Assembly (NCBI GenBank): GCA_021613535.1 | Contig: CP075497.1 | Coordinates: forward strand, 9,820,585-9,884,584 | DNA length: 64,000 nt | Origin: Adineta vaga | Lineage: Eukaryota; Animalia; Rotifera | Direction of reading: 5' to 3' | Shown: in pieces, positions 1 through 64,000 of the stretch | Numbering within the stretch: position 1 is the stretch's first letter | How the letters are laid out: each line of letters starts with the position of its first letter | Made by a program: the position numbers and the translations under genes | The notes under the pieces: generated by a model | Databases searched by the model: none | Told to the model about the DNA's origin: nothing | What the model saw: only the letters and a program-made list of their open reading frames with translations

Positions 1-469
1 ATATGTATATTTATTCAAAAAAAATAAATCATGACGAGTAAATGTTTAAACATATGGGATTATATTTTCTAAAATAACTAACAGACTAACTAGGTAAGTT
101 TTTAAAAATAATGCATTGTTAAATAAAGCTTTGATTTAAATTGATATATTATTAAACTATCAATGGATCTATGATACTTGAAAGATGAGATGTTTGTTCG
201 AAAAAGACGTTATTTATTAATGACTTGTCATTATCATTTACTATCACTAAGAAGTAACCATCTAAAGTCTTTTTTTAGAATAAAGAAAAGAACATATGAT
301 GCAGAAGAATGTATCATATTGCAAATGATCTAATTATTTAAAACCATACAGGCTCTCTCTCTCTTTTTTTTTCAGGACACAAATGGAGACGTGATGATTC
401 GATATCGATCTTAATGATAGTTTGTTTCTGAATTTGAAAAGGAATTTGTTTTTAAAAGAAACGATTAAC

Positions 470-1124
470 TTACGTGGGATCATCACGTAATAATTCATCA
501 TGCACGAGACTTGCAAGAGGAATAATTTTATCATTTTGATGTTCTTTCTTCCATTTAGCTATGGCTTGATGAACATAATTTCTTAATTGGACTTTATCCT
601 GTTCAGTAACACTTTTTTCTGTTGTTGTTATGTCAGGATGCTGTAGTTGTCGTTGTTGTTGTTGTTATTGCTTTTACTGCTGAATCTGCTGTATCACCAT
701 GTGCTTCCGGATTTTTATTGGTGTCATCTTTTGTATGTGGTTGTTGTTGCTCGACTAATTTTTCAAAATTCCATGACGGATCGATCGGAAATAATTTTTC
801 TTTATCCAAGGACTGTGTTTCATCTGCTCGTGCATTGCGTATTAATTGAAAGAGTTCTTCAATACGCCGTTGAGTTATATTTGATGAACGAATAAATATT
901 GTATTCACTGGTGTGGCATGTAAATCATAGATGTTCTGATGGTTAATTGCTGACCAAAATGGAATAACACCGGGCGGAATTGGTACATCACGATGTTCTT
1001 CTTCTTCACGTTCAAGTTCATTAGTTGACCATAGAACTGTATAAAGTGACGTGAGAATGAATATAGTTAATGCAGCCAGAATAAAGACAATGGAGGTACG
1101 TAATCGAAAACGTATTTGCCGCAT
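470..1124 (-). CDS. Hypothetical type II (signal-anchor) membrane protein. The N-terminal 163-aa ORF (1124 down to 633) continues in another frame through a (GTT)n microsatellite, either across a 37-bp mini-intron or a 1-nt indel, to a stop near 470. A gtaagt just before that stop could extend the gene further.
   Basis: ORF 633..1124 (minus) begins MRQIRFRLRTSIVFILAALTIFILTSLY, a single N-terminal TM. The downstream frame encodes TTTEKSVTEQDKVQLRNYVHQAIAKWKKEHQNDKIIPLASLVHDELLRDDPT* without stops. I recognise no family. Confidence 0.35.
640..690. repeat. (GTT)n / (ACA)n trinucleotide microsatellite inside coding sequence, giving a poly-Thr tract. A frame change occurs here.
   Basis: gtcgttgttgttgttgttattgc on the plus strand, encoding ITTTTTTTT on the minus strand. 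Confidence 0.7.
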
Positions 1125-2144
1125 TCATCTATTACAGACGAACAACGATGATCTGGTGTGTTTCTTTTTTTCTTTATGATATAGAGAAAAAATACCATCC
1201 AAATACGTTTCTTTGTGCGTTCTATCTCGCGCGCTTGTTCGTCTTTTTCTTTCTCTTATTGATGGCACAAACAAGAATATAAATGAAATGATTATTCGTT
1301 TAATCGCTTCTTCAAATATGCAATTAACTGTTATATAAAATAAGAAAAAGAACACGATACACGATGTCAGTTTCCGATTTCCGTTGATGGTGCCAAATGC
1401 ATTTTTTTAATGTTCGTATTTTATTTATCTACGAACAAATATAATAGAAAAAAAGACAATAAAAAAGATAAATTTAATAGCAGATGCTGTACACAATTAC
1501 GAATAAACTCATTGACCAAAAAAGATTTTTTTTTCTGTCTCTCTCTCCAATTGAAAATCCATTTCTTATTACTGTCACTCGAGAGTAAATGATCGGTCGA
1601 GGTTCTTCTAGTCAGCTTTCTTTTCTCTAATTCAATGCGATCGAATACTAACTGTTGTCTCTTGTATTTCCGTTCGTTCGTATCTGCTTTGAATAGGAAA
1701 TGATCGAGCTAATACTTAGGAAAATGTGTGAGAGAAGATTGATGTCGTTCTACTCTTTCGATGAGAAAGGAGAAAAAAAGCAAAGAAAAATGGGAGTAAT
1801 GATCTTGTGTCACAGAGAAAAAAGAGAAAAGAAGAAAAAAAAATATATTCAATGTTGTCATTGATCAAAGTAGAAAAGAAGAAAAAAAGACGTACGTCTA
1901 CTCCTGAAAATATTCTATACTGATACAGCCTTTAGTTTTCTGTTTTTTTTATTTTGTATCGAACAAATACGTACATGTATACTTTGGCAGGTAACATATA
2001 AAAGATCAGAACGAAAATTTCTCTATTTATATATACATATATATGTATGTTCGTACAAGAGTTAGTTAAACAAAAGAAAAATTACACAGAAATAAGTAAC
2101 ACGAAAAAGAAAAATAATTAGTTTTGAAGGTATTTATCGTCGAT

Positions 2145-7282
<5,138 letters not shown>

Positions 7283-7482
7283 GTTTTGACTTTCTATAGA
7301 GGAGGACAACGACAATTTATTATTGTTTGTGTACAGGATCCAATTTGATTGGTTGATTATTTTCACCAATGAAACCATCGGTTATTATCATTGAGAGTAG
7401 CGTTGTTCGATTTGATTAGTGTGCTATATTGAATTTTTCTTTTCTTTTCACCTTCAAGTTTTTTTTTATATATCAGATAAAA
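7283..7482. promoter_or_regulatory. Short shared 5' region (bidirectional promoter) between divergently transcribed U2SURP (minus, ATG 7282) and the Ly6-like gene (plus, ATG 7483).
   Basis: About 200 bp separates the two divergent start codons. It holds T-rich tracts and AG acceptors 6-11 nt upstream of each ATG. Confidence 0.4.
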
Positions 7483-8165
7483 ATGTGGAGTTCATCGATT
7501 TGTTTCTTTGTTTTCCTATCATTTTTCGTGGATAAAAGTAAGAAAGAAATCTTTCGATTTGTTTTTCTTTTAAATAAAACAACTTTTTTTTCCTATAACA
7601 GCTCAACCTGAAGTTCCACAATTATTCGATTATTTGAATGGTTTTTATTTGGACTGTTATGAATGTCATAGTAATCGACCTGGTTGTGGTGCTAAAGTTG
7701 ATTGGATTTTAATGCGTTGGAAACGTTGTATTGCACCAGGTGGTAGTAAATGTGTTAAAATTATTGAACGTTCACCTGATGGTATGAATCGGAATAATTT
7801 TATTCTGAATAACAAAAAAAAGAGTAATGTTTGCTTTATAGGTGAAATGAATTATGTGCGTGGTTGTATCAATCAAATTGAAGCTGTTCGACCTGAAATG
7901 CCAACAGTTCGCGAAAATGGATGTTGGACAGCAACAGATAATTATGTTGTATGTTGAATATTTATAAGAAAACAAAAATGCATTTTTCAACTTCTTTTTT
8001 TCTAAGGGTTTGGCTTATCGACCATGGTATGTACAAACAGATGAACCTATCTATTGTTTTTGCGATGAACGTGATGGATGTAATTCAGCAATACGATCGT
8101 TGACAAATTATATCTTAGTTTCATTCTTATGTTTTTTATCATTTTTTATACAATCAATTAATTAG
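7483..8165 (+). CDS. Small secreted Cys-rich protein, Ly6/uPAR (three-finger) like, probably GPI-anchored. Four exons; one 60-nt intron is in frame.
   Basis: A signal peptide MWSSSICFFVFLSFFV opens the protein. Ten cysteines follow (CYEC..PGCG..RCIAPGGSKC..RGC..GCWTA..YCFCDERDGCN), ending in the CN motif typical of the Ly6 fold, then a C-terminal hydrophobic tail LVSFLCFLSFFIQSIN*. Donors are gtaaga, gtatga and gtatgt; acceptors end in cag/tag/aag. Confidence 0.45.
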
Positions 8166-8676
8166 AATCATTCCATGTGCTTTTTTGTTGTAAATATTTT
8201 TTATCTGATCGCTATTACAATTATCATACATTCCATTTCTTAACTTGCCGATTGATCTGAGTTCATGTTTTTTTTTTCTTAATCTACTTTTTTTGTACAG
8301 AATATGTAGGAGCGATATTCCTATCAATTCATATTAGAGATAAACGATGTTTTTGTTTCTTTTTTTTTAAATGAATTTAATAAAAAAAATGACTTAGAGT
8401 ATTGCACAATAATTTTTTTTCAAACAGGTCACACCAGCGTGTAAAAGAACATAAAAAAAACTTATCGTGCTTGCTCTGTCATGGTGCAATCACATGTTTG
8501 TTGCTTATATAAAAAACTAGGCAAAATTGTATGTTCGTTATATTTTTATTGAAAAAAGTCTGGTTTGAGATAGAAAAATAATAAAGAAAGAGTACTAGAT
8601 TACAAATCGGTAAGATGATAAGAAATTTATATATCATAAAGGTATTGAATACAAAACAATTTTATGTCTAGAAATT

Positions 8677-10378
8677 ATGACTAACACAACTACAACAACG
8701 TCAAACGATATACCTGCATCCGATGAACCAACGGAATTAGATCTTGCTTTCATTATTGATGCAACAGGCAGTATGGGATCATACATCAAATCTGCTCAAG
8801 AGGTTAAAAAAATATATGAGAAATTATATTGGGTTTTTTAGTTATCAATATTATTGTTTAGAATATGAGAAAAATCATAGAAGATATTATTATAAGTGAA
8901 CGATGTTCATTGAATACAGCTTTAATTCTCTATCGTGATCATCCTCCACAAGATTCTACATTTGTTATCAAACTTCACGAATTTACAGATGATGCAGAAG
9001 AAGCAAAGAAACATATTGATTCAGCTTCTGCTAGCGGAGGTTTGTTATGAATAGTTTTATCTTTGAATATCTGACTGACAAGATAATGGGTTTCAGGTGG
9101 AGATGGTCCTGAAGCAGTAGCACCTGCTTTACATGCAGCTGTTCATACTTTATCATGGCGTAAAAATGCAATTAAAATTGCTCTTCTCATTGCTGATGCT
9201 CCTCCTCATGGACTAGGTGATGCAGGTGATGCATGGCCACAAGGTGAGAAATAGTTTTTCAAATTGTTTACAGAAAATTCACTCGAATTTTCTCTACAGG
9301 TGACCCATCAGGACATGATCCCATTGAATCTGTTACTCAACTTGCCGAAAATAGTATTACTTTGTATACAATTGGATGTGAACCAGGAATTATACCCTAT
9401 CGTGATTTTTTTATGGCTTTAGCCTTTAAAACTGGTGGTCAATATATCCCACTGAATAATTGCGATCACTTAGCTTCGATTATCATTGGATCTGCAAAAG
9501 AAGAAATTTCCTTAGAACGACTATTAGCACAAGTACATGAGGAAGTAATGCGTGAAGCTGCATTACGTGGTGGACCCGTTGATGAAACTGAATTGACTCG
9601 TCGCATCCATGAAGTCATGCAAGGTGGTGGTAAGTCGAAAATGAATTCATATTATCTACAAAAGAAATTGTATGTAATATCTTTACGAATAGGTGCCAAA
9701 GCACGACGAGTAAAAATAAACAATCAAGATGGTAGTATCAATATTCCACAAATAACACCTGCTGCGGAAGATCTTTCTAAATTAACAACATTAAAAGAAG
9801 TTCGAGAAAAATGGACTACTTCTTCATCAAAAACAACCTTATTTTCGACGCCTGCAGTAGGGTTTGGAGGATTATTTGGTACAACTGCAACAATTCCCAC
9901 ACCTCCAGCAGTATCATTCAAGAAAACTCGTAAACATATGACTGCACCGTCTTTGTAAGATCTCGGATATTCTATACCATTGTTTATACTTCATGATTCG
10001 ATTCTAGAAAGAAAACGGCACTAAAACGAAAAACACCACCAAAACCAGAACCTACTATCAAAAAGAAACCTAGACAAGATGTACCTCGTGGCAAACGACG
10101 AAGTACTCGTCTAATACTTAATAGAACGAATGATCAAGAAGATACAACCGATGAGGAGAAGATGGATGTAAGTTCATCGATTTATTATCATTTTTATTCA
10201 AAAACAATCTGATTAATTTTAGACAACATCGGTACCAACACCCCCTGTGACAAAACCAGCAAAGATAAAAACTGAAATATCACATATTGATTTAAAAGAT
10301 GATGAACTACTGGATATTAGTCAAACTCGACGACTTGTTCGTAAATGTGTGGCTCGAAATAAAATTAAATCCACTTAA
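8677..10378 (+). CDS. von Willebrand factor A (vWA) domain protein. About 7 exons with a Lys/Thr-rich C-terminal tail.
   Basis: A MIDAS-like motif LAFIIDATGSMGSY is followed by ILYRDHPPQD, GGGDGPEAVAPALHAAV and IKIALLIADAPPHG. These are characteristic of vWA domains of the vWKA/copine type. Splice junctions carry GT..AG. The tail ends RLVRKCVARNKIKST*. Confidence 0.7.
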
Positions 10379-11282
10379 ATGTATAATATTACAATCAATA
10401 TAGAAGACTTTTTATCATATTTGTTCTTTATTTTATAAATCAATGGTAAAAAACTCACCGCAATATAATCTCGAACTAAATCTTTTATATGACACACGCA
10501 AAAATAGATGAAATATTTTGCCAACTTTGATTCAGATATGATATACTTTTTTCTAGTAATATTGAGAAAGTTATTGATAATTTCTATCTGATTTTAATAT
10601 AAGTATATGATTTATATTCACAGCAAGAATCCACTTACGAATGATGAACTTTATTCAAATATGTCAAGAGTTAACAGAATATTTGCAAAAGTTACTCTTG
10701 TAGTTTAAAAAGTCACTTCTCCTTGAATGCCTATATTCATATTCTTATCTATCCCATCTTTCTTATATGAGGATTTGATCTTCAATCATTTAGAATCTAT
10801 TATATTTATCACATACAAAACTGTTTAATATGATCTTGATAACTAAAATCAACTTCATTCTCACTGTCAAAGATTAAAGTCAAACACCATCTGGTGCATT
10901 TAACATTGCTATTTTTATGTATGTTGACCTATTTGCTGATGCAGTTCTTTGACTCAGTTCATTGATCCACAAACATTTATGTATATTATTGCCAATTGAT
11001 CTTTAATGTTTACGAAGATATCTTTTATTACACTTTTTTTTCTCTTTCCTTCTCGTATGATTTATTCCTTTTATAATGAAACTTTCTCACATATAGATAT
11101 TCGACAAGCAAAGACACATAAGAAGTCAAAAAAAGAAAACAAAATCAAAGGAAAAAACACTTCTTTTTCTTCTTTGTTGATATCTCATATTAAGTATTTT
11201 TTCCTCTTATAAAGTTTGAAAGACTGTCGCACAAGAAAAGAGCAACAATACACACAAAAGAAAGCCAAACGAGAGTTCTTGA

Positions 11283-11323
11283 ATATATATATATATATAT
11301 ACATACACACACACATATATATA
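11283..11323. repeat. Compound microsatellite (AT)n(AC)n(AT)n.
   Basis: atatatatatatatatacatacacacacacatatatatatg. Confidence 0.8.
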
Positions 11324-11528
11324 TGAAAACAAAGAAATATAGAAGAATATGTTCACAATTCAAAAGAAGAAAAATCAAGCAAACCAACAATGAAACAAAA
11401 CGAACAACAATGATAATGCAACTCGTACGTATCTGGCACCTAAAGGAAAGTAAAGGACGCGAAGAAAAATCTATCTGATGATGAGAAAAAAATGTGTACG
11501 AAAGAGCCGGAAAGAAAAGATATGCAAA

Positions 11529-13592
11529 TCAATTTGTCTGTTCACCTCGACAGATCGGACATCGAGTTGATGTCTAAAAAATAAGAATAAAAATCATGTT
11601 TATACATATGTTAGAAATAAAGAAATGAAATAGGCTGGTACCTTAAGCCATGGATCAATGCATTCACTATGGAAGAAGTGTTTGCATCGTAGATGTTTTA
11701 ATTTCTCGCCACCGATATATTCACTCAAACATACGGCACATTTATCATCAGCTTGAATATGTGTACAAGATTTTGTATAGATCATTGTTGGTAATCGTTC
11801 AAGTTCACTATCAGTTAGACCAACGACAGGTGTTTCATCGGGAATCGTTAGATCGAAAAAGTCCTAGATACAAACAGAAGATTATAGAAAAAGAGTTATT
11901 CATAGAAAAAAAAATGAGAAAACTTACACCAAATTGAATACTAAATGCAGCTGGTAATGAAAATATTTCATGACCAGGTGACATCCAGGCATAAGCAATT
12001 AAATCAATTGATGCTGTTGGTGGATGATGATGATGATGAAAATGATTATGAGTATCACTGTATGATGCGGCATGTGCATCAATGACACGACTAGAAAAGT
12101 TTTCAAAGACAGAAGAGAGTTACATTTTTGTTTCATGAAAAGATGGTGAATGGTAATACATACTGAAGTAGATCAGTAAGAAATGAAGGTGAAGGTCGTT
12201 GATGCAAATGAGTAGTCATCGATGTTCGATGAAAGAGTGGACCACGTTGTGGTGGCGTGGATTCGAATGGTATTCCACTTCGATGGTGGTGCTGCTGATG
12301 ATGATGATGAGGAGAAGGAAGATGATTTATTTGTTGTGTATAGGAAGAACGAGGAGGAGGTATTGGTTGACGACGAGGTAAAGCAACAGGTGGTGATTCA
12401 AGTAAAAATTGTTGATGATCAGGAGAATGGTATATATTACGAGGCTGTGCAGATGATGATGACGATGATGATAATGAGGGTTGTTGAATAGGAAGATGAT
12501 GGAGATCGTAATGTGTATTGGTATTATTGATATTATGTGCGTGTTCAATTCGATTTCGTTGCATCGGTTGTGTGCGTTGATCGAATGGTCGAGAAAGAGA
12601 AGGAATATTATCAATGTATGGTGTTCGGGGTATAGGATTTGGTTGTGGTTGTACATATCGATGATTTCTATACAATACAGATAAGAATATAGATTTTTAA
12701 AACAAAATTTTATACGTAAAGAAAAAAAATGAAATACTTACGTGTACGGTTGATAATGATGATGACTAGATGATCGATACTGTTGATTTTGTAGTTGCTG
12801 TTGAGAATGTGATGTATTCTCTTGTGAACGATGATTTGTTCGATCATTTTCATTATTAACTCCTTCATGTCTCGAACGCTTACGTTCATGATGATGATAT
12901 GACTGTGACGACTGAGATGCAGATGTACTAATCGCTGATGAACGTTGCCGTTTCGTATGATTATGATTATTATTGTTATTATGAGATGATCGTTGTGTTA
13001 TTGGATTGTTATTGTCTCGTTCATCGTCAAACCATGGTGGATGTCGTGTAAATGACGCTGCCGATGGACTTTCTAAACGATAATGACGATGATGTGGAGC
13101 TGATGCTGTTGTATTTGCTGCTGCCTAAAAAATAGTGACATTGATTAATTTATTTTAGACGAAATGTTACTAAAGAATAAAAAAAGAGTTTTTTTTACCG
13201 TCACAACATTCAATGGTAATAAAGGTCTAGTTGGTTCTTCTTCATTTGATTGCAAATAATGAATATGACATGATGGTTGAGATTCATCCCTCTGATGTAC
13301 ATGCGGATTCGTAGTTGTTTCACGATTTGATGAAAGTGACGAAGATTCAACTGTTTGACGATGAGGTGGATATTGAAAATAGGAAAAATCATTTTGTGTT
13401 GATAGAGACTGAGATGCAGAAGATGTTGTTGGTGGATGTATACAAGATAATGGATCTGTTAATTGCCAAGATGAACTATCTGATGATGTATCATTCGGTT
13501 GTGTTGTAGGATAAGAAACAAAGTCACACATTTGTAAAGATACACGATGACGAGATGGTATAAATGGACGGTTAGAATATTGGCGAGACATG
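11529..13592 (-). CDS. RING-H2 E3 ubiquitin ligase, RNF38/RNF44-like. The Pro/His/Ser-rich N-terminus and the C-terminal RING-H2 are split by an intron.
   Basis: The RING-H2 reads CAVCLSEYIGGEKLKHLRCKHFFHSECIDPWLK then (intron) TSTRCPICRGEQTN*. The long His/Pro/Ser low-complexity N-terminal exons (MSRQYSNRPFIPSRH...) match the RNF38/44 architecture. Confidence 0.75.
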
Positions 13593-14077
13593 TAATTCTG
13601 GATATGAATTAAGTACAAAAGACAAATAAATCTGTACAACCTTCCTGAATACTTCGTTCGATGTAATCAAAGAAGAAGAAGAAAGGCTATAAAGAGGAAG
13701 GTGAAAGAATGCAATGCACGTGGTGTCCATGATGTCGAATTGAATGACAAAATCGACCAATCATTTTTTAGCTATTCTTCATCATAACAATGCAAACTAG
13801 TGACCTCTAATGATCTTTCAAATGTCATTCTTTACTCATATAAATATGTACGATTTAAATATGTAGACGTGATACAAAGCATTTTTTCGTCATATGTTTA
13901 TAATAATACACTCGTGTAAGTTTCTTTTTTTTTGTTTCAATTTATTTCAAATATCACATTGTATGGAGAACATAGAATGATGCAGAAAAAGAATGTGTAG
14001 AATGATAATTTTAGTCAATTTATTCGAGTAAACGAAAAATAAGGATCAGTAATCACGACTGAAGAATGACGAACACA

Positions 14078-14629
14078 TCATTGTAAAAATGGGAATCGTG
14101 GATGTGATAAATGTTGTTCTCTTGAATTATCAATTTCTTGATTTGATGCGACTGAACAAGTTTCATCTACTTGACATGATTCTAAAATGAAATGTGTAAT
14201 ATAAACATATGGTAAAATTGTTTATCAATATAAACTTTGCATACCTGTACCACAGCATACGCCATGTGCAGCACATCGACCATTTGGTACAGTTGAACAA
14301 ACGGAAGAATTGATTACACATGGTGTAAGATTACGATTTTCATTTGAACATTGACGAGCATCCGATGGATGACCAATACGACAAGCGAAATCAGTACAAC
14401 AGATTGATGGACCAAAACATTGACCACCTAATCCACAACGTGGACACTAAATTTAGAAAAAAATTATATTTATTTTAGAATATATTTTATTATTGTCTAA
14501 CTTGATGATTATGTAAATTATTATCTAAATCTGAACTTCGTTTACCACCAATTGGACAATTAGTAATATAACATGCATGATTAAATTGTAAGAGAGCAAC
14601 AAAAAGAATCAAGAAGATAAATGTATGCA
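14078..14629 (-). CDS. Vasopressin/oxytocin-type neuropeptide-neurophysin precursor. Three exons on the minus strand: 14501..14629, 14245..14446 and 14078..14181. The predicted mature peptide is CYITNCPIG-amide.
   Basis: The precursor opens with the signal peptide MHTFIFLILFVALLQFNHA. Directly after it come CYITNCPIG and the GKR amidation/dibasic site. A neurophysin domain with exactly 14 Cys follows: CPRCGLGGQCFGPSICCTDFACRIGHPSDARQCSNENRNLTPCVINSSVCSTVPNGRCAAHGVCCGTESCQVDETCSV. Intron donors are gttaga and gtatgc; acceptors are tttag and ttttag. Confidence 0.85.
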
Positions 14630-15268
14630 TGATATCGGAATAACTAGAATAATATCGAATGAATATAAAATAATATTCAAACTTCAAAGGCCTACCTTGC
14701 TACTGTATATGAAATGAGAGTTGAAGGACGAAGTTTTCTTCAGTGATGTAAAATAGAAATAAAATGAAAAATGAGACTTCGAAGGTGATTTATAAAGCAT
14801 GAAGAAACAGTGGGTAGTAAAATATAATGCATTATGTGTTAAACTAGACCAGTCTAGAAAGTATTAAAATATAATATTGTTATCACATTGAATGTGTGAA
14901 TTGTCCTATTTTGAGTACTAACACATTTTCGACGAGAAATTTGAATAAAAATAATTGTTTCCGTGGGTGTGGTAATAAATTTTTTACATATTGTTATACA
15001 CACAATGAGTTAATGAAAAGAATTCATTCGGATATTCTTCATGTAAATGTCGTCAATAATTATTTGATCATTCTTATTATGACCGATAGTGAAAGATGAA
15101 AAGGACTTTCTCAAATCATAGATATTTATTTTGACATTATTTAAAATCATTCGAAACTGTTTTATCACACATGCACAATAAATTAAAAACAACATTGACA
15201 TATTTTTATGACTATAGAAAGGAAAACACCGCGAAGCAAAAACGATTTTACTGCTAAAAGATACAATA

Positions 15269-17980
15269 TTAATCGTCAGCATTCTCTTCATTCTCTTGAT
15301 TTTCCACTGTAGTTGTTGGTGTTGCAGAATCTTCACCAAGTAATTGACATAATTCGTTAAAACGCGACTGAATTTCTGGAACGCCAGCTAATTGAGCTTC
15401 CAATCGTTCTTTTTCACCTTTTAATGTTAAAAGTTTTTCGGTATTGAGTACTTCAAATTTCCATTTACCATCACCGTCAAATTGAAGTAAATGTGTATGA
15501 TAAGCCCTTGAAAATTGAAAGACAAATCTTTACTGAGAATAATTATTAATAATTTACTTACCATAGCGATGGTCGATGTGTAATTGTCAACAAGGATATT
15601 CCGAATCCTTTGGCTCGTTCATATATTTTACCTTCTACATCAATTGATACAGCACTTGTACATTCATCCAATAGAGCATAACGTGGTCGATGATAAAAGA
15701 TTCGTGCTAAACCAAGACGTTGTTTTTCCCCACCAGATAAAATATCCTTCCAATCACGTTCAGCATTTAAACCACCTTCACGTTGAACGATGTATTGTAA
15801 TTCAACATGATTTAGAACTTCCATTAGTTTTGTATCATCAACAAATGTATTGTCAACAGTATGTGGATAAATGATTTGATCACGTAATGTTCCAGGACAC
15901 ATATAAGGTCGTTGAGGAATGAGAAAGAAATTCGATGGATTTGGTCGATGAAGACGTCCAGAATAGATAGGCCATAGACCTCGAACAATACGAAAAAATG
16001 ATGATTTACCACAACCATTTGGTCCAGTGATAAGTACATGCATAGCCGGTGTAATCTAAAGAACAAAAAGGTCGAATCTTCTATTAAAAACAGTAGATAT
16101 TTGTTGTACTTTTAATGAAAGACTGTCAACAATAACATCACCATTGGGTGTAATAATTGGTACATTCTCGGCAATAATATCTTCATCAGATTCAATTATT
16201 CGACCTTCTATTAAAACGAAAGAGAACATGATCGAACTTGCTCTTTTCTACAATGATCTACACTGACCTGGACGTTGATTGACAGTAACCTTTCGTTTGG
16301 CAATTGTTGATGACGAATGTTCATTAGGATTTTCATTTGGTTCTACTAAAGCTCGTTGATAATGTTCATGTGCACAATCATCAAAAACATGAAGCATAGT
16401 ATAAACTCGATCTGTATGTCCTGCAAGTTCTGCAATCTAGATATAAAAACAATTTCTTCTTTAGTATTATCCATTATTGCACAATAATTCAATTTTACTT
16501 CTTTATACGATGAAATGATACGTTCGAGTGCATCAGCACCAGATGATAACAAATTTTTACTAACTGTAAACGCTTCTGTACGTGCGCTGATACCAAGTGG
16601 ATCTCCAACTGGATCTAAAAATAAATTTTTCATTCAATATTTATTCATTTCAAAGAAATCGCATTAACCATCGGTTTCTGCTGGACCATCATAGGTAAGA
16701 AAAGGTATAGCAATAAATACCATTCCGCCTAAATATAAAGAGATTTTGCACAAAGCAAAATACTTTTATCTAAACATACATGCATGCCAGAAATATTTCA
16801 TTAAAAACTGTTCAAGCATAATAAACCATAATTTTTTCTTAATAATTAAATTTGTTTGTTCACGTAATTGATCATATAATTTCAAAATCCAGTTTTTCTC
16901 AACCTATTATTATTATTATTATTTTCGTATCTATCTAGTTAATAAATGAAGAAAACGATCAAATGACATACTTGATGACCATCAAAAAAGGCAATTTCTT
17001 CAGCATTTGCAATAACTCTCGTATGTGCAAAACGAAGTACACCTCGTCGTCGTGCTTCTTCGGAAACAAGTTTACCGAATCGAGGTGATAGCTTTCGAAG
17101 TGCCATAAAAGTAACCAAAATAACAGCCATTGTCATGACGGGTACCTCTAAATGAAACGAAGAAAAGAATTTCATGAAGTTGATTGTATCGAATTACCTT
17201 TAAGACCTCGTGCTGAGTGTCGTTGTCGAACCATGGCAACAAGTGACCATGAAATAACAGCAATATCAAAAAATGGCTTAGTTAAATGTGAAAATAGATG
17301 AGTTAAGGTTGATGTAAATGTTTCAATATCATCAGTTAAATTTTGATCTGGTGTCAATAAACGACTATCCAAATTTGATACACGAAAATAGGTTTGATTC
17401 TAAAATTTATTATTTTGTAAACGAAAAAGTGACAAACGAACGTCAGTCTAAAACTTACTTGAAAATAGGCTTCATATGCATGACGTGTTAATTTAGTACG
17501 AAATGCTAGAGCAAGTTTTGATTCAGCATAACGAATTAAACTATTAATAAAACTAGCAGGAATAGAAACACCAACAAAGATACATATTGCACTAAGGAAA
17601 TTACGTGCATTTCGTTGTACTAAAGATTTAACGATAGCACCATCAAGATGTGCTATGTAAACTGATAGGAATGTTCGAGTAATCAATGTTGATAAATGAA
17701 GTATTAATATGAAAAATGAATCACTTTTTAGGTGTGGAATAAGAATACGAATTAATGTTCGAAGTTGATGAAAAAATCGTTTATTGAGTGCTTTACGAAC
17801 TAGTGATGATTGTGACGGTGATGCAGTATCATTAGTAGTGAGTTGCTCTTGTGGAATGATAAGTGCACGTCGTTTTTTCAATAAAATAGATCGACGATAA
17901 CGACGAATAAGATAGGCAATTAATGCAAACGATGATGAAAAAAGTAAAAGTTTTGTTCGACGAGATCTCAGCGAATACAT
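15269..17980 (-). CDS. ABCD: Peroxisomal ABC half-transporter, ABCD1/2/3 (ALDP/PMP70) family. Multi-exon.
   Basis: TM-domain exons give [52 protein letters not shown] and [31 protein letters not shown]. The NBD reads [25 protein letters not shown]...[40 protein letters not shown]...ITHRPSLW. The C-terminus [19 protein letters not shown]...ENADD* has its stop at 15269-15271. Confidence 0.9.
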
Positions 17981-18353
17981 GTTGTCAACTGAATGATATA
18001 ATCTACGGACTCGACTCCGTTTACGAACTTTACGATAAGGCGAACGGAAAGTTCTTCGTCCGCTGAATTATTTACTTTTGGTTGTCAATCAGCTGATTAA
18101 CTATCTGTTAATGGACGTAAAGTAACCAACAGCAAGTATTCATCAGATGTCATCCTATACAACATATAAACAAAATGTAGAACAAGAAAAAGAACATGAA
18201 AACGATTAGTATGTTAGAGAAATTTTATTATTAACAAGAAAAATGCAAATAATGCTAATTGAAATAGTAGAAGAGACCTATAAAAATATGTGTGAACAAA
18301 CAATATTAAGTTTTTCCATTCTAAATCTTGAAGAATTAAATTGTTTGAAAATA

Positions 18354-20310
18354 TCATTTTTCTCCAGATGAAGAATCACCTATTTGATCACTATTATCAT
18401 AATGACTAATTTGTTGATATTCACTAATAAGATCATTTAAACTTGCTTCTGCTAAACACGAAAAAAGACATTTGTAAATTAATTAAAAAAACATACATAT
18501 GAAAACTAAACTTACCATCAGTAAATTCGATATCATCCATCCTATATATCGAATTCAAAGAAAAAAGTTAAATTAATACATTTTTCTTTGCTATTAATTT
18601 ACCCTTCAGCTGTATACCAATGTATAAATGCTTTCCTTTTATACATAGCACAAAATTGTTGACAAATTTTTTTAAATAATTCTTCAATCGCTGTATTATT
18701 TGCTATAGAAAAAAAAATAACCGGAAATTAGTCTTTGCTATTGACTTTTATTAAGTAGATTATTTTACCAAGAAAAGTACAAGACATTCGGCATCCTCTC
18801 GGTGGAATATCACATACAGCAGTTTTAACATTGTTTGGAATCCATTCAATAAAATATTGAGAATTACGATTTTGTACCTGTAACATTTGTTCATCGATTT
18901 CACGCATTGATAATCGACCACGAAAGACTAGTGCTAATAAAAAACATTCAATATTATTCTATATAAACTGAATATTCGAAATTATGCTAACCAACAGTAA
19001 GATATCGTCCTTGTCTGGGATCTACAGCACACATTACATTTCGAGGATTAAATACTTGATGAACCATGTCCAAAACGGTTGTTGCTCGATAAGATTGACC
19101 ACTTCGTGATGTTAATGGTGCTAAAGATGACATAAAAAAATGTAAACGTGGAAATGGAACCATATTAACAGCGAGTTTTCTTAAATCCGCATTTAGTTGA
19201 CCTAAACATGTCACAAAGAGAGTGAGACGAATGAGGAATAGTGGTATTAGCTGATTTACCAGGAAATCGAAGACAAGTAGTAATACCAGACATAGTGTTA
19301 GCAATCAGATGATTGACTAAAATCAAAATTTTAATATGAATTACGTGATATTTCATAATCCACTACAGACGATCAATCATTGACGGAGTAGGAATTTTAA
19401 GTGACCGAGTACATATTTCATAGAGAGCTTCGTTATCAAAACATATCAACATATCTGTCGATTCAATATGATAATGAGCAGCAAGTAAAGCATTGTATGG
19501 TTCAACGATAGATTCAGATACTTGTGGCGATGGAAAAACACTATAAGCAACAATCATTCCTGAATATAAAAATAATACTACTATCATTTGAATTTGAAAA
19601 TCAACAAAACCATACGATCAGGATACTCTTCACGTAACCGATTTAATACAAGAGAACCAAGTCCAGAACCTGATCCACCACCAATACTTTGCATAATTTG
19701 AAAACCTAGTGAAAAAAAATGATTCTATAGATGTTTAAAATAGTTTGATTATTACCTTGCAAACAATCGGTATTTTCAACTTCTCGACGAACAGTTTCAA
19801 GTAGATAATCAATAGTCTCAGCACCTTCACCATAATATCCTAGAATGAAATATCTTTCACTATAAAATGATATAATATTCTTTGTTAGCAAACCTTTCGC
19901 CCAATTGTTGCCTGCTCCAGCTGTACCAAATACAAAATTATCTGGTCGAAACATTTGACCATAAGATGAAGCACGTACACAATCGATTGGACCCGTCTCA
20001 AGATCACATAAAACTGCTCGAGGAACATATTTACCACCTAAATTAATTATTACTTAGCATTCAGAAGACTTAATAAATGATAATGAAGTTTTTAGTACCT
20101 ATCGCTTCATTAAAGTAGACATTAATCCGTTCTAATTGTATATCAGAATCACCATCATAAATGCCAAGAGGAGAAAGACCATGTTCATTGGCCACAATTT
20201 CCCAAAACTAGAACATGACGAAGATATTTGAGAGTGTCATACCTTCTTATTACTTTTGCTGCGATCTGATTACCACATTGTCCAATGGAGATGTTCACAA
20301 TTTCACGCAT
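18354..20310 (-). CDS. Beta-tubulin, a divergent isotype. Multi-exon, with introns of 46 and 58 bp among others.
   Basis: [19 protein letters not shown] is followed by a 46-bp intron and [10 protein letters not shown]...[13 protein letters not shown]. Further exons give [28 protein letters not shown]...[29 protein letters not shown] then a 58-bp intron and [22 protein letters not shown], then [20 protein letters not shown] and the C-terminus [13 protein letters not shown]...GEK*. Confidence 0.9.
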
Positions 20311-23300
20311 TTTCTAATCAATTTCACTACTGCTTCTTTTTCTATTATTTGAAATGACAATGTCGAAACGTTGAAGCATGTATACATCTATCTAGATACA
20401 CTGGTTTATTGAAGAATCTAGATTAGGATAAATAGAAGAGACAAATAATCCATGTGCTTCTATGAACAATATAGAGAGAAATGTCTGATTGATGTAGTTC
20501 ATACACCCTCAACTAGAAAATAACTGTAATTTTGTTAGATTTTAGATGATGAGCGAGATCTTGAATATAAAAAACAACGCATCACTATCATAAATTAAAT
20601 GGTAAAAGGGCCAGTTGATTTTAACAATTGAACCATTTTGAGAATGTGAATGTTAGCGGCATGATTCTACTCACCCTTTTTCTGTCTATTTATTCATTCT
20701 TAGTTCTTGGATGACGCCATTATATATATATATATATGTAATCTTTACTCGTATACTCAAGAATCAAAGACGATATCTTTCTTTTATTTTAGTTTTTATA
20801 ACTTCAAATATAGGAATATTTTCTCATTTTAAGTTTTATTTAAATATTCTGTAATTCTTTCATGGTATTTCAATTCGTTTTTCATGATTCGACATAATGT
20901 TTTGTTAGAGAGATAGAATAGACGAAAATACATTTCATCTTAGATTAAAAACGTGCATTTTTGTATTTTGTATTGAAAGAATTTATATATCCAATGATAT
21001 CCAAAATTATCGACATATCATTATTTGATGTGTTTCATCTTTTATCAGAAAGGTACTGATAAAAGCTCCAGTGTAACTTATAATCAAATGCATCAAGCTT
21101 GTAATACATAACAAGCCATCACGTATTAATCTTACTCTTGTGATATTATTGTTTCATATTCATACGCATAACAATCAGCTTATGCATCAAGCCGTTCGTT
21201 GATATTTTTTTATCTTTTGTATACATATTTTTTGATAATGATGGTCAGAGAAAACTCATTAAATAAACAAAACTAAAATTATCTTTTTAGGAAAAGATGC
21301 ATTTACCGACAAGGTTGTCCAAAAACAAAACATGTAAAGAAAAACTAATATCAATGAAAGAGACAAGATACATATTAATAAATATAATAATTTAAAGGAT
21401 TATTTTTCAATTATCTAACTCATCGAATAATGTTTGGTAGAGTCAAAACAACGTTACTAGAACAAGAATTTTTATTCGAAGACAGATTACAATATTCGCA
21501 TGTCGATATTCCATAATAGAAAGACAACATAGATATTATGTTTGTCCCATTTTATTCAAAATAAAGCCGATACTAATAGTTAAAATAAAATATGTGCAAT
21601 TTACATAACGCAGCACGTATCTAAATTGTATCCTTGAAAGAAAATGCAAAGTCTAATATCTCACATGATACAATTTTGTCTGAAAAAAATTCCAGCACGT
21701 TTGATACTTCGACTTTGTACAAGGCATTACGATGATATCAGATAAAATTATAAATATTCTATGATTATCATCCTACGCAATACTAGTTTTTCTCACTCGT
21801 GATCAACAGTCTATAAATTGAGTGCGTATATCACAGTTTCTTCATATCAGTTCTCATCGTCGCAAAAAAAACATCCTCTTTTAATAAAGCAATACATTGT
21901 TTGCAACGATCATCCGTATCAGTAAGTAGAATAGCTAAACACTATTTTATCGTTATTCTGAAACTCTGTTATCAACGAATGAATAGACTAGTTAAATTTC
22001 TATAGTAACGAAGGTTGCATTACTTAGTAAATATAAAGTTTCTAGAAAATCAATACTAGAAACTGTGATTTATATCTTCGTGCGAATATTCTGACAATTT
22101 GAGGTCTAACTATAAAAATTCATTTTGCCAATATGCTTTTCCATTTGTTTAATTGTAGGAACGATAATAAAGATATTTTTGACCATACTTCTAATCACAG
22201 TGCGATCGAAACACAATACTAAACTGCGCAAGATTCAGTTTTCAATTATTTCCATCTTTCAAATCAACAATGATACTACTTCAGTCTTTTGGAAATTTGT
22301 TTCCATGCATACACATATCCAAGAACTCGGTGTGGAAACGGTCGATTCTATGGTATCCCTGTGATTAAATGAAACCAGTATTCAGGATCGGAAAATGTTT
22401 GCTTTTTTTCTGGTGTCCTCCAAACAATTATGGATTAGTTCCAAAAATCCAAATTATCGTCCTAGGTGAAAAATACCCTTGGATAAACAAGAGAACTTAT
22501 GGAAAAGGGATGCTTCAACGATAGCAATAGCAGAAATACAATACTAGAATCAAGTACATCCAACAAAAATCACACTTTTAAAATCTTATCAACAATATCT
22601 TGTTTATTCAACAGTGAACAAAATGGAAGTTAATCATGAATAGATGTGCTGCCAACAAAATCCAAAGTACAAAAAGAGTTTTACTGGCATGTATATGAAA
22701 TTATATTGGTTTGATAAGAAAGTACTTTTCTACTATTTACAGTGACTCAGTACGCACAGGATGGTACCTAACGAATCTCATACGAAAATAGAATCAATGT
22801 ACTTGCAAGGTATAGTGTATGGATCTTGATACCAAAAATGTTTAGTTAAAATTTCTTATAGTACAAAATCTCACTCGATCGAATAGCTTCCAGAATCAGA
22901 TCACACCAAAAAACGTCGTTGGAAATCCGACTATCGAGTTGATCGACCAGGAAATAAGTTGAAATCGTAAAAACGAATATCTTCATTAAACAAAAGTATT
23001 ATACAAAGCTTTGTTAATGTCATTAGCATTTCTTTTTGATTTTTGAAGGTTCAAATTTGGGTTTATAACGTAGATAACAAAACAAAATTATACTGTGACA
23101 TTAAACTGCTTAAAATCGACAGAAGCTAACCAATACTCCAGATCAATATATTTATTTTAAAGTTGACTCTTTCTCCACATTACATTTAATTAGTTAGAAT
23201 TTTTATTTTTCCACTGAAATACGTGGCATCAACGAGTCAGACTAAATGTACCGCGATTAATCAGCATGAAATCAGAATAATAGACTGTTTTTGAAGGCAA

Positions 23301-24011
23301 TTTAGAATTAATCTTGTTTTTTGTTTCAGATAAAAACTAAAAACAGCAGAAATAGGTAATGCACATCATTTTCTTAGCCATAGCAACACCAGGATGCATT
23401 CAGGTTAGACATTTAAGAATGAAAATCAAGGTTTTTTGGAAACAAAAAAATGCTCTCATTTACTATCCGGCCTTATTTCCTGGACAAGAGCGTATTCCTG
23501 AAAATGCTTTAGTTATCTTTTCTTTGTTGTAAAAAGACATACAAATTTAAACAGTGTTTCACATTTCATTTCAAATTGATTCTCTTTCGTTCACATAACT
23601 AACGAGACTATCATTATGATGATGTTCTTTTCATTCACTCTCCCTCTTGTTCTCTCTCTCTATATATATATTTCTTGTAAAGCAGAATCATACACGTTCA
23701 TGCCCAATAGTAGGAGAAAAAGGAAAGGAAGAGAGGAAATATAAAGATAAATGATGCATGTACACGTTTTCTCTTACGTACAACGACCAAGCAGAATTCA
23801 ACAAATGAGCAGAAAAGAGTTGTTTCGCTCATTTTTCACTCGTCATGCCATGACATATATATATATATATATATACAGATTTGCTAGTTGATTATTTGTC
23901 TAAGTCAATTGATTAATTTGCTAAATTATTTTTAGTTCGATCAAAAAAAAATTGAACATCTAAAACAGCATCCGTCTCAAGACGACGACAACGACGACGA
24001 AATTTCAAAAA

Positions 24012-25720
24012 GTGATGGCGGACGATAAATCACCACTGGTTCGTGATATATTAATCAGTGATGCTGTTATGTTCGATAAAACTCAAGATAGTGTATATCA
24101 TACCGATTTAATCGATAATAATAGTGAGTTCTTTCAAAATATATTATTTCCATATGCAGATTTTCACATAGTTTCAATGGGTAATGAAGTTGCAATGTGT
24201 CCATTTGATATATTCTCACTGAATTATATCAAAGAAGATGAAATAATCGAGACGATGTTTGTTGATGAATTTATATCAAATTCTAGTTTTGATCTGCCAT
24301 ATAGTACGTAACATAGATAATTCAACGATAAAACACATTAATATATACGAACTATTGCAGCATCTTCCATTCCATCATCTTCTCCATCGACTTACAGTGA
24401 TTTCCAATCACACGTTGGTTCCAACTATCATGTGAGTTTAGTTAAATTGATTTATTTTTTCATATTTCCTATATAAACTTTTCCATTTAGTGTACTATTG
24501 ATTCTCACTATCTTTCATGTCTTTCCATATCCTTCAGCAATCCTCCTGATACAATCTACCATGTACGCTACTTAAGTGAAATTACAAATTCACCACTTGA
24601 TGGTAACATCGTCCACACAAAGAAGAAAACGAAAAAGAATATTTCTGGACGATATTTGAAAGGAACACATGGTCGTCATATTACAATTGATGTAAGTGAT
24701 GAACAAAACTGAATAGAAGATCTCTTTGCTACTATTAGTATTGAAAGCATCCTAACAATAGATCTATAAGCATTTGATCATGAAGCAAAGTAGATATGAC
24801 GAGAAACGAATGCGTTCATTTTCAGTTAGTTCATAGATACATTGTTTCATCTAATTGACACTCTAATTATATTTATACATCTAAACGCTCTGTTATAATT
24901 GCTTGTCATTAAAAATAAACAAAATGATCGGAAGCAGATGTCGAAATTGCTGTTCTTCGAATAAGGTATCAAACAATGATATTGCACAGATTGTATCTAA
25001 ACAAATGTACCGTCTTTTCTTCTAATTCTAAGATAAACAAAATGAATTCTTTGTACTTTTTTAAAATATTTTTTAGCTTCCTATTAATTTGCCTGATTAT
25101 AATGAATACTTTATTCGTGTTACTCGTCTTACTGTTCCGTATCAAAATCGTTCTTTTATTCATCCATATCCTCTTCTATATTCACCACCAAAGAAAAAGT
25201 CACTTTCTGTTTCAACAGAAGAAAAGGAATGGATATATTTCAAACTAAACAAAGAAGATATTTGTTCTCGTTCGAAACAGTATGTACTCTGATACATTGT
25301 ATATCATCTATTTAAATCTTTCACAATTAGATTTCCTAATATCATCTTGACTCGTATAAAACAATCTGAACTTAAAAATATGCATACTTTACAGTTATAC
25401 GGTAACTTATTTGCTTGATTTACAAAATAGTTTGAATTGTCTTCTTTAGATGACAGAATGATGACATGTACATTTGAAGGCGATACTCCGAAACAAAAGA
25501 TAGCTATGTATCAATTAAAAAAGTCTCAACTTGATTTTCGTTTAGTAATGAAATGTGCAGAAACAGGTGAATATATAGATTTAAATGCTTCATGTCGGTC
25601 AGAAGAACTTCTTGAAGGTAAAATCTTGAATGTAATTTCTACGATTTTCTGACTGATTATTTTTTCGTAGAAGAAGGAACTGAATGTAAAAAATTAACCA
25701 TCGCAGGTCCATTGTAATTA
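24012..25720 (+). CDS. Hypothetical conserved-looking protein. About 6 exons; family not recognised.
   Basis: Exons joined by canonical GT..AG introns of 50-120 bp encode MMADDKSPLVRDIL..., NPPDTIYHVRYLSEITNSPLDGNIVHTKKK and LPINLPDYNEYFIRVTRLTVPYQNRSFIHPYP. Later exons give MMTCTFEGDTPKQKIAMYQLKKSQLDFRLVMKCAETGEYIDLNASCRSEELLE and the C-terminus EGTECKKLTIAGPL*. Confidence 0.45.
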
Positions 25721-26423
25721 TAAAATTTAATTTGTATGAAAATTATACGAAATCAAATATCATGGTGTATATAAATTCAATGATTAGTACAACCACAGCT
25801 ATCGTTTTTCTTTTTCTACAAGTAATTCTAAATGTATATTTGCTGTGTGTTTTTTCTTTTTCATTTGAAAAATAAAATACGTATTCAGCTCAACGCCATA
25901 AAATTGTTTTCATTATGATAAAGAACGATAGAACGATAGATGTACGAGTCTCACATGTTCAATTATATGCAGCAAAAAATGAATTTATTTTTGTTTCTTG
26001 AATGTTCTATCAATGTTATATGTTATGCTTTGATGAACTGAACATTAGCGACATCTTTTATTTGTAAACAATAATTTTCGATAACGAATATTTTCAAATT
26101 GATAACTAATATTTTCAATAAAACATCTAAAAAATATCTTAAGAAATGTTTTCTTTCTTAAATATTCAATTGTATCCTTCTCTTCAAAACTCTCTTAGGA
26201 CTCATAAACGAGTCCAATGGCAGTTGCTTTTTGTTGTTTATTCTCTATGGTCTACAAAATTTTCCATGTAAATGATCATCGTTTTGTAAAAAGCACCAAA
26301 ATTAATTTTTCTTTCTTTTAGATGCATTAGCCACCAATATTTGTAAAAAATTAATCCAATATTATTCAATAATTTTTGTCAAAACGCGTGCGTTTTTCTT
26401 GTTTCTTTTTTATTACTAAGCTA

Positions 26424-27093
26424 ATGTCTCAACGTGCTCGTGTTGCTGCTGCTCGTGCAGCTAAAACGTCTGCTACTTCTTCATTTTCTCAATCAAATAA
26501 TAAATCGAAATCAAAGAAAAAACCTGTTCCAACTCGCAAAATTACACGTAGTAATGTTAATAGTGGTGCTGTGAAAAAGAAAACACCAGTCAAAGCCAGT
26601 AAAAAATCTTCACCAACAAAACGTCGTCTTCAACAACGTTCATCGACAAGTACACGTTCATCAACAAGACCAACGACTGTCACAACACCAGTACTGACAC
26701 CAAGAAAAAAACGTCTTTCTGGCTTAACAGCTGCAACTCTTCTTCAATATTGTACTAACGTGCTTTCACCACCACCACCACCACCACCATCATCCACTGA
26801 AAAACAACAGCCAACGTCAAAGCGTCAGTTACGTTCAACAAACAGTAGTCCAGCATCAAGGAACAATCCAAGTGCAACAAATCGAAAGAAGACAAAGGTT
26901 TGATCAAAAGAAATAACGAAATATTTGAGATTTATTTTATCTAAATTTTAGACTAAAGCAAAAGTAACACAAAAACAAACAATAACAAATACACGAACAA
27001 CACGTGCACGAAAATCAGCTGCCGCAGCAGTAAAAGTGTCATCAACATCAAGTGATGATGACAGTAGTGAACATAATGAAAAACAAGAAGAAA

Positions 27094-27124
<31 letters not shown>

Positions 27125-30100
27125 CGAAGATGAAGATGATGAAGATGTTTCAGAGAAAAAAACAAAAGTTAAAAAACAATCAAGTGAAGAAGGAAACAGT
27201 GCTGATGAAAATATTCGACCTTCACGTCGTCGTACAAAAACAAAAGCAAAAACGAAAGCAACAACAAATGGACGTAAACGGCAAGTTTCCAATATTTCAT
27301 CAACAGATGATGTTAAACCTGCTCAAGTTGAATTAAATATTCATACTCGGTCACGTCGTGAAGCAAGTTCACGTGCATCAGCTATGATTATGCAACAGAA
27401 TGAAATTGAACGTAGTCGTTTCCATTTCTCTCTAGCAAATGAACGTTCCACATCAGTTAATCGAAGACGTCGCACTAAAAGTACAGTTACTAATAAAGAT
27501 GATTCTCATACTGATATCATTCCTGATCCACTTGAACAACCGTCTGCAGAACCATTTAAATTTAATGTTCCATCCGTTCCACCAGTAACAACATCTGCCG
27601 TCGTGCCTGCAACAATAATAACAACAGCACCAGTACAAACAACAAATCGTAAAGTAACACCACCACCATCTTTATCGAGTATAATAACTGCACCGCCACC
27701 ATCAGTAACAAATGTATCGAATAAAACTGAGTATGCTCAATCATCGAATGCAGTTACAACTAAATCCAACCATCAATTACTATCACCGGCAACTACAATA
27801 GCAACACCATCTAATTCAAAATATCCATCATTAACAGAAACAATTCTAGCTGAACATGATCGTTTACATGGCACAACACCACCATATCATACAACTAAAC
27901 GTGATAATCTAATTAAATGGACACAAGAATTAGCATTATATGATCGTTTATCACCACCATTTCCTGAAAATGAAATCCCATTGGAATCATTTCATGGTGC
28001 TTCTTCAACGATATCATCAACTACGACAACAACAACAACAAACGATCAAATACAATCAAATCGTGGTGGTATTATTATTAGTCAAAATAATAGTAATAGC
28101 AATCAAAGTACTAGTGCAGCAACAAATAATGGTGGTTCAATTATTGGTGGTGCTGGATCATCATCAACGACTGTCGCTGGAACAAGTACAGTTACAACAG
28201 GTGGAACAACAAGTAATAATACACATAGTAAATCAACAGCTAAAGCTACTCCATTAGTGCCTACGGCGTCTTTACTGAAACAACCAACTAATACTAGTAC
28301 AACTAGTACAAACTTTGTACAAAAAACTCGTCCAGCAGCAAAAGGATCCAATGCAGTAACAGGTATAGTATCAATTTGAATTCAAACTAAACGATTCATC
28401 AATTTGTTTATGTTAGCTTCGCCTATTATAGCACCAGATCATTCAGTGTCATCAACTCCTTTACTTAATTCTTCTGGAGCTCTAACGCCTGCTATTTTCG
28501 GTGGAACAACAGCAAATACATCTTCTTCTTCATCGCTGTCATCTCGACCACTTTCATCTTCACTCGATCATCATCTTCGTCATCCACATTCATCGAACAC
28601 TTCAACACCAATGCCAACTTCAAATATTAATCCAACAACAAGTCCAGCTTTTCTTACATCATCTGCTGCGGCTGCTGCTGCAGCGGCGGCGGCAGCAGCT
28701 GCAGCTGCATTTCCTATCGATTTACGTTCGTTTTATCCTCTTTTGCCTTGTTGGCAATATCCGGGTAAGATGCATCAATGAATGGCATGCATGTCGTTTT
28801 TTCCTCTTTATATGTATATCTATGATTTATTCATTCTATTTTACATTGTATTCGAACCATCACAAGAGAAAAATATCTGCCATATTCTATAGATACGAGA
28901 TATATTTTCCGGATTTCTATAATAGTAGATCTTTTCAATATGAAATTATATATCACTAGCTTTCTTGTTCAATGTCGTGTTATTCGATTATTATAGATAG
29001 AATAAAAACTGATTTTTTGACTGACAGCAGCAGTTGGTATGTAGATCTCCAGATGATTCATACATACACACACCTATATATATTCTTTCTCTTTTTCTTT
29101 TCTGAACGCTTTTCTTATCTTATCTCCTGATGTAAAATAGCTAACTTACTTTTTTTAAATTTCATCCATCGATTATCGCATAGTACAATTTTTGTTTGAA
29201 GATATCATCTATTCTAATACTCATTTGTTTTTCTATTTAGCTTGGACATTTCCATCGTCAGCATCATTACTTAGTCAACAAGCAAATTGTCTTCTACCAC
29301 CTTCATCAACGCTTCCACCACCACCATCTCCGGTTGTTCATCATAAAACATCTATAACGCGTCATCGTACAACAACACATTTAGAAACTAAACAAAAGAA
29401 ATCGTCGACAGTAACAACATCAACTATTAATTCAACTAATTCAAATAATAATAATACAAAACAACAATCTCTAGTGCCAGTCTTTGATTCACAACAGAAA
29501 TCAGCTTTATCACCGAAGAAAGAAGCACTAACATTTCATTTACATACTCATCATCATCATCACATTCATAATCCTAATCCTCCACTATCGTCAAATACAT
29601 CATCATTACTAAAATCACCTAATCCAACGAAAACAACAACAGTACCATTATCGCCTCAAAAGTCTAGTGTTCTTGTAAATAAAGAACAACTTGTTGAAAC
29701 CAAAATGATTCTCCCATTAAGTGTAAATAATGTTGTTAAAAAAGAACATCAATTGATTACGACAAATGATTTCTTATCATTATCATCAATAACAACAGAA
29801 AATGAAGCTTTAAATTTTTCAATTAAACATTTATCAGCAAATAAAAAACCAAATGTAAATGAATCTGATGGTATAATAAAGAAGGCAACATCAAGAAAAT
29901 CATCTCCAGTTAAAGGACGTACCGATTTTAGTTCGAAATCAAACAGGTAAATGAATAAAAACAACGTCTGCATGTAAGTCTGATTAATTATTTTTTTTAG
30001 TTCACCAACCCATTCTACTGGTGATCGAGCTCTATATACAATCAATTCAATCATTACTTCACCTACAAAACATTCTGCTATTAATCTTAGTACATATTCA

Positions 30101-31660
30101 TCAAATCAACGACAACGTCTATTAAATCCTCCAACTGGAACAACAACTATTATCTCACCTGTGTCAAATATTCTTAATTCAAATGGTGAATTATCTGTTC
30201 ATAATGATGACGATCATAAATCTGCGAAACGTAATCATAAGCGTCGTAGTGTCTCAGCAGCCACAACTAGTGCAACAACATTTATATCAATAACAGGGAA
30301 AAATGCTCGTTCAGCACGTACAACATCATCATCGGCAATTCCTGTACGATCCAAATTATCGACACATTTACTCAATGCAAAACGATCACATTCGCCACCT
30401 TCTGTAACATTGCTTGGATCGATTAAAAATCCTAGTCAAAGAAAAAAACAAAAAATTTCTCATTACTGGGCTTTATTTGGCAGATCGGAGCAAAAATTAG
30501 TATCAATTGATGTAAGTCATTCCATATGTTTATTTTCAAGGTATAAATAGAACTACTTTTTGTTTTCAGGCTGACAAACCGCCGGTTTATCGCGAATGTT
30601 ATTCATCAATTCGACATGTAAAAGAAAAAGATATTATTAAATCTGATGATTGTGTTCTATTACGTCCTGAGAATGCTGAACATAATGGTATAACACCCTA
30701 TTTAGCTAAGGTGAAATGGTTTTGGGAAGAACCAGAATCAGGTTTGACAAAGAAGATCTCTCTTGTTTATTTATAATCATAAAAATATTGTATAAATTGT
30801 AGGTGAAATTCAAATGTCACTCGTTTGGTATTATCATCCAGAACATAGTGAATTACCACTACGTGTTAAAGAACATTTTCTACCAAATGAAGTCTTAGCA
30901 TCAAAATATTGGGATTGTGTGAATGTAGCCTGTATTGAAGATAAATGTTATGTGCTCAATGTTAATGAATATAATCGGTAATAATTGAAACTAAAACTTA
31001 AAGATCGAATTTGTAAGATTTCATTTTCGAGCATATGAGTTGATCTAATCTCAGTTAAAGATCTTTATCTAAAAGCATCAAAACGTCATCTATGTTTGAT
31101 GACTTAATATAGTTCCGGTTTTAAGTACTCGATCGAGTACTAAATCGGATATGAACTTCCGTTTGTCAATCCAAATGATTGTTACTATCGTTAAAGTCAA
31201 TTGTGTGCACATGATTGAGGCAAGAGAGTGTCAAAATCAATCGACATTCAATAGAACTGTATGAATTTTTGATTAATATTTATTTCTGTTTTATTCTTTT
31301 TGTAGTTATTGTATTCGTGAAAAAGTCTCCGATCTTTTCGACCATCCTGAATCAGTGGATCAGTTAAAATCTCTGTTAAACAGAAATACTACCACTATTC
31401 ATCACCGACCATTACCATCAAAAAATGTCGATAATCAAAATATCTTCTTTTGTCGCTATGTATACGATTATCGAGCGAAACGTATTTTGAAAAATCCAAG
31501 TTTAAATAATTCTAATACTAATCCGACGACGATGACGACGACAGCAACAACAACAACAACAGCAATAACAACAACTACAACGACGGCGGCAATGTTGACC
31601 ACGACGACGACAGTTAATCCCACTACGACAATTTCTGTACCTACGGCAGCACGCATGTGA
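26424..31660 (+). CDS. Large low-complexity nuclear protein with a C-terminal BAH domain, TNRC18/BAHCC1/winged-eye-like. About 8 exons, including introns of about 450 and 325 bp.
   Basis: Long S/T/P/K-rich and poly-Asp/Glu exons (26424-28790, 29240-29946, 30001-30518) precede the BAH exons. The BAH exons encode DCVLLRPENAEHNGITPYLAKVKWFWEEPESG, EIQMSLVWYYHPEHSEL...YWDCVNVACIEDKCYVLNVNEYNR and YCIREK...NIFFCRYVYDYRAKRILKNP. The last matches the TNRC18 BAH signature FLCRHVYDFRHGRILKN. Confidence 0.65.
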
Positions 31661-32322
31661 ATCTCTTTATTATTATTTTTTGTTTCTTAGATTCTTTTTT
31701 TCTGACGTGTTTTGTGCTCGACTATTCTGATTTCCTTTTCTTCTTGTATCTACGATTCTTTCTTGTTTGTTTGTTTGTTTGTTTTGTTTTATAGTTTTCT
31801 GAATTTGTTTCGACAACGCAATTAAACTTCAATGTTATTAGTGGAACACATATACATTTGAGTAAAGAGAAAAAAAATATTTGTGTGTGATATTCTCTAT
31901 TTCAAAAAGTTTTCATCACTAGTTAATCTTTCTACTTCTCTATCTGCTGTGCTCTCTTTGTTTCATTCTTTCTATCGAGCTTTAATTAAATTAACAATTA
32001 ATGATGCTCGTTACAATCATTGTTGTTTGGAAACAATACTATTCTCTCTCTCTCATTGTATAAAACTTGTACATTTTTTGTCTTTACGAACAAAAAAGAA
32101 CCAAACGGTCTCTCTCTCTCTCTTTCTCTCGCGTTTTTCTCTCTATATATTTTTCTTCGTTTTGTTTTGTTTGTTAGTCGTCACTACTGCTACTTTTCTT
32201 TTTTTTCTTTGCGTCTTCATTGAAAAATAGAAAAAAACTTTTTAAGTCTGGACTTGGTTTGTTTGGTTGTTATTTTATATATAAATGTTCGTATTTCTAG
32301 ATTTTCATTCTATTATATATTC

Positions 32323-32803
32323 ATGTCAGCCAAAAGAGGTCGTGGTGGTGTCGGAGGTGGTAAATTTCGTATTTCACTTGGTTTACCCGTCGGTGCCGTT
32401 ATTAATTGTGCTGATAATACTGGCGCAAAGAACTTATTTGTCATTTCTGTCAAAGGTTTCGGCTCACGACTCAATCGATTACCAGCTGCTTGTGTTGGCG
32501 ATATGATCATCTGTAAGAACGACGATTTTTTTTTTGGATAATCATTTGTTTATTTATTTTTATTTAGCAACAATAAAGAAGGGCAAACCAGATTTACGTA
32601 AAAAAGTTATGCCTGCCGTAGTTATTCGACAACGTAAACCGTTTCGCCGAAAAGATGGCACATTTATCTATTTTGAAGATAATGCTGGTGTTATCGTCAA
32701 TAACAAAGGTGAATTGAAAGGTTCAGCAATCACTGGACCAGTGGCCAAAGAATGTGCTGATTTATGGCCACGTATCGCTGCCAATGCTCAATCTGTGGCT
32801 TAA
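32323..32803 (+). CDS. RPL23: 60S ribosomal protein L23 (uL14). Two exons, 32323..32512 and 32568..32803.
   Basis: The product [63 protein letters not shown] ... [77 protein letters not shown] is near-identical to eukaryotic RPL23. The 55-bp intron runs gtaaga..tttag. Confidence 0.95.
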
Positions 32804-32964
32804 TAAAGAAAAAGAAAAATTTTCTGTCTGTTTTTATTTTCCAACTTACGAACAGAAAAAAAAAGAAAGAAATAATGCACATTTTTGTTTTGTTATTTTG
32901 ATTAAATAAGATCATATCAAAATATAGCATTCAGTTTTTGTTTATCGATAGAAAAAGAATTGTT

Positions 32965-33645
32965 TTATTCTGTTCCAGTATCGTACCTAAGAAATGCTCG
33001 AGAAAGTGCAGCAAGAACGGAGAGAGCCGCATAGGGATCATCAATGGTATGTTTAAGTTCATCGAATTCTTTGAGAAGAAACTTTTTTCGTTTATTAATT
33101 TTCATTTGATTTTGTTGCTCATCGGTGATTTGTTGATTACGCTGTGATTGAAAAATGTTTTCTTCCAACATATCTGATTTAGATAATGGAAGATTTCTTG
33201 CTGATTGACTTGTTGTTACAGGACGAGCTTGAGATAATGATGAGCGTCGTATAAATTGATTTGAATGTCTTCTTTGAGCGATTTTTGATGTTGATGTTGA
33301 ACATAATAAACGTTTTTCTGTTTCCGATGAAAAATTCAATAAACGAAAATGGTTATGTACACGTGCAAGACAATTCGGTGTTAGTAATGATGGTTCCTCA
33401 TCTACATCTACATCATCATCATCATCATCATCATCATCTGCAGTCGAATGAGATTCACTTTGTTCAAGATGCTTTTTAAGATGATTGATTTTACGATCAA
33501 ATAATTGTTCTTGATGTTTATAAGAATGTAAAGTTGATAAATACATTTGTTTACGATGATTTTCGTCAATATCATGCTGAATTTTTAAACGTCTATGGGT
33601 ACATCGACTGATTCTTACAGTTGTTTTACTGATTCCGTCTTGCAT
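32965..33645 (-). CDS. Hypothetical acidic protein. Single long ORF of 226 aa with a poly-Asp tract.
   Basis: An uninterrupted minus-strand ORF reads MQDGISKTTVRISRCTHRRLKIQHD...DDDDDDDDDVDVDEE...DDPYAALSVLAALSRAFL. I recognise no family. A possible gtacga donor at its 3' end could add an exon. Confidence 0.35.
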   Translation of the reverse strand: MQDGISKTTVRISRCTHRRLKIQHDIDENHRKQMYLSTLHSYKHQEQLFDRKINHLKKHLEQSESHSTADDDDDDDDDVDVDEEPSLLTPNCLARVHNHFRLLNFSSETEKRLLCSTSTSKIAQRRHSNQFIRRSSLSQARPVTTSQSARNLPLSKSDMLEENIFQSQRNQQITDEQQNQMKINKRKKFLLKEFDELKHTIDDPYAALSVLAALSRAFLRYDTGTE

Positions 33646-33867
33646 TTGTATCGATTTGTTAATTTAAATTTATGAACATATAGACCTGTATATATATATA
33701 TGATCAAGTGCTTTTATTTTGATTTCCTTTTCTCGCTAACTTACCTTTTTTTTTCAAGATAAGAAAAAACGGATACACTTTCGAACGATTGTTACCAAGT
33801 CACTGATCGATAAGAACTTGAAAGAAAATTGTTTATTTTTCTTTTCTAGATTTTGATTAATTGCGTC

Positions 33868-35098
33868 CATGCTTGATACTCTAGTCACCGACGAAAAGAT
33901 AACAGTTGTTATTCATATCGGACAAGCCTATACAAAGTGCGTCAATTGAAAAGGAACATATACATATATCGCAAGTAAAATACTGTATATATTGATTTAG
34001 ATATGGTTTTTCTGGTAATGATTCACCGCATCATATTATAACAACTAGTATTATTATTGATAGTAAGCTACATATCGAATCGATTTGATATGTTATTAGA
34101 AAGTATGGATCTTTTTTCTCTGTCATGTTTAGATACTTTTATAGATATCATCTGTCACATTTTTATTATCACATTTAGGTGCAACGTATACCTTAGGTCA
34201 AAATACAGCACTTGTTCTTGATATGGGTTACAAAAAAGCTCAGGTTATGCTTATTGTTGAAAGTATACCATTGGAAATAGAATTCAACAGTTTATCCTAT
34301 ACATACAGGTCAAGCAATTCATCAGTAAGAGAATAAATAGGTGTTAATTAGCTTATGACAGATCACTGCTGTAGCAAGAAAAAACAATGCCGATGAATGC
34401 TATATTATAAACAATCTCTTTTCATCTTTAACAAAGTTTACTTTTTGTTTGTTATGATTCATCACGAACAGATATAGTATGACTCATTCTAGCGAGAACA
34501 TACGCATCACATAAGATTGTGTGATATTCGCACTCACGATTTTGTTGTTTTTCATACCCTTGTGATAGAAAAATAGCAAATTTATTCACATCTGGAATGT
34601 CACAAAAGCTGATACGTATGACTTAAATTTAGACAAATTCAATTGTTACTTGAACAACATGCTTCTATCCGTTATCATGGAAAGAAAAAAGCATACAATG
34701 AAATGCATTTAAAATTATCAGAAGATATCAAAGGTCTGTTTAATTGAGTGTATTTCAAAAAAAAGATTAATATCAATTTTTTTCAGTTCGTTGTTGTTTT
34801 GTTTCTCCATTTTCACAAGCACTAATTTATGCAAAAAAGATATCAACTTCGAATCAATCGAGCGATGAATTCACACAAGCTTCATCAGTTGACTATCTAT
34901 CGTAACGTTGATAGTCGATACTTTACTTCGAGTACGTCTAATTTATAGTATCGACTTATGCCAATAAATAGGCAAAAAAACAATTCTATTTTCATGTTTC
35001 TCCTGCTCATTTGCTTTATACAGCATGATTAGAAGGTAAATCTATACATTTATTCTTTTGTTAATTAGGCTCGATTTTTGGTGCAATAGATACATTGG
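33868..35098 (+). CDS. ACTR10: Actin-related protein 10 (Arp11/ACTR10, dynactin subunit) like. Multi-exon; the middle exons are not fully resolved. Possibly reduced or degenerate.
   Basis: Exon 1 MLDTLVTDEKITVVIHIGQAYTK and exon 2 YGFSGNDSPHHIITTSIIID align with the ACTR10 N-terminus [30 protein letters not shown]. Exon 3 ATYTLGQNTALVLDMGYKKAQVMLIVESIPL aligns with [30 protein letters not shown]. A terminal exon GSIFGAIDTLESQSLT* aligns with WLGGAIFGALQDILGS. The roughly 100 aa expected between exons 2 and 3 have no room in the sequence. Confidence 0.45.
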
Positions 35099-35512
35099 AG
35101 AGTCAATCATTAACATGAGAGAAATATTTAGAAAATGGAATTCTACCGGATTGGTTTACATGCAAATAGGTCACTTGATTGTTTACTAATTTAAATTTTT
35201 AATAATGAATGAATATTACAATTTGATTTTCTATTACTTGCTTGTCTTTGTATAAAATATAGGTATGTTTGAAGCAGGAAAAAAGTGTGAGTACAATGTT
35301 TTAGACAAAAACTATGTCAATACTATAGACATTTTATGCTTCGTTGGATTTTGACCTCATGTAGGCGAGATAGAAAGAAACATACAACTCTTTCGTTCTA
35401 TCATTTATGAATATTGTTTAAAAAATGAACAATAATAGAGCAGAAAAGAAGGGATTGTTAGTTATTTATAACCGATGATTATGATCAATATTATTGTTTC
35501 ATTTTATTCTAG

Positions 35513-36512
35513 ATGTTAGAATATATTTTGAACGATCGACTCTTTGTCAGTTATACATGTCCATATGTATGGTTTATTAGTGCTGGCTTCGTATTTTTCT
35601 TAGAAATAGTTCTCGACATCAAAGTACCCTATGGACGTTACAATACTACTAATGGTGGAGTTCCAGTTAAATTAGCTTGGTTTATTCAAGAACTTCCATG
35701 TTTTGTTATACCATGTTATCTTCTCTATACAAATTGGTCATCCGTATCGATAACAAATTTTATCATACTTAGTCTTTTTCTCATACATTATTTTCAACGG
35801 TATGTAGAATAAAAGAAAAGTTTAGATTAAAACTTACAAGCATGTTGATAGAATATGGATAATATCGGAATTTATTTCAAACACATCTTTTTACTTCTTT
35901 TTTTTAGTGTCTTCATTTATCCGATGTTAATTCGTGGTGGAAAGCATAGTTCATATTTGACAACAATATTAGCATTTATTTTTTGTTCTATAAATTCATA
36001 TACGATTGCTGAAGAACTCTTAGTTTATCATACATATCCAAAGAATTATTTATTTTCATTACGATTTCTATTTGGTTCAATTCTCTTCTTTACTGGTTTT
36101 ATTCTAAATCTTCAATCTGATTCAATCTTACGAAATCTTCGTAAAGATAATAATGAACGAGATTATAAAATTCCTCGAGGTAATTGTCAAATACGAAAAA
36201 AGAAGAAAATATTTTTTCTCATTTCTATTCATTAGGTGGTCTATTTGAATATGTTTCCGGTGCAAATTTCTTAGCTGAATCAATTGAATGGACAGGTTTT
36301 GCTATATGTGCATGGACATTACCTGCACTTGCATTTGCAGTATTTACATGGATTAATACAGCATTTGGCCGTGCGATTCATCATCATCAGTATGTGATGA
36401 ATAGAAAAAAGAAAAATTGTTCAATAATTTGTTCTTATTTAGATTCTATCTTGACAAATTCAAAGATGAATATCCAAAGAATCGAAAAGCGATTATTCCA
36501 TTTATTTTGTAG
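35513..36512 (+). CDS. SRD5A: 3-oxo-5-alpha-steroid 4-dehydrogenase (steroid 5-alpha-reductase, SRD5A1/2-like). Four exons.
   Basis: The exons encode PYGRYNTTNGGVPVKLAWFIQELPCFVIPCYLL, then FIYPMLIRGGKHS...ILNLQSDSILRNLRKDNNERDYKIPRG. Next come GLFEYVSGANFLAESIEWTGFAICAWTLPALAFAVFTWINTAFGRAIHHHQ and FYLDKFKDEYPKNRKAIIPFIL*. This matches SRD5A motif by motif (LRKPGDTGYKIPRGGLFEYV, HHEWYLRKFEEYPKFRKIIIPF). Confidence 0.85.
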
Positions 36513-36620
36513 TTGCTATAATAACGATAATAATTCTATTTTTTTTTCATATTAAAAAACATATTTTCTGTTTGAAATAAATAATCTAGCTCGATTTTAT
36601 GATTGATCATACATTTTTAG

Positions 36621-37031
36621 ATGCCTCCTGGTCGAAAACGAACAAGTACAAGTAGTAAATCTTCTTCGTCAACTAATGGACAACAGTCTCCTAAACAATC
36701 AACATACGGTATAACTATCGATAAGTTCATTTGATTTTATTCTCTATGAGATTTATTTTAGAATGTGGAAGTATAGTTTGGTGTAAATATAAAAAATATC
36801 CATATTGGCCCGGTATAATATGGGAAAAAACACATAAACCAACTCGAACTCGCTATGAAGTACTTTTTTTTGGAACATTTAGTCTTGGCGTGTAAGTATT
36901 CGAATTCTTCATGATATAATTAGTTAAAAAGTCTTTTCTATAGATCGATTGATCGTAAATGGTTAGAACCCTACGAAGGTGTAGCTGAATTTAAGAAGCG
37001 TATTACTGAATTAAAAGCTACTGAAGTATAA
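36621..37031 (+). CDS. Small PWWP-domain protein. Three exons.
   Basis: The product is MPPGRKRTSTSSKSSSSTNGQQSPKQSTY, then ECGSIVWCKYKKYPYWPGIIWEKTHKPTRTRYEVLFFGTFSLGV, then SIDRKWLEPYEGVAEFKKRITELKATEV*. The VWxK..YPYWPG core is the PWWP signature. An AG acceptor lies immediately upstream of the ATG. Confidence 0.55.
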
Positions 37032-37116
37032 TAATAATTTCGTTTTTATATGAAATATAAATTTGAAAAAATTGATTTATTAGACATTAGTTAAAAATAA
37101 ATCAAGTCAATATGAT

Positions 37117-38009
37117 ATGAATATAACATTAGCTAATTTAGAATCATTTCAAGAAGCAGTTAAACAAGCAACAAAAGTTCTCAAATGTTCCAGTTCTTCT
37201 GAGAGATTGAAACTAGCTGATAATATGCGTAAAGGTGTAACATGTGATTTTTTTCAATTAGAACTTGAAGATGATGATGATGATGACGATGATGACATGG
37301 ATGACGAAGATGATGAAGAAGAAATAAGTTCAGTTATGACTGACGAAAATAGTAATTTCGTTTGTCTTATCAAAATATGAAGAAATTATTTCTATTTGTT
37401 TTAGCGTCACTTCTTCCAACACCACCAATACAAAATGATCAAGAATTTATTCAAACAATGATTACACAAGGAAAAAGAAAACGAAAATCAGATGTTGATA
37501 ATAATCCATCAAGTGTAAAAATACGTCGAATTACTATTAAAAGTGAACCCGAACAGGTTATATTCAATTCAAACATTGTTGATTTTGATTGAAAATATTT
37601 CCTTTCTTTTCTCTAGCCATCCAATAATCCACCACCATCGATTCTATTTCGACATTCGAATGAACAACCAATTGTAATGTGTTCAAATTTTGTTTGTCAT
37701 AGTTTATCACCAACAGAAGAAACTTTTATAATAGATGCAATAGCACGTTCTGGTCCGAATTGTACATTTTTTGAAGCGAAACAAATCGCTGAAGAAATGT
37801 ATTCAAATATCATTTGTGTGAATAATTCTAATCGTCAGTTACCTGTTAGTGAAATATGGTTCTATTTATTTTTCTATTTGCATTGTGAAAAATTATTTTC
37901 CACACATCGTCATTGGCTTCATGATCTTGAAAATGCCAAAAACAATACTAGTTATCTATACGAACAACAACAACAAATAATTCGTCTAATGAAAACTTAT
38001 CTTCATTAG
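37117..38009 (+). CDS. Hypothetical acidic nuclear protein. 3-4 exons.
   Basis: Exon 1 MNITLANLESFQEAVKQATKVLKCSSSSERLKLADNMRKGVTCDFFQLELEDDDDDDDDDMDDEDDEEE ends at a gtaatt donor. A 49-bp intron leads to SLLPTPPIQNDQEFIQTMITQGKRKRKSDVDNNPSSVKIRRITIKSEPEQ. A further exon reads PSNNPPPSILFRHSNEQPIVMCSNFVCHSLSPTEETFIIDAIARSGPNCTFFEAKQIAEEMYSNIICVNNSNRQLPV. Family not recognised. Confidence 0.4.
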
Positions 38010-38233
38010 AAGTATATATCTAGTTTTCTTTTTTTCCATTTTTTTTTGTTATCTTTCTTGTGTGTATATATAAATAGATAAATGCGTTGTATATTAGAAA
38101 CTATTTTGTATGATCTGAACAATAAACAAAACTACGAATAGATTAATTCATTGAATAAATTCTTAGGTCTTTATATATGCGTACAATTATTGTTGTTTCT
38201 GTTTTGGTTATTTATATATGTTCAGTTTAAGAT

Positions 38234-39836
38234 ATGATGACGAATAATAATAATATAGAAGATCAACGATGGAAATTATTAGATAAAGAACGATTTCAAA
38301 CATTTTTTGATTCCGATGGTCGTTTGGTGAAAGAACATGAATTTAGAAAAGCTGTTTTCAAAGGTGAGAGGTAGGTCTGAATATTAAATAAATTAATAAT
38401 CAGCATATATGTGAATAATAAAGATTAGCTTTTGTAGAAATATGTATGAGTTACAAGTCATCTTAATTTTTTACCCATTTTGAATACTAGTAATGATTCA
38501 TTTTTAATTATTTAGGCGGTATCAATAGTAATCTTCGGCCGCAAGCATGGAAATATCTTTTTGGTTTCTATCCACCACTTCTTTCTAAAACGTAAGATCA
38601 ACATTTTTGTTCAATTCGTTTTTCATGATTGTTTGTTTTCTCTTCATATTAGAGAACAAGAAACTATTGATGTTGAACGTAAATTATGTTATGATTTTAT
38701 GTGTGAACGATGTGAAAAAGAAATGCCAGAAGAACGTAAATTTGTACATTGACTACTTTTTCATCTTTAATTTTAATGTTACTTTAGTCCGTTCACAATT
38801 ATCGCATCTATCCGCAAATAAAGTTAAAGAACCTCTTAGTCCAAATGAAATATTCTTTTCTATTCAACAACGTATCGAAGCTTATAAACCTAAACTAAAT
38901 TGGAATGAAATGGATCGTCATGTTCGACTTATTGCTAAAGATTTACACCGAACTGATTTTATATCATCGGAAAAACGACCAGATAATTATAATTACGGTC
39001 CATTAACACGTTTACTTGTTGCATTTGCTTCTTATCATCCGAATATCGGTTATTCCCAAGGTATTCTTGTTCTAAATTATACAAAAGACGTGTTTAATAT
39101 TTTATATTTGTTAGGTATGAATGATATGGCTCATTGTTTTCTACATGTATTTTCTTTCAATGAACATGAAGCTTATTTCTGCTTTGCTTATTATATCACA
39201 CAATCGGGCGAACATTTTACAGAAAAAGGTATCGCACATAAAATAAAACAATTGCCGAAACTAGTGGAAATTGTTGATCAATTATTATATGATCGAATAT
39301 TATCACTCAATGTTGAATTATGGACATTTTGTCATCGTATGTACTAATGTTATTGCTCATGATTTAATAATGATTTTTTGATAGGATGGTTATTTTTATG
39401 TTTTCGTCGTGAATTTGCTGAAGAAGAAGATACATTGATATGTTTCGAAGTAGTTTGTAGTCATTTTCTTGAAGAAAATTCATTAGCTGCAGAACGTCTT
39501 CTTCATGATATACAATTGAGACGAGCAGAACAAAAAGGTATCAGTAGTTATTCATCATCAATATCAATGGAAGGACATTCCAAATCGAATGAAGAACTTG
39601 GATGTTCATTCGACTTATTCGTTTGTATTGCAATGATATCATTATTTCGTTCATGTTTATTCGATGCTAATGATGAACTTGAAGCTTTGGAAGCCATTCA
39701 ACAACGTCAAAAAACACTCGATGTTCGACAAGTTTTATCATTAGCAGAACAACTTTTTAAAATATATTGCCTACAAATGACATCAATGACAGCTCCATCC
39801 ACAATTGAAACATCATCTTATGAAATCATTGATTAA
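38234..39836 (+). CDS. TBC-domain Rab GTPase-activating protein, TBC1D15/16/GYP7-like. About 6 exons.
   Basis: The first exons give RWKLLDKERFQTFFDSDGRLVKEHEFRKAVFKG and GGINSNLRPQAWKYLFGFYPP, which carries the TBC Arg-finger context. Later exons give IAKDLHRTDF...YGPLTRLLVAFASYHPNIGYSQG (the YxQ motif), MNDMAHCFLHVF and WLFLCFRREFAEEEDTLICFEVVCSHFL. The stop is at 39834-39836. Confidence 0.8.
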
Positions 39837-40030
39837 TCATCTAAATGTGATCAAATTTGATTTATTTATTTATATATTTCTTTTTGTTCAAAATGATAAT
39901 ATATACATCTATCCATTTCAATAATCATCTTCTAAATATGACTATACAGGGATAGTGCTTATTCATGATAGATTAGATAAAAACTTTGTCCTTTTCGTAT
40001 GAAAATTATTTTATTAGAAACAAATAACAT

Positions 40031-40758
40031 CTAAGAAACAGCAACATCTGTTTCATTGGAATTGTTTTCAAGTAATTCAGTAACTAAAACTTCATTATGT
40101 CGATTGATTAGTTTCATGGGCATATCATAAGTTGCTGAAATCACTTCTTCACGATTAATTGGGAATGTTTTACACAGTTCTAATATATTTTTACTTTCAC
40201 GTTTCCAATCTGCTTCTTTGGCAAAACCACCAAAACGTTTGGCATAAAAAATTTGTTCGACTTGTTGATAGATATAAACACCCTCAACAGTTGGTATTGG
40301 TGGTGAATTTTTATGATTATCTTTATCAAGTATTAACAATAATGTAAATCGATTTTCTTGATTATTTGTCAATGATGGACGAACTATTACCATAATTGGA
40401 AGACACATTTTTAATGTTTTACCTTTTGGGGAAAAAAGCCATTTCTATTTATTTAAATTCAAAAACTACGATAGTTTACCATCGACATTTCCACCTTGAG
40501 TATACTTAACCAATTTCCATAGATTTGACATAACAGGTTCATCACCTACAGTAGCAGTAAATGTATACGCAGCACATGTGAATGGATCATATCGACGTTT
40601 TTCATAAGTCTAATCATTTGATGAGAAGATTTCATTCAAAAAATTATTTGTGAAATGACATACAATACCTTATTACTTTCGATAATATCATATTTCGGCC
40701 ATTCTGGATCCGCAGTTACATTTGAATAGGCTGATGCAGCTGTTCGTAACCAATTCAT
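40031..40758 (-). CDS. HEBP: SOUL/HEBP heme-binding protein. Three exons.
   Basis: The N-terminal exon MNWLRTAASAYSNVTADPEWPKYDIIESNK is followed by TYEKRRYDPFTCAAYTFTATVGDEPVMSNLWKLVKYTQGGNVDG. The last exon reads KTLKMCLPIMVIVRPS...IYQQVEQIFYAKRFGGFAKEADWKRES...YDMPMKLINRHNEVLVTEL. This matches HEBP1/2 (FGGYAKEADY; YDPPMKPYGRRNEVW). Confidence 0.8.
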
Positions 40759-42099
40759 TTTTTATTTTTCTTTTTCTTTTTTTCTCGTTTGTGTTTATAT
40801 CATCGAGCAAAGACATGATTATATAATCATAGATAAGAAATGTATTTGTTTTTCGATATACAATGATGATAAATTCTAAAAACACGCGTTTACTTTAGCT
40901 ACCTTTTATAAACATTTAAACGTGATTCATTCATACGAATAACTTTTGTTCCATGTAATACAAAAGATATGTTACGAGAACAACATGAAGAAATTTAATT
41001 ACAAATGCTTATGCAATATATGATAGAAAGAACAAAGAAAAATTGTACAGATATACACGTGCATATCGTTTTTGCTTTTGTTTCATTTTTCATAGTAATG
41101 CTGTCGAATGTAAGAAAGAAATTTGAGAGTGTGGGTGAATTCAAGGTAAAGAGAATACCCAAACATGAACAGCTTGGAACATACACACACATATCCTTAT
41201 TTTTTAAGATGTGGATGAATTTACAATCAAATCTTTACGCTCATTTCCATCAAGTTTCAACGAAAAACGATTTTTAACAAATTTTTTCCGAGAATAAAAT
41301 TTGTTACTTTTACCTACAGTCTTACTCCTTGTCTACAAAAAGATTCAGTGACGTGAGAACATTTTCGTGCGGAAGAAAAGAAAAATAATCTTAATAGCCA
41401 CAAAAAACAAACAAATGCATAAGAAGAGAAGTAATGTTTTGATGAAAAACAACGTCGATGCGATATTTGTTATTTATTTGTGAAACAAATGGAACATATC
41501 AACCGACTAATAGAAATGGCTGAAAGGAGAATTGTTGAGAAAATAAACAGTAGACGAATGCGAGAATCTATTTAATGCTCGTTTCGTTTCTTTAGCATGC
41601 ACAAATAGCGAGTTTTTTTCGTCTAGATGCGAACATAAGTGAAATATATTCGAAACTAGCGCGATCACCATTCAACTTGAAAATATGATCAATCGATGAC
41701 AAATTTTACGGATCATTTAAGAATAATTTCGATCTTCTCTAGATCAATCAAACTACTACAAGACTTGAAGCAAGCACGTAAATATAAACTCTGATCTTTT
41801 TATGAGGAAGCTTTCGAAATAAACTAGCTTAGAATGATGTTTCATGAATTTAGCACGCAGTTTTTCGAAATTTATGCGATCTACCACCATATCGTAGTAT
41901 ATGAAAACGGGATAGCTGTTGTATAATTACTTTTACTAAATGGACTGATTCTTTCATGAATAGTGAAGAATATTTACAGGCTATATTGATAAGGAAAATG
42001 TTTTTTAATAACATAACTAGCGAAAGTATCCGATGGTGGTCCAAAACCTTCCAGACTGAAAACGATAGAGGATGCAGAGAGGTTTGTACTTGAAATTTT

Positions 42100-42860
42100 T
42101 CATCCATCACCACAACATATTCCTCCACACATATCTAAGATAGAACAACTTATACTGCGTAGCATTGTAAACCCACCCGTTTTCTAAAAGTTCCTGCTGC
42201 GAAGCCTATCCTTCTTCTAACCAATCTCGTTCTAACTCTGTCTCTACTTCAGTTCGGACCTAAAAATCTTAAATGCCGGATTAAAGATTCATCTGTCGCG
42301 AATACATACACGTCTATAATAAAGCACGATAGTAGAACAGATATTGTGTGGGATGAGTATCTTTCTTCTGAGTCGCCCTCACTTTCGTGTTACACAACCA
42401 GACCAGTGCGAAAACGTAGTAAGAGATGGATACTCTAAAAGATCGATCTAATCAGTTAGTTGAAATTAGATTAAATTTCAACCACCTTCCCTCTTACTCT
42501 TTCGAAACTTTTCTCTGTACATACGGAAGTATCATGGACAGTTTGGCATCCATACCTATGACGTAATCACCTGGGTGAACTCCCCCCTCCTACCCCAGAC
42601 ATAACCTCCTAACCTTCCTCCCTCGTCAATATCGTCAATCCTCTCTCAACCTTCCATCGAACTTAGAGTATTGCCAGAAGAAGTTTGATAACATTAACTA
42701 CCACAGGACTATCTGGATGAAATTTCACCCACGCTCCCTCCCTCTTCCGATGACCATACCAACTCTCTGTCGACCTTACCTGCGATTTAAGCTACCAGCG
42801 TGAAAATGTTCGTGACGCTAGCTATAACAGGGACTGAATGCATAACGAACAGACCGACAA
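42100..42860. other. A roughly 0.8-kb strand-asymmetric C/T-rich tract, with higher GC and no ORFs, immediately upstream of the intronless ART gene. Possibly a transposon remnant, a lncRNA, or foreign DNA.
   Basis: Runs such as cccacccg, cccccctcctacccc, cctcc and ccctccctcttcc occur on the plus strand only, with local GC about 45% against roughly 30% in flanking DNA. The tract ends in an (AT)n(GATA)n microsatellite at 42875-42900. Confidence 0.4.
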
Positions 42861-43248
42861 ACATTCTTCTTCATATATATATATATATTGATAGATAGAT
42901 AGAACATAGTTGCCACAAAATGAAGAACTGAGAAATTTTACACATTAGGAAATAACGATGTTCATGATTCCGCGAACGAGCTATTAGTGTATCTCGATTG
43001 CCGATATTTTCAAGTTAAACGGTTGTTTGAATGAATTCATGCATATATTACTAATAATTCATTTTATTGATAAAATACATGTGATAGGAGTTTCAGTTTT
43101 GTGAAGAATAAAGTATTGTCTTCTTATGAACTCCGTGTTTTGTAGATAATAATCACTTCTGTATTAATAGTGAAAATTAGAACAGTTAGTAATTACCGAT
43201 TCCACGCATTCCTTTACAACACGCTCGTATTTCGACTATTATACATAA

Positions 43249-44025
43249 ATGGCTACTGCATCAGATTCAACTACTCATACCAAAAGTCGCTTTCTGGATG
43301 CTAACAAAGAAGACTTGAAAGAACTGATGCCGTTAAAAAGTTTTGATGATGTTCCTCTTCTCCCATTGGGAGAATCTGTTGAGAAGTTGGACAAGTTGCA
43401 TAAGGATCTTAAGCTTATGATAGATGTTGCTCTTAAGAGATCTAAAGATCCAGCTGACAATCTTAATGAAGACCAGTCAGCCGCTATCTGTCTTTATACA
43501 ATGGAAGGTAATTCACCGGGCTGTAATCTTTACTCACTACTGAATGCGACGCTTCGCAATCCAGATCGAACACAACTCGAATCTTGGTATCCATACTTAA
43601 AACTGATACTAACGGCTCTATATACCTTACCATCGATCAGTACGACAGTTTGGCGAGGAGTACGTAAAGATCTATCCCATAGATATAAACGTGGTGAAGA
43701 TATTACGTGGTGGGCATTTAGTTCGTGCACAACTTTGATTGATGTTTTAGAAGATGAAAAGTTCTTGGGCACATCAGGAGAACGTACACTGTTTGCAATT
43801 GAATGTTGTAGTGGAAAAGAGATTAAACGTCATTCCTATTACTCTTTCGAAAAAGAAGTCTTACTCCTTCCAACTACACATTTGAAAGTACTCGGTCAGT
43901 TCAAATGTCAAAATGATATGTATATTATTCATTTACGTGAAATACCAACACAACCACTTCTCATAAGAAACATATTATGTGAACAACCGAGAAAGCCAAC
44001 TCCCTCTCTACTGCCCATAAGGTAA
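43249..44025 (+). CDS. Mono-ADP-ribosyltransferase of the R-S-EXE (ARTC, C3/cholera-toxin-like) clade. Intronless, 258 aa, no signal peptide.
   Basis: The ORF carries the ordered ART motifs. They are AICLYTMEG..NLYSLLNATLR (YxxxN..LR), TVWRGV (catalytic Arg), WAFSSCTT (STS-type motif) and YSFEKEVLLLP (EXE in the EEEVLIP context). An in-frame TAA sits one codon upstream of the ATG. Coding GC is about 40% against roughly 30% locally. Confidence 0.8.
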   Translation: MATASDSTTHTKSRFLDANKEDLKELMPLKSFDDVPLLPLGESVEKLDKLHKDLKLMIDVALKRSKDPADNLNEDQSAAICLYTMEGNSPGCNLYSLLNATLRNPDRTQLESWYPYLKLILTALYTLPSISTTVWRGVRKDLSHRYKRGEDITWWAFSSCTTLIDVLEDEKFLGTSGERTLFAIECCSGKEIKRHSYYSFEKEVLLLPTTHLKVLGQFKCQNDMYIIHLREIPTQPLLIRNILCEQPRKPTPSLLPIR

Positions 44026-46026
44026 AAAGATTATCAAAGGTCTCTCTCATTGTTTCAGTATGATTCGTCAAAAAAAGAAAATAGTCTTGTTAGTTAAAAG
44101 TATCTAAGAAAAATTAATGCGACAGTGGTTCATCGACACTTTAGGTAAACAAGGGTACAGCAAACCATGAAAAAATTGGTTCAACCCGCCTGTATAAAAG
44201 TTGAGCGTGAAGTGGGCCTATCCAATAAATCTTACTCAGTCCTATCCGAGCACAAGGCATGTTAAAATTCAGAAAGATTACTTTTCCACGACGTAGAAAC
44301 AATATTTCTGAAAGAAAAATTATATTGTTCGGTGTATTTATCAAACGAATGCGATGTGTTGCAAACTTTTTTGCACTAAATATCGATCATTATACAGAGC
44401 TCGATATCGTTGACTAAAGCACGTTTTGATAAAGCTAATATATACGAAATACAACATATTTCTGCATAAGCGATTTCTTATTCAGTTCATCCTCTTCTCG
44501 AATGCAGTACAGCCAAAAATACTCTAAGCACAAAAAATCGCTTTTCATCTCAAATTAAATGATACTGTTGTTTCTTTGTAAATATTTTAACTGTTATAGA
44601 TAATAAAATTTCGAGTTCTTTTGATTTTTTGAAATGGTGAATTTTTTGTTTGCATAAGTAGATTTTCGTTGGACCATACACGATCTTATTCCATTCCATT
44701 AAGTCAAAAAGAGATTATTGCAAGGAAATGATGTAAAGGTCATAGAAACATCCTGTTTTCATATAGTAGTATATTTCGTTGGTTAAAATCGTCATGAATC
44801 AAACTTAAACAGGGACCTGTAGTTCATAATATACTCTTTATAACATCAATAACGAGACTTTATTTTACAAAGTGTTTCGATCGAATTTATTTGCGTACTA
44901 ATTAGTATAAATAATATATTACAAAATAAAAGTTGTAGATGACAGATGTGAATACTAGTATATATCGTATCAGCTGAATCGATAGTCGTATCGGTTTCTT
45001 ATGAACAGCTATGTCCAATACTTCTGCCATTTATTCGATCATAGATTTCGAAAAAAAAATTGAAAAAATCATATAAACATTGAGCCGGGCAAACTATCCG
45101 AATAAGTAGTCTATTTTGAGCCCTGCAAAGAACAATTAAAACACAAAAAAGAACAGAAACAAATGCCTTATATATTTATGCAAGATAGAAGCGAACCGAA
45201 GAATCGATTTCCATAACAAGAAAGCAATTATCATCAAGCAGATTTTTGATAGTTAAAGATTATGAAGAAACCTTAGGCTAACTTCTGAAAAGACATTTGA
45301 AAACATTTTCGAAAAAAGTTTCCCTGGTTGATCGTAAACTTAATTTAATTAAGCTGAAATCGATAGTAACATAGAATTAGACTTCTACTTTATATCGAAT
45401 TTGAAAAGTATTCTGAGTGAGCAGTGATCTAGTTAGAGTAAGACAACTGGATATTGTCCCACCACTGATTTTAGCGTTGATACATCCTCTTGATGTCAAA
45501 ATTTTAGTCATACTTCTATATGTTAAGTATTCTTCTTTGAGCCATCATGACTAGAGAACTCAGAAGTTTTGCTGCCGAACGCGTCTCATAAAGTTACTTT
45601 CTTACCTTGATGACAAAGCTTTAAACGTAAAAACAGTTTTTTCCTATAGGTAATTATTTATCTGATAGAAACAATAACAAGAACAATCTGACGAAAGTAG
45701 CTTTGAATAAAAAAATGCTAAACTTAGAAGCACAATAAAGCCATTTTATGCGTCATATCGTTCGATAATCACTGTAAAAATATTTTATATTTTCTGAAAC
45801 AAGGAAAAGAACACTTTTCATTTTGGAAAATGATTTCACCAAGATGTGGCTAGAAAGTAATTCTTATCCTATCGAGTAATTACTTATTTAGTAACTGTGT
45901 TTATATAATCTATGCGGAGAAACAGAAGAAAGAACCTACTATCACTACTAAGAAATTTTTACTTTAATGAATGAATGGATGAAAAAGTCATTCTTTCCTC
46001 AATTTATTTTTTCTTCCTCGCTCTAG

Positions 46027-47017
46027 TGTAACTCATGAACAATGGACGTCAACAGCACTAACAGTGGCTGGAGGTCATGGATACGGACAGCAACTGAATC
46101 AATTTTCTTACTGCTATGGCATGTGTGTTGACAGTGATGGAGCTGTCCTTATCGCTGATTTAAAAAATCATCGTATCGTGGAATGGAAATTTGGTGCAAC
46201 CAGTGGCCAAATAATCGCAGGAGGGCATGGAGAAGGAAGTGAACCGGATCAATTGAATAAACCAACAGATGTCATTTTCGATCACGAAAGAAACAGTATT
46301 CTGATTTGTGACAGGGGAAACCGACGAGTTGTACGCTGGCCCCGCCAAAATGGAAAGAGATATGAAATGGTAATCGAAAATATCGATTGTGGGAATCTAG
46401 CAATGGATAATTATGGTTTTCTCTATGTCACGGACACGCAGAAAGATAAAATAAGGCGATATCAACTGGTAGGAAACAGTTTTCGCTCAGATTATAAAAC
46501 CGTAGCAGGTGGTAATGAAGAAGGTAAAGGTCTCAACCAATTCAATGGACCAGCTTGTTTGTTTGTTGATTGCAAACAAACGGTATACGTTTCAGACAAA
46601 GGAAATAATCGTGTGATGAAATGGGTGAAAGATGCGACGGAAGGAATTGTTGTGGCCGGTGGTGAAGGAAAGGGAAATGGGTTGAGGCAACTGAATAATC
46701 CTCTAGGATTGTTCGTCGATTTAAAAGATAATATCTATATTGTTGATAGTGGAAATCATCGGATTGTATGCTGGAGCAAAAATTCCGACGTTCGTGTAAT
46801 TCTAGGAGGAAATTATAGTAGAAATTTAGAGCACGGTTTGAATGGCCCTACAAGTTTGGCAGTTGATAGTTTTGGTAATCTTTATATCTATGAATCTGAA
46901 AATCATCGCGTTCAACGGTTCGCTGTCAAGAGTGTATCCAATCCACAAGCTAATATTGTACCGAGTAAGGAAAATGTGTGGTTTAAGAAATTTGGAGTTG
47001 ATAGAAGAGTAATATAA
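46027..47017 (+). CDS. NHL-repeat six-bladed beta-propeller protein (paralog 1). This is the main exon; a short 5' exon is inferred but not located.
   Basis: Six NHL repeats carry G..G.G..QLN.P.gl.vD and blade-terminal motifs HRIVEW, RRVVRW, IRRYQL, NRVMKW, HRIVCW and HRVQRF. The reading frame is open upstream to a strong acceptor (ttttttcttcctcgctctag at 46026) with no in-frame ATG, which implies an upstream exon. Confidence 0.75.
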
Positions 47018-48142
47018 AGCAAGTATTGAGACGTTAAGGAATTCTTTTCTGATTCAAAAAGGTCCGATACAATTAAAATTCTATTTTGAATAATTACAAA
47101 TCCATGTTTTAATGGGACGATACATTTTTCCACCTCCATATCTATGGCAAGTATTGCAGTATTAGACGTAGAGTTCTGTTCAACGGACATCATGGATCGC
47201 AGTAAAGCTGCCTCATTAAAACGCGCAATGATCCAACTTTTAAGTGTGTTGTATCGTTGATATAGTAAGCCTAAAATACACGCTCTCTTGAGTAAAAAAA
47301 TAAAAGCAATCCTACTATTACACATGAATTGTATATCTCATCATTGTCAAAAAATAATGTTTCTAACCATAAAACTTAGTAAAACTACCACTGTTGTAGG
47401 CATTATATAGCAATGCATTAAGTAAGTATATCGAGATTTAACAGTTAGTTCAAATACATATATACTCTATCATGGGAATAGAATATGTATCAATTATAAA
47501 CAGTTCATATTAGCAGTATGGCTAGTTTCCATTAGATCGAACTCGATCATATACGTGGTTCGTATTTGATTTTGAAATGAGTATCAATCGAAAATATCTT
47601 ATGAACAGATTTCATTCTTTTCTCCACTAGCCGCCAGTTTTCGTTGTAGAAAGCATCAATTGTAATCGTCGATACTCCAGAGAATAGAATGCTCTTGGTA
47701 AGATGCCACAGTAAAATTGTGTTGGAAATTGCCAAAAATGATGCATTTCTTATCATCTTTCCAGGCACGTTACTTCAGCTATTGTAAAACAGTCTGAAAA
47801 TAACTTTTACATGTAAGCTAAGTTCGAAAAAGTTAATAATATTAGTCATATTAGACTTGAATTAAATTAAATTAAATTATGAGTTACAATTTACGTTAAA
47901 GTACCTAAAATAATCAAATAGTGGTTTTGAGTTTTATATGAAACTCCATTGATTGTTTGTTTGTTTGCAGTTATAGATATTTTCTATTTAAATTCTTTCT
48001 GATCGTATCTACCAACCTAAACCATTATTCGTTAAAATGATATATGAGTAAACATTGAATGATTGTCAAACGCGAAAAAAATTGTTTCTATTCAGCAAAT
48101 AAACATTCATTCTCTATTCGATACGTATTCCTTCTTCTTTGC

Positions 48143-49067
48143 AGATCCAACGCCTAAAGTACCTTCTATTAAATGGAAATCACTTGGAGTCACAGTAGCT
48201 GGAGGACATGGTTCTGGTAGCCAATTGAACCAACTTAACCAATGTTATGGTCTCTTTGTCGACGACGATGGAAATATTCTGATCGCTGATAGTGGTAACC
48301 ATCGAATTGTGGAATGGAAACCTGGTGCAACGAATGGGCAAGTAATAGCTGGTGGAAAAGGAAAAGGAGCCAATATGAATCAGTTGAATTGTCCAACATC
48401 TATTGTTGTCGATAAAAACACAAATAGTCTCCTCATATGTGATTCACATAATCGTCGAATTGTTAGATGGCCACGCCGACAAGGTCAAGTAGGATGTACA
48501 GTTGTAGCTAATATCGATTGTTATGGATTAGCTATGGGCAAAGGAGGTTGTCTGTATGTCACAGACATTGAGAAGAACGAAGTTAGGTGTTATCAGTTGA
48601 AGCAGAACTATTCAGTCCTGACTGTAACTCGCGTGGCAGGTGGAAATGGAAAAGGGGACAATCTTAATCAACTGGATCGTCCTGATTACCTCTTTGTCGA
48701 TCAAGATGATACGATATTTATATCGGATACAGACAATCATCGTGTTATGAAATGGACGAAGGGTAAAAATCAAGGTGTTATTGTTGCTGGAGGTAAAGGC
48801 GCTGGGAATAATCTCGAGCAATTATGTCAACCTACTGGGTTGTTCGTTAATTCATTCGGTACGATATATGTTGCAGACTCTTCAAACCATCGTGTGACAC
48901 GATGGCATGGTAAACAATCAGACTTAATTGCTGACGGAACTATTGATGAAAACGGAAAAAATCACCCGTTCCATCCCGAGGGTTTGGCCGTTGATCGACA
49001 TGATAATTTGTATGTAGCTGATTGGAAAAATCATCGAGTTCTACGGTTCGCAGTTAGATCAGAATAA
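48143..49067 (+). CDS. NHL-repeat six-bladed beta-propeller protein (paralog 2). Main exon; a 5' exon is inferred.
   Basis: This copy is roughly 50% identical to the upstream paralog. It reads AGGHGSGSQLNQLNQCYGLFVDDDGNILIADSGNHRIVEWKPG..., with HRIVEW, RRIVRW, VRCYQL, HRVMKW, HRVTRW and HRVLRF. The acceptor is ttccttcttctttgcag at 48142. Confidence 0.75.
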
Positions 49068-50843
49068 GTTTTTGTGTTATTAAAAACTTGGAAAAAACTT
49101 AAATGTCTTGCATCCATAATTCTGAAGCATTTGACCGTAAACGCCGTTAGCTCAATTTTCTAGCGATTGCAGCAACATTTTTAAATCATTAATAAAAAGA
49201 TGTTTTTCGTCCTGAGTTTTCTAAAAATGAATTCGAGAGGACTGCGAATGTAATAACTAGCTGATATTCACTTTCACACGCTCTATCATCCATTTGAATA
49301 AAAACTCGATCAAAAATCTTATGAATAAAGATTCCAAAATAACATCTAATGATAGTATTCGTTGTGGCACATATTCAAGCATTTGATTTTTATCTGTATG
49401 CCCGTGTTTCAACAATCGTTTGATGGCTGTAAATAAAATGATAATAGATGGGATACGCGCACCTTTCACATCTATGACATATTCGATATTTACAAAACAT
49501 CACGTTTCTTTAGATTTCATTTAAAGCCAAAACGATTTTGCATTAAATCTTGCTCAACAATAATTAAATAGCATATCTATTAAATTGATGCACTTACTTA
49601 ATGTTAATTTGATTATCAATCTTGGATATTTTTATGAGAAATCTCTGCAAAAAATAAAATGCTTATAGAATCAAAAGTAATCACACGGATTTTAATTAAT
49701 TATTTCATACGAAATTAATTAATTTTTTTGTAATTCTATAACTGTTGTAGATAAAGACAGTGAGAATAGAAAAGCATGAAACTAGACCGTTACCTAGTTA
49801 ATTTCCTTTTCAGAATTATATTATTTTGTGAAATGTTTAAAAGAGGAAAACAAAAAACATTCATCTTAGAAAAAGCTGAAGCGATAATTCGAGATGACGA
49901 AGATAATGAATTATGTATATAAATGTTATTAATTTTAAACACAAAATAGTGACATATATGGTTGTCGAAACTACTACAGTATACATAATATAATTGATCA
50001 GTTCTATTCGACTCTCATTTTCTTTTTCTTCCTATGTATATATTCTTATTTTCATCTTCTCATTCGAATCAAGATTACTAAAATAAGCACGAAGCTTTCT
50101 TTGTCTTTCCCTCTCTTTGACAACTACACAACTTTCTTCTTCCTTTTTATAACTTATCTATTCACACGAGAGAGAAGTCTTAACACATCAACTTATTTTA
50201 TTAACTAAACAACATTTGTTGATTTCGTGTAAGTGTTAAATAAATAGGAAATTCCAACTGATAAATTACTTCGATAATAGATTGAAAATTATCACTAATT
50301 ATAGTTTTGATTTTTGATTCAATACGATATAAAATGCTTGAAAGAAAAAGTTTTTAATTATTTAAGAAATGTTCCTGTTTTGGGTTTTCTATATGGTACA
50401 ACTCGTGGTGTTGTTTATGGATTCACAGGCGATATAGATCAAATGAAAAATTCATGGGAAATGGATCCGACTGACTTAAATTCATTACGACTCTTTCGGA
50501 AAGTAATGAGCGCTGCAATCGACACTGATTATGATATAAATGAAGGTATTTGGATCGGTAAACGAGCACTAGATAATCAACTATGTGCTTTGATGTTTTG
50601 GCTGGGTGTGGGTGTATGGGCGTGAAGGTGATGAAAACAAGATCAACACTATAATCATACACACATACCCACCGTCACACTTTAACTTTGCCTGCTAAAA
50701 AAAATTTTGTGCATGAAAATGTTCGTGTTCTATAGGAGGTATTTTAAAGATTCCCACTCTCATCTCGACTCATACAATTGATTAGTAATTGTCAATAAAA
50801 CAAAAATATTTAATTAAAAGTGCAATTTTATAACTTAATAAAA

Positions 50844-53800
50844 TTATTTTTTAATTAATAATCTATTCTTTCGAGATAGTAATTGAACATGAACATTGGA
50901 TTGTGGTTTAGTTGAATTAGTCGTTGTTAAGCGAAGATTAGAATGATCTATTATCTTTGATCGATTTGTATATGGTACACGTTCAACAAAAACTGGATCT
51001 GTGGAGGATTTCAGTGATGGTTGTGATGAAATTTGAGTCAAGTCTAAACTATCTAACGTAATTGTATTGTTAATAATCGATTCTTGAGGTTCGTCAGTTA
51101 TAGATGACTCATTTGAACGTATGAATGAAAATGGTATATGAGTCACTTGAACAGGATTCAGCCGCATATCATTAGGAGATTGTATTGATTGACCTACTTC
51201 GAGAATACTGAGTGAAGTAGATCTTTGTGATTTAGTATCATCTTTAAATATTAATGCTTTCTTTCTTGGATAAATTCGAGTCACTCGAACTTTACTTTTC
51301 CATTCGGCACTACTTTGTCTCACAAATGAACTATCAATTGATTTTTTGTCTTTAACAATTTCATCATCATTTAACATTGATGTCGATCGTATTCGTAGAT
51401 TTGGTAACGAATGTTTTTGATTCATTCTCTTAACCTTTGAAATAAAAACGTGCGGTGGTAATATCGTTTGAGAATGATCACTCAATTTCGGTCCACTATT
51501 GTCACATTCGACATAGATCATACTTAACGATTGATTATTATCAATTGATATATTTGGTGATAATTCATCAACTAAATATATTGAACTGACATTTTCATTT
51601 GACAAAATTAAAGAATAAAGACTTACGATGATATGTTGACTCGTTGGAATAAATACAATGAGGATTGACACAATGATCGATATAAAAATATTCGAATGGT
51701 CCGTCACTCGCATATATCGAAGCAGTTCGACACCATTTACTAAAATAGAATTTCAATAATAAAAAACATCTTTTTCTAATACATTAATTCAAAATTAGAT
51801 ATGACTGACCAACAACAACGCCAGCAAATACAACAAAATATTAAAAGAATAGCAAGCACAATGAAACCAATGATAATTCCAATAATTGGCCATGGAGTAG
51901 ACGTAGCTAATTATTTAAAGAGAAAAATTGATGAAAAAAACAACGAATTTTAACAAACGTTTTTGTGTCGTTGTTGCTGTAGTTCTATTTCAAAAGAAAA
52001 TCGAATTAATTAAAATGAAAAACATTTCAAAATGAAAAAAAAATAAAACTTACGAAGTTGTTGATGTTGATCTGTAAACATAGTTTTGAAATTAAAATAA
52101 ATATTGATTTATTGATTTTTTTTTTAAATTTTATTCTACAAAAGAAATACTAACGTTGTCGTCGTTGATGTTGTTGAAGTAGTGGATGTTGTTGATCTAT
52201 ACATAATATATCATAGAAATTGAGGAAATGATAAAATTTTCTCACTAACGTTGTCGACGATGTTGACGTTGTTGATGTCCTTATAAAACAAAAAAAGAAC
52301 ATATTGGTTTTAAGATTCTTTACTTTAAAATGATGATGAAATAGCAGTGTTTGAGAAAGATCATTATGACTATGAATAATTGAAAACAATGTTGTTTCAT
52401 ATCTTTCATCTGTACTGTACTGTAGAACAAAATTTCAGACAGATGAAGTAGCGCGTATATTTCTTTTCTTATACCTTATTTGAGTCCCACTAGTCATCCT
52501 TTTATAAAATGAGGTAAATAAATATAACTCACGTTGTTGTTGTTGGAATACAAGGTTCACCTGGACAAGAACATATTGAATTTTGTGATACAAAAAATGT
52601 AAAGCAATATTGTGCTGATTGAGCATTTTGACTAAAACAAAAGGTATTCGTCCGTCATCTACTTCTTCCAGTATTTTAAATATAATGAAACCTGTCTATA
52701 GCCATTGAACACATAACTTGATAGCCAAGTTGTAATACTGTTGGTGTCCATGAAAGTGTTTTGTAATATGTGGTTGCATTAAATTGAATAAGACTTCCTT
52801 GAACCATGCCAGGAAATGACAATGTAGCAATATCAAGAATAGTTACAGGTGAACTACAATGATTGACTGCAATCAATAATGATGTAAATGTTTGTCCAAT
52901 TATGACAACTGTACATGATTGTTCAAGTGGAATTCCAACAATTTCAGGTGGAGTTGAACATGATGGAGGTGCAACAACATTCACGAGAAACTGAACTGGA
53001 ACACTACTTAATGATGTCGTGCTTGTTGAATTAATAAAATCTTCGACCTATAGGGAAAAAGAAATATAACGTTATAGTTAAAAATAAGAAAAACAATATG
53101 AACCATTAGTGTAACAGCAAACCAATCACCAATCACTAGACCAGTAATAATAATGGTACAATTAGGAAAAATCATAGTGCCTGATGGTAATGAACCGGGT
53201 GGACATACACCACCACATTCATCCACGCCATTGGATGATGTTGACCATCGACAACGCATTGGATCTCCATCTGCATCAGCTATAGGGACGTGAATTATCG
53301 TTGGAACATTCCGAGGAAGATATATTGGTGACATCATTGTAGCTACAGGAGCATTATTATACAATCCATTATCTGATCGACGTTCTATAATGAAATGTGT
53401 TGAAATAGACCAATCAGCACTTGCAGATGTTGTTAATGGACGCCATGCAGTCTGTTGAAAAGCAGCTGAAAAGTCATCACCTTCTTGTAAATAAACAATA
53501 TCTGAACGTTGTCCTACAACTGTACCGATTGGTGCTGAAATATCGGTACATCGAGGACGGATACTTGGAGGAACATATCCCGCAGAACCAACACCACAAT
53601 TTCTTATACAAATGAGTGTTTGTGGTATTAGATTAGTATAAGCTCCAACTGGAATTAAATTAAGTGCTAAGATATCTGCATTTGTACATGGGATACGAGA
53701 TTGTGTCCATGAATACGTTTGAGTAATTACAATGGCTACAGGTGATCCCGTTGCTGATTCATTTAGCGGACGCCAAGTTATTGTACCACCAAGAAAATGT

Positions 53801-53857
53801 AGTCCATGAACTAAGATTTTCAAGTTACAAATCAAGAGAAAAACACCTGACAACTTC
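50844..53857 (-). CDS. Type-I membrane glycoprotein. Signal peptide, Cys-containing extracellular domain with a thrice-repeated W(R/T)P(L/T) motif, S/T-rich mucin-like stalk built from tandem mini-exons, TM segment, long Ser-rich cytoplasmic tail.
   Basis: A signal peptide MKLSGVFLLICNLKILVHG leads into GTITWRPLNESATGSPVAIV..., ...AAFQQTAWRPLTTS... and ...DADGDPMRCRWSTSSNGVDECGGVCPPGS.... A second exon (52676..52984) contains ...YYKTLSWTPTVLQLGYQVMC. Mini-exons around 51950-52300 encode runs of S/T. The TM segment PWPIIGIIIGFIVLAILLIFCCICWRCCW is near 51810-51900. The final exon 50844..51713 encodes a 289-aa S/N-rich tail. The family is unknown. Confidence 0.5.
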
Positions 53858-54235
53858 ATATTCAAAAAACGCATAAAATAGCAGAAATATAATCAGCTTT
53901 TCTTGACATTTTCTTTTCGATTGAATTCGAGTATTTATTACTCTTCGCGTAGACATCGAATATAGAAATTGAAAATTCATGCTCATCATTATACGAAAAT
54001 GGAAACCAGTAAAATAATCAAATGTAAATTGATAATACCCATGTTCTTTCTCTTTTACGCATATGACTGTCTGTCTTTCATATTCTACATTTTTCTAACA
54101 CTATTATAGCATAAAGAAACCTTGAAAATGAGTTTGACAAAAATTTCGTAAATAGAATACATACACGTACCCTTCAATATAGTGTCAGCATTACATGATG
54201 TGTCAAAAATAATCATTCCCGGGTCAAACTAACCC

Positions 54236-54390
54236 ATCGAATCCGACAAGAATTCATCGGAGGTCATCGGAATCCGACAGGAAGTCGTCGGATGTCGGAA
54301 AGTATCGTAATCTACTGAGATTCTGTCGGACCCTTGAAAATCCGATACTTTCCGACACGGTCCTGCGGAATCCGACCGTCGGATTACTCG
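54236..54390. repeat. Cluster of short direct and inverted TCCGAC/GTCGGA motifs, subterminal-repeat-like.
   Basis: ggaatccgaca(a/g)g occurs 3 times, with inverted tgtcggaaag, tgtcggaccc, tttccgacacgg and cgtcggat (twice) within 155 bp. The region is GC-rich relative to its surroundings. Confidence 0.55.
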
Positions 54391-54750
54391 TTCTGGGTTT
54401 ATGAGCGTTGTTAACTCTAGTAAAGTGATTCGATCTTGAACGAGATATGCTGTGGTATCTTGTATGGTTCTTATTGTGAATAAGTAATCGATGAATAAGA
54501 AACACTTAAATAATCAACGACGTGGCATGAAACAAGGAGCTATTGTGCCTGAATGTTTTTTTCTCTGTTTGTATAGTGAAGCAAATGCTAAATAAACACT
54601 ACAGTGAAATCTCTCTGTGTGAGTACCTCTCGAACAAGGGCACCTCGTTTAAACAGGCACTTGGTCGACCGTCCGATTGATTTTCTATGAGAGCGAATCG
54701 ATAATTGAATTAGGTAAGAAAAGTTAGCACCATATTCGAGTATTTTTTGT

Positions 54751-55080
54751 CAGGATTCGCTTGTAAACTTGTGTTGGTCTTCAAAAAGGTTGTGTTGGAT
54801 GCAGAATTGAATTCTCTATCAAATGATGCCAATTTAAATAGGGCTCACCGTCCAAAAACTGAAGTTTTCGACGAAAAACTGGCGTTTTCACCCATTTTTT
54901 GAACTTAAAACTTTTGTATTTCTTGCCCGGATTCGCTTGAGAACTTGTGCTGTGTCTAAGAATGGACGTGTTGGATTTAGAATATAATTCTCTATCAAAT
55001 TATGTAGTTTTTGACGAGGGTCACCGAGAGAAAAAAATCGTCACACCCACACCCTTTTTCCCAATTCTGTACACTTTGTG
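54751..55080. repeat. Tandem duplication of a 175-bp unit, two copies at about 85% identity.
   Basis: caggattcgcttgtaaacttgtgttggtcttcaaaaaggttgtgttggatgcagaattgaattctctatcaaatgatgcc matches cccggattcgcttgagaacttgtgctgtgtctaagaatggacgtgttggatttagaatataattctctatcaaattatgtag. The second halves gggctcaccgtcc...ttttcgacgaaaaa and gggtcaccgagag...tttttgacgaggg also match. Confidence 0.6.
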
Positions 55081-55083
55081 ACT

Positions 55084-55227
55084 AGTGGCGTATCCAGAGG
55101 GGGGCTAGGGGGGGCTCAGCCCCCCCTACCAAGTTTCGAAACTACTGCAAATTTATATGTTTGCCCCCCCTAGAGGGGGCAAAAAATAGGCTGAGCCCCC
55201 CTAACAATTTTTTCTGGCGACGCCACT
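55084..55227. mobile_element. A 144-bp GC-rich foldback/palindromic element, MITE-like.
   Basis: The arms agtggcgtatccagaggggggctagggggggctcagccccccc and gccccccctagagggggcaaaaaataggctgagcccccctaa...tctggcgacgccact are near-perfect reverse complements. They share near-palindromic G6CTCAGC7 cores and sit in a genome with about 30% GC. Confidence 0.5.
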
Positions 55228-55679
55228 ATTTGTGACCTTCGATACATTGTAAAATTATTCGTCTAGTCATACTGTCATATATCGTATGATGGTGAAATCA
55301 ATATCACAAGAATATCACGATAAAGAAGTATTTAAATGAATAGATTTTTCTTTTTTTTAATTACAAGTGCTTATATAATACATAATAGAAAGAACAGAAA
55401 AAAAAAGTCTCCTGATGCATCCAATCGATCTACAACAAAATACAGGAAAAGAAAGAAAAAGATATGAAGAACAAAGAAAAACTGTACAGATACACATAGA
55501 TCATTTTCGTGTTTGTTAAAAATCTCTTTTATGTTCATTTCATTTTTCAAAATAATATGAACATAACATGATTTTTGACGAACAAAGGCTTGCTAATACG
55601 TGTATGTATTGAGAAACAATATTAAAAAGAGATAAACAAATCGACAATATTCTGCCTATATATGAATCCATCTTCTATT

Positions 55680-58602
55680 TTATCGTAAATATTTATTCAA
55701 GTCAATAAATGCACAATCTGGTAAATTATTCTTGTGCATAAGTTTGTCACATTCATTTAAATATCCAACTAGTACTTCAAGAGCAGGATGTCTTGGCATA
55801 TCATGTGCTTCTACAAAGAAAAACAAAGTGATATGGTTTATATGCGTCAGTAGATATATTAATCTACATACCAAGTATAGCACTATTGACAGCACCAGAA
55901 ACAGTTTCACGTTGTGATGGCTCTAATAGATGAGCAAGTGGAGATGATTTTGGATTTGTATACGCTAATAAACTGAATGCATCCTACCAGAGAAGAAAAT
56001 GTAAAGTAAATCTTATATGATTAGTTTTGATGATTTTACCTGAAGTAATTTATCGTTATGCGGATTATCTCCATGTTCTGTTATGAGTTGTTGTTTAAGT
56101 GCATGTAACTCTCGACCAAACTGAAGTATTCTCACAAGAAGTTGTTCATCATCTTTTTCTATCGATTTTTTCTGTACATCAGATGATGTTAGTGTTGTTG
56201 TCTCCATATCTATCGTCCGAGTCGATTCTGTACATCCATCATGTTCCATTCCATTAAGAGTATCAGTTGATTTTTTTGAACAACCATTACTATTTGCTGT
56301 ACCATCGACAAGTTGATTAGTATTATTATTATTATCATTGTCTACTAATGTATGACCATTAGAGATTTGATCTGTCGTAGATGAAGAAAAAGAAGAAGAA
56401 GACAAAGGATGAGTTACTGTTCCATGATTGCTAAAACCATTTGGTGTATTATTGCTAGGTAGATTATCATCAACATCCATTAGATTAACAACAGTATTCG
56501 CATTCATTGTTGTTGGATGAGAATTTAACTCGGATAATTGACAAGAAATTTGTGATACGTTTGATTCATTATTAGTTTCTGGATGGAAATAACACAGAAA
56601 AGTAATTATAGATCGAAATTATTTGGTCAATTTACCTTGTGATGATTCATTCAAATTACTGGCACTTGTTCGCAGAGATGAAGAATTCATTGCACCATTA
56701 CTATGCTGTTGTGCTCGTTCAGACGTGTATGGACTATTAGAACGGGAACGTGTAGTAGATGTATGCGTTTTGGTCACAGGTGATAATGAAGATCGAATTG
56801 TAGAATGGAAAGAGTTTTTCTTTGAGGAGGAAGGACTGTTCGAACGATTTGTATTAGTTGATAGAAAATGATTAGGACATGAAGAATTCGTTGTTATTGA
56901 CTGAGATGTGGACGAAGATATTGATGTTTTACAAATTTCACTTTCAGTTCCATTAACCATCTCAATAAATTGACGAACTTTGAGTACAAATAAAAGATTT
57001 TTATCATTGAGCAATGTGGGGAAAAGTTCTTTTGTCTTAATGATTGCATCGGTTGTACGACCTTCGAGAATTAAATGTTGAATAACTAGAAAAAAAAGGT
57101 AAACACAAATAAAATTCTTTGGTCAGACTAAGACGATAGATATTTTACGTTGTCGATTTCGCATTGAATTAAGTTCATCAGCATAAACACTTTCGGCATT
57201 TTTATTGAATTGTTCAGCGGTAGCACAATACCCATAATGGACTAGATAAGTTGAAACAATTCGACGTAATTGTGTTTGATGTAAAAGCTCATTTTCTTTT
57301 AATGTACATTCAAATATTGCTCGACGCGTTTTTTCTCGATATTCCTAAATAATTTCAGTCAGTCATATTAGTCTTTTTTTATTTAAACAACGTTTGACTT
57401 ACATCCATATATTTTTCAATATCGAATTTAAATGGATTGAGACCAAAATTTGCTTCAATAGCTTCATGAGGTGTCTGTAAACCAATTGTAGGATAAATTT
57501 CAGTCTATAATTGAATAATCAACAAAAGAAAAAAGAATGTTTCAATTTGAAAAAAATCAATTACCGGTATATCTCGAAATGAAGTACCTTGAGAAAGAAA
57601 AAACAATCATAAATGAATATCGTTGTTGGTATTAAATAAATAAACTTACCAATATTGTAACCATTGCGTGTATAAAAACAAGAATTTTCAAGAAAATTGA
57701 CACAACATCCCACGTAATCACCTGTTGTAAATGTTGGTCCATAAACAATACCTGAGCCTGATGAGCAAAACGAATGACCATCATCACCATGATAACCATA
57801 TGATCCTTTATCCCAGCCTGGTAGACGATTGAGATTAACATCAATTGTTGATAAACCAATACCCATATATCTAATCAAAAGAAGAAGAAGAAGAAACAAT
57901 TACATAACAATCTCAATAGATATTCGATTTATTCAATCGAGTCGTATATAGAAAAAGATAGCAACAATGTTGAAAGTCAAGAATATCGAGAAGAAAATAA
58001 AATATAATGAATCAAAATGGTAGACTCGTTTGAAAGAAAAAAACAAAGATTTATACCTTAAAGATATTTAGAACCTTTTACTAGCAGATAGAATTTCTTT
58101 AGTATAAACAATATTTGTTTATAGAGAAAGACAATTAGTTGGTGGAAATGTGAATTTCAACTTACCCATCACGACCTTTACTTAAAATTTTCACTTCATA
58201 ATAATAAATACCGGTCAACGTTGGAATAGGATAATCAGAACGAACACTAGCTGCATCTTTATGTGATTTGCCAGGTCCTAAAAATATTCTATTTTATGAC
58301 CTTGATGAGATCGCTGAGAATAACTTACCTTTATATGTAACAACAAGATCATTTTGTTGTAAAACTAACGTTTGTACTTTCTCTTTTGCATTCCATTTCA
58401 TTGGTAAATGAATATCATCACTAACATGTGGATAAAGTTGTGCAAGACGTTCATAACCACTTTTATTATTCGTAGTTCTTGATGTTATTGCTGCTGCTGC
58501 TGCAACAGCAGCTGCTGCTGCAACAGCAGCTGCTGTTGTCGTTGATCTTGTTGCCATTCGTGACGGTGGTAATGCTGGTGCTGTTGTCTCATTATCTGTC
58601 AT
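55680..58602 (-). CDS. RANBP9: Ran-binding protein 9/10 (RanBPM) homolog with SPRY, LisH, CTLH and CRA domains. Multi-exon.
   Basis: [12 protein letters not shown]...[26 protein letters not shown] is followed by the SPRY domain [74 protein letters not shown]. The LisH/CTLH region reads [20 protein letters not shown] and [30 protein letters not shown]-terminal CRA motifs are [18 protein letters not shown]...DAFSLLAY...[19 protein letters not shown]. The stop is at 55680-55682. Confidence 0.85.
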
Positions 58603-58951
58603 TTTTCGAATTTGTCGAGGTAAACGTCTACGTCTTTGATGTTCAATAGATAGTTTGATAAATTTAAAAGCAAGATAACTGAGATTGAGTATAAAAATTA
58701 AACAACATGAAATATATGCAAAATTAATCGAACAACTTTCATCCATTCCATTGTTGAAATTAATTTGATTGAAGTAGGAAAATATTAATTGTTAAATGAG
58801 CAAATCATATATAAACAATAAATAATAACAACAACACAAATCAGCTGACGAGTTCTGTATCGCGTCTATGCAGTCATGTTACAAGATGGCGTACGAATCG
58901 CTCTAACGAATCGATTTTTTTCCTGTTCTTCATCTTCTCTTCTTTGTCATC

Positions 58952-59500
58952 ATGTTGTTGAATATATTCTTGAAAAAACGTTTTCTACATGGAAGAGCTG
59001 TATCAACAATTGAATTGACACGAAATGCTATTGCAAATAAACCACTTCAATGGAATGATTTAATCCAATGGCTACAAGGTGGACAAAAAACGTTACTTTG
59101 GCGAGATGAACAATGTGCTGAACGATATATTCAACATCAAAAATTAGTTTCAAGAGATTATCGATCAATAAATGATTTTATTCGTATACATTATCTTAAA
59201 TGGAATTTTGATATCGATAAAAAGACTGAAAAACGTATTGCTATTTCAAGTTCAAATTCAATTAAAGAACCATTATTAACTCCCAATGATTTTCCATATT
59301 ATTTAGTTTCAGGAATTCAACATTGGGTTATATGGTGTGATCCAATACCGAAAATACCTGAAGAAATTATTGAAAAGATTATTGCAAAAAAATTTCCCTA
59401 TGAAAAATTTGATAGTCTTAGTTTTGTTAATCCACCACGTTTGAGATCTGTTTCTGATGTCTTTCATGCACATGTGTTTACACGAAAGAAAAATGAATAA
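58952..59500 (+). CDS. Small intronless conserved-looking protein of 182 aa, DUF3605-like. The family assignment is tentative.
   Basis: A single ORF contains IQHWVIWCDP and FVNPPRLRSVSDVFHAHVF. From memory these resemble HW(V/I)LW and NP..R.SV..HxHV motifs of a fungal/eukaryotic DUF family. No AG acceptor lies near the ATG. Confidence 0.45.
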   Translation: MLLNIFLKKRFLHGRAVSTIELTRNAIANKPLQWNDLIQWLQGGQKTLLWRDEQCAERYIQHQKLVSRDYRSINDFIRIHYLKWNFDIDKKTEKRIAISSSNSIKEPLLTPNDFPYYLVSGIQHWVIWCDPIPKIPEEIIEKIIAKKFPYEKFDSLSFVNPPRLRSVSDVFHAHVFTRKKNE

Positions 59501-59526
59501 TAATTGCCTTTTTTTTTGTTTATGTA

Positions 59527-62500
59527 TTTCTTTAGATGAAAAGAACACAAGTAGAGAATTATGATACAACACCGAAACGATTAAGAACAGCAAATTCATC
59601 AATAGATAATACTAATAATAATCAATTCGAAAAGGTGGAAGGAAGAAAAAGATAAAATGAAGTTTTTTTTATTCTATTTTGATTTAGTTTATAAATAAAT
59701 TTCGATCATCGATTGATACAAATGATGCAGATTCTCGACCATATGATATTTTTAAACAATATTTAAAAGGTAGATAGATCTATTGGAAGAAAACATTGTT
59801 AATCTATACTTATAATTCATCATCAATGACAATGATAAGATCTGAAAGTCTCACGTATTTCATTATAGAATGTTTGGATGAAACGACGGATTCAACGGTC
59901 CTTCCAACATTCATTAAAAAGACTATTCATATTGTTGTAACTTCTTCCACACCAACTGTTCATCATCTTGTCTTTACAAAAATTATTGGTCTGATTATAA
60001 TCTATGTAAAAAAAATTTGCTGCTCCCGTTTTTCAATACTATTATTATTATTATTTGCTTTGTTAGCTTGATAATCTATCTTCCGATGCTTTACTTGATA
60101 TAACACATGAAATAATCGCAAAATTAATTGAATCGTCAACTAATGCTGATATGTTAGTTTCCGTTTTCTTTATGAAGAATTTTATATTTACTTTATTTTT
60201 CAATAGTATGATTGAACTTTTACGAAGTATTTATTTACAACAAGTGAAACGTGATGAAATTCAATCCGCTTCAGGATCAGCAGCAGCTATGTGTGCATCC
60301 GTTGTTCAACAATTGAGCAATACAACGTAAGAAGACAATTGCTTTTATATGTTAAATCATTTATTTGTATTTAGCTGGACTGAAGATAATTATGCAAGTC
60401 TTATAGCTATCTTGAAGTAAACTAATTTGACATAGATTATGAACATTATGATTCTACGTGGAATATTTCCGTTTAGAATAATTCCATTTTCTGATAATGA
60501 AAAACGTACATTTATTGATATTATGTTTCTAATTGATTTTGAATCCAGCGTCGATCAATTGCCCATATTTGTATTAAATATCCTTAAATTATGCAATGAT
60601 TCTCGATTAGAAAATGAAATAACAAGTTCAAGTGGATATATTTTCGATCGTTTAATTCACTATTTTATTGATCTTGATAAAAAATCTAATGAGTAATTTC
60701 ATCTACGTATTATTTTCCTCTTAATCAATCAGTTTATTTCTAGTAATAAACAGTATACATCCAATGTGCGTCTTTGTATTGTTCATATTTTAAATGCTAT
60801 TGAATTATCACCTGAACTTGGAATGATATTACTTCGAACATTTAAAGTAAAATTCATTTCTATACTTTTTTGTTGTTATTGTTGATCATATAGAAAATTC
60901 AAAGTAATGATGTAGCAAAATTATTTTCACCATTTTGTCTGGCATTTATATTTGCTTTACCAAAAGATCGAACAATAAAAGGAAAAGTAAGTTATGATTA
61001 GATCTCGTTGAATTTGTCATGTTTGTTTGATATGTAGTTTATCAAACAATTAAAAACAGCATTTGATCTTGTTTGTCAAACATTTGAAAAGAATAATGAA
61101 GCATTTTGGTTGATACTTTTTACTAAAATCAATTATAATGATTTCTATCGTGATTATCTATTACAACTTGCTAAAAAAGAGTAAGAAAAAAGAAAATAAA
61201 CAAATGAAAATATTCAATTATGATTTCATTGAAGATTATTTGGTGGTGATTTAATTCTTTCTGGTTTGATTGATTTTTGCTTCCAATTACTTGATGAATA
61301 TAGTCAATCACCAATACCAGTGAATGAATCATCATTTTCAGTGATTGAGTTATTGAAAACATTAGCATCGAAATGGTTATCAGATATTGTTCGAGTAAGA
61401 TTTTTAATTTGTTCATTTTTTTAACATGATTTGATAAATTTAGTTACATAAAACTGTTCAAGAAGATGTAATACATCGTTTATTCGATCGAATACTTGAA
61501 GCGAAAACAAATGATCGAACAGTGAAACATTTCATTGGTAAATCTTAAAAGGAGATTTTCTATGATAATGAATTTTCTTTTAGAACAATTATATGATGTC
61601 ATGAAAACGAATAGTCATCGATTTGTTAAATGGCCTGAACAATTAAAAGATCGGTTAGATCAAATTTTACAAATGCGTTATGAATTAGCTCATGATGTAC
61701 TGGATGCATTTAAACCAATTATTAAATTAAGTGGAAATACACCATTTCGTGAAACCTATTTTCAATTACTTCGCACAGCAATGTATCGACCGTAAGTATA
61801 GATAATTTTAAAATCTATATATCAGATTTGATGATTTAGTCGTTTGGATTGTCGACGTATGGCTGTTGATGGATATTTGATATTATTAAAACATGCTAAA
61901 TGGTTAATTCGACCACCCGCTGCACAAGCAAGTCAAATGACAATGTTTTCTTTAGTTGAAGTATGTTTTTTTTTAAATCTAATTAGAGAAAATATGAAAA
62001 AATATAATCTATCTAGCGTGGTGCAACACAAATGAATACGATTAATTCAACTCAACGTTCAACCGAGGGTCAATGTATTGAATTATTAATGCAATTAAGA
62101 CGAAGTCTTACACAACAATATGATGTTAGATTAGCTGTTTATGAAGTATGAAACAAAAATTGAAAGATTATTTTCTAGAATTGAATTGATTTTTTCTAGG
62201 GTCTATTGCCTGTTCTTCGTAAAAGTCCTATTCTAATGGCTCCAATTCTTGATATGCTTATTTCACAGATTGCATTATACTATGAACCCATTGGTGATAA
62301 ATGTACATTGAATTTATCATCTTGTTTACTTGAACGTGATGATAGAATACAAATTATTGAACCATTTGTAAGTGAACTGATTCTTTTTTATGAATTTTCT
62401 CAAATATCTTTTTCAATCAGGCACATTTACTTCATTGTCTATGTCTTTGTTTACATCGTGCTGATTGTTTATTGAAAACAAATTCGAAAATCTTTGATGA

Positions 62501-64000
62501 AGATCCAGATGTGGCAGTATATTTAAAAAAAGCAACGGATATTTTCAAACGTATCATTATTTTATTTGATGATGATGATTTTACTGATTCAGTTGGAGTA
62601 AGATTCGTCTGCAGAGATTATTTCATTGATTTGGAACATTTCTTTCAGGTTAAAGGTTTACCAGAAGATAAAACAAGTCCACAAATGTATACACTTTGTA
62701 TTGATATATGTAATGTTTTAATTGAATATAAATTCATGCGAATAAAAGATACGTAAGTAGAGTAAAGATGAAAGAAGATAATTGCTTTTATGGAAAACTA
62801 TCTATTGAAGTGAATCAACAGCAAATGTATTGAAATCGATTGATCAAGAATCACGTCTTCATGAAAAAATGTCCAAAGCTAAATTACGTTTACCAACGAC
62901 TGGAAAACTTCTTTCATTTACGTGTTTAAAACGATTTTTACATTCAATTCTATGGTCAAAAATGTTTACTGCAGATTTAGATTCATCCAATCATAATATT
63001 GATCTTGATGCACTCGTTGATGATATGAATTATCGTACTTATATAATGCGTTGTTGTTTATCAAGATTTCGTTCGATTATAACACATGGAATAAAATATT
63101 ATTTTGATGCAGAAAATATGCGACAAGAAAAATTACAAATGGTACTCATTGATTTTCATACGTAAGTTTAAAAGATAAAGAGTCATTGAAAATATAGATT
63201 AAATTTAATTGAATAGAATTTTGTATCAAGCAGTAACAAAAGACATGTCTATCGTTTTAACTGAACAAATCTTACAATTAATTGTTGAAATATGGAAAAT
63301 TATTGTTCATAATTTTCGTGGTGTAGCAACTTTAATGATCGATAGTGCAATGAAAGCATTGAGTGGCGATCCAGATGCCATTGATTCAAATATTAGTTAT
63401 AGTCAAACTGATCCACAAACAGCACGTTTTGCTGAAAGTTTTAAAGTAAGAGAATCGACGATTTTTTAAACAGAAACCTCAAATGAATGATGTTTCTAGG
63501 CAATCTATAAACGAATTGAAGATGAATATAATCAACTTGTCGAAGCTGCTGGTGTTGATGGTTCAACTGCAAAAGCTTCAGGTTGTTTGAAAGCATTGAT
63601 TTATGTTGCAGATATTCTTGAATTGGCATTGAAAGATGGAGAACATATTGATCGAAATGAATATCAATCATTTGCAGAATGGGTTAGTTCAACATGTATG
63701 CAAGGAAAATATGGTATGATTTGATCATTATAAGTTCATATTTCTTGATAAATAGAAGTGTTCCTAGTGCAATAACAGGATAAATCATTATATTAATCAT
63801 TTATTTTAGAGGATCATCAATTAAGTAAAGCACTAGTTCGTTTACTTTTTAAACTTTCATCAAAGATTGGAAATCATGCACCACTTCTTCGAAAAGTTGC
63901 TATGGATATTCATGGTCAATGTGAAGATGTTTCTGAAGATGTAAGTTTCATTTTTTCTTACATTCCAATTTTCTCTTGTTCATTTTCAATAGACAAAATT
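59527..64000 (+). CDS. FANCI: Fanconi anemia group I protein (FANCI) homolog. Many short exons; 3'-truncated by the window end; the 5' exons are uncertain.
   Basis: The exons encode SRLDCRRMAVDGYLILLKHAKWLIRPPAAQ (human [24 protein letters not shown]) and IELLMQLRRSLTQQYDVRLAVYEGLLPVLRKSPILMAPILDMLISQIALYYEP (human [32 protein letters not shown]...LKQFYEP). YTLCIDICNVLIEYKF (human AFLVMGVCEVLIEYNF) and further solenoid exons continue to the window edge. Confidence 0.8.

Follow-up and report, generated by a model that had tools for sequence, protein, structure and literature searches.

A stretch of Adineta vaga DNA 64,000 nucleotides in length (the window, from contig CP075497.1) contains a gene for a vasopressin/oxytocin (VP/OT)-type neuropeptide precursor on its minus strand. 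This gene is very probably the A. vaga ortholog of a bdelloid VP/OT-type precursor gene and one of two paralogs in this degenerate tetraploid. The signal peptide, predicted nonapeptide (CYITNCPIG), Gly-Lys-Arg processing site, 14-Cys neurophysin domain, and three coding exons expected of the family are all present, in agreement with the family assignment made in a first-pass annotation of this DNA. Sequence support for a VP/OT-type gene is far beyond chance, as seen from the match to the neurophysin profile PF00184, the matches to bovine neurophysins, and identity to a GenBank protein. Its presence in the reference bdelloid genome confirms that Rotifera have kept the ligand side of VP/OT signaling.

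Gene structure

The region 13700–15000 of the window was read, and its segments were spliced by script. The gene occupies 14078–14630 and is composed of three exons bounded by GT..AG splice sites. Its features, in window positions, are as follows.

14502..14630, minus strand: coding exon 1 (129 nt, amino acids 1–43), with the signal peptide, nonapeptide, Gly-Lys-Arg, and neurophysin linker
14574..14630, minus strand: signal peptide, amino acids 1–19 (MHTFIFLILFVALLQFNHA), with the hydrophobic core FIFLILFVALL
14547..14573, minus strand: predicted nonapeptide CYITNCPIG, amino acids 20–28
14538..14546, minus strand: Gly-Lys-Arg, amino acids 29–31, predicted amidation donor and dibasic cleavage site
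14447..14501, minus strand: intron 1 (55 nt, GT..AG, GTTAGA...TTTAG), phase 0, between Gln43 and Cys44
14245..14446, minus strand: coding exon 2 (202 nt), with codons 44–110 and the first base of codon 111
14182..14244, minus strand: intron 2 (63 nt, GT..AG, GTATGC...TTTAG), phase 1, in the Glu111 codon
14078..14181, minus strand: coding exon 3 (104 nt), with the end of neurophysin, a 25-amino acid acidic tail, and the TGA stop codon (14080–14078)

The first ATG of the exon 1 open reading frame is at 14630–14628, and the GT donor follows at 14501. The introns are required, because the unspliced exon 1 frame reaches a stop after four intron codons (...HQVRQ, then stop). Exon 2 encodes the central portion of neurophysin, including 12 of its 14 cysteines, and exon 3 encodes the last two, with neurophysin ending at amino acid 119 (14156). 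The spliced coding sequence of 435 nt encodes a 144-amino acid product, in the order MHTFIFLILFVALLQFNHA-CYITNCPIG-GKR-SSDLDNNLHNHQ-CPRCGLGGQCFGPSICCTDFACRIGHPSDARQCSNENRNLTPCVINSSVCSTVPNGRCAAHGVCCGTESCQVDETC-SVASNQEIDNSREQHLSHPRFPFLQ. Past GKR, this comprises a 12-amino acid linker (SSDLDNNLHNHQ), a 76-amino acid Cys-rich core, and the 25-amino acid tail. Of its 16 cysteines, two lie in the nonapeptide and the other 14 in neurophysin. Splicing of 14630–14078 confirmed the minus-strand location and the exon count given in the first-pass annotation, which had set the 5' end one base short (14629, whereas the ATG begins at 14630) and had given the precursor 140 rather than 144 amino acids. The GC content of the gene (~32%) is like that of the remainder of the window. 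Both a GC content of 31.7% and introns of 55–63 nt are in keeping with a bdelloid chromosome.

The product is 100% identical over its full length to GenBank "hypothetical protein I4U23_030361" of A. vaga, an independent annotation with the same exon joins that is placed on a contig of 13.9 Mb. Two contigs from relatives, L001 (JGI 3300032756) and L002 (Logan SRR5248432), have uninterrupted precursor open reading frames. Neither intron 1 (alignment gap at genomic 130–184) nor intron 2 has a counterpart in these contigs. L001 aligns to the window as one ungapped block over both exon junctions, and its only large gaps with respect to the genomic sequence are the two predicted introns. The two contigs appear to provide transcript-like support for the exon joins, from relatives rather than from A. 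vaga, with an RNA origin suggested solely by the absence of introns. In L001 (1–459 and 425–859), the intron-less VP/OT open reading frame is overlapped at its 5' side by the end of another long open reading frame. The encoded protein of the latter is Cys-rich in one region and has a transmembrane segment and a tail of NPxY-like type, but no Pfam match. This overlap is due either to a very compact gene pair or to a chimeric assembly.

Upstream of the ATG (minus strand, region ~14644–14800), a GT occurs at ~14694 (aag/gtaggcc) and an AG at ~14644 (attctag/ttattccgatatcATG), and a comparable pair is found at the equivalent place (~30–105) in L003, a genomic contig from an ENA metagenome. The pair could constitute a candidate 5'-UTR intron or a candidate spliced-leader acceptor. 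The sequence TATAAAT is located at ~14797. The plus strand opposite the gene has only chance open reading frames, all of ≤44 amino acids, and an overlapping plus-strand gene was rejected.

Neurophysin domain

The Pfam profile PF00184 (Hormone_5) matches residues 42–119 over profile positions 1–79 of 79 (56.6 bits, E=4.8e-15), well over the cutoff of 27.2 bits. In a sequence search of the PDB, all matches were chains of bovine neurophysins I and II (6e-12 to 3e-9), the best being to bovine neurophysin II (6e-12), and all cysteines were aligned. An AlphaFold2 model was generated from a 15-sequence alignment of rotifer precursors and fish and bat oxytocin-family precursors. The pLDDT of the model is mostly ~70–84 in the Cys-rich domain, with a dip to <50 at residues 79–84, and is <50 in the hormone and linker (residues 19–41) and in the C-terminal tail. 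A Foldseek search of the PDB with this model identified ten neurophysin structures (target-normalized TM 0.58–0.84) and nothing else below E=1. Eight crystal structures had target-normalized TM values of 0.77–0.84. The predicted domain matches 1npo, 2bn2, 2hnu, and 1jk6 (TM 0.78–0.84; rmsd 1.7–3.4 Å, 81–87 columns), with the best fits having an rmsd of 1.7–1.8 Å over 81 columns. The model suggests that the neurophysin domain has a native-like fold.

Glu79 of the product aligns with Glu47 of bovine neurophysin II (1npo_A), the residue that binds the α-amino group of the hormone in the 1npo structure. Glu79 and all 14 neurophysin cysteines are invariant across the rotifer and vertebrate sequences of the alignment, as are C20, I22, N24, C25, P26, G28, G29, K30, and R31. 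The complete 14-Cys neurophysin noted in the first-pass annotation is hence borne out by the full-length profile match, the PDB matches, the invariant cysteines, and a predicted fold with TM ~0.8.

Orthologs, paralog, and selection

In A. vaga, the window gene has a paralog, I4U23_012818, on another chromosome-scale contig. Its model is truncated N-terminally, and it encodes the same nonapeptide as the window gene. Homologs occur in Adineta steineri, four Rotaria species, and several metagenome or Logan contigs, and every homolog with an N-terminus has either CYITNCPIG-GKR or CFITNCPIG-GKR (CFITNCPIG in three sequences). As read from these sequences, the predicted nonapeptide is conserved across bdelloid genera.

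The closest described relative is Adineta ricciae VP/OT_2 (Aric13180), which like the window gene has CYITNCPIG followed by GKR and a length of 144 amino acids, and which is 78% identical to it. The two also have a tail motif in common (H-L-x-H-x-R-F-x-x-L-Q), reading ...HLPHSRFTLLQ in A. ricciae and ...HLSHPRFPFLQ in A. vaga. Aric13180 differs in belonging to another species of the same genus, and the A. vaga protein is named only "hypothetical protein" in GenBank. The paralog I4U23_012818 is likewise 78% identical to A. ricciae VP/OT_1, and on these identities the four proteins form two orthologous pairs.

Two genomic contigs from an ENA metagenome, L003 and L004, encode a product that is 94% identical to A. 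ricciae VP/OT_2. Both have introns at the same two positions as the window gene, with GT..AG conserved. Intron 1 of L003 differs from that of the window by a 3-nt indel and has lower identity, and the same is true of L004. For intron 2, alignment to L003 and L004 has 12 gap columns and 54% identity with gaps counted as differences. Comparison of the window with L003 by segment gave the following.

Exons: 78–84% identity and no indels (exon 1, no indels; exon 2, 81% identity, no indels)
Introns: 54–67% identity with gaps counted as differences, and indels
Flanks: 50–57% identity over ungapped columns, and indels

Differences from L003 number 20, 14, and 49 at the first, second, and third codon positions, respectively, with a dN/dS of 0.16 (Nei-Gojobori). 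These comparisons show that the VP/OT-type gene is under purifying selection.

With two A. vaga copies encoding an identical nonapeptide, one could be redundant, and the window gene might then be an ohnolog without function, silent or in decay, with only I4U23_012818 in use. However, the open reading frame and all four splice sites of the window gene are intact, dN/dS is low with respect to the A. ricciae-like ortholog, the exons are free of indels, and the same paralog type has also been kept in A. ricciae and A. steineri. We consider a decaying or silent copy to be very improbable, and a pseudogene was rejected on the basis of the dN/dS value and the absence of exon indels with respect to L003.

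VP/OT-type precursors in rotifers

The review by Odekunle and Elphick (2020) states that VP/OT-type signaling "has been lost in rotifers" and treats Rotifera as a whole-phylum loss. Liutkeviciute et al. (2016), considered as a source of this claim, mention rotifers nowhere in their text, and conopressin appears nowhere in the main text of the survey of three Rotaria species by De Oliveira et al. (2019). The claim has already been corrected for other rotifers by the NP-HMMer preprint of 2024 (10.1101/2024.07.20.604414), in which the proteomes of A. ricciae, Rotaria socialis, Didymodactylos carnosus, and Brachionus plicatilis were scanned and whose text reports the first identification of VP/OXT in rotifers. 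The supplementary FASTA of this preprint contains the following precursors.

A. ricciae: VP/OT_1 and VP/OT_2, CYITNCPIG-GKR
R. socialis: VP/OT_1 and VP/OT_2, CYITNCPIG-GKR
B. plicatilis: one precursor, CYITNCPWG

Judging from the precursor sequences, the ligand side of the 2020 statement is evidently wrong. For A. vaga, the GenBank "hypothetical protein" I4U23_030361 gains a name.

Eight bdelloid VP/OT models in the databases are mis-spliced or read through introns, such that neurophysin is truncated or the tail is frameshifted. Faulty models of this sort may be part of the reason why the family was missed in rotifers.

The first-pass annotation described the ligand as unusual and did not recognize it from any described lineage. 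A VP/OT ligand not described before, from a lineage yet to be explored, would be consistent with the GenBank name and with a search of the main texts of searchable papers, in which the string "CYITNCPIG" had no match. The string is present in supplement files only, and the main-text result is misleading as evidence of novelty because the sequence sits there. The A. ricciae and R. socialis precursors in the NP-HMMer supplement already refute the idea of an undescribed ligand, to which we assign very little probability. Neither is the ligand unusual, being one substitution from isotocin and from mesotocin, peptides that the annotation had omitted. There is nothing new in the peptide, the architecture, or the mechanism. 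GenBank already contains the gene under no name of its own, and congeners have a described peptide of identical sequence.

Nonapeptide and predicted processing

The signal peptide was judged by eye and heuristically, as a 19-amino acid hydrophobic leader with Ala at its end. Residues 2–17 form a helix in the AlphaFold2 model. Ala at position –1 of the predicted cleavage site is nearly invariant in the alignment, and every ortholog has a small residue there (Ala, Gly, or Ser). Asn is found at position –3, where it is not classical. CYITNCPIG is an exact fit to Cys1-x-x-x-x-Cys6-Pro7-x-Gly9. The profile for the nine-residue hormone, PF00220, matches residues 20–28 over profile positions 1–9 of 9 with 16.7 bits, just below its cutoff of 17.1. 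GKR is invariant in all 15 aligned sequences. The earlier proposal of a signal peptide directly preceding the hormone is supported by the hydrophobic leader, the conserved small residue at –1, and the predicted helix; that of CYITNCPIG followed by GKR is read directly in the spliced product, with both elements conserved across the alignment.

The small –1 residue, the adjoining Cys1, the invariant GKR, the Cys framework, and Glu79 fit the standard pathway of the family. Signal peptidase would cut after Ala19, exposing Cys1 of the hormone, and a disulfide bond would form between Cys1 and Cys6. A prohormone convertase would cleave after Lys30-Arg31, and a carboxypeptidase would trim the two basic residues. 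Peptidylglycine α-amidating monooxygenase would then convert Gly29 to a C-terminal amide, giving CYITNCPIG-NH2. The calculated monoisotopic mass of this peptide is 979.43 Da (expected [M+H]+ 980.43). Neurophysin would carry the hormone in secretory granules, with Glu79 pairing with its α-amino group, and upon release the peptide would act on a VP/OT-type GPCR. A Pfam scan found no GPCR among 20 of the 24 listed window open reading frames of ≥130 amino acids, and no rotifer VP/OT receptor was found in the literature.

The gene might instead encode a secreted neurophysin-domain protein from whose N-terminus no amidated nonapeptide is freed, with some other processing or active product. Release is deduced here from sequence features, and the Asn at –3 is atypical. 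Against this, Cys20 directly follows a small residue in every ortholog and GKR is invariant from rotifers to vertebrates, which is the constraint expected if the nonapeptide is released. A protein of this alternative kind is very unlikely.

Genomic neighborhood

Exact-sequence look-ups of the two A. vaga proteins gave no record, and the genomic context was read from the window and from contigs of relatives. The following features surround the VP/OT-type gene in the window.

12133–12675 and 13145–13639, minus strand: downstream low-complexity open reading frames rich in Pro, Ser, His, and Gln, with no Pfam match
15269–17980, minus strand: ABCD-type ABC transporter gene (PF06472 and PF00005), directly upstream of the VP/OT-type gene
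18987–19304, 19363–19587, and 19706–19954, minus strand: tubulin gene (PF00091, PF03953), three open reading frames that look like exons
38607–39347, plus strand: open reading frame with a RabGAP-TBC domain (PF00566), an ordinary animal gene
43249–44025, plus strand: open reading frame matching NAD:arginine ADP-ribosyltransferase (PF01129; ART family)
46064–47017 and 48063–49067, plus strand: two tandem open reading frames with NHL repeats (PF01436)
58952–59500, plus strand: open reading frame matching DUF3605 (PF12239)

The stop codon in the last exon of the ABCD gene is at ~15269, 638 nt before the VP/OT ATG. In L002 (1–2593), an intron-less ABCD open reading frame of 686 amino acids, with the C-terminal motif NELCQLLG as in the window, is located 157 nt before the intron-less VP/OT open reading frame. 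The synteny of ABCD and VP/OT is conserved, since L002 carries both in the same order. This two-gene contig may represent a read-through or dicistronic transcript, or an assembly join. On the downstream side, the stretch ~13700–13860 is conserved in L003 (960–1161), which suggests the start of a next gene and a conserved gene order.

A foreign gene, whether horizontally transferred or a contaminant, has as its sole point in favor the general frequency of horizontal acquisition in bdelloids and is scarcely credible, as the family is metazoan, the introns are short and of bdelloid type, the GC content is like that of the window, the gene is situated between ordinary animal genes (ABCD transporter and tubulin) in a neighborhood conserved in a relative, and a homolog occurs in the monogonont Brachionus.

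The assignment as one of two bdelloid VP/OT-type paralogs can be extended, tentatively, to a complete bdelloid VP/OT system. This would consist of two CYITNCPIG-amide ohnologs and a receptor, would serve water balance in and out of anhydrobiosis, and would possibly involve co-transcription with the ABCD gene. What the data show is ligand genes that are intact, constrained, and syntenic with an ABCD gene, and we regard the complete system with this function as fairly unlikely. The role in water balance would be the ancestral antidiuretic one, by analogy with platytocin. An antidiuretic role has been shown for platytocin in marine flatworms.

Comparison with known VP/OT-type precursors

Intron 1 precedes the first neurophysin Cys, and intron 2 precedes Glu-Ser-Cys. 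These positions, like the 202-nt length of exon 2, presumably coincide with those of mammalian AVP and OXT, and such agreement would argue for vertical descent. Three coding exons are the family norm outside cephalopods, and invertebrates typically have a single VP/OT gene (Odekunle and Elphick, 2020). By contrast, A. vaga has two paralogous precursor genes and one identical peptide, as do A. ricciae and Rotaria.

The second bdelloid paralog, represented by I4U23_012818, A. ricciae VP/OT_1, and A. steineri P0008, agrees with the window gene in its nonapeptide (though CFITNCPIG in P0008), GKR, and 14-Cys neurophysin. It differs in its sequence, being ~60–64% identical, and in its shorter tail, which is without the HPRFPFLQ-type ending. 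The peptide of the monogonont rotifer B. plicatilis, CYITNCPWG, is one residue off (Trp8), with GKR and neurophysin present, but the precursor is only 38% identical to the window product and is extended at its C-terminus by a long basic segment.

Among vertebrates, teleost isotocin (CYISNCPIG) has the same precursor architecture and differs from the rotifer peptide only at position 4. Tetrapod mesotocin is CYIQNCPIG. It likewise differs at position 4 alone, and its precursor architecture is also the same. Precursors of the isotocin and mesotocin type are ~38–40% identical to the window product, with all 14 neurophysin cysteines aligned. In rotifers, the loop that follows the second Cys is two residues shorter than its vertebrate counterpart (Gly-Gly-Lys/Arg-Gly). 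A mammalian oxytocin variant is also one residue from the rotifer peptide: oxytocin-neurophysin 1 of the bat Pteronotus mesoamericanus has CYITNCPVG, with Thr4 and Val8 as opposed to Gln4 and Leu8.

The arthropod peptides CLITNCPRG (inotocin, Tribolium) and CFITNCPPG (the crustacean Daphnia) resemble the rotifer peptide in their Ile3-Thr4-Asn5 core and in the layout of their precursors and differ from it at positions 2 and 8. Position 8 is basic or Pro in these arthropods, whereas the rotifer Ile8 is neutral and oxytocin-like. Two substitutions separate the rotifer peptide from each of oxytocin, vasotocin, inotocin, the Daphnia peptide, and cephalotocin.

Follow-up and report, generated by a model that had tools for sequence, protein, structure and literature searches.

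An ADP-ribosyltransferase reading frame of Adineta vaga, probably exon 1 of a three-exon ART–NHL–NHL gene in a very large bdelloid family

The 64,000-nucleotide stretch of Adineta vaga DNA analysed here (hereafter the window) carries on its forward strand, at positions 43249..44025, an uninterrupted open reading frame of 258 aa beginning with an ATG, as an earlier note on this DNA had described. The note read this frame as an intronless, compositionally foreign gene for a toxin-like mono-ADP-ribosyltransferase (ART), possibly acquired horizontally or recently mobilised. The locus raises two questions: whether the frame is a complete gene or one part of a larger gene of the animal, and whether its sequence bears the mark of a recent transfer.

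The Pfam profile PF01129 (ART), by which the earlier note had proposed to check the assignment, matched residues 65-232 with 54.4 bits (E 1.4e-14), above the gathering cut-off of 22.3, and also matched 40 of the 41 relatives scanned. The NCBIfam XopAI profile reached 17.9 bits for the ORF, far under its cut-off of 300. The ART fold is a split beta-sandwich with an N-terminal helical region. The AF2 model of the ART exon had a pLDDT of 89.8 and a pTM of 0.85, and the best PDB matches listed for it by Foldseek were all R-S-E ARTs: HopU1, Tre1, Vis, XopAI and ART2.2 (E 2e-11 to 2e-9), together with C3 and ExoS/T, at a probability of 1.00. A profile of the family compared with PDB sequences retrieved Vis (5e-11), Tre1 (1.4e-8), HopU1 (2.8e-6) and ART2 (1e-5).

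The R-S-E triad runs in the order Arg (beta1), Ser of the S-T-S motif (beta2) and Glu of the ARTT loop (beta5). All the motifs of the catalytic signature were located in the ORF in the order that had been claimed: Y95/N99/L102/R103 (LYSLLNATLR), R136 (VWRGV), F157-S158-S159-C160-T161 (FSSCT) and E201-K-E203 (FEKEVLLLP). In the alignment with the Vis toxin and rat ART2, residues R136, S159 and E201/E203 fell on the R, STS and ExE/QEE positions. Conservation was read from three alignments of family homologs, A1, A2 and A3, of 27-44 sequences, A3 being made of 27 ART–NHL homologs. The catalytic codons are located as follows:

43654..43656, + strand: codon CGA of R136, the NAD-binding Arg of the triad, invariant in A1 and A3 and aligned with the catalytic R of Vis and ART2
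43723..43725, + strand: codon TCG of S159, first Ser of the S-T-S-equivalent S159-C160-T161, invariant in A2 and A3 and aligned with the STS Ser of Vis and ART2
43849..43857, + strand: codons GAA AAA GAA of E201-K202-E203, the ExE of the ARTT loop, aligned with the ExE of Vis and the QEE of ART2

The catalytic Glu, E203, did not vary in A1 or A3, and its conservation was at least 90% in A2; E201 did not vary in A3, and in A1 and A2 its conservation was again at least 90%. A Glu two residues before the catalytic Glu (E-x-E) goes with arginine specificity, the Asn-specific C3 enzymes having Q-x-E. From the Pfam match, the modelled fold, the alignment with Vis and ART2 and the comparison of the family profile with the PDB, we conclude with confidence that the ORF encodes an R-S-ExE mono-ADP-ribosyltransferase of the cholera-toxin/C3/ecto-ART class, and the identification made in the earlier note stands. 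By its ExE motif the enzyme would belong to the arginine-specific subclass, a specificity predicted from established ART biochemistry.

The two ends of the ORF were then considered. A TAA in frame lies immediately 5' of the ATG, which leaves the start codon without an upstream acceptor, and the earlier remark that no AG acceptor lies near the ATG was correct. M1 was invariant in the 27 ART–NHL homologs. The hydropathy scan detected no signal peptide, transmembrane segment or GPI-like tail anywhere in the ORF, the first and last of these as previously claimed: the Kyte-Doolittle 19-residue mean peaked at 1.15, the N-terminus was hydrophilic, and the first 30 and last 25 residues averaged -0.80 and -0.26, respectively. 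Because there is no hydrophobic segment, signal peptide or GPI-anchor signal, the protein is predicted to be intracellular, in the cytosol. A tblastn search with the ART found no paralog within the 64-kb window.

The description as intronless holds for the ORF itself but very probably not for the gene. The terminal TAA lies within a splice donor consensus, AAG|GTAAAA, and downstream of it the window contains two further reading frames, each encoding an NHL propeller, which can be joined in frame to the ART exon. The proposed gene is organized as follows:

43249..44021, + strand: exon 1, with the start codon, the entire ART domain and a Pro/Thr/Ser-rich linker, ending in phase 2 at the donor AAG|GTAAAA
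44022..46026, + strand: proposed intron 1, 2005 nt, from GTAAAA to TTTTTTCTTCCTCGCTCTAG, giving an in-frame junction
44023..44025, + strand: TAA, which on reading the sequence occupies positions +2 to +4 of the intron-1 donor GTAAAA
46027..46964, + strand: exon 2, a complete six-bladed NHL propeller (NHL1; Pfam NHL, 95.5 bits), ending in phase 1 at the donor CGA|GTAAGG
46965..48144, + strand: proposed intron 2, 1180 nt, from GTAAGG to TTCCTTCTTCTTTGCAG, donor and acceptor both in phase 1, giving an in-frame junction
47015..47017, + strand: alternative stop TAA, ending a 587-aa ART–NHL protein if intron 2 is unspliced
48145..49067, + strand: exon 3, a second complete six-bladed NHL propeller (NHL2; Pfam NHL, 114 bits) with the stop TAA at 49065-49067

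In this model the TAA at 44023..44025 acts as a stop, with a 258-aa ART-only product, only when intron 1 is retained. We consider it likely that the three exons (43249-44021, 46027-46964 and 48145-49067) form a gene of roughly 5.8 kb for an 877-aa cytosolic protein, an ART followed by two six-bladed NHL beta-propellers, belonging to a bdelloid family. Judged from the sequence comparisons, the intronless reading is probably wrong, the ORF being exon 1 of this gene.

Several observations carry the model. Both NHL frames begin at strong polypyrimidine-AG acceptors and are devoid of a usable start codon: the first 31 codons of exon 2 contain no in-frame ATG, and exon 3 has none before codon 77. 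The joins 44021>46027 and 46964>48145 are both in frame and use the best donor consensus of each region. Residues 13-874 of the 877-aa joined product are colinear with residues 2-894 of P0224 (898 aa), at 41.8% identity, and the Rotaria gene for P0224 shows the same ART–NHL–NHL layout with long introns. Dozens of ART–NHL proteins named from Rotaria and Adineta, 540-620 aa in length, covered 93-96% of the shorter 587-aa product. In tblastn comparisons with homologous ART–NHL genes, exon 2 was 45-51% identical to their NHL exons, and NHL2 was 52% identical to NHL1. The homologous genes consist of an ART exon, a single intron of 0.8-2.0 kb in the same linker (1986, 822, 1732 and 1474 nt in four annotated homologs) and an NHL exon; one of them continues past its NHL exon with a gap of about 0.8 kb and a second NHL exon. 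The arrangement found here, one domain per exon separated by long GT..AG-bounded gaps (2005 and 1180 nt), is that of the bdelloid ART–NHL family.

No further coding exon could be detected in the putative introns. Open frames did not exceed 62 aa in intron 1 or 56 aa in intron 2, and neither intron resembled proteins of the family; a tblastn search of the introns and flanks, queried with 117 proteins of the NHL family and also with the full set of 430 proteins retrieved, revealed no extra coding exon at E<=0.01. A direct splice from the ART to NHL2, through a phase-1 donor at 43978 (TAT|GTGAAC), was considered and set aside as a bare possibility with a weak consensus and no support. Poly(A) hexamers were present 3' of all three candidate stops, an observation that is uninformative here because the genome is AT-rich.

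Four points go against the three-exon model. Intron 1 is in phase 2, versus phase 1 in the four annotated homologs, and its exact position is therefore not conserved. Its 2 kb are about 40 times the spacing of roughly 50 nt that separates neighbouring exon-like frames in the rest of the window. The ART exon is closest to short ART-only or ART-plus-coiled-coil proteins (50-54% identity, versus 44-47% for ART–NHL proteins), and single-exon ART-only genes without a downstream NHL exon exist among the homologs. The Rotaria and Adineta gene models used in these comparisons are automated predictions.

An alternative that we regard as unlikely is that the 258-aa frame is a single-exon ART-only gene ending at the TAA 44023-44025. 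The NHL frames would then be orphan exons, remnants of pseudogenes, or pieces of other genes with unrecognised 5' exons. In its favour, the ORF runs without a break from its ATG to its stop; the annotated genes of ART-only homologs (246-284 aa) have one exon each, with stops clear of donors and no NHL exon within 10 kb, and such short forms are the nearest relatives of the ART; the difference in intron phase agrees with this alternative as well. Under it, two intact six-bladed propellers lacking a start codon would each lie just 3' of a strong acceptor, with both junctions in frame from the best donors available, and the joined product would be colinear and matched in length with many ART–NHL proteins and with one ART–NHL–NHL protein of the same gene layout. 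In addition, tblastn found no alternative 5' exon for the NHL frames. This evidence argues against the stand-alone intronless gene of the earlier note.

A decaying or non-functional member of the family, either with a premature stop in its ART exon after duplication or as a silent remnant of a tandem ART–NHL array, seems to us highly improbable. Pseudogenes are to be expected in a family so huge and with such a quick turnover, an identical protein is missing from the public collections, and NHL2 has no ART exon of its own. Against decay, the three frames stay open over 258, 344 and 334 codons although stop codons are frequent in a genome of 32% GC, every catalytic and structural invariant residue is kept, and the splice signals are consensus-like.

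The earlier note had called the composition of the ORF atypical, with a coding GC of about 40% and G/C-ending codons. One part of this description stood: the GC3 of the ART ORF was 0.295, versus a mean of 0.178 (sd 0.042) for 36 other likely-coding frames, a z of about 2.8. The other part did not, the coding GC of 38.6-38.8% lying inside the range of the other exon-like frames (25.5-39.8%, median 33%) and about 71% of the codons ending in A or T. All three proposed exons had a GC3 of 0.29-0.30. A raised GC3 was also found in family members from other species, and the elevation is therefore no mark of a local or recent acquisition.

The compositional argument had been extended to a neighbouring C-rich tract:

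42100..42860, + strand: C-rich non-coding tract (27.5% C) in the divergent intergenic region upstream of the gene

The tract is real, being the most C-rich 760-nt stretch of the window (mean 15.7% C, sd 2.7%), but no link was found to the gene or to a foreign source. It held no ORF of at least 50 aa and no Rfam family, and no copy was seen elsewhere in the window or in the homolog loci, nor any counterpart upstream of the homologs. The only tandem array was an (AT)n/(ATAG)n microsatellite on the 3' border of the tract, and a weak internal repeat had a spacing of 247 nt.

A recently transferred or mobilised toxin gene, of pierisin/CARP-like or of bacterial or phage type, sitting in a foreign island with the C-rich tract, is an extremely improbable explanation of the locus. 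It would account for the GC3 above that of local genes, for the C-rich composition of the adjoining tract and for the fact that the nearest solved and profile relatives are bacterial toxins and effectors. It could also appeal to the best bacterial match of the ART, a myxobacterial (Polyangiaceae) protein from a MAG with 32% identity and the signature motifs in common (E 3e-37). The closest protein matches were nevertheless bdelloid proteins (50-54% identity), no other organism being named among the matches listed in the protein searches, and the family to which they belong has thousands of members with spliceosomal introns and eukaryote-type fusions. The GC3 elevation shared with other species and a tract devoid of coding or repeat content, and without counterpart at the homologs, weigh on the same side. 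The phage protein profiles (PHROGs) and the anti-phage defence profiles (PADLOC) gave no match for the ART, the NHL exons showing a weak PADLOC match to PD-T4-6 which corresponds to repeat-level similarity. No transposon-like or terminal repeat was found flanking the gene. Pierisin/MTX-type ARTs carry ricin-B-like lectin domains; Pfam found no ricin-B domain in the ART ORF, and neither the 50 Foldseek rows listed nor the seven PDB profile matches included a pierisin-type entry. The claim of a recent, isolated acquisition was thus not upheld, and a transfer is conceivable only as an ancient event at the base of the family. With the nearest bacterial relative at 32% identity, such an ancient bacterial origin is possible.

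That relative (L012, 2029-3675, 548 aa) has an N-terminal region of unknown nature followed by a C-terminal ART. The identity extends over residues 14-231 and includes the N-terminal helical part, with the motifs DE[SA]AAIxLYT, WRGV, WW.xSSCT and ExE..L.PGT common to this protein and the family. It differs from the rotifer gene by its bacterial context, beside a peptidase M15 gene, by its other N-terminal partner and by having no NHL.

The gene is best read, from these sequence matches, as a member of a very large ART family expanded in bdelloid rotifers. The family counts at least 3,789 cluster representatives at E<=1e-3, and all those named are from bdelloids. Its ART module is fused to LRR, NHL, TPR, kinase, ubiquitin, GTPase and MACPF domains, and spliceosomal introns occur in its genes. 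Close relatives of the NHL module also stand behind other N-terminal domains, one protein being named DED-domain-containing and two RRM-domain-containing (in a single source). No neighbour gene was in common between the window and seven ART-only or four ART–NHL homolog loci. The literature searched contained no description of this family, which is visible in databases yet apparently unstudied.

The closest known counterparts are ART–NHL(–NHL) proteins such as P0224 (Rotaria magnacalcarata, 898 aa), P0236 (Rotaria sp. Silwood1, 585 aa), P0240 (Adineta steineri, 560 aa) and P0081 (R. magnacalcarata, 573 aa; UniRef name 'NAD(P)(+)--arginine ADP-ribosyltransferase'), all known from automated annotations only. 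The proposed protein resembles them in domain order, length, ART catalytic residues and six-bladed NHL propellers, and the gene in having one domain per exon with introns of 0.8-2 kb in the inter-domain linkers. Identity to these proteins was 40-47% over the full length; the best match reached only 42-45%, unlike what an ortholog would show, and the annotated homologs differ by their neighbours and by the phase of intron 1.

Among characterized enzymes, the best structure and profile matches were the bacterial ARTs Vis (Vibrio splendidus, 4xzj), Tre1 (a Serratia T6SS effector, 6drh), HopU1 (a Pseudomonas syringae T3SS effector, 3u0j) and XopAI (6k94), with which the rotifer ART shares the fold and the R / S-T-S-like / ExE signature at an identity of about 20-24%. 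Arginine mono-ADP-ribosylation is expected by analogy with these enzymes. They are secreted or injected into another cell, whereas the rotifer ART has no secretion signal and would be encoded by a spliced animal gene with NHL propellers. The vertebrate ecto-ARTs (ARTC; rat ART2.2, 1gxy) have the same fold and also match PF01129 above the gathering score. The rotifer protein differs from them by the absence of a signal peptide and of a GPI-anchor signal, by its additional NHL domains, by an identity of about 20% and by ExE in place of the QEE of ART2. The sequence comparisons support a position of the ART closer to the bacterial arginine-specific toxins and effectors than to the vertebrate ecto-ARTs. 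AACRNL (PMC12957317) was set aside as a relative because its diphtheria-toxin-like ART belongs to another class.

We propose the following mechanism for the three-exon gene. Throughout its family the same ART module, on an exon of its own, would be joined across unusually long introns to NHL, LRR, TPR or other exons. The enzyme would bind NAD+ and add a single ADP-ribose to arginines of target proteins, as expected from established ART biochemistry. The NHL propellers may serve as the recognition module for a target or a ligand, directing or gating the enzyme inside the cell. Retention of intron 1 would yield the ART-only form (258 aa) and retention of intron 2 the ART–NHL form (587 aa). The last and least certain step is a role in innate immunity or in another biological conflict, suggested by the size of the family, its rapid divergence and its effector-plus-repeat architecture.

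A likeness to the NLR and TRIM-NHL sensors can be drawn at the level of functional analogy only: an effector domain is combined with a variable repeat domain (LRR, NHL, TPR). The family resembles these sensors by its massive lineage-specific expansion, its rapid divergence and the DED-named relative of its NHL module, but the rotifer protein contains no NACHT/NB-ARC, TIR, RING or B-box domain. As a tentative extension, which we would rate as rather doubtful, the bdelloids may have built combinatorial intracellular sensor-effectors with arginine ADP-ribosylation as their output, a toxin-derived ART exon being shuffled across unusually long introns onto interchangeable NHL, LRR and TPR recognition exons. 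Loci of the present type, with one ART exon and two NHL exons, could then give ART-only, ART–NHL and ART–NHL–NHL isoforms through regulated intron retention. The literature searched contains no account of such a system.

The gene taken singly is an ordinary member of a family visible in databases, and its value is mainly that of a correction: what appeared to be an intronless foreign toxin ORF makes better sense as exon 1 of a modular animal gene, and its compositional "foreignness" belongs to the whole family and does not point to a recent transfer. Stress transcriptomes of Adineta vaga showed enrichments of the GO term "protein ADP-ribosylation" that were attributed to PARPs (PMC12220480, PMC10809525); the ART family described here may explain them. 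The family comprises thousands of predicted cytosolic ExE ARTs fused to NHL, LRR or TPR repeats. Each domain has its own exon, and the introns are exceptionally long for a genome whose introns are otherwise short. The family is of potential interest for invertebrate immunity and for the domestication of bacterial toxin domains. If the combinatorial sensor-effector reading were true, the bdelloids would possess an immune repertoire comparable to that of the NLRs and derived from a bacterial toxin domain acquired long ago.

The ART ORF is unbroken from ATG to TAA over 258 codons, and its frame cannot extend upstream since an in-frame TAA lies directly 5' of the ATG. It stands among the following features.

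Features at and around the ART ORF (coordinates in the window, strand, description)
43249..44025, plus strand: ART ORF, ATG to TAA, 258 codons
45983-47014, plus strand (as ART): NHL-repeat ORF 1, from Pfam
48063-49064, plus strand (as ART): NHL-repeat ORF 2, from Pfam
43249-44021, 46027-46964 and 48145-49067, plus strand: exons of the proposed gene, from splice signals and frame
42100-42860, plus strand: C-rich tract, 27.5% C, non-coding
40031-40758, minus strand: SOUL heme-binding protein, ordinary eukaryotic neighbour
38589-39344, plus strand: RabGAP-TBC, ordinary eukaryotic neighbour
17357-18067, minus strand: ABCD-type ABC transporter exon, ordinary eukaryotic neighbour
58907-59497, plus strand: DUF3605, ordinary eukaryotic neighbour

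The R-S-EXE motifs claimed for this frame in the earlier note were all found, in the order stated: Y95, N99 and R103 in LYSLLNATLR, R136 in VWRGV, FSSCT at residues 157–161, and E201 and E203 in FEKEVLLLP. The ART-family profile check proposed there gave a match to Pfam ART (PF01129) over residues 65–232, at 54.4 bits for a gathering score of 22.3. Among PDB sequences, phmmer recovered the Vis toxin (9e-5) and rat ART2.2 (0.017); in these alignments the catalytic arginine corresponded to R136 and the first serine of S-T-S to S159, and E201-x-E203 sat on the ExE/QEE motif. A 44-homolog profile reached Vis (5e-11), Tre1 (1.4e-8), HopU1 (2.8e-6) and ART2 (about 1e-5). The AlphaFold2 model made from the 44-homolog alignment was confident (pLDDT 89.8, pTM 0.85), and the top Foldseek matches in the PDB, among those listed, were R-S-E ARTs only (HopU1, Tre1, Vis, XopAI, ART2.2, C3 exoenzymes and ExoS/T). 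In three family alignments R136, S159 and E203 were 100% or at least 90% conserved, and E201 was unvarying among ART–NHL proteins. Because sequence, structure and motifs all agree, membership of the R-S-ExE mono-ART class is established; catalysis and arginine specificity would be expected from established ART biochemistry. In both profile and fold searches, bacterial arginine-specific toxins outranked vertebrate ART2. The protein has no hydrophobic stretch (Kyte-Doolittle 19-residue mean, maximum 1.15) and thus no signal peptide, membrane anchor or GPI-type tail, as had been noted for the signal peptide and GPI signal.

The description of the gene as intronless fared less well, the ORF being probably just part of a gene. 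Its stop codon is enclosed in a 5' splice site consensus (CCCATAAG/GTAAAAAG, the slash marking the exon boundary), and the two NHL ORFs lie downstream. Directly before each NHL ORF there is a polypyrimidine tract with an AG (TTTTTTCTTCCTCGCTCTAG/ and TTCCTTCTTCTTTGCAG/), and the first in-frame ATG of these ORFs is at codons 32 and 77, within the propeller. A second strong donor, CCGA/GTAAGG, was observed just 3' of the final blade of the first NHL propeller. The joined exons keep the reading frame across both junctions (the first of phase 2, the second of phase 1), yielding a CDS of 2,634 nt and a product of 877 aa, and share a raised GC3 of 0.29–0.30. Six N[HR]R[IV]..W blades could be read in the translation of each NHL exon, amounting to one complete propeller per exon. 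No open frame above 62 aa was present in either putative intron, and neither resembled the N-terminal regions of the 117 NHL-family proteins compared; if the ART exon did not precede them, the NHL exons would lack a start. A C/D-box snoRNA-like match (Rfam SNORD108) at 47309-47375, on the opposite (minus) strand in the proposed intron 2, was below threshold (33.2 bits, gathering score 46, E 0.0024) and is probably due to chance.

Several ART–NHL proteins were already among the matches to the ART sequence alone. The 587-aa ART–NHL1 product used as a query retrieved dozens of named proteins, 540–620 aa long, from Rotaria and Adineta, each covering 93–96% of it in one local alignment. Residues 13–874 of the 877-aa product aligned to residues 2–894 of P0224, an 898-aa protein of Rotaria magnacalcarata, at 41.8% identity, and the NHL exons were 45–51% identical by tblastn to those of homologous ART–NHL genes. 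The genes of the homologs, whose models are automated predictions, share the anatomy of the window gene: in P0236 (Rotaria sp. Silwood1) an intron of 1,986 nt separates the ART exon from the NHL exon, P0240 (Adineta steineri) has an 822-nt intron, the first intron of P0081 (R. magnacalcarata) is 1,474 nt, and in P0224 the ART exon is separated by 1,732 nt of intron from two NHL coding blocks, which stand about 0.8 kb from each other with their junction placed only approximately.

It is therefore likely that the ART ORF belongs to a multi-exon gene encoding ART followed by two NHL propellers. A stand-alone ART-only gene of 258 aa appears rather improbable to us, although short ART-only genes genuinely occur, with stops that overlap no donor and no NHL exon within 10 kb, and such relatives are slightly nearer to the window ART (50–54% identity) than the ART–NHL forms (44–47%). 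Intron 1 is also in phase 2 in the window gene, compared to phase 1 in four annotated ART–NHL homologs; the sole AG available for NHL1 imposes phase 2, so that the intron would lie within the same unalignable linker at a position not identical to theirs. An ART-only gene, however, would leave unexplained the colinearity of the joined product with known ART–NHL proteins and with P0224, and two NHL ORFs that lack their own start and open immediately behind acceptors. The readings are not fully exclusive and could partly coexist: as the TAA is part of the donor, retention of intron 1 would produce exactly the 258-aa ORF.

The proposal of a recently acquired foreign gene was not supported, the nearest sequences being bdelloid paralogs and orthologs in an enormous family. 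Among 1.84 billion cluster representatives, an exhaustive HMMER scan returned 3,789 ART relatives with E ≤ 1e-3, of which 445 had E ≤ 1e-30; many relatives were 400–1,350 aa long. All the named relatives were bdelloid rotifers (Rotaria spp., Adineta steineri, Didymodactylos carnosus), the best at just 50–54% identity, and an exact look-up found no identical protein in the public collection; the named best matches of the conserved ABCD exon were likewise bdelloid (55–76%). The family bears spliceosomal introns and eukaryotic domain partners, which argues against recent acquisition: among 41 sampled members ART was fused to LRR (11), NHL (4) and TPR (3), and once each to kinase, ubiquitin, small-GTPase/AIG1, MACPF and FG-GAP. 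Phage protein and anti-phage defence-system profiles gave no match to ART, and no repeat or mobile-element signature was found flanking the gene. In Rotaria sp. Silwood1 (locus L008), the genes flanking an ART–NHL gene, at 1-926 and 9134-10334 (both minus strand), are further cases of unusual ART fusions, one product having HSP70 and ART domains and the other U-box and small-GTPase. In Adineta steineri (L006), 9.7 kb separate an ART-only gene from a second, downstream ART paralog at 19735-20388 (plus strand) with 35% identity to the window ART, indicating that family members can cluster.

The claim of atypical composition held in part. GC3 averages 0.178 (sd 0.042) in 36 other likely-coding frames and is higher in the ART ORF (0.295, z about 2.8), but codons ending in A or T remain the majority there, and the GC of the ORF (38.6–38.8%, in a window of about 32%) falls within the 25.5–39.8% range of the other exon-like frames. 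This GC3 excess is not local, which also speaks against a recent acquisition, as family exons surpass their neighbours in other species, for example 0.38 against 0.07–0.16 in L006, 0.22 and 0.40 against 0.12–0.16 in L008, and 0.34 against 0.17–0.25 in L004, another relative's locus.

The C-rich tract is real, its 27.5% C making it the richest 760-nt stretch of the window (mean 15.7%, sd 2.7%), yet nothing found ties it to the foreign origin suggested for it. The SOUL gene and the ART start bound the 2.5-kb divergent intergenic region in which it is found. It contains no ORF of at least 50 aa and no Rfam match, has no copies elsewhere in the window or in homolog loci, and has no equivalent upstream of seven homologous ART exons. 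Within it only a weak repeat was seen, at 42469 and 42716 (a spacing of 247 nt); an (AT)8/(ATAG)n microsatellite occupies 42873-42903. The tract may be a promoter, 5'-UTR sequence or a relic of something else.

The neighbouring genes (ABCD-type transporter, RabGAP-TBC, SOUL, DUF3605) are eukaryotic, with low GC3 and short gaps between exons; gaps between exon-like frames in the window are roughly 50 nt. The window's strongest G-rich stretch with positive GC skew (11900-12700, skew +0.46, G up to 28.6%) overlies minus-strand exon-like frames (12136-12696, 12741-13124 and 13148-13666) with no Pfam match. A plus-strand run of long exon-like frames at 26373-30547 (176, 475, 133, 263 and 188 codons), of very low GC3 (0.10–0.19) and mostly high GC2 (0.41–0.61), also had no Pfam match and appears to be a large uncharacterised gene.

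An ancient bacterial origin of the whole ART family is plausible from sequence comparison. The closest prokaryotic relative found is a 548-aa protein of a Polyangiaceae MAG (L012 2029-3675, plus strand), whose C-terminal ART is 32% identical (E 3e-37, residues 14–231) and carries the signature motifs of the rotifer family; its N-terminal region of roughly 320 aa had no Pfam match, and a peptidase M15 gene adjoins it. On a Verrucomicrobiaceae-binned contig (L013 2710-4371 and 1167-2516, plus strand), an ART–PCMT (protein-isoaspartate methyltransferase) fusion lies beside a cytochrome P450, and this "bacterial" match may be eukaryotic contamination of the MAG. The reading as an intronless foreign toxin gene is largely explained away.

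Bdelloid ART–NHL proteins are already in public databases under automatic names, to which the window locus is a new addition; our literature search found no paper describing them. The predicted product is cytosolic and has an intact R-S-ExE ART domain; the two NHL propellers placed after this domain are well supported but unconfirmed. The ExE class includes Vis, Tre1, HopU1, ART1 and the iota-type and CT-type toxins, and by analogy the enzyme would bind NAD+ and mono-ADP-ribosylate arginine residues. NHL propellers are generally platforms binding protein, RNA or ligand; here they might pick the target or sense a ligand, as well as placing or releasing the enzyme. Least certain of all is that the protein acts in innate immunity or some other conflict system, as suggested by the pairing of an effector with a variable repeat (ART with NHL, LRR or TPR), by proteins that their sources name as DED-domain or RRM-domain containing and that carry close relatives of this NHL module, by the thousands of rapidly diverging paralogs and by the toxin ancestry. 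In Adineta vaga transcriptomes, the GO term 'protein ADP-ribosylation' is enriched among stress-responsive genes (PMC12220480, PMC10809525), which PMC12220480 discusses with reference to PARPs; this signal could come from the large PF01129 family. The remaining interest is at the family level, where the genes are modular, with one domain per exon and long introns, and where an ADP-ribosylation-based immune repertoire is possible.

Follow-up and report, generated by a model that had tools for sequence, protein, structure and literature searches.

The repeats described here occupy a 1.8-kb intergenic gap within a 64-kb stretch of DNA, all of which was analyzed and is called the window below; its GC content is about 31% across the whole length. 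The gap runs from the ATG of a secreted-protein gene at position 53859 to the stop codon of a RanBPM-like gene at 55680–55682, and the two neighbors are read from the same strand:

53104–53859, minus strand: first coding exon of the secreted-protein gene, the downstream neighbor, belonging to a large bdelloid family
55680–55910, minus strand: ORF that has as its 3′ part the final coding exon of a SPRY/CTLH RanBPM-like gene, the upstream neighbor

The ORF of the secreted-protein gene extends over 53008–53874 on the minus strand, with homology beginning at the ATG. All 169 named database relatives of this gene are bdelloid (Rotaria, Adineta, Didymodactylos), the closest protein being 85% identical. 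Searches of the gap for notable ORFs, for tRNA (ARAGORN) and for Rfam families returned nothing, which bears out an earlier sequence-only reading of this region as otherwise non-coding DNA. No transposase was found in the 64-kb window, and none of the three repeat pieces described below has a further copy elsewhere in it. Six-frame translations of the three parts were combined into one 1555-aa query, aimed at spurious ORFs called over other copies of these parts, and compared with 5.8 billion proteins; nothing was returned at E ≤ 10.

The best delimited of the three pieces is a foldback close to the RanBPM-like gene, defined by a grid scan for inverted tips with flanking duplications and by DNA folding. 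Its features are as follows:

55083–55228, no strand assigned: hAT-like MITE (the foldback), 146 bp, 54% GC
55083–55098, plus strand: left terminal inverted repeat TAGTGGCGTATCCAGA, whose tip TAGTG fits YARNG
55213–55228, minus strand: right terminal inverted repeat TAGTGGCGTCGCCAGA (minus-strand reading), matching the left repeat at 14 of 16 positions
55075–55082, plus strand: left copy of the target-site duplication TTTGTGAC, exact over 8 bp and fitting nTnnnnAn
55229–55236, plus strand: right copy of the target-site duplication TTTGTGAC, exact over 8 bp
55109–55121, plus strand: subterminal GGGGGGCTCAGCC block of the left arm, with an inverted partner at 55189–55201 in the right arm

The boundaries 55083/55228 were the sole solution of a 90 × 90 boundary scan that combined inverted tips with any flanking repeat of 3–10 bp. 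For comparison, an exact 8-bp repeat surrounds an arbitrary segment of 100–199 bp in this window with a frequency of 8.4e-5. The earlier reading had described a near-perfect 144-bp palindrome and had proposed a check for target-site duplications at its borders, where it missed the exact TTTGTGAC present on both sides. The foldback itself is real, at 146 bp and with tips that agree at 14/16 positions, but the arms are only 56% alike overall (47 of 84 columns matching in a global alignment) and share only the 16-nt tips and the GGGGGGCTCAGCC block. The prediction of a very stable hairpin held: the DNA folds at −44.6 kcal/mol compared with −22.9 ± 3.2 kcal/mol for shuffled sequences (z = −6.7), and local G-run/C-run hairpins account for much of this stability. 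The coding capacity does not exceed a 31-aa ORF, and with a length below 600 bp and terminal inverted repeats the element fits the general definition of a MITE.

To look for relatives, both MITE tips were used in a metagenome scan (241 million records, 22 specified bases), which returned three loci. On a 30%-GC eukaryotic metagenome contig (L003), the element at 2774–2931 carries tips TAGTGGCGTCGCCAGG and is flanked by a perfect 8-bp duplication, TCCACAAT, which fits nTnnnnAn at position 7 only. The second element (L002, 1833–1970), on a 27%-GC eukaryotic contig, is 81% identical to the window MITE over 43 nt and contains a GGGCTCAGCCC block related to GGGGGGCTCAGCC of the window; no target-site duplication was found around it. 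The ORFs of the L002 contig, judged from their translations, appear to be HECT-ligase exons. The third locus (L004), a bacterial GC-rich palindrome located where a contig ends, was set aside as a chance match. Prokaryote genomes (596 Gb) searched with the same pattern yielded four GC-rich bacterial elements that have only 9-nt tips in common with the MITE; about one chance match is expected, and we regard these elements as unrelated. Scans of viral contigs with four patterns gave nothing for the MITE or for the core repeat described below, and the pattern GAATCCGAC...GAATCCGAC had at least 120 matches there, of the sort that chance would give with so loose a pattern. An apparent tblastx match of the window MITE to L131 7507–7572 turned out on inspection to be noise. 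Approximately 0.2 Mb of related bdelloid loci contained no copies of the MITE, and a literature search with the tip sequence recovered primers only.

The structural features of the foldback were compared with those of known DNA transposons. Hallmarks of the hAT superfamily are 8-bp duplications and YARNG termini (PMC3014272), and Hermes prefers targets of the form nTnnnnAn (PMC10368747). With T as its second base and A as its seventh, the duplication TTTGTGAC agrees with nTnnnnAn, a comparison that rests on one or two sites, too few to establish a preference. Because of its inverted tips, 8-bp duplication, YARNG termini, nTnnnnAn target and same-tip relatives elsewhere, we classify the foldback, from its sequence, as a non-autonomous hAT-type MITE; it displays each structural hAT feature that can be read at this level. 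The MITE interpretation of the earlier reading is thus upheld for the foldback by its terminal inverted repeats, its exact 8-bp duplication and the elements with the same tips found elsewhere.

Non-autonomous hAT elements have been described in 32 families in Anolis (PMC3014272), and together with the maize Ds1-type elements they offer the closest comparison. The window MITE resembles them in being non-coding, 146 bp long and bounded by 16-nt YARNG tips, in its exact 8-bp duplication fitting nTnnnnAn, and in having a subterminal block in both arms. In contrast, its tips TAGTGGCGTNNCCAGR and its G6-CTCAGC-C6/7 subterminal hairpins were matched to no described family in these searches. Short subterminal repeats are bound by hAT transposases (PMC10368747), and the ends of Hermes, with subterminal repeats bound by the BED domain (PMC10368747), likewise present short motifs in both orientations near the ends. 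By this analogy, Hermes may serve as a model for the former role of the GGGGGGCTCAGCC blocks, and possibly for that of the AATCCGAC array discussed below, where binding would have been of a comparable kind. A difference lies in size, since Hermes requires about 220 bp per end, whereas the window MITE totals 146 bp.

From these features we infer that the MITE was mobilized in trans by a hAT transposase encoded elsewhere. Such a transposase would bind the 16-nt inverted tips, and probably the subterminal GGGGGGCTCAGCC blocks too, before excising the MITE and integrating it at a staggered 8-bp target, whose repair would then give rise to the TTTGTGAC duplication. The tip pair expected around an autonomous hAT partner of the MITE, which would encode a transposase with BED, DDE and hATC parts, is TAGTGGCGT...ACGCCACTA; the searches made here brought up no autonomous hAT element bearing such tips.

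Next to the MITE, toward the secreted-protein gene, lies a pair of diverged units built around a shorter repeat:

54707–54843, plus strand: core repeat copy A, matched in nhmmer/BLAST searches to L001 12384–12520 and L131 8406–8542
54900–55019, plus strand: core repeat copy B, in which about the first 17 core positions are missing
about 54740–54915 and 54916–55075, no strand assigned: 176-bp-period units formed by copies A and B

The earlier reading of these units as a 175-bp unit duplicated in tandem was partly right. There are two adjacent copies, but they are diverged and spaced at 176 bp: 54740–54850 and 54916–55026 are 73% identical, and BLAST gives 80% identity over 90 bp. Tandem Repeats Finder left the pair unreported even at a minimum score of 30. 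A satellite or multi-unit tandem array was accordingly rejected, given exactly two (2.0) units, their identity of 73–80% and the lack of a Tandem Repeats Finder report.

The pair includes a dispersed repeat that is also present in two other bdelloid-like assemblies. In L001, which holds the closest available relative of the neighboring secreted-protein gene (80% nucleotide identity), positions 12412–12521 align with window 54706–54815 at 75% identity (BLASTN, E = 1e-12). The positions are non-syntenic: the L001 copy is located 3.8 kb downstream of its family gene, while the window copies lie upstream of theirs. L131, which comes from a different sample, has a fourth copy at 8419–8526 (E = 7e-10), detected with a profile of the L001 copy and both window copies that excluded L131. 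The core repeat is thus about 125–137 bp long and known from four copies; the loci available for this search were all picked around one gene family, and its genomic distribution is therefore not fairly sampled.

Several identities for the core repeat were considered. It shows no conserved fold (−4.6 kcal/mol), no tRNA (ARAGORN) and no Rfam match. A SINE was rejected, as neither ARAGORN nor Rfam revealed pol III boxes within a head of tRNA, 5S or 7SL origin. A role as a promoter module in the secreted-protein family was rejected as well, because the repeat lies upstream of only two of the 11 family genes inspected, those of the window and L131. The core resembles the unclassified short interspersed or SINE-like repeats of bdelloids (PMC7943196) in its length of 125–137 bp, in being non-coding and in occupying non-syntenic sites between genomes; it lacks a tRNA-like head, an Rfam match, a conserved fold and recognizable ends, and is assignable to none of the SINE, MITE and Helitron-fragment classes. 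On these characters, we assign the core to the unclassified short interspersed repeats of bdelloid-like genomes. Copy B lacks the core start, and the similarity between A and B extends past the core, so the most probable origin of the pair is one core-repeat insertion that was later duplicated locally, in tandem, as a 176-bp unit, which would account for both copies.

The third piece is an array of short motifs, situated at the end of the region nearest to the secreted-protein gene:

54231–54398, no strand assigned: AATCCGAC/TCCGAC foldback cluster, 168 bp, 51% GC, with eight copies of TCCGAC and three of TCCGAT
54235–54296, plus strand: tandem duplication of 31 bp inside the cluster, 2.0 copies, 84% matches
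54293–54307 and 54343–54357, no strand assigned: perfect 15-nt inverted repeat TGTCGGAAAGTATCG / CGATACTTTCCGACA with a 35-nt loop

Counting both strands, the 64-kb window contains 13 copies of TCCGAC, compared with 11.2 in shuffles, and eight of the 13 fall within 142 bp (54242–54383) in both orientations. The hexamer cluster of at least eight copies in both orientations reported earlier is thereby confirmed. A 17-nt palindrome, AATCCGAC-C-GTCGGATT, is located at 54369–54385. The TCCGAC copies are not independent of one another, because they are embedded in the 31-bp duplication, the 15-nt inverted repeat and this palindrome. The arms of the cluster (54267–54307 and 54343–54376) align with a score of 33, compared with 14.5 ± 2.2 for shuffles, although they are short and imperfect, and the DNA fold of the cluster has a z-score of −4.7.

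Both the hAT-style and the general boundary scans of the cluster gave no convincing tips with a duplication; the best boundary candidate, the 10-nt direct repeat CGGAATCCGA, consists of a motif copy. Neither the 64-kb window nor approximately 0.2 Mb of related bdelloid loci yielded a second copy of the cluster, and its similarity to its own flanks and to a MITE in the relative L137 did not rise above that of shuffles. The latter element, at L137 20285–20395, is hAT-like, with tips TAGGGATGCACCAGT and a duplication matching at 7/8 positions. It has CAGTCGGACTGG subterminal repeats that contain GTCGGAC and are not alignable with the window cluster, which means that arrays containing the TCCGAC hexamer do occur in bdelloid elements. 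The L137 MITE lies about 10 kb from L137's own family gene and is unrelated to the window cluster.

The array could also be read as a set of transcription-factor sites, possibly co-opted from a mobile element, for the secreted-protein gene 370–540 bp downstream. Its position upstream of the ATG at 53859 and the density of the motif, in both orientations, would agree with such a role. However, no comparable cluster was found near the homologues at 10 related loci, where the maximum outside the L137 MITE is two copies per 160 bp; this comparison is a weak one, as the relatives are 62–85% identical in protein and their true orthology is uncertain. Outside the cluster, the five remaining TCCGAC copies are spread over the window at the rate expected by chance, and the clustered copies trace back to a small number of larger internal duplications, not to separate sites. 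We therefore consider a regulatory function unlikely.

As for the earlier suggestion that the array represents transposon subterminal repeats, it is plausible, but no ends, duplication or second copy were found. The most probable reading of the cluster is that a further foldback or MITE-like element has decayed here, one in which the short motifs would have been transposase-binding subterminal repeats. A possible parallel is offered by the foldback elements of Drosophila (FB; Tetris, PMC4079207): the window cluster is an imperfect foldback with short tandem or inverted subrepeats in its arms and has tandem units beside it, and Tetris is described as a foldback transposon that supplied satellite units. 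Compared with FB and Tetris, the window cluster has no defined ends or duplication, is only 168 bp long, is a single copy in the DNA searched and shows no sequence similarity. With low probability, the AATCCGAC foldback could represent an undescribed bdelloid DNA-transposon family.

Alternatively, the TCCGAC foldback and the 176-bp pair might both have been made locally, by slippage or palindrome-generating repair, leaving the hAT MITE as the only mobile piece. The cluster is unique in all DNA searched and is built from nested local duplications, and copy B of the core resembles a local tandem duplicate, all of which would be expected from such an origin. Against this, the core of the 176-bp unit is present elsewhere, and a cluster with 51% GC is hard to derive from local AT-rich DNA in a genome of about 31% GC. 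On balance, a purely local origin appears doubtful, and a decayed element remains our preferred reading of the cluster.

The earlier reading had further proposed that the combination of features looks like a non-autonomous DNA transposon or MITE. This is correct for the foldback but does not extend to the region as a whole, which has no bounding repeats or duplication: a boundary scan found no inverted ends with any 2–10-bp duplication enclosing it. In its strongest form, the proposal would make the whole of 54236–55227 one composite transposon, with the TCCGAC array and the foldback as its ends and the 175-bp units internal. All three features do lie within 1 kb and are GC-richer than their surroundings. 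In addition to the missing outer boundaries, however, the foldback possesses its own complete tips and 8-bp duplication, the core repeat occurs in L001 and L131 without the other two pieces, and the MITE type occurs in L002 and L003, again without the other two. We regard a single composite element as extremely improbable. Since there are no outer ends or duplication, the MITE has its own ends and the pieces occur singly elsewhere, the three pieces are taken to be independent, and the region is probably bdelloid intergenic DNA holding three unrelated repeat pieces rather than one element. The GC-rich hairpins are accounted for by these pieces and do not point to a novel structure or function. 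The region represents ordinary mobile-element accumulation, not a new kind of element, and a hAT-type MITE beside other repeat fragments is what would be expected in an intergenic gap.

The wider setting was assessed by comparison with two related loci. L140 is colinear with the window from 63943 to 55680 (L140 4521–12812), through the RanBPM-like gene, and again from 40766 to 34952 (L140 13569–20017), the two segments being separated in L140 by only about 0.75 kb of intergenic DNA. Window positions from about 41.1 to 55.35 kb, a block of about 14.3 kb, have no counterpart in this relative. The block contains five ORFs or genes, including an ART-like ORF, two NHL-like ORFs and the secreted-protein gene, with the three repeats at its right-hand end, and it is bracketed by a direct repeat:

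40994–41099 (left) and 55356–55556 (right), plus strand: direct repeat bracketing the 14.3-kb block, detected with BLAST and MAFFT

The two copies match over 40994–41042 and 55356–55404 (86%, E = 3e-10) and over 41022–41057 and 55461–55496 (89%, E = 1e-7). A MAFFT alignment, with weak BLAST support, suggests that L140 holds a single counterpart of this repeat. Homology with L140 stops at about 55577 and resumes only at window position 40766; for L001, which has only two genes in common with the window, homology ends at the ATG at 53859. The ends of homology at about 55577 in L140 and at 53859 in L001 place the repeat cluster in a gap between two break points.

The earlier idea of a recombination hotspot thus finds a circumstantial basis in the position of the region between two synteny break points. 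The arrangement fits debris collecting at a rearrangement junction, in which the repeats are not shown to be a cause, and the end of the block is probably a place where repeat debris would be tolerated. A more active role was also weighed, in which the repeats are functional parts of the junction and a break and its repair, brought about by hairpin or repeat DNA, gave rise to the 14.3-kb block or moved it. The location of the cluster between the two break points and the direct repeats that bracket the block (40994–41057 and 55356–55496) speak for such a role. Yet the association comes from one locus, mobile elements gather at such junctions anyway, the block ends have no inverted repeats between them, and the intact duplication of the MITE indicates ordinary transposition. 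We judge a causal role highly unlikely and favor the accumulation of debris at the junction.

A related and tentative proposal, to which we give a low probability, is that the three repeats are the terminal debris of a gene-carrying segment of about 14.3 kb that was inserted into the 3′ flank of the RanBPM-like gene in one event, with a target duplication of 100–200 bp. If this were true, the block would be a large break-repair insertion of the sort invoked for gene gain in desiccation-tolerant bdelloids, and the hairpin-forming elements at its end might have helped the insertion.

Together, our results have small significance beyond annotation. Class II elements account for about 2.8% of bdelloid genomes, and bdelloid MITEs are a minor and poorly annotated fraction, RepeatMasker offering no MITE module (PMC7943196). 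The cleanly delimited hAT-type MITE, with its tips TAGTGGCGTNNCCAGR and its G/C-run subterminal hairpins, is a candidate for bdelloid repeat libraries, and the short interspersed core repeat shared among bdelloid genomes is a second one. As the edge of a lineage-specific 14-kb block, the locus may also be mildly useful for the study of how gene neighborhoods are remodeled in bdelloids.

The comparison locus from a bdelloid relative (L137) contains one or more hAT-like miniature elements, with a short copy that shares one motif with the TCCGAC/GTCGGA foldback cluster of the window (54231-54398).

L137 19983-20395: hAT-like MITE(s), tips TAGGGATGCACCAGT / ACTGGTGCATACCTA

On either side of the short copy (20285-20395) stand ACGGGAGG and ACAGGAGG, which match at 7 of 8 positions. 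This copy carries CAGTCGGACTGG as subterminal repeats, in which the hexamer of the window cluster recurs. Despite this common hexamer, the L137 MITE and the cluster could not be aligned. Beyond the cluster, 293 bp to its right, CGACCGTCCGATT at window 54666-54678 matches the cluster's CGACCGTCGGATT at 12 of 13 positions, a resemblance that was not significant against shuffles.

Another small repeat was found in three of the compared loci, all from the bacterial MAG MFD04580.bin.2.110 (~61% GC).

L133 1654-1785: ~132-bp element
L135 7535-7668: ~132-bp element
L136 7428-7559: ~132-bp element

Its ends read TAGTGGCGTCACC...GGT(G/A)ACGCCACTA, and GCCACG/CGTGGC encloses it in two of the three copies. 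The element, probably one of the small palindromic repeats of bacteria, has no kinship to the 146-bp rotifer MITE at window 55083-55228. Separately, a long inverted repeat with near-perfect arms forms a further foldback, AT-rich in composition, at about 7010-7200 of L131, ~1.3 kb from that locus's copy of the core repeat.

One compared locus has a long ORF whose product may be encoded by a transposon.

L138 261-2843, minus strand: 860-aa ORF

This ORF returned no Pfam match; it adjoins an ORF with a weak HTH_animal match (3022-3600).

At a larger scale, a ~14.3-kb gene-containing segment of the window (41.1-55.35 kb) is missing from the otherwise colinear locus L140 (12812-13569). This lineage-specific block includes three long single-exon ORFs.

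Window 43249-44025: single-exon ORF
Window 46064-47017: single-exon ORF
Window 48063-49067: single-exon ORF

The latter two look like paralogous repeat proteins, NHL-repeat-like on reading of their translations. Elsewhere, window 12001-13000, spanning a proline/histidine/glutamine-rich ORF region, shows strong GC skew (+0.46) and an elevated GC of 0.37. Direct repeats of 86-89% identity flank the ~14.3-kb block (window 40994-41099 and 55356-55556), the right copy lying in the 3'-flanking DNA of the RanBPM-like gene. A large insertion that duplicated a long target stretch could account for the block; alternatively, its absence from L140 could reflect a repeat-to-repeat deletion in that relative.
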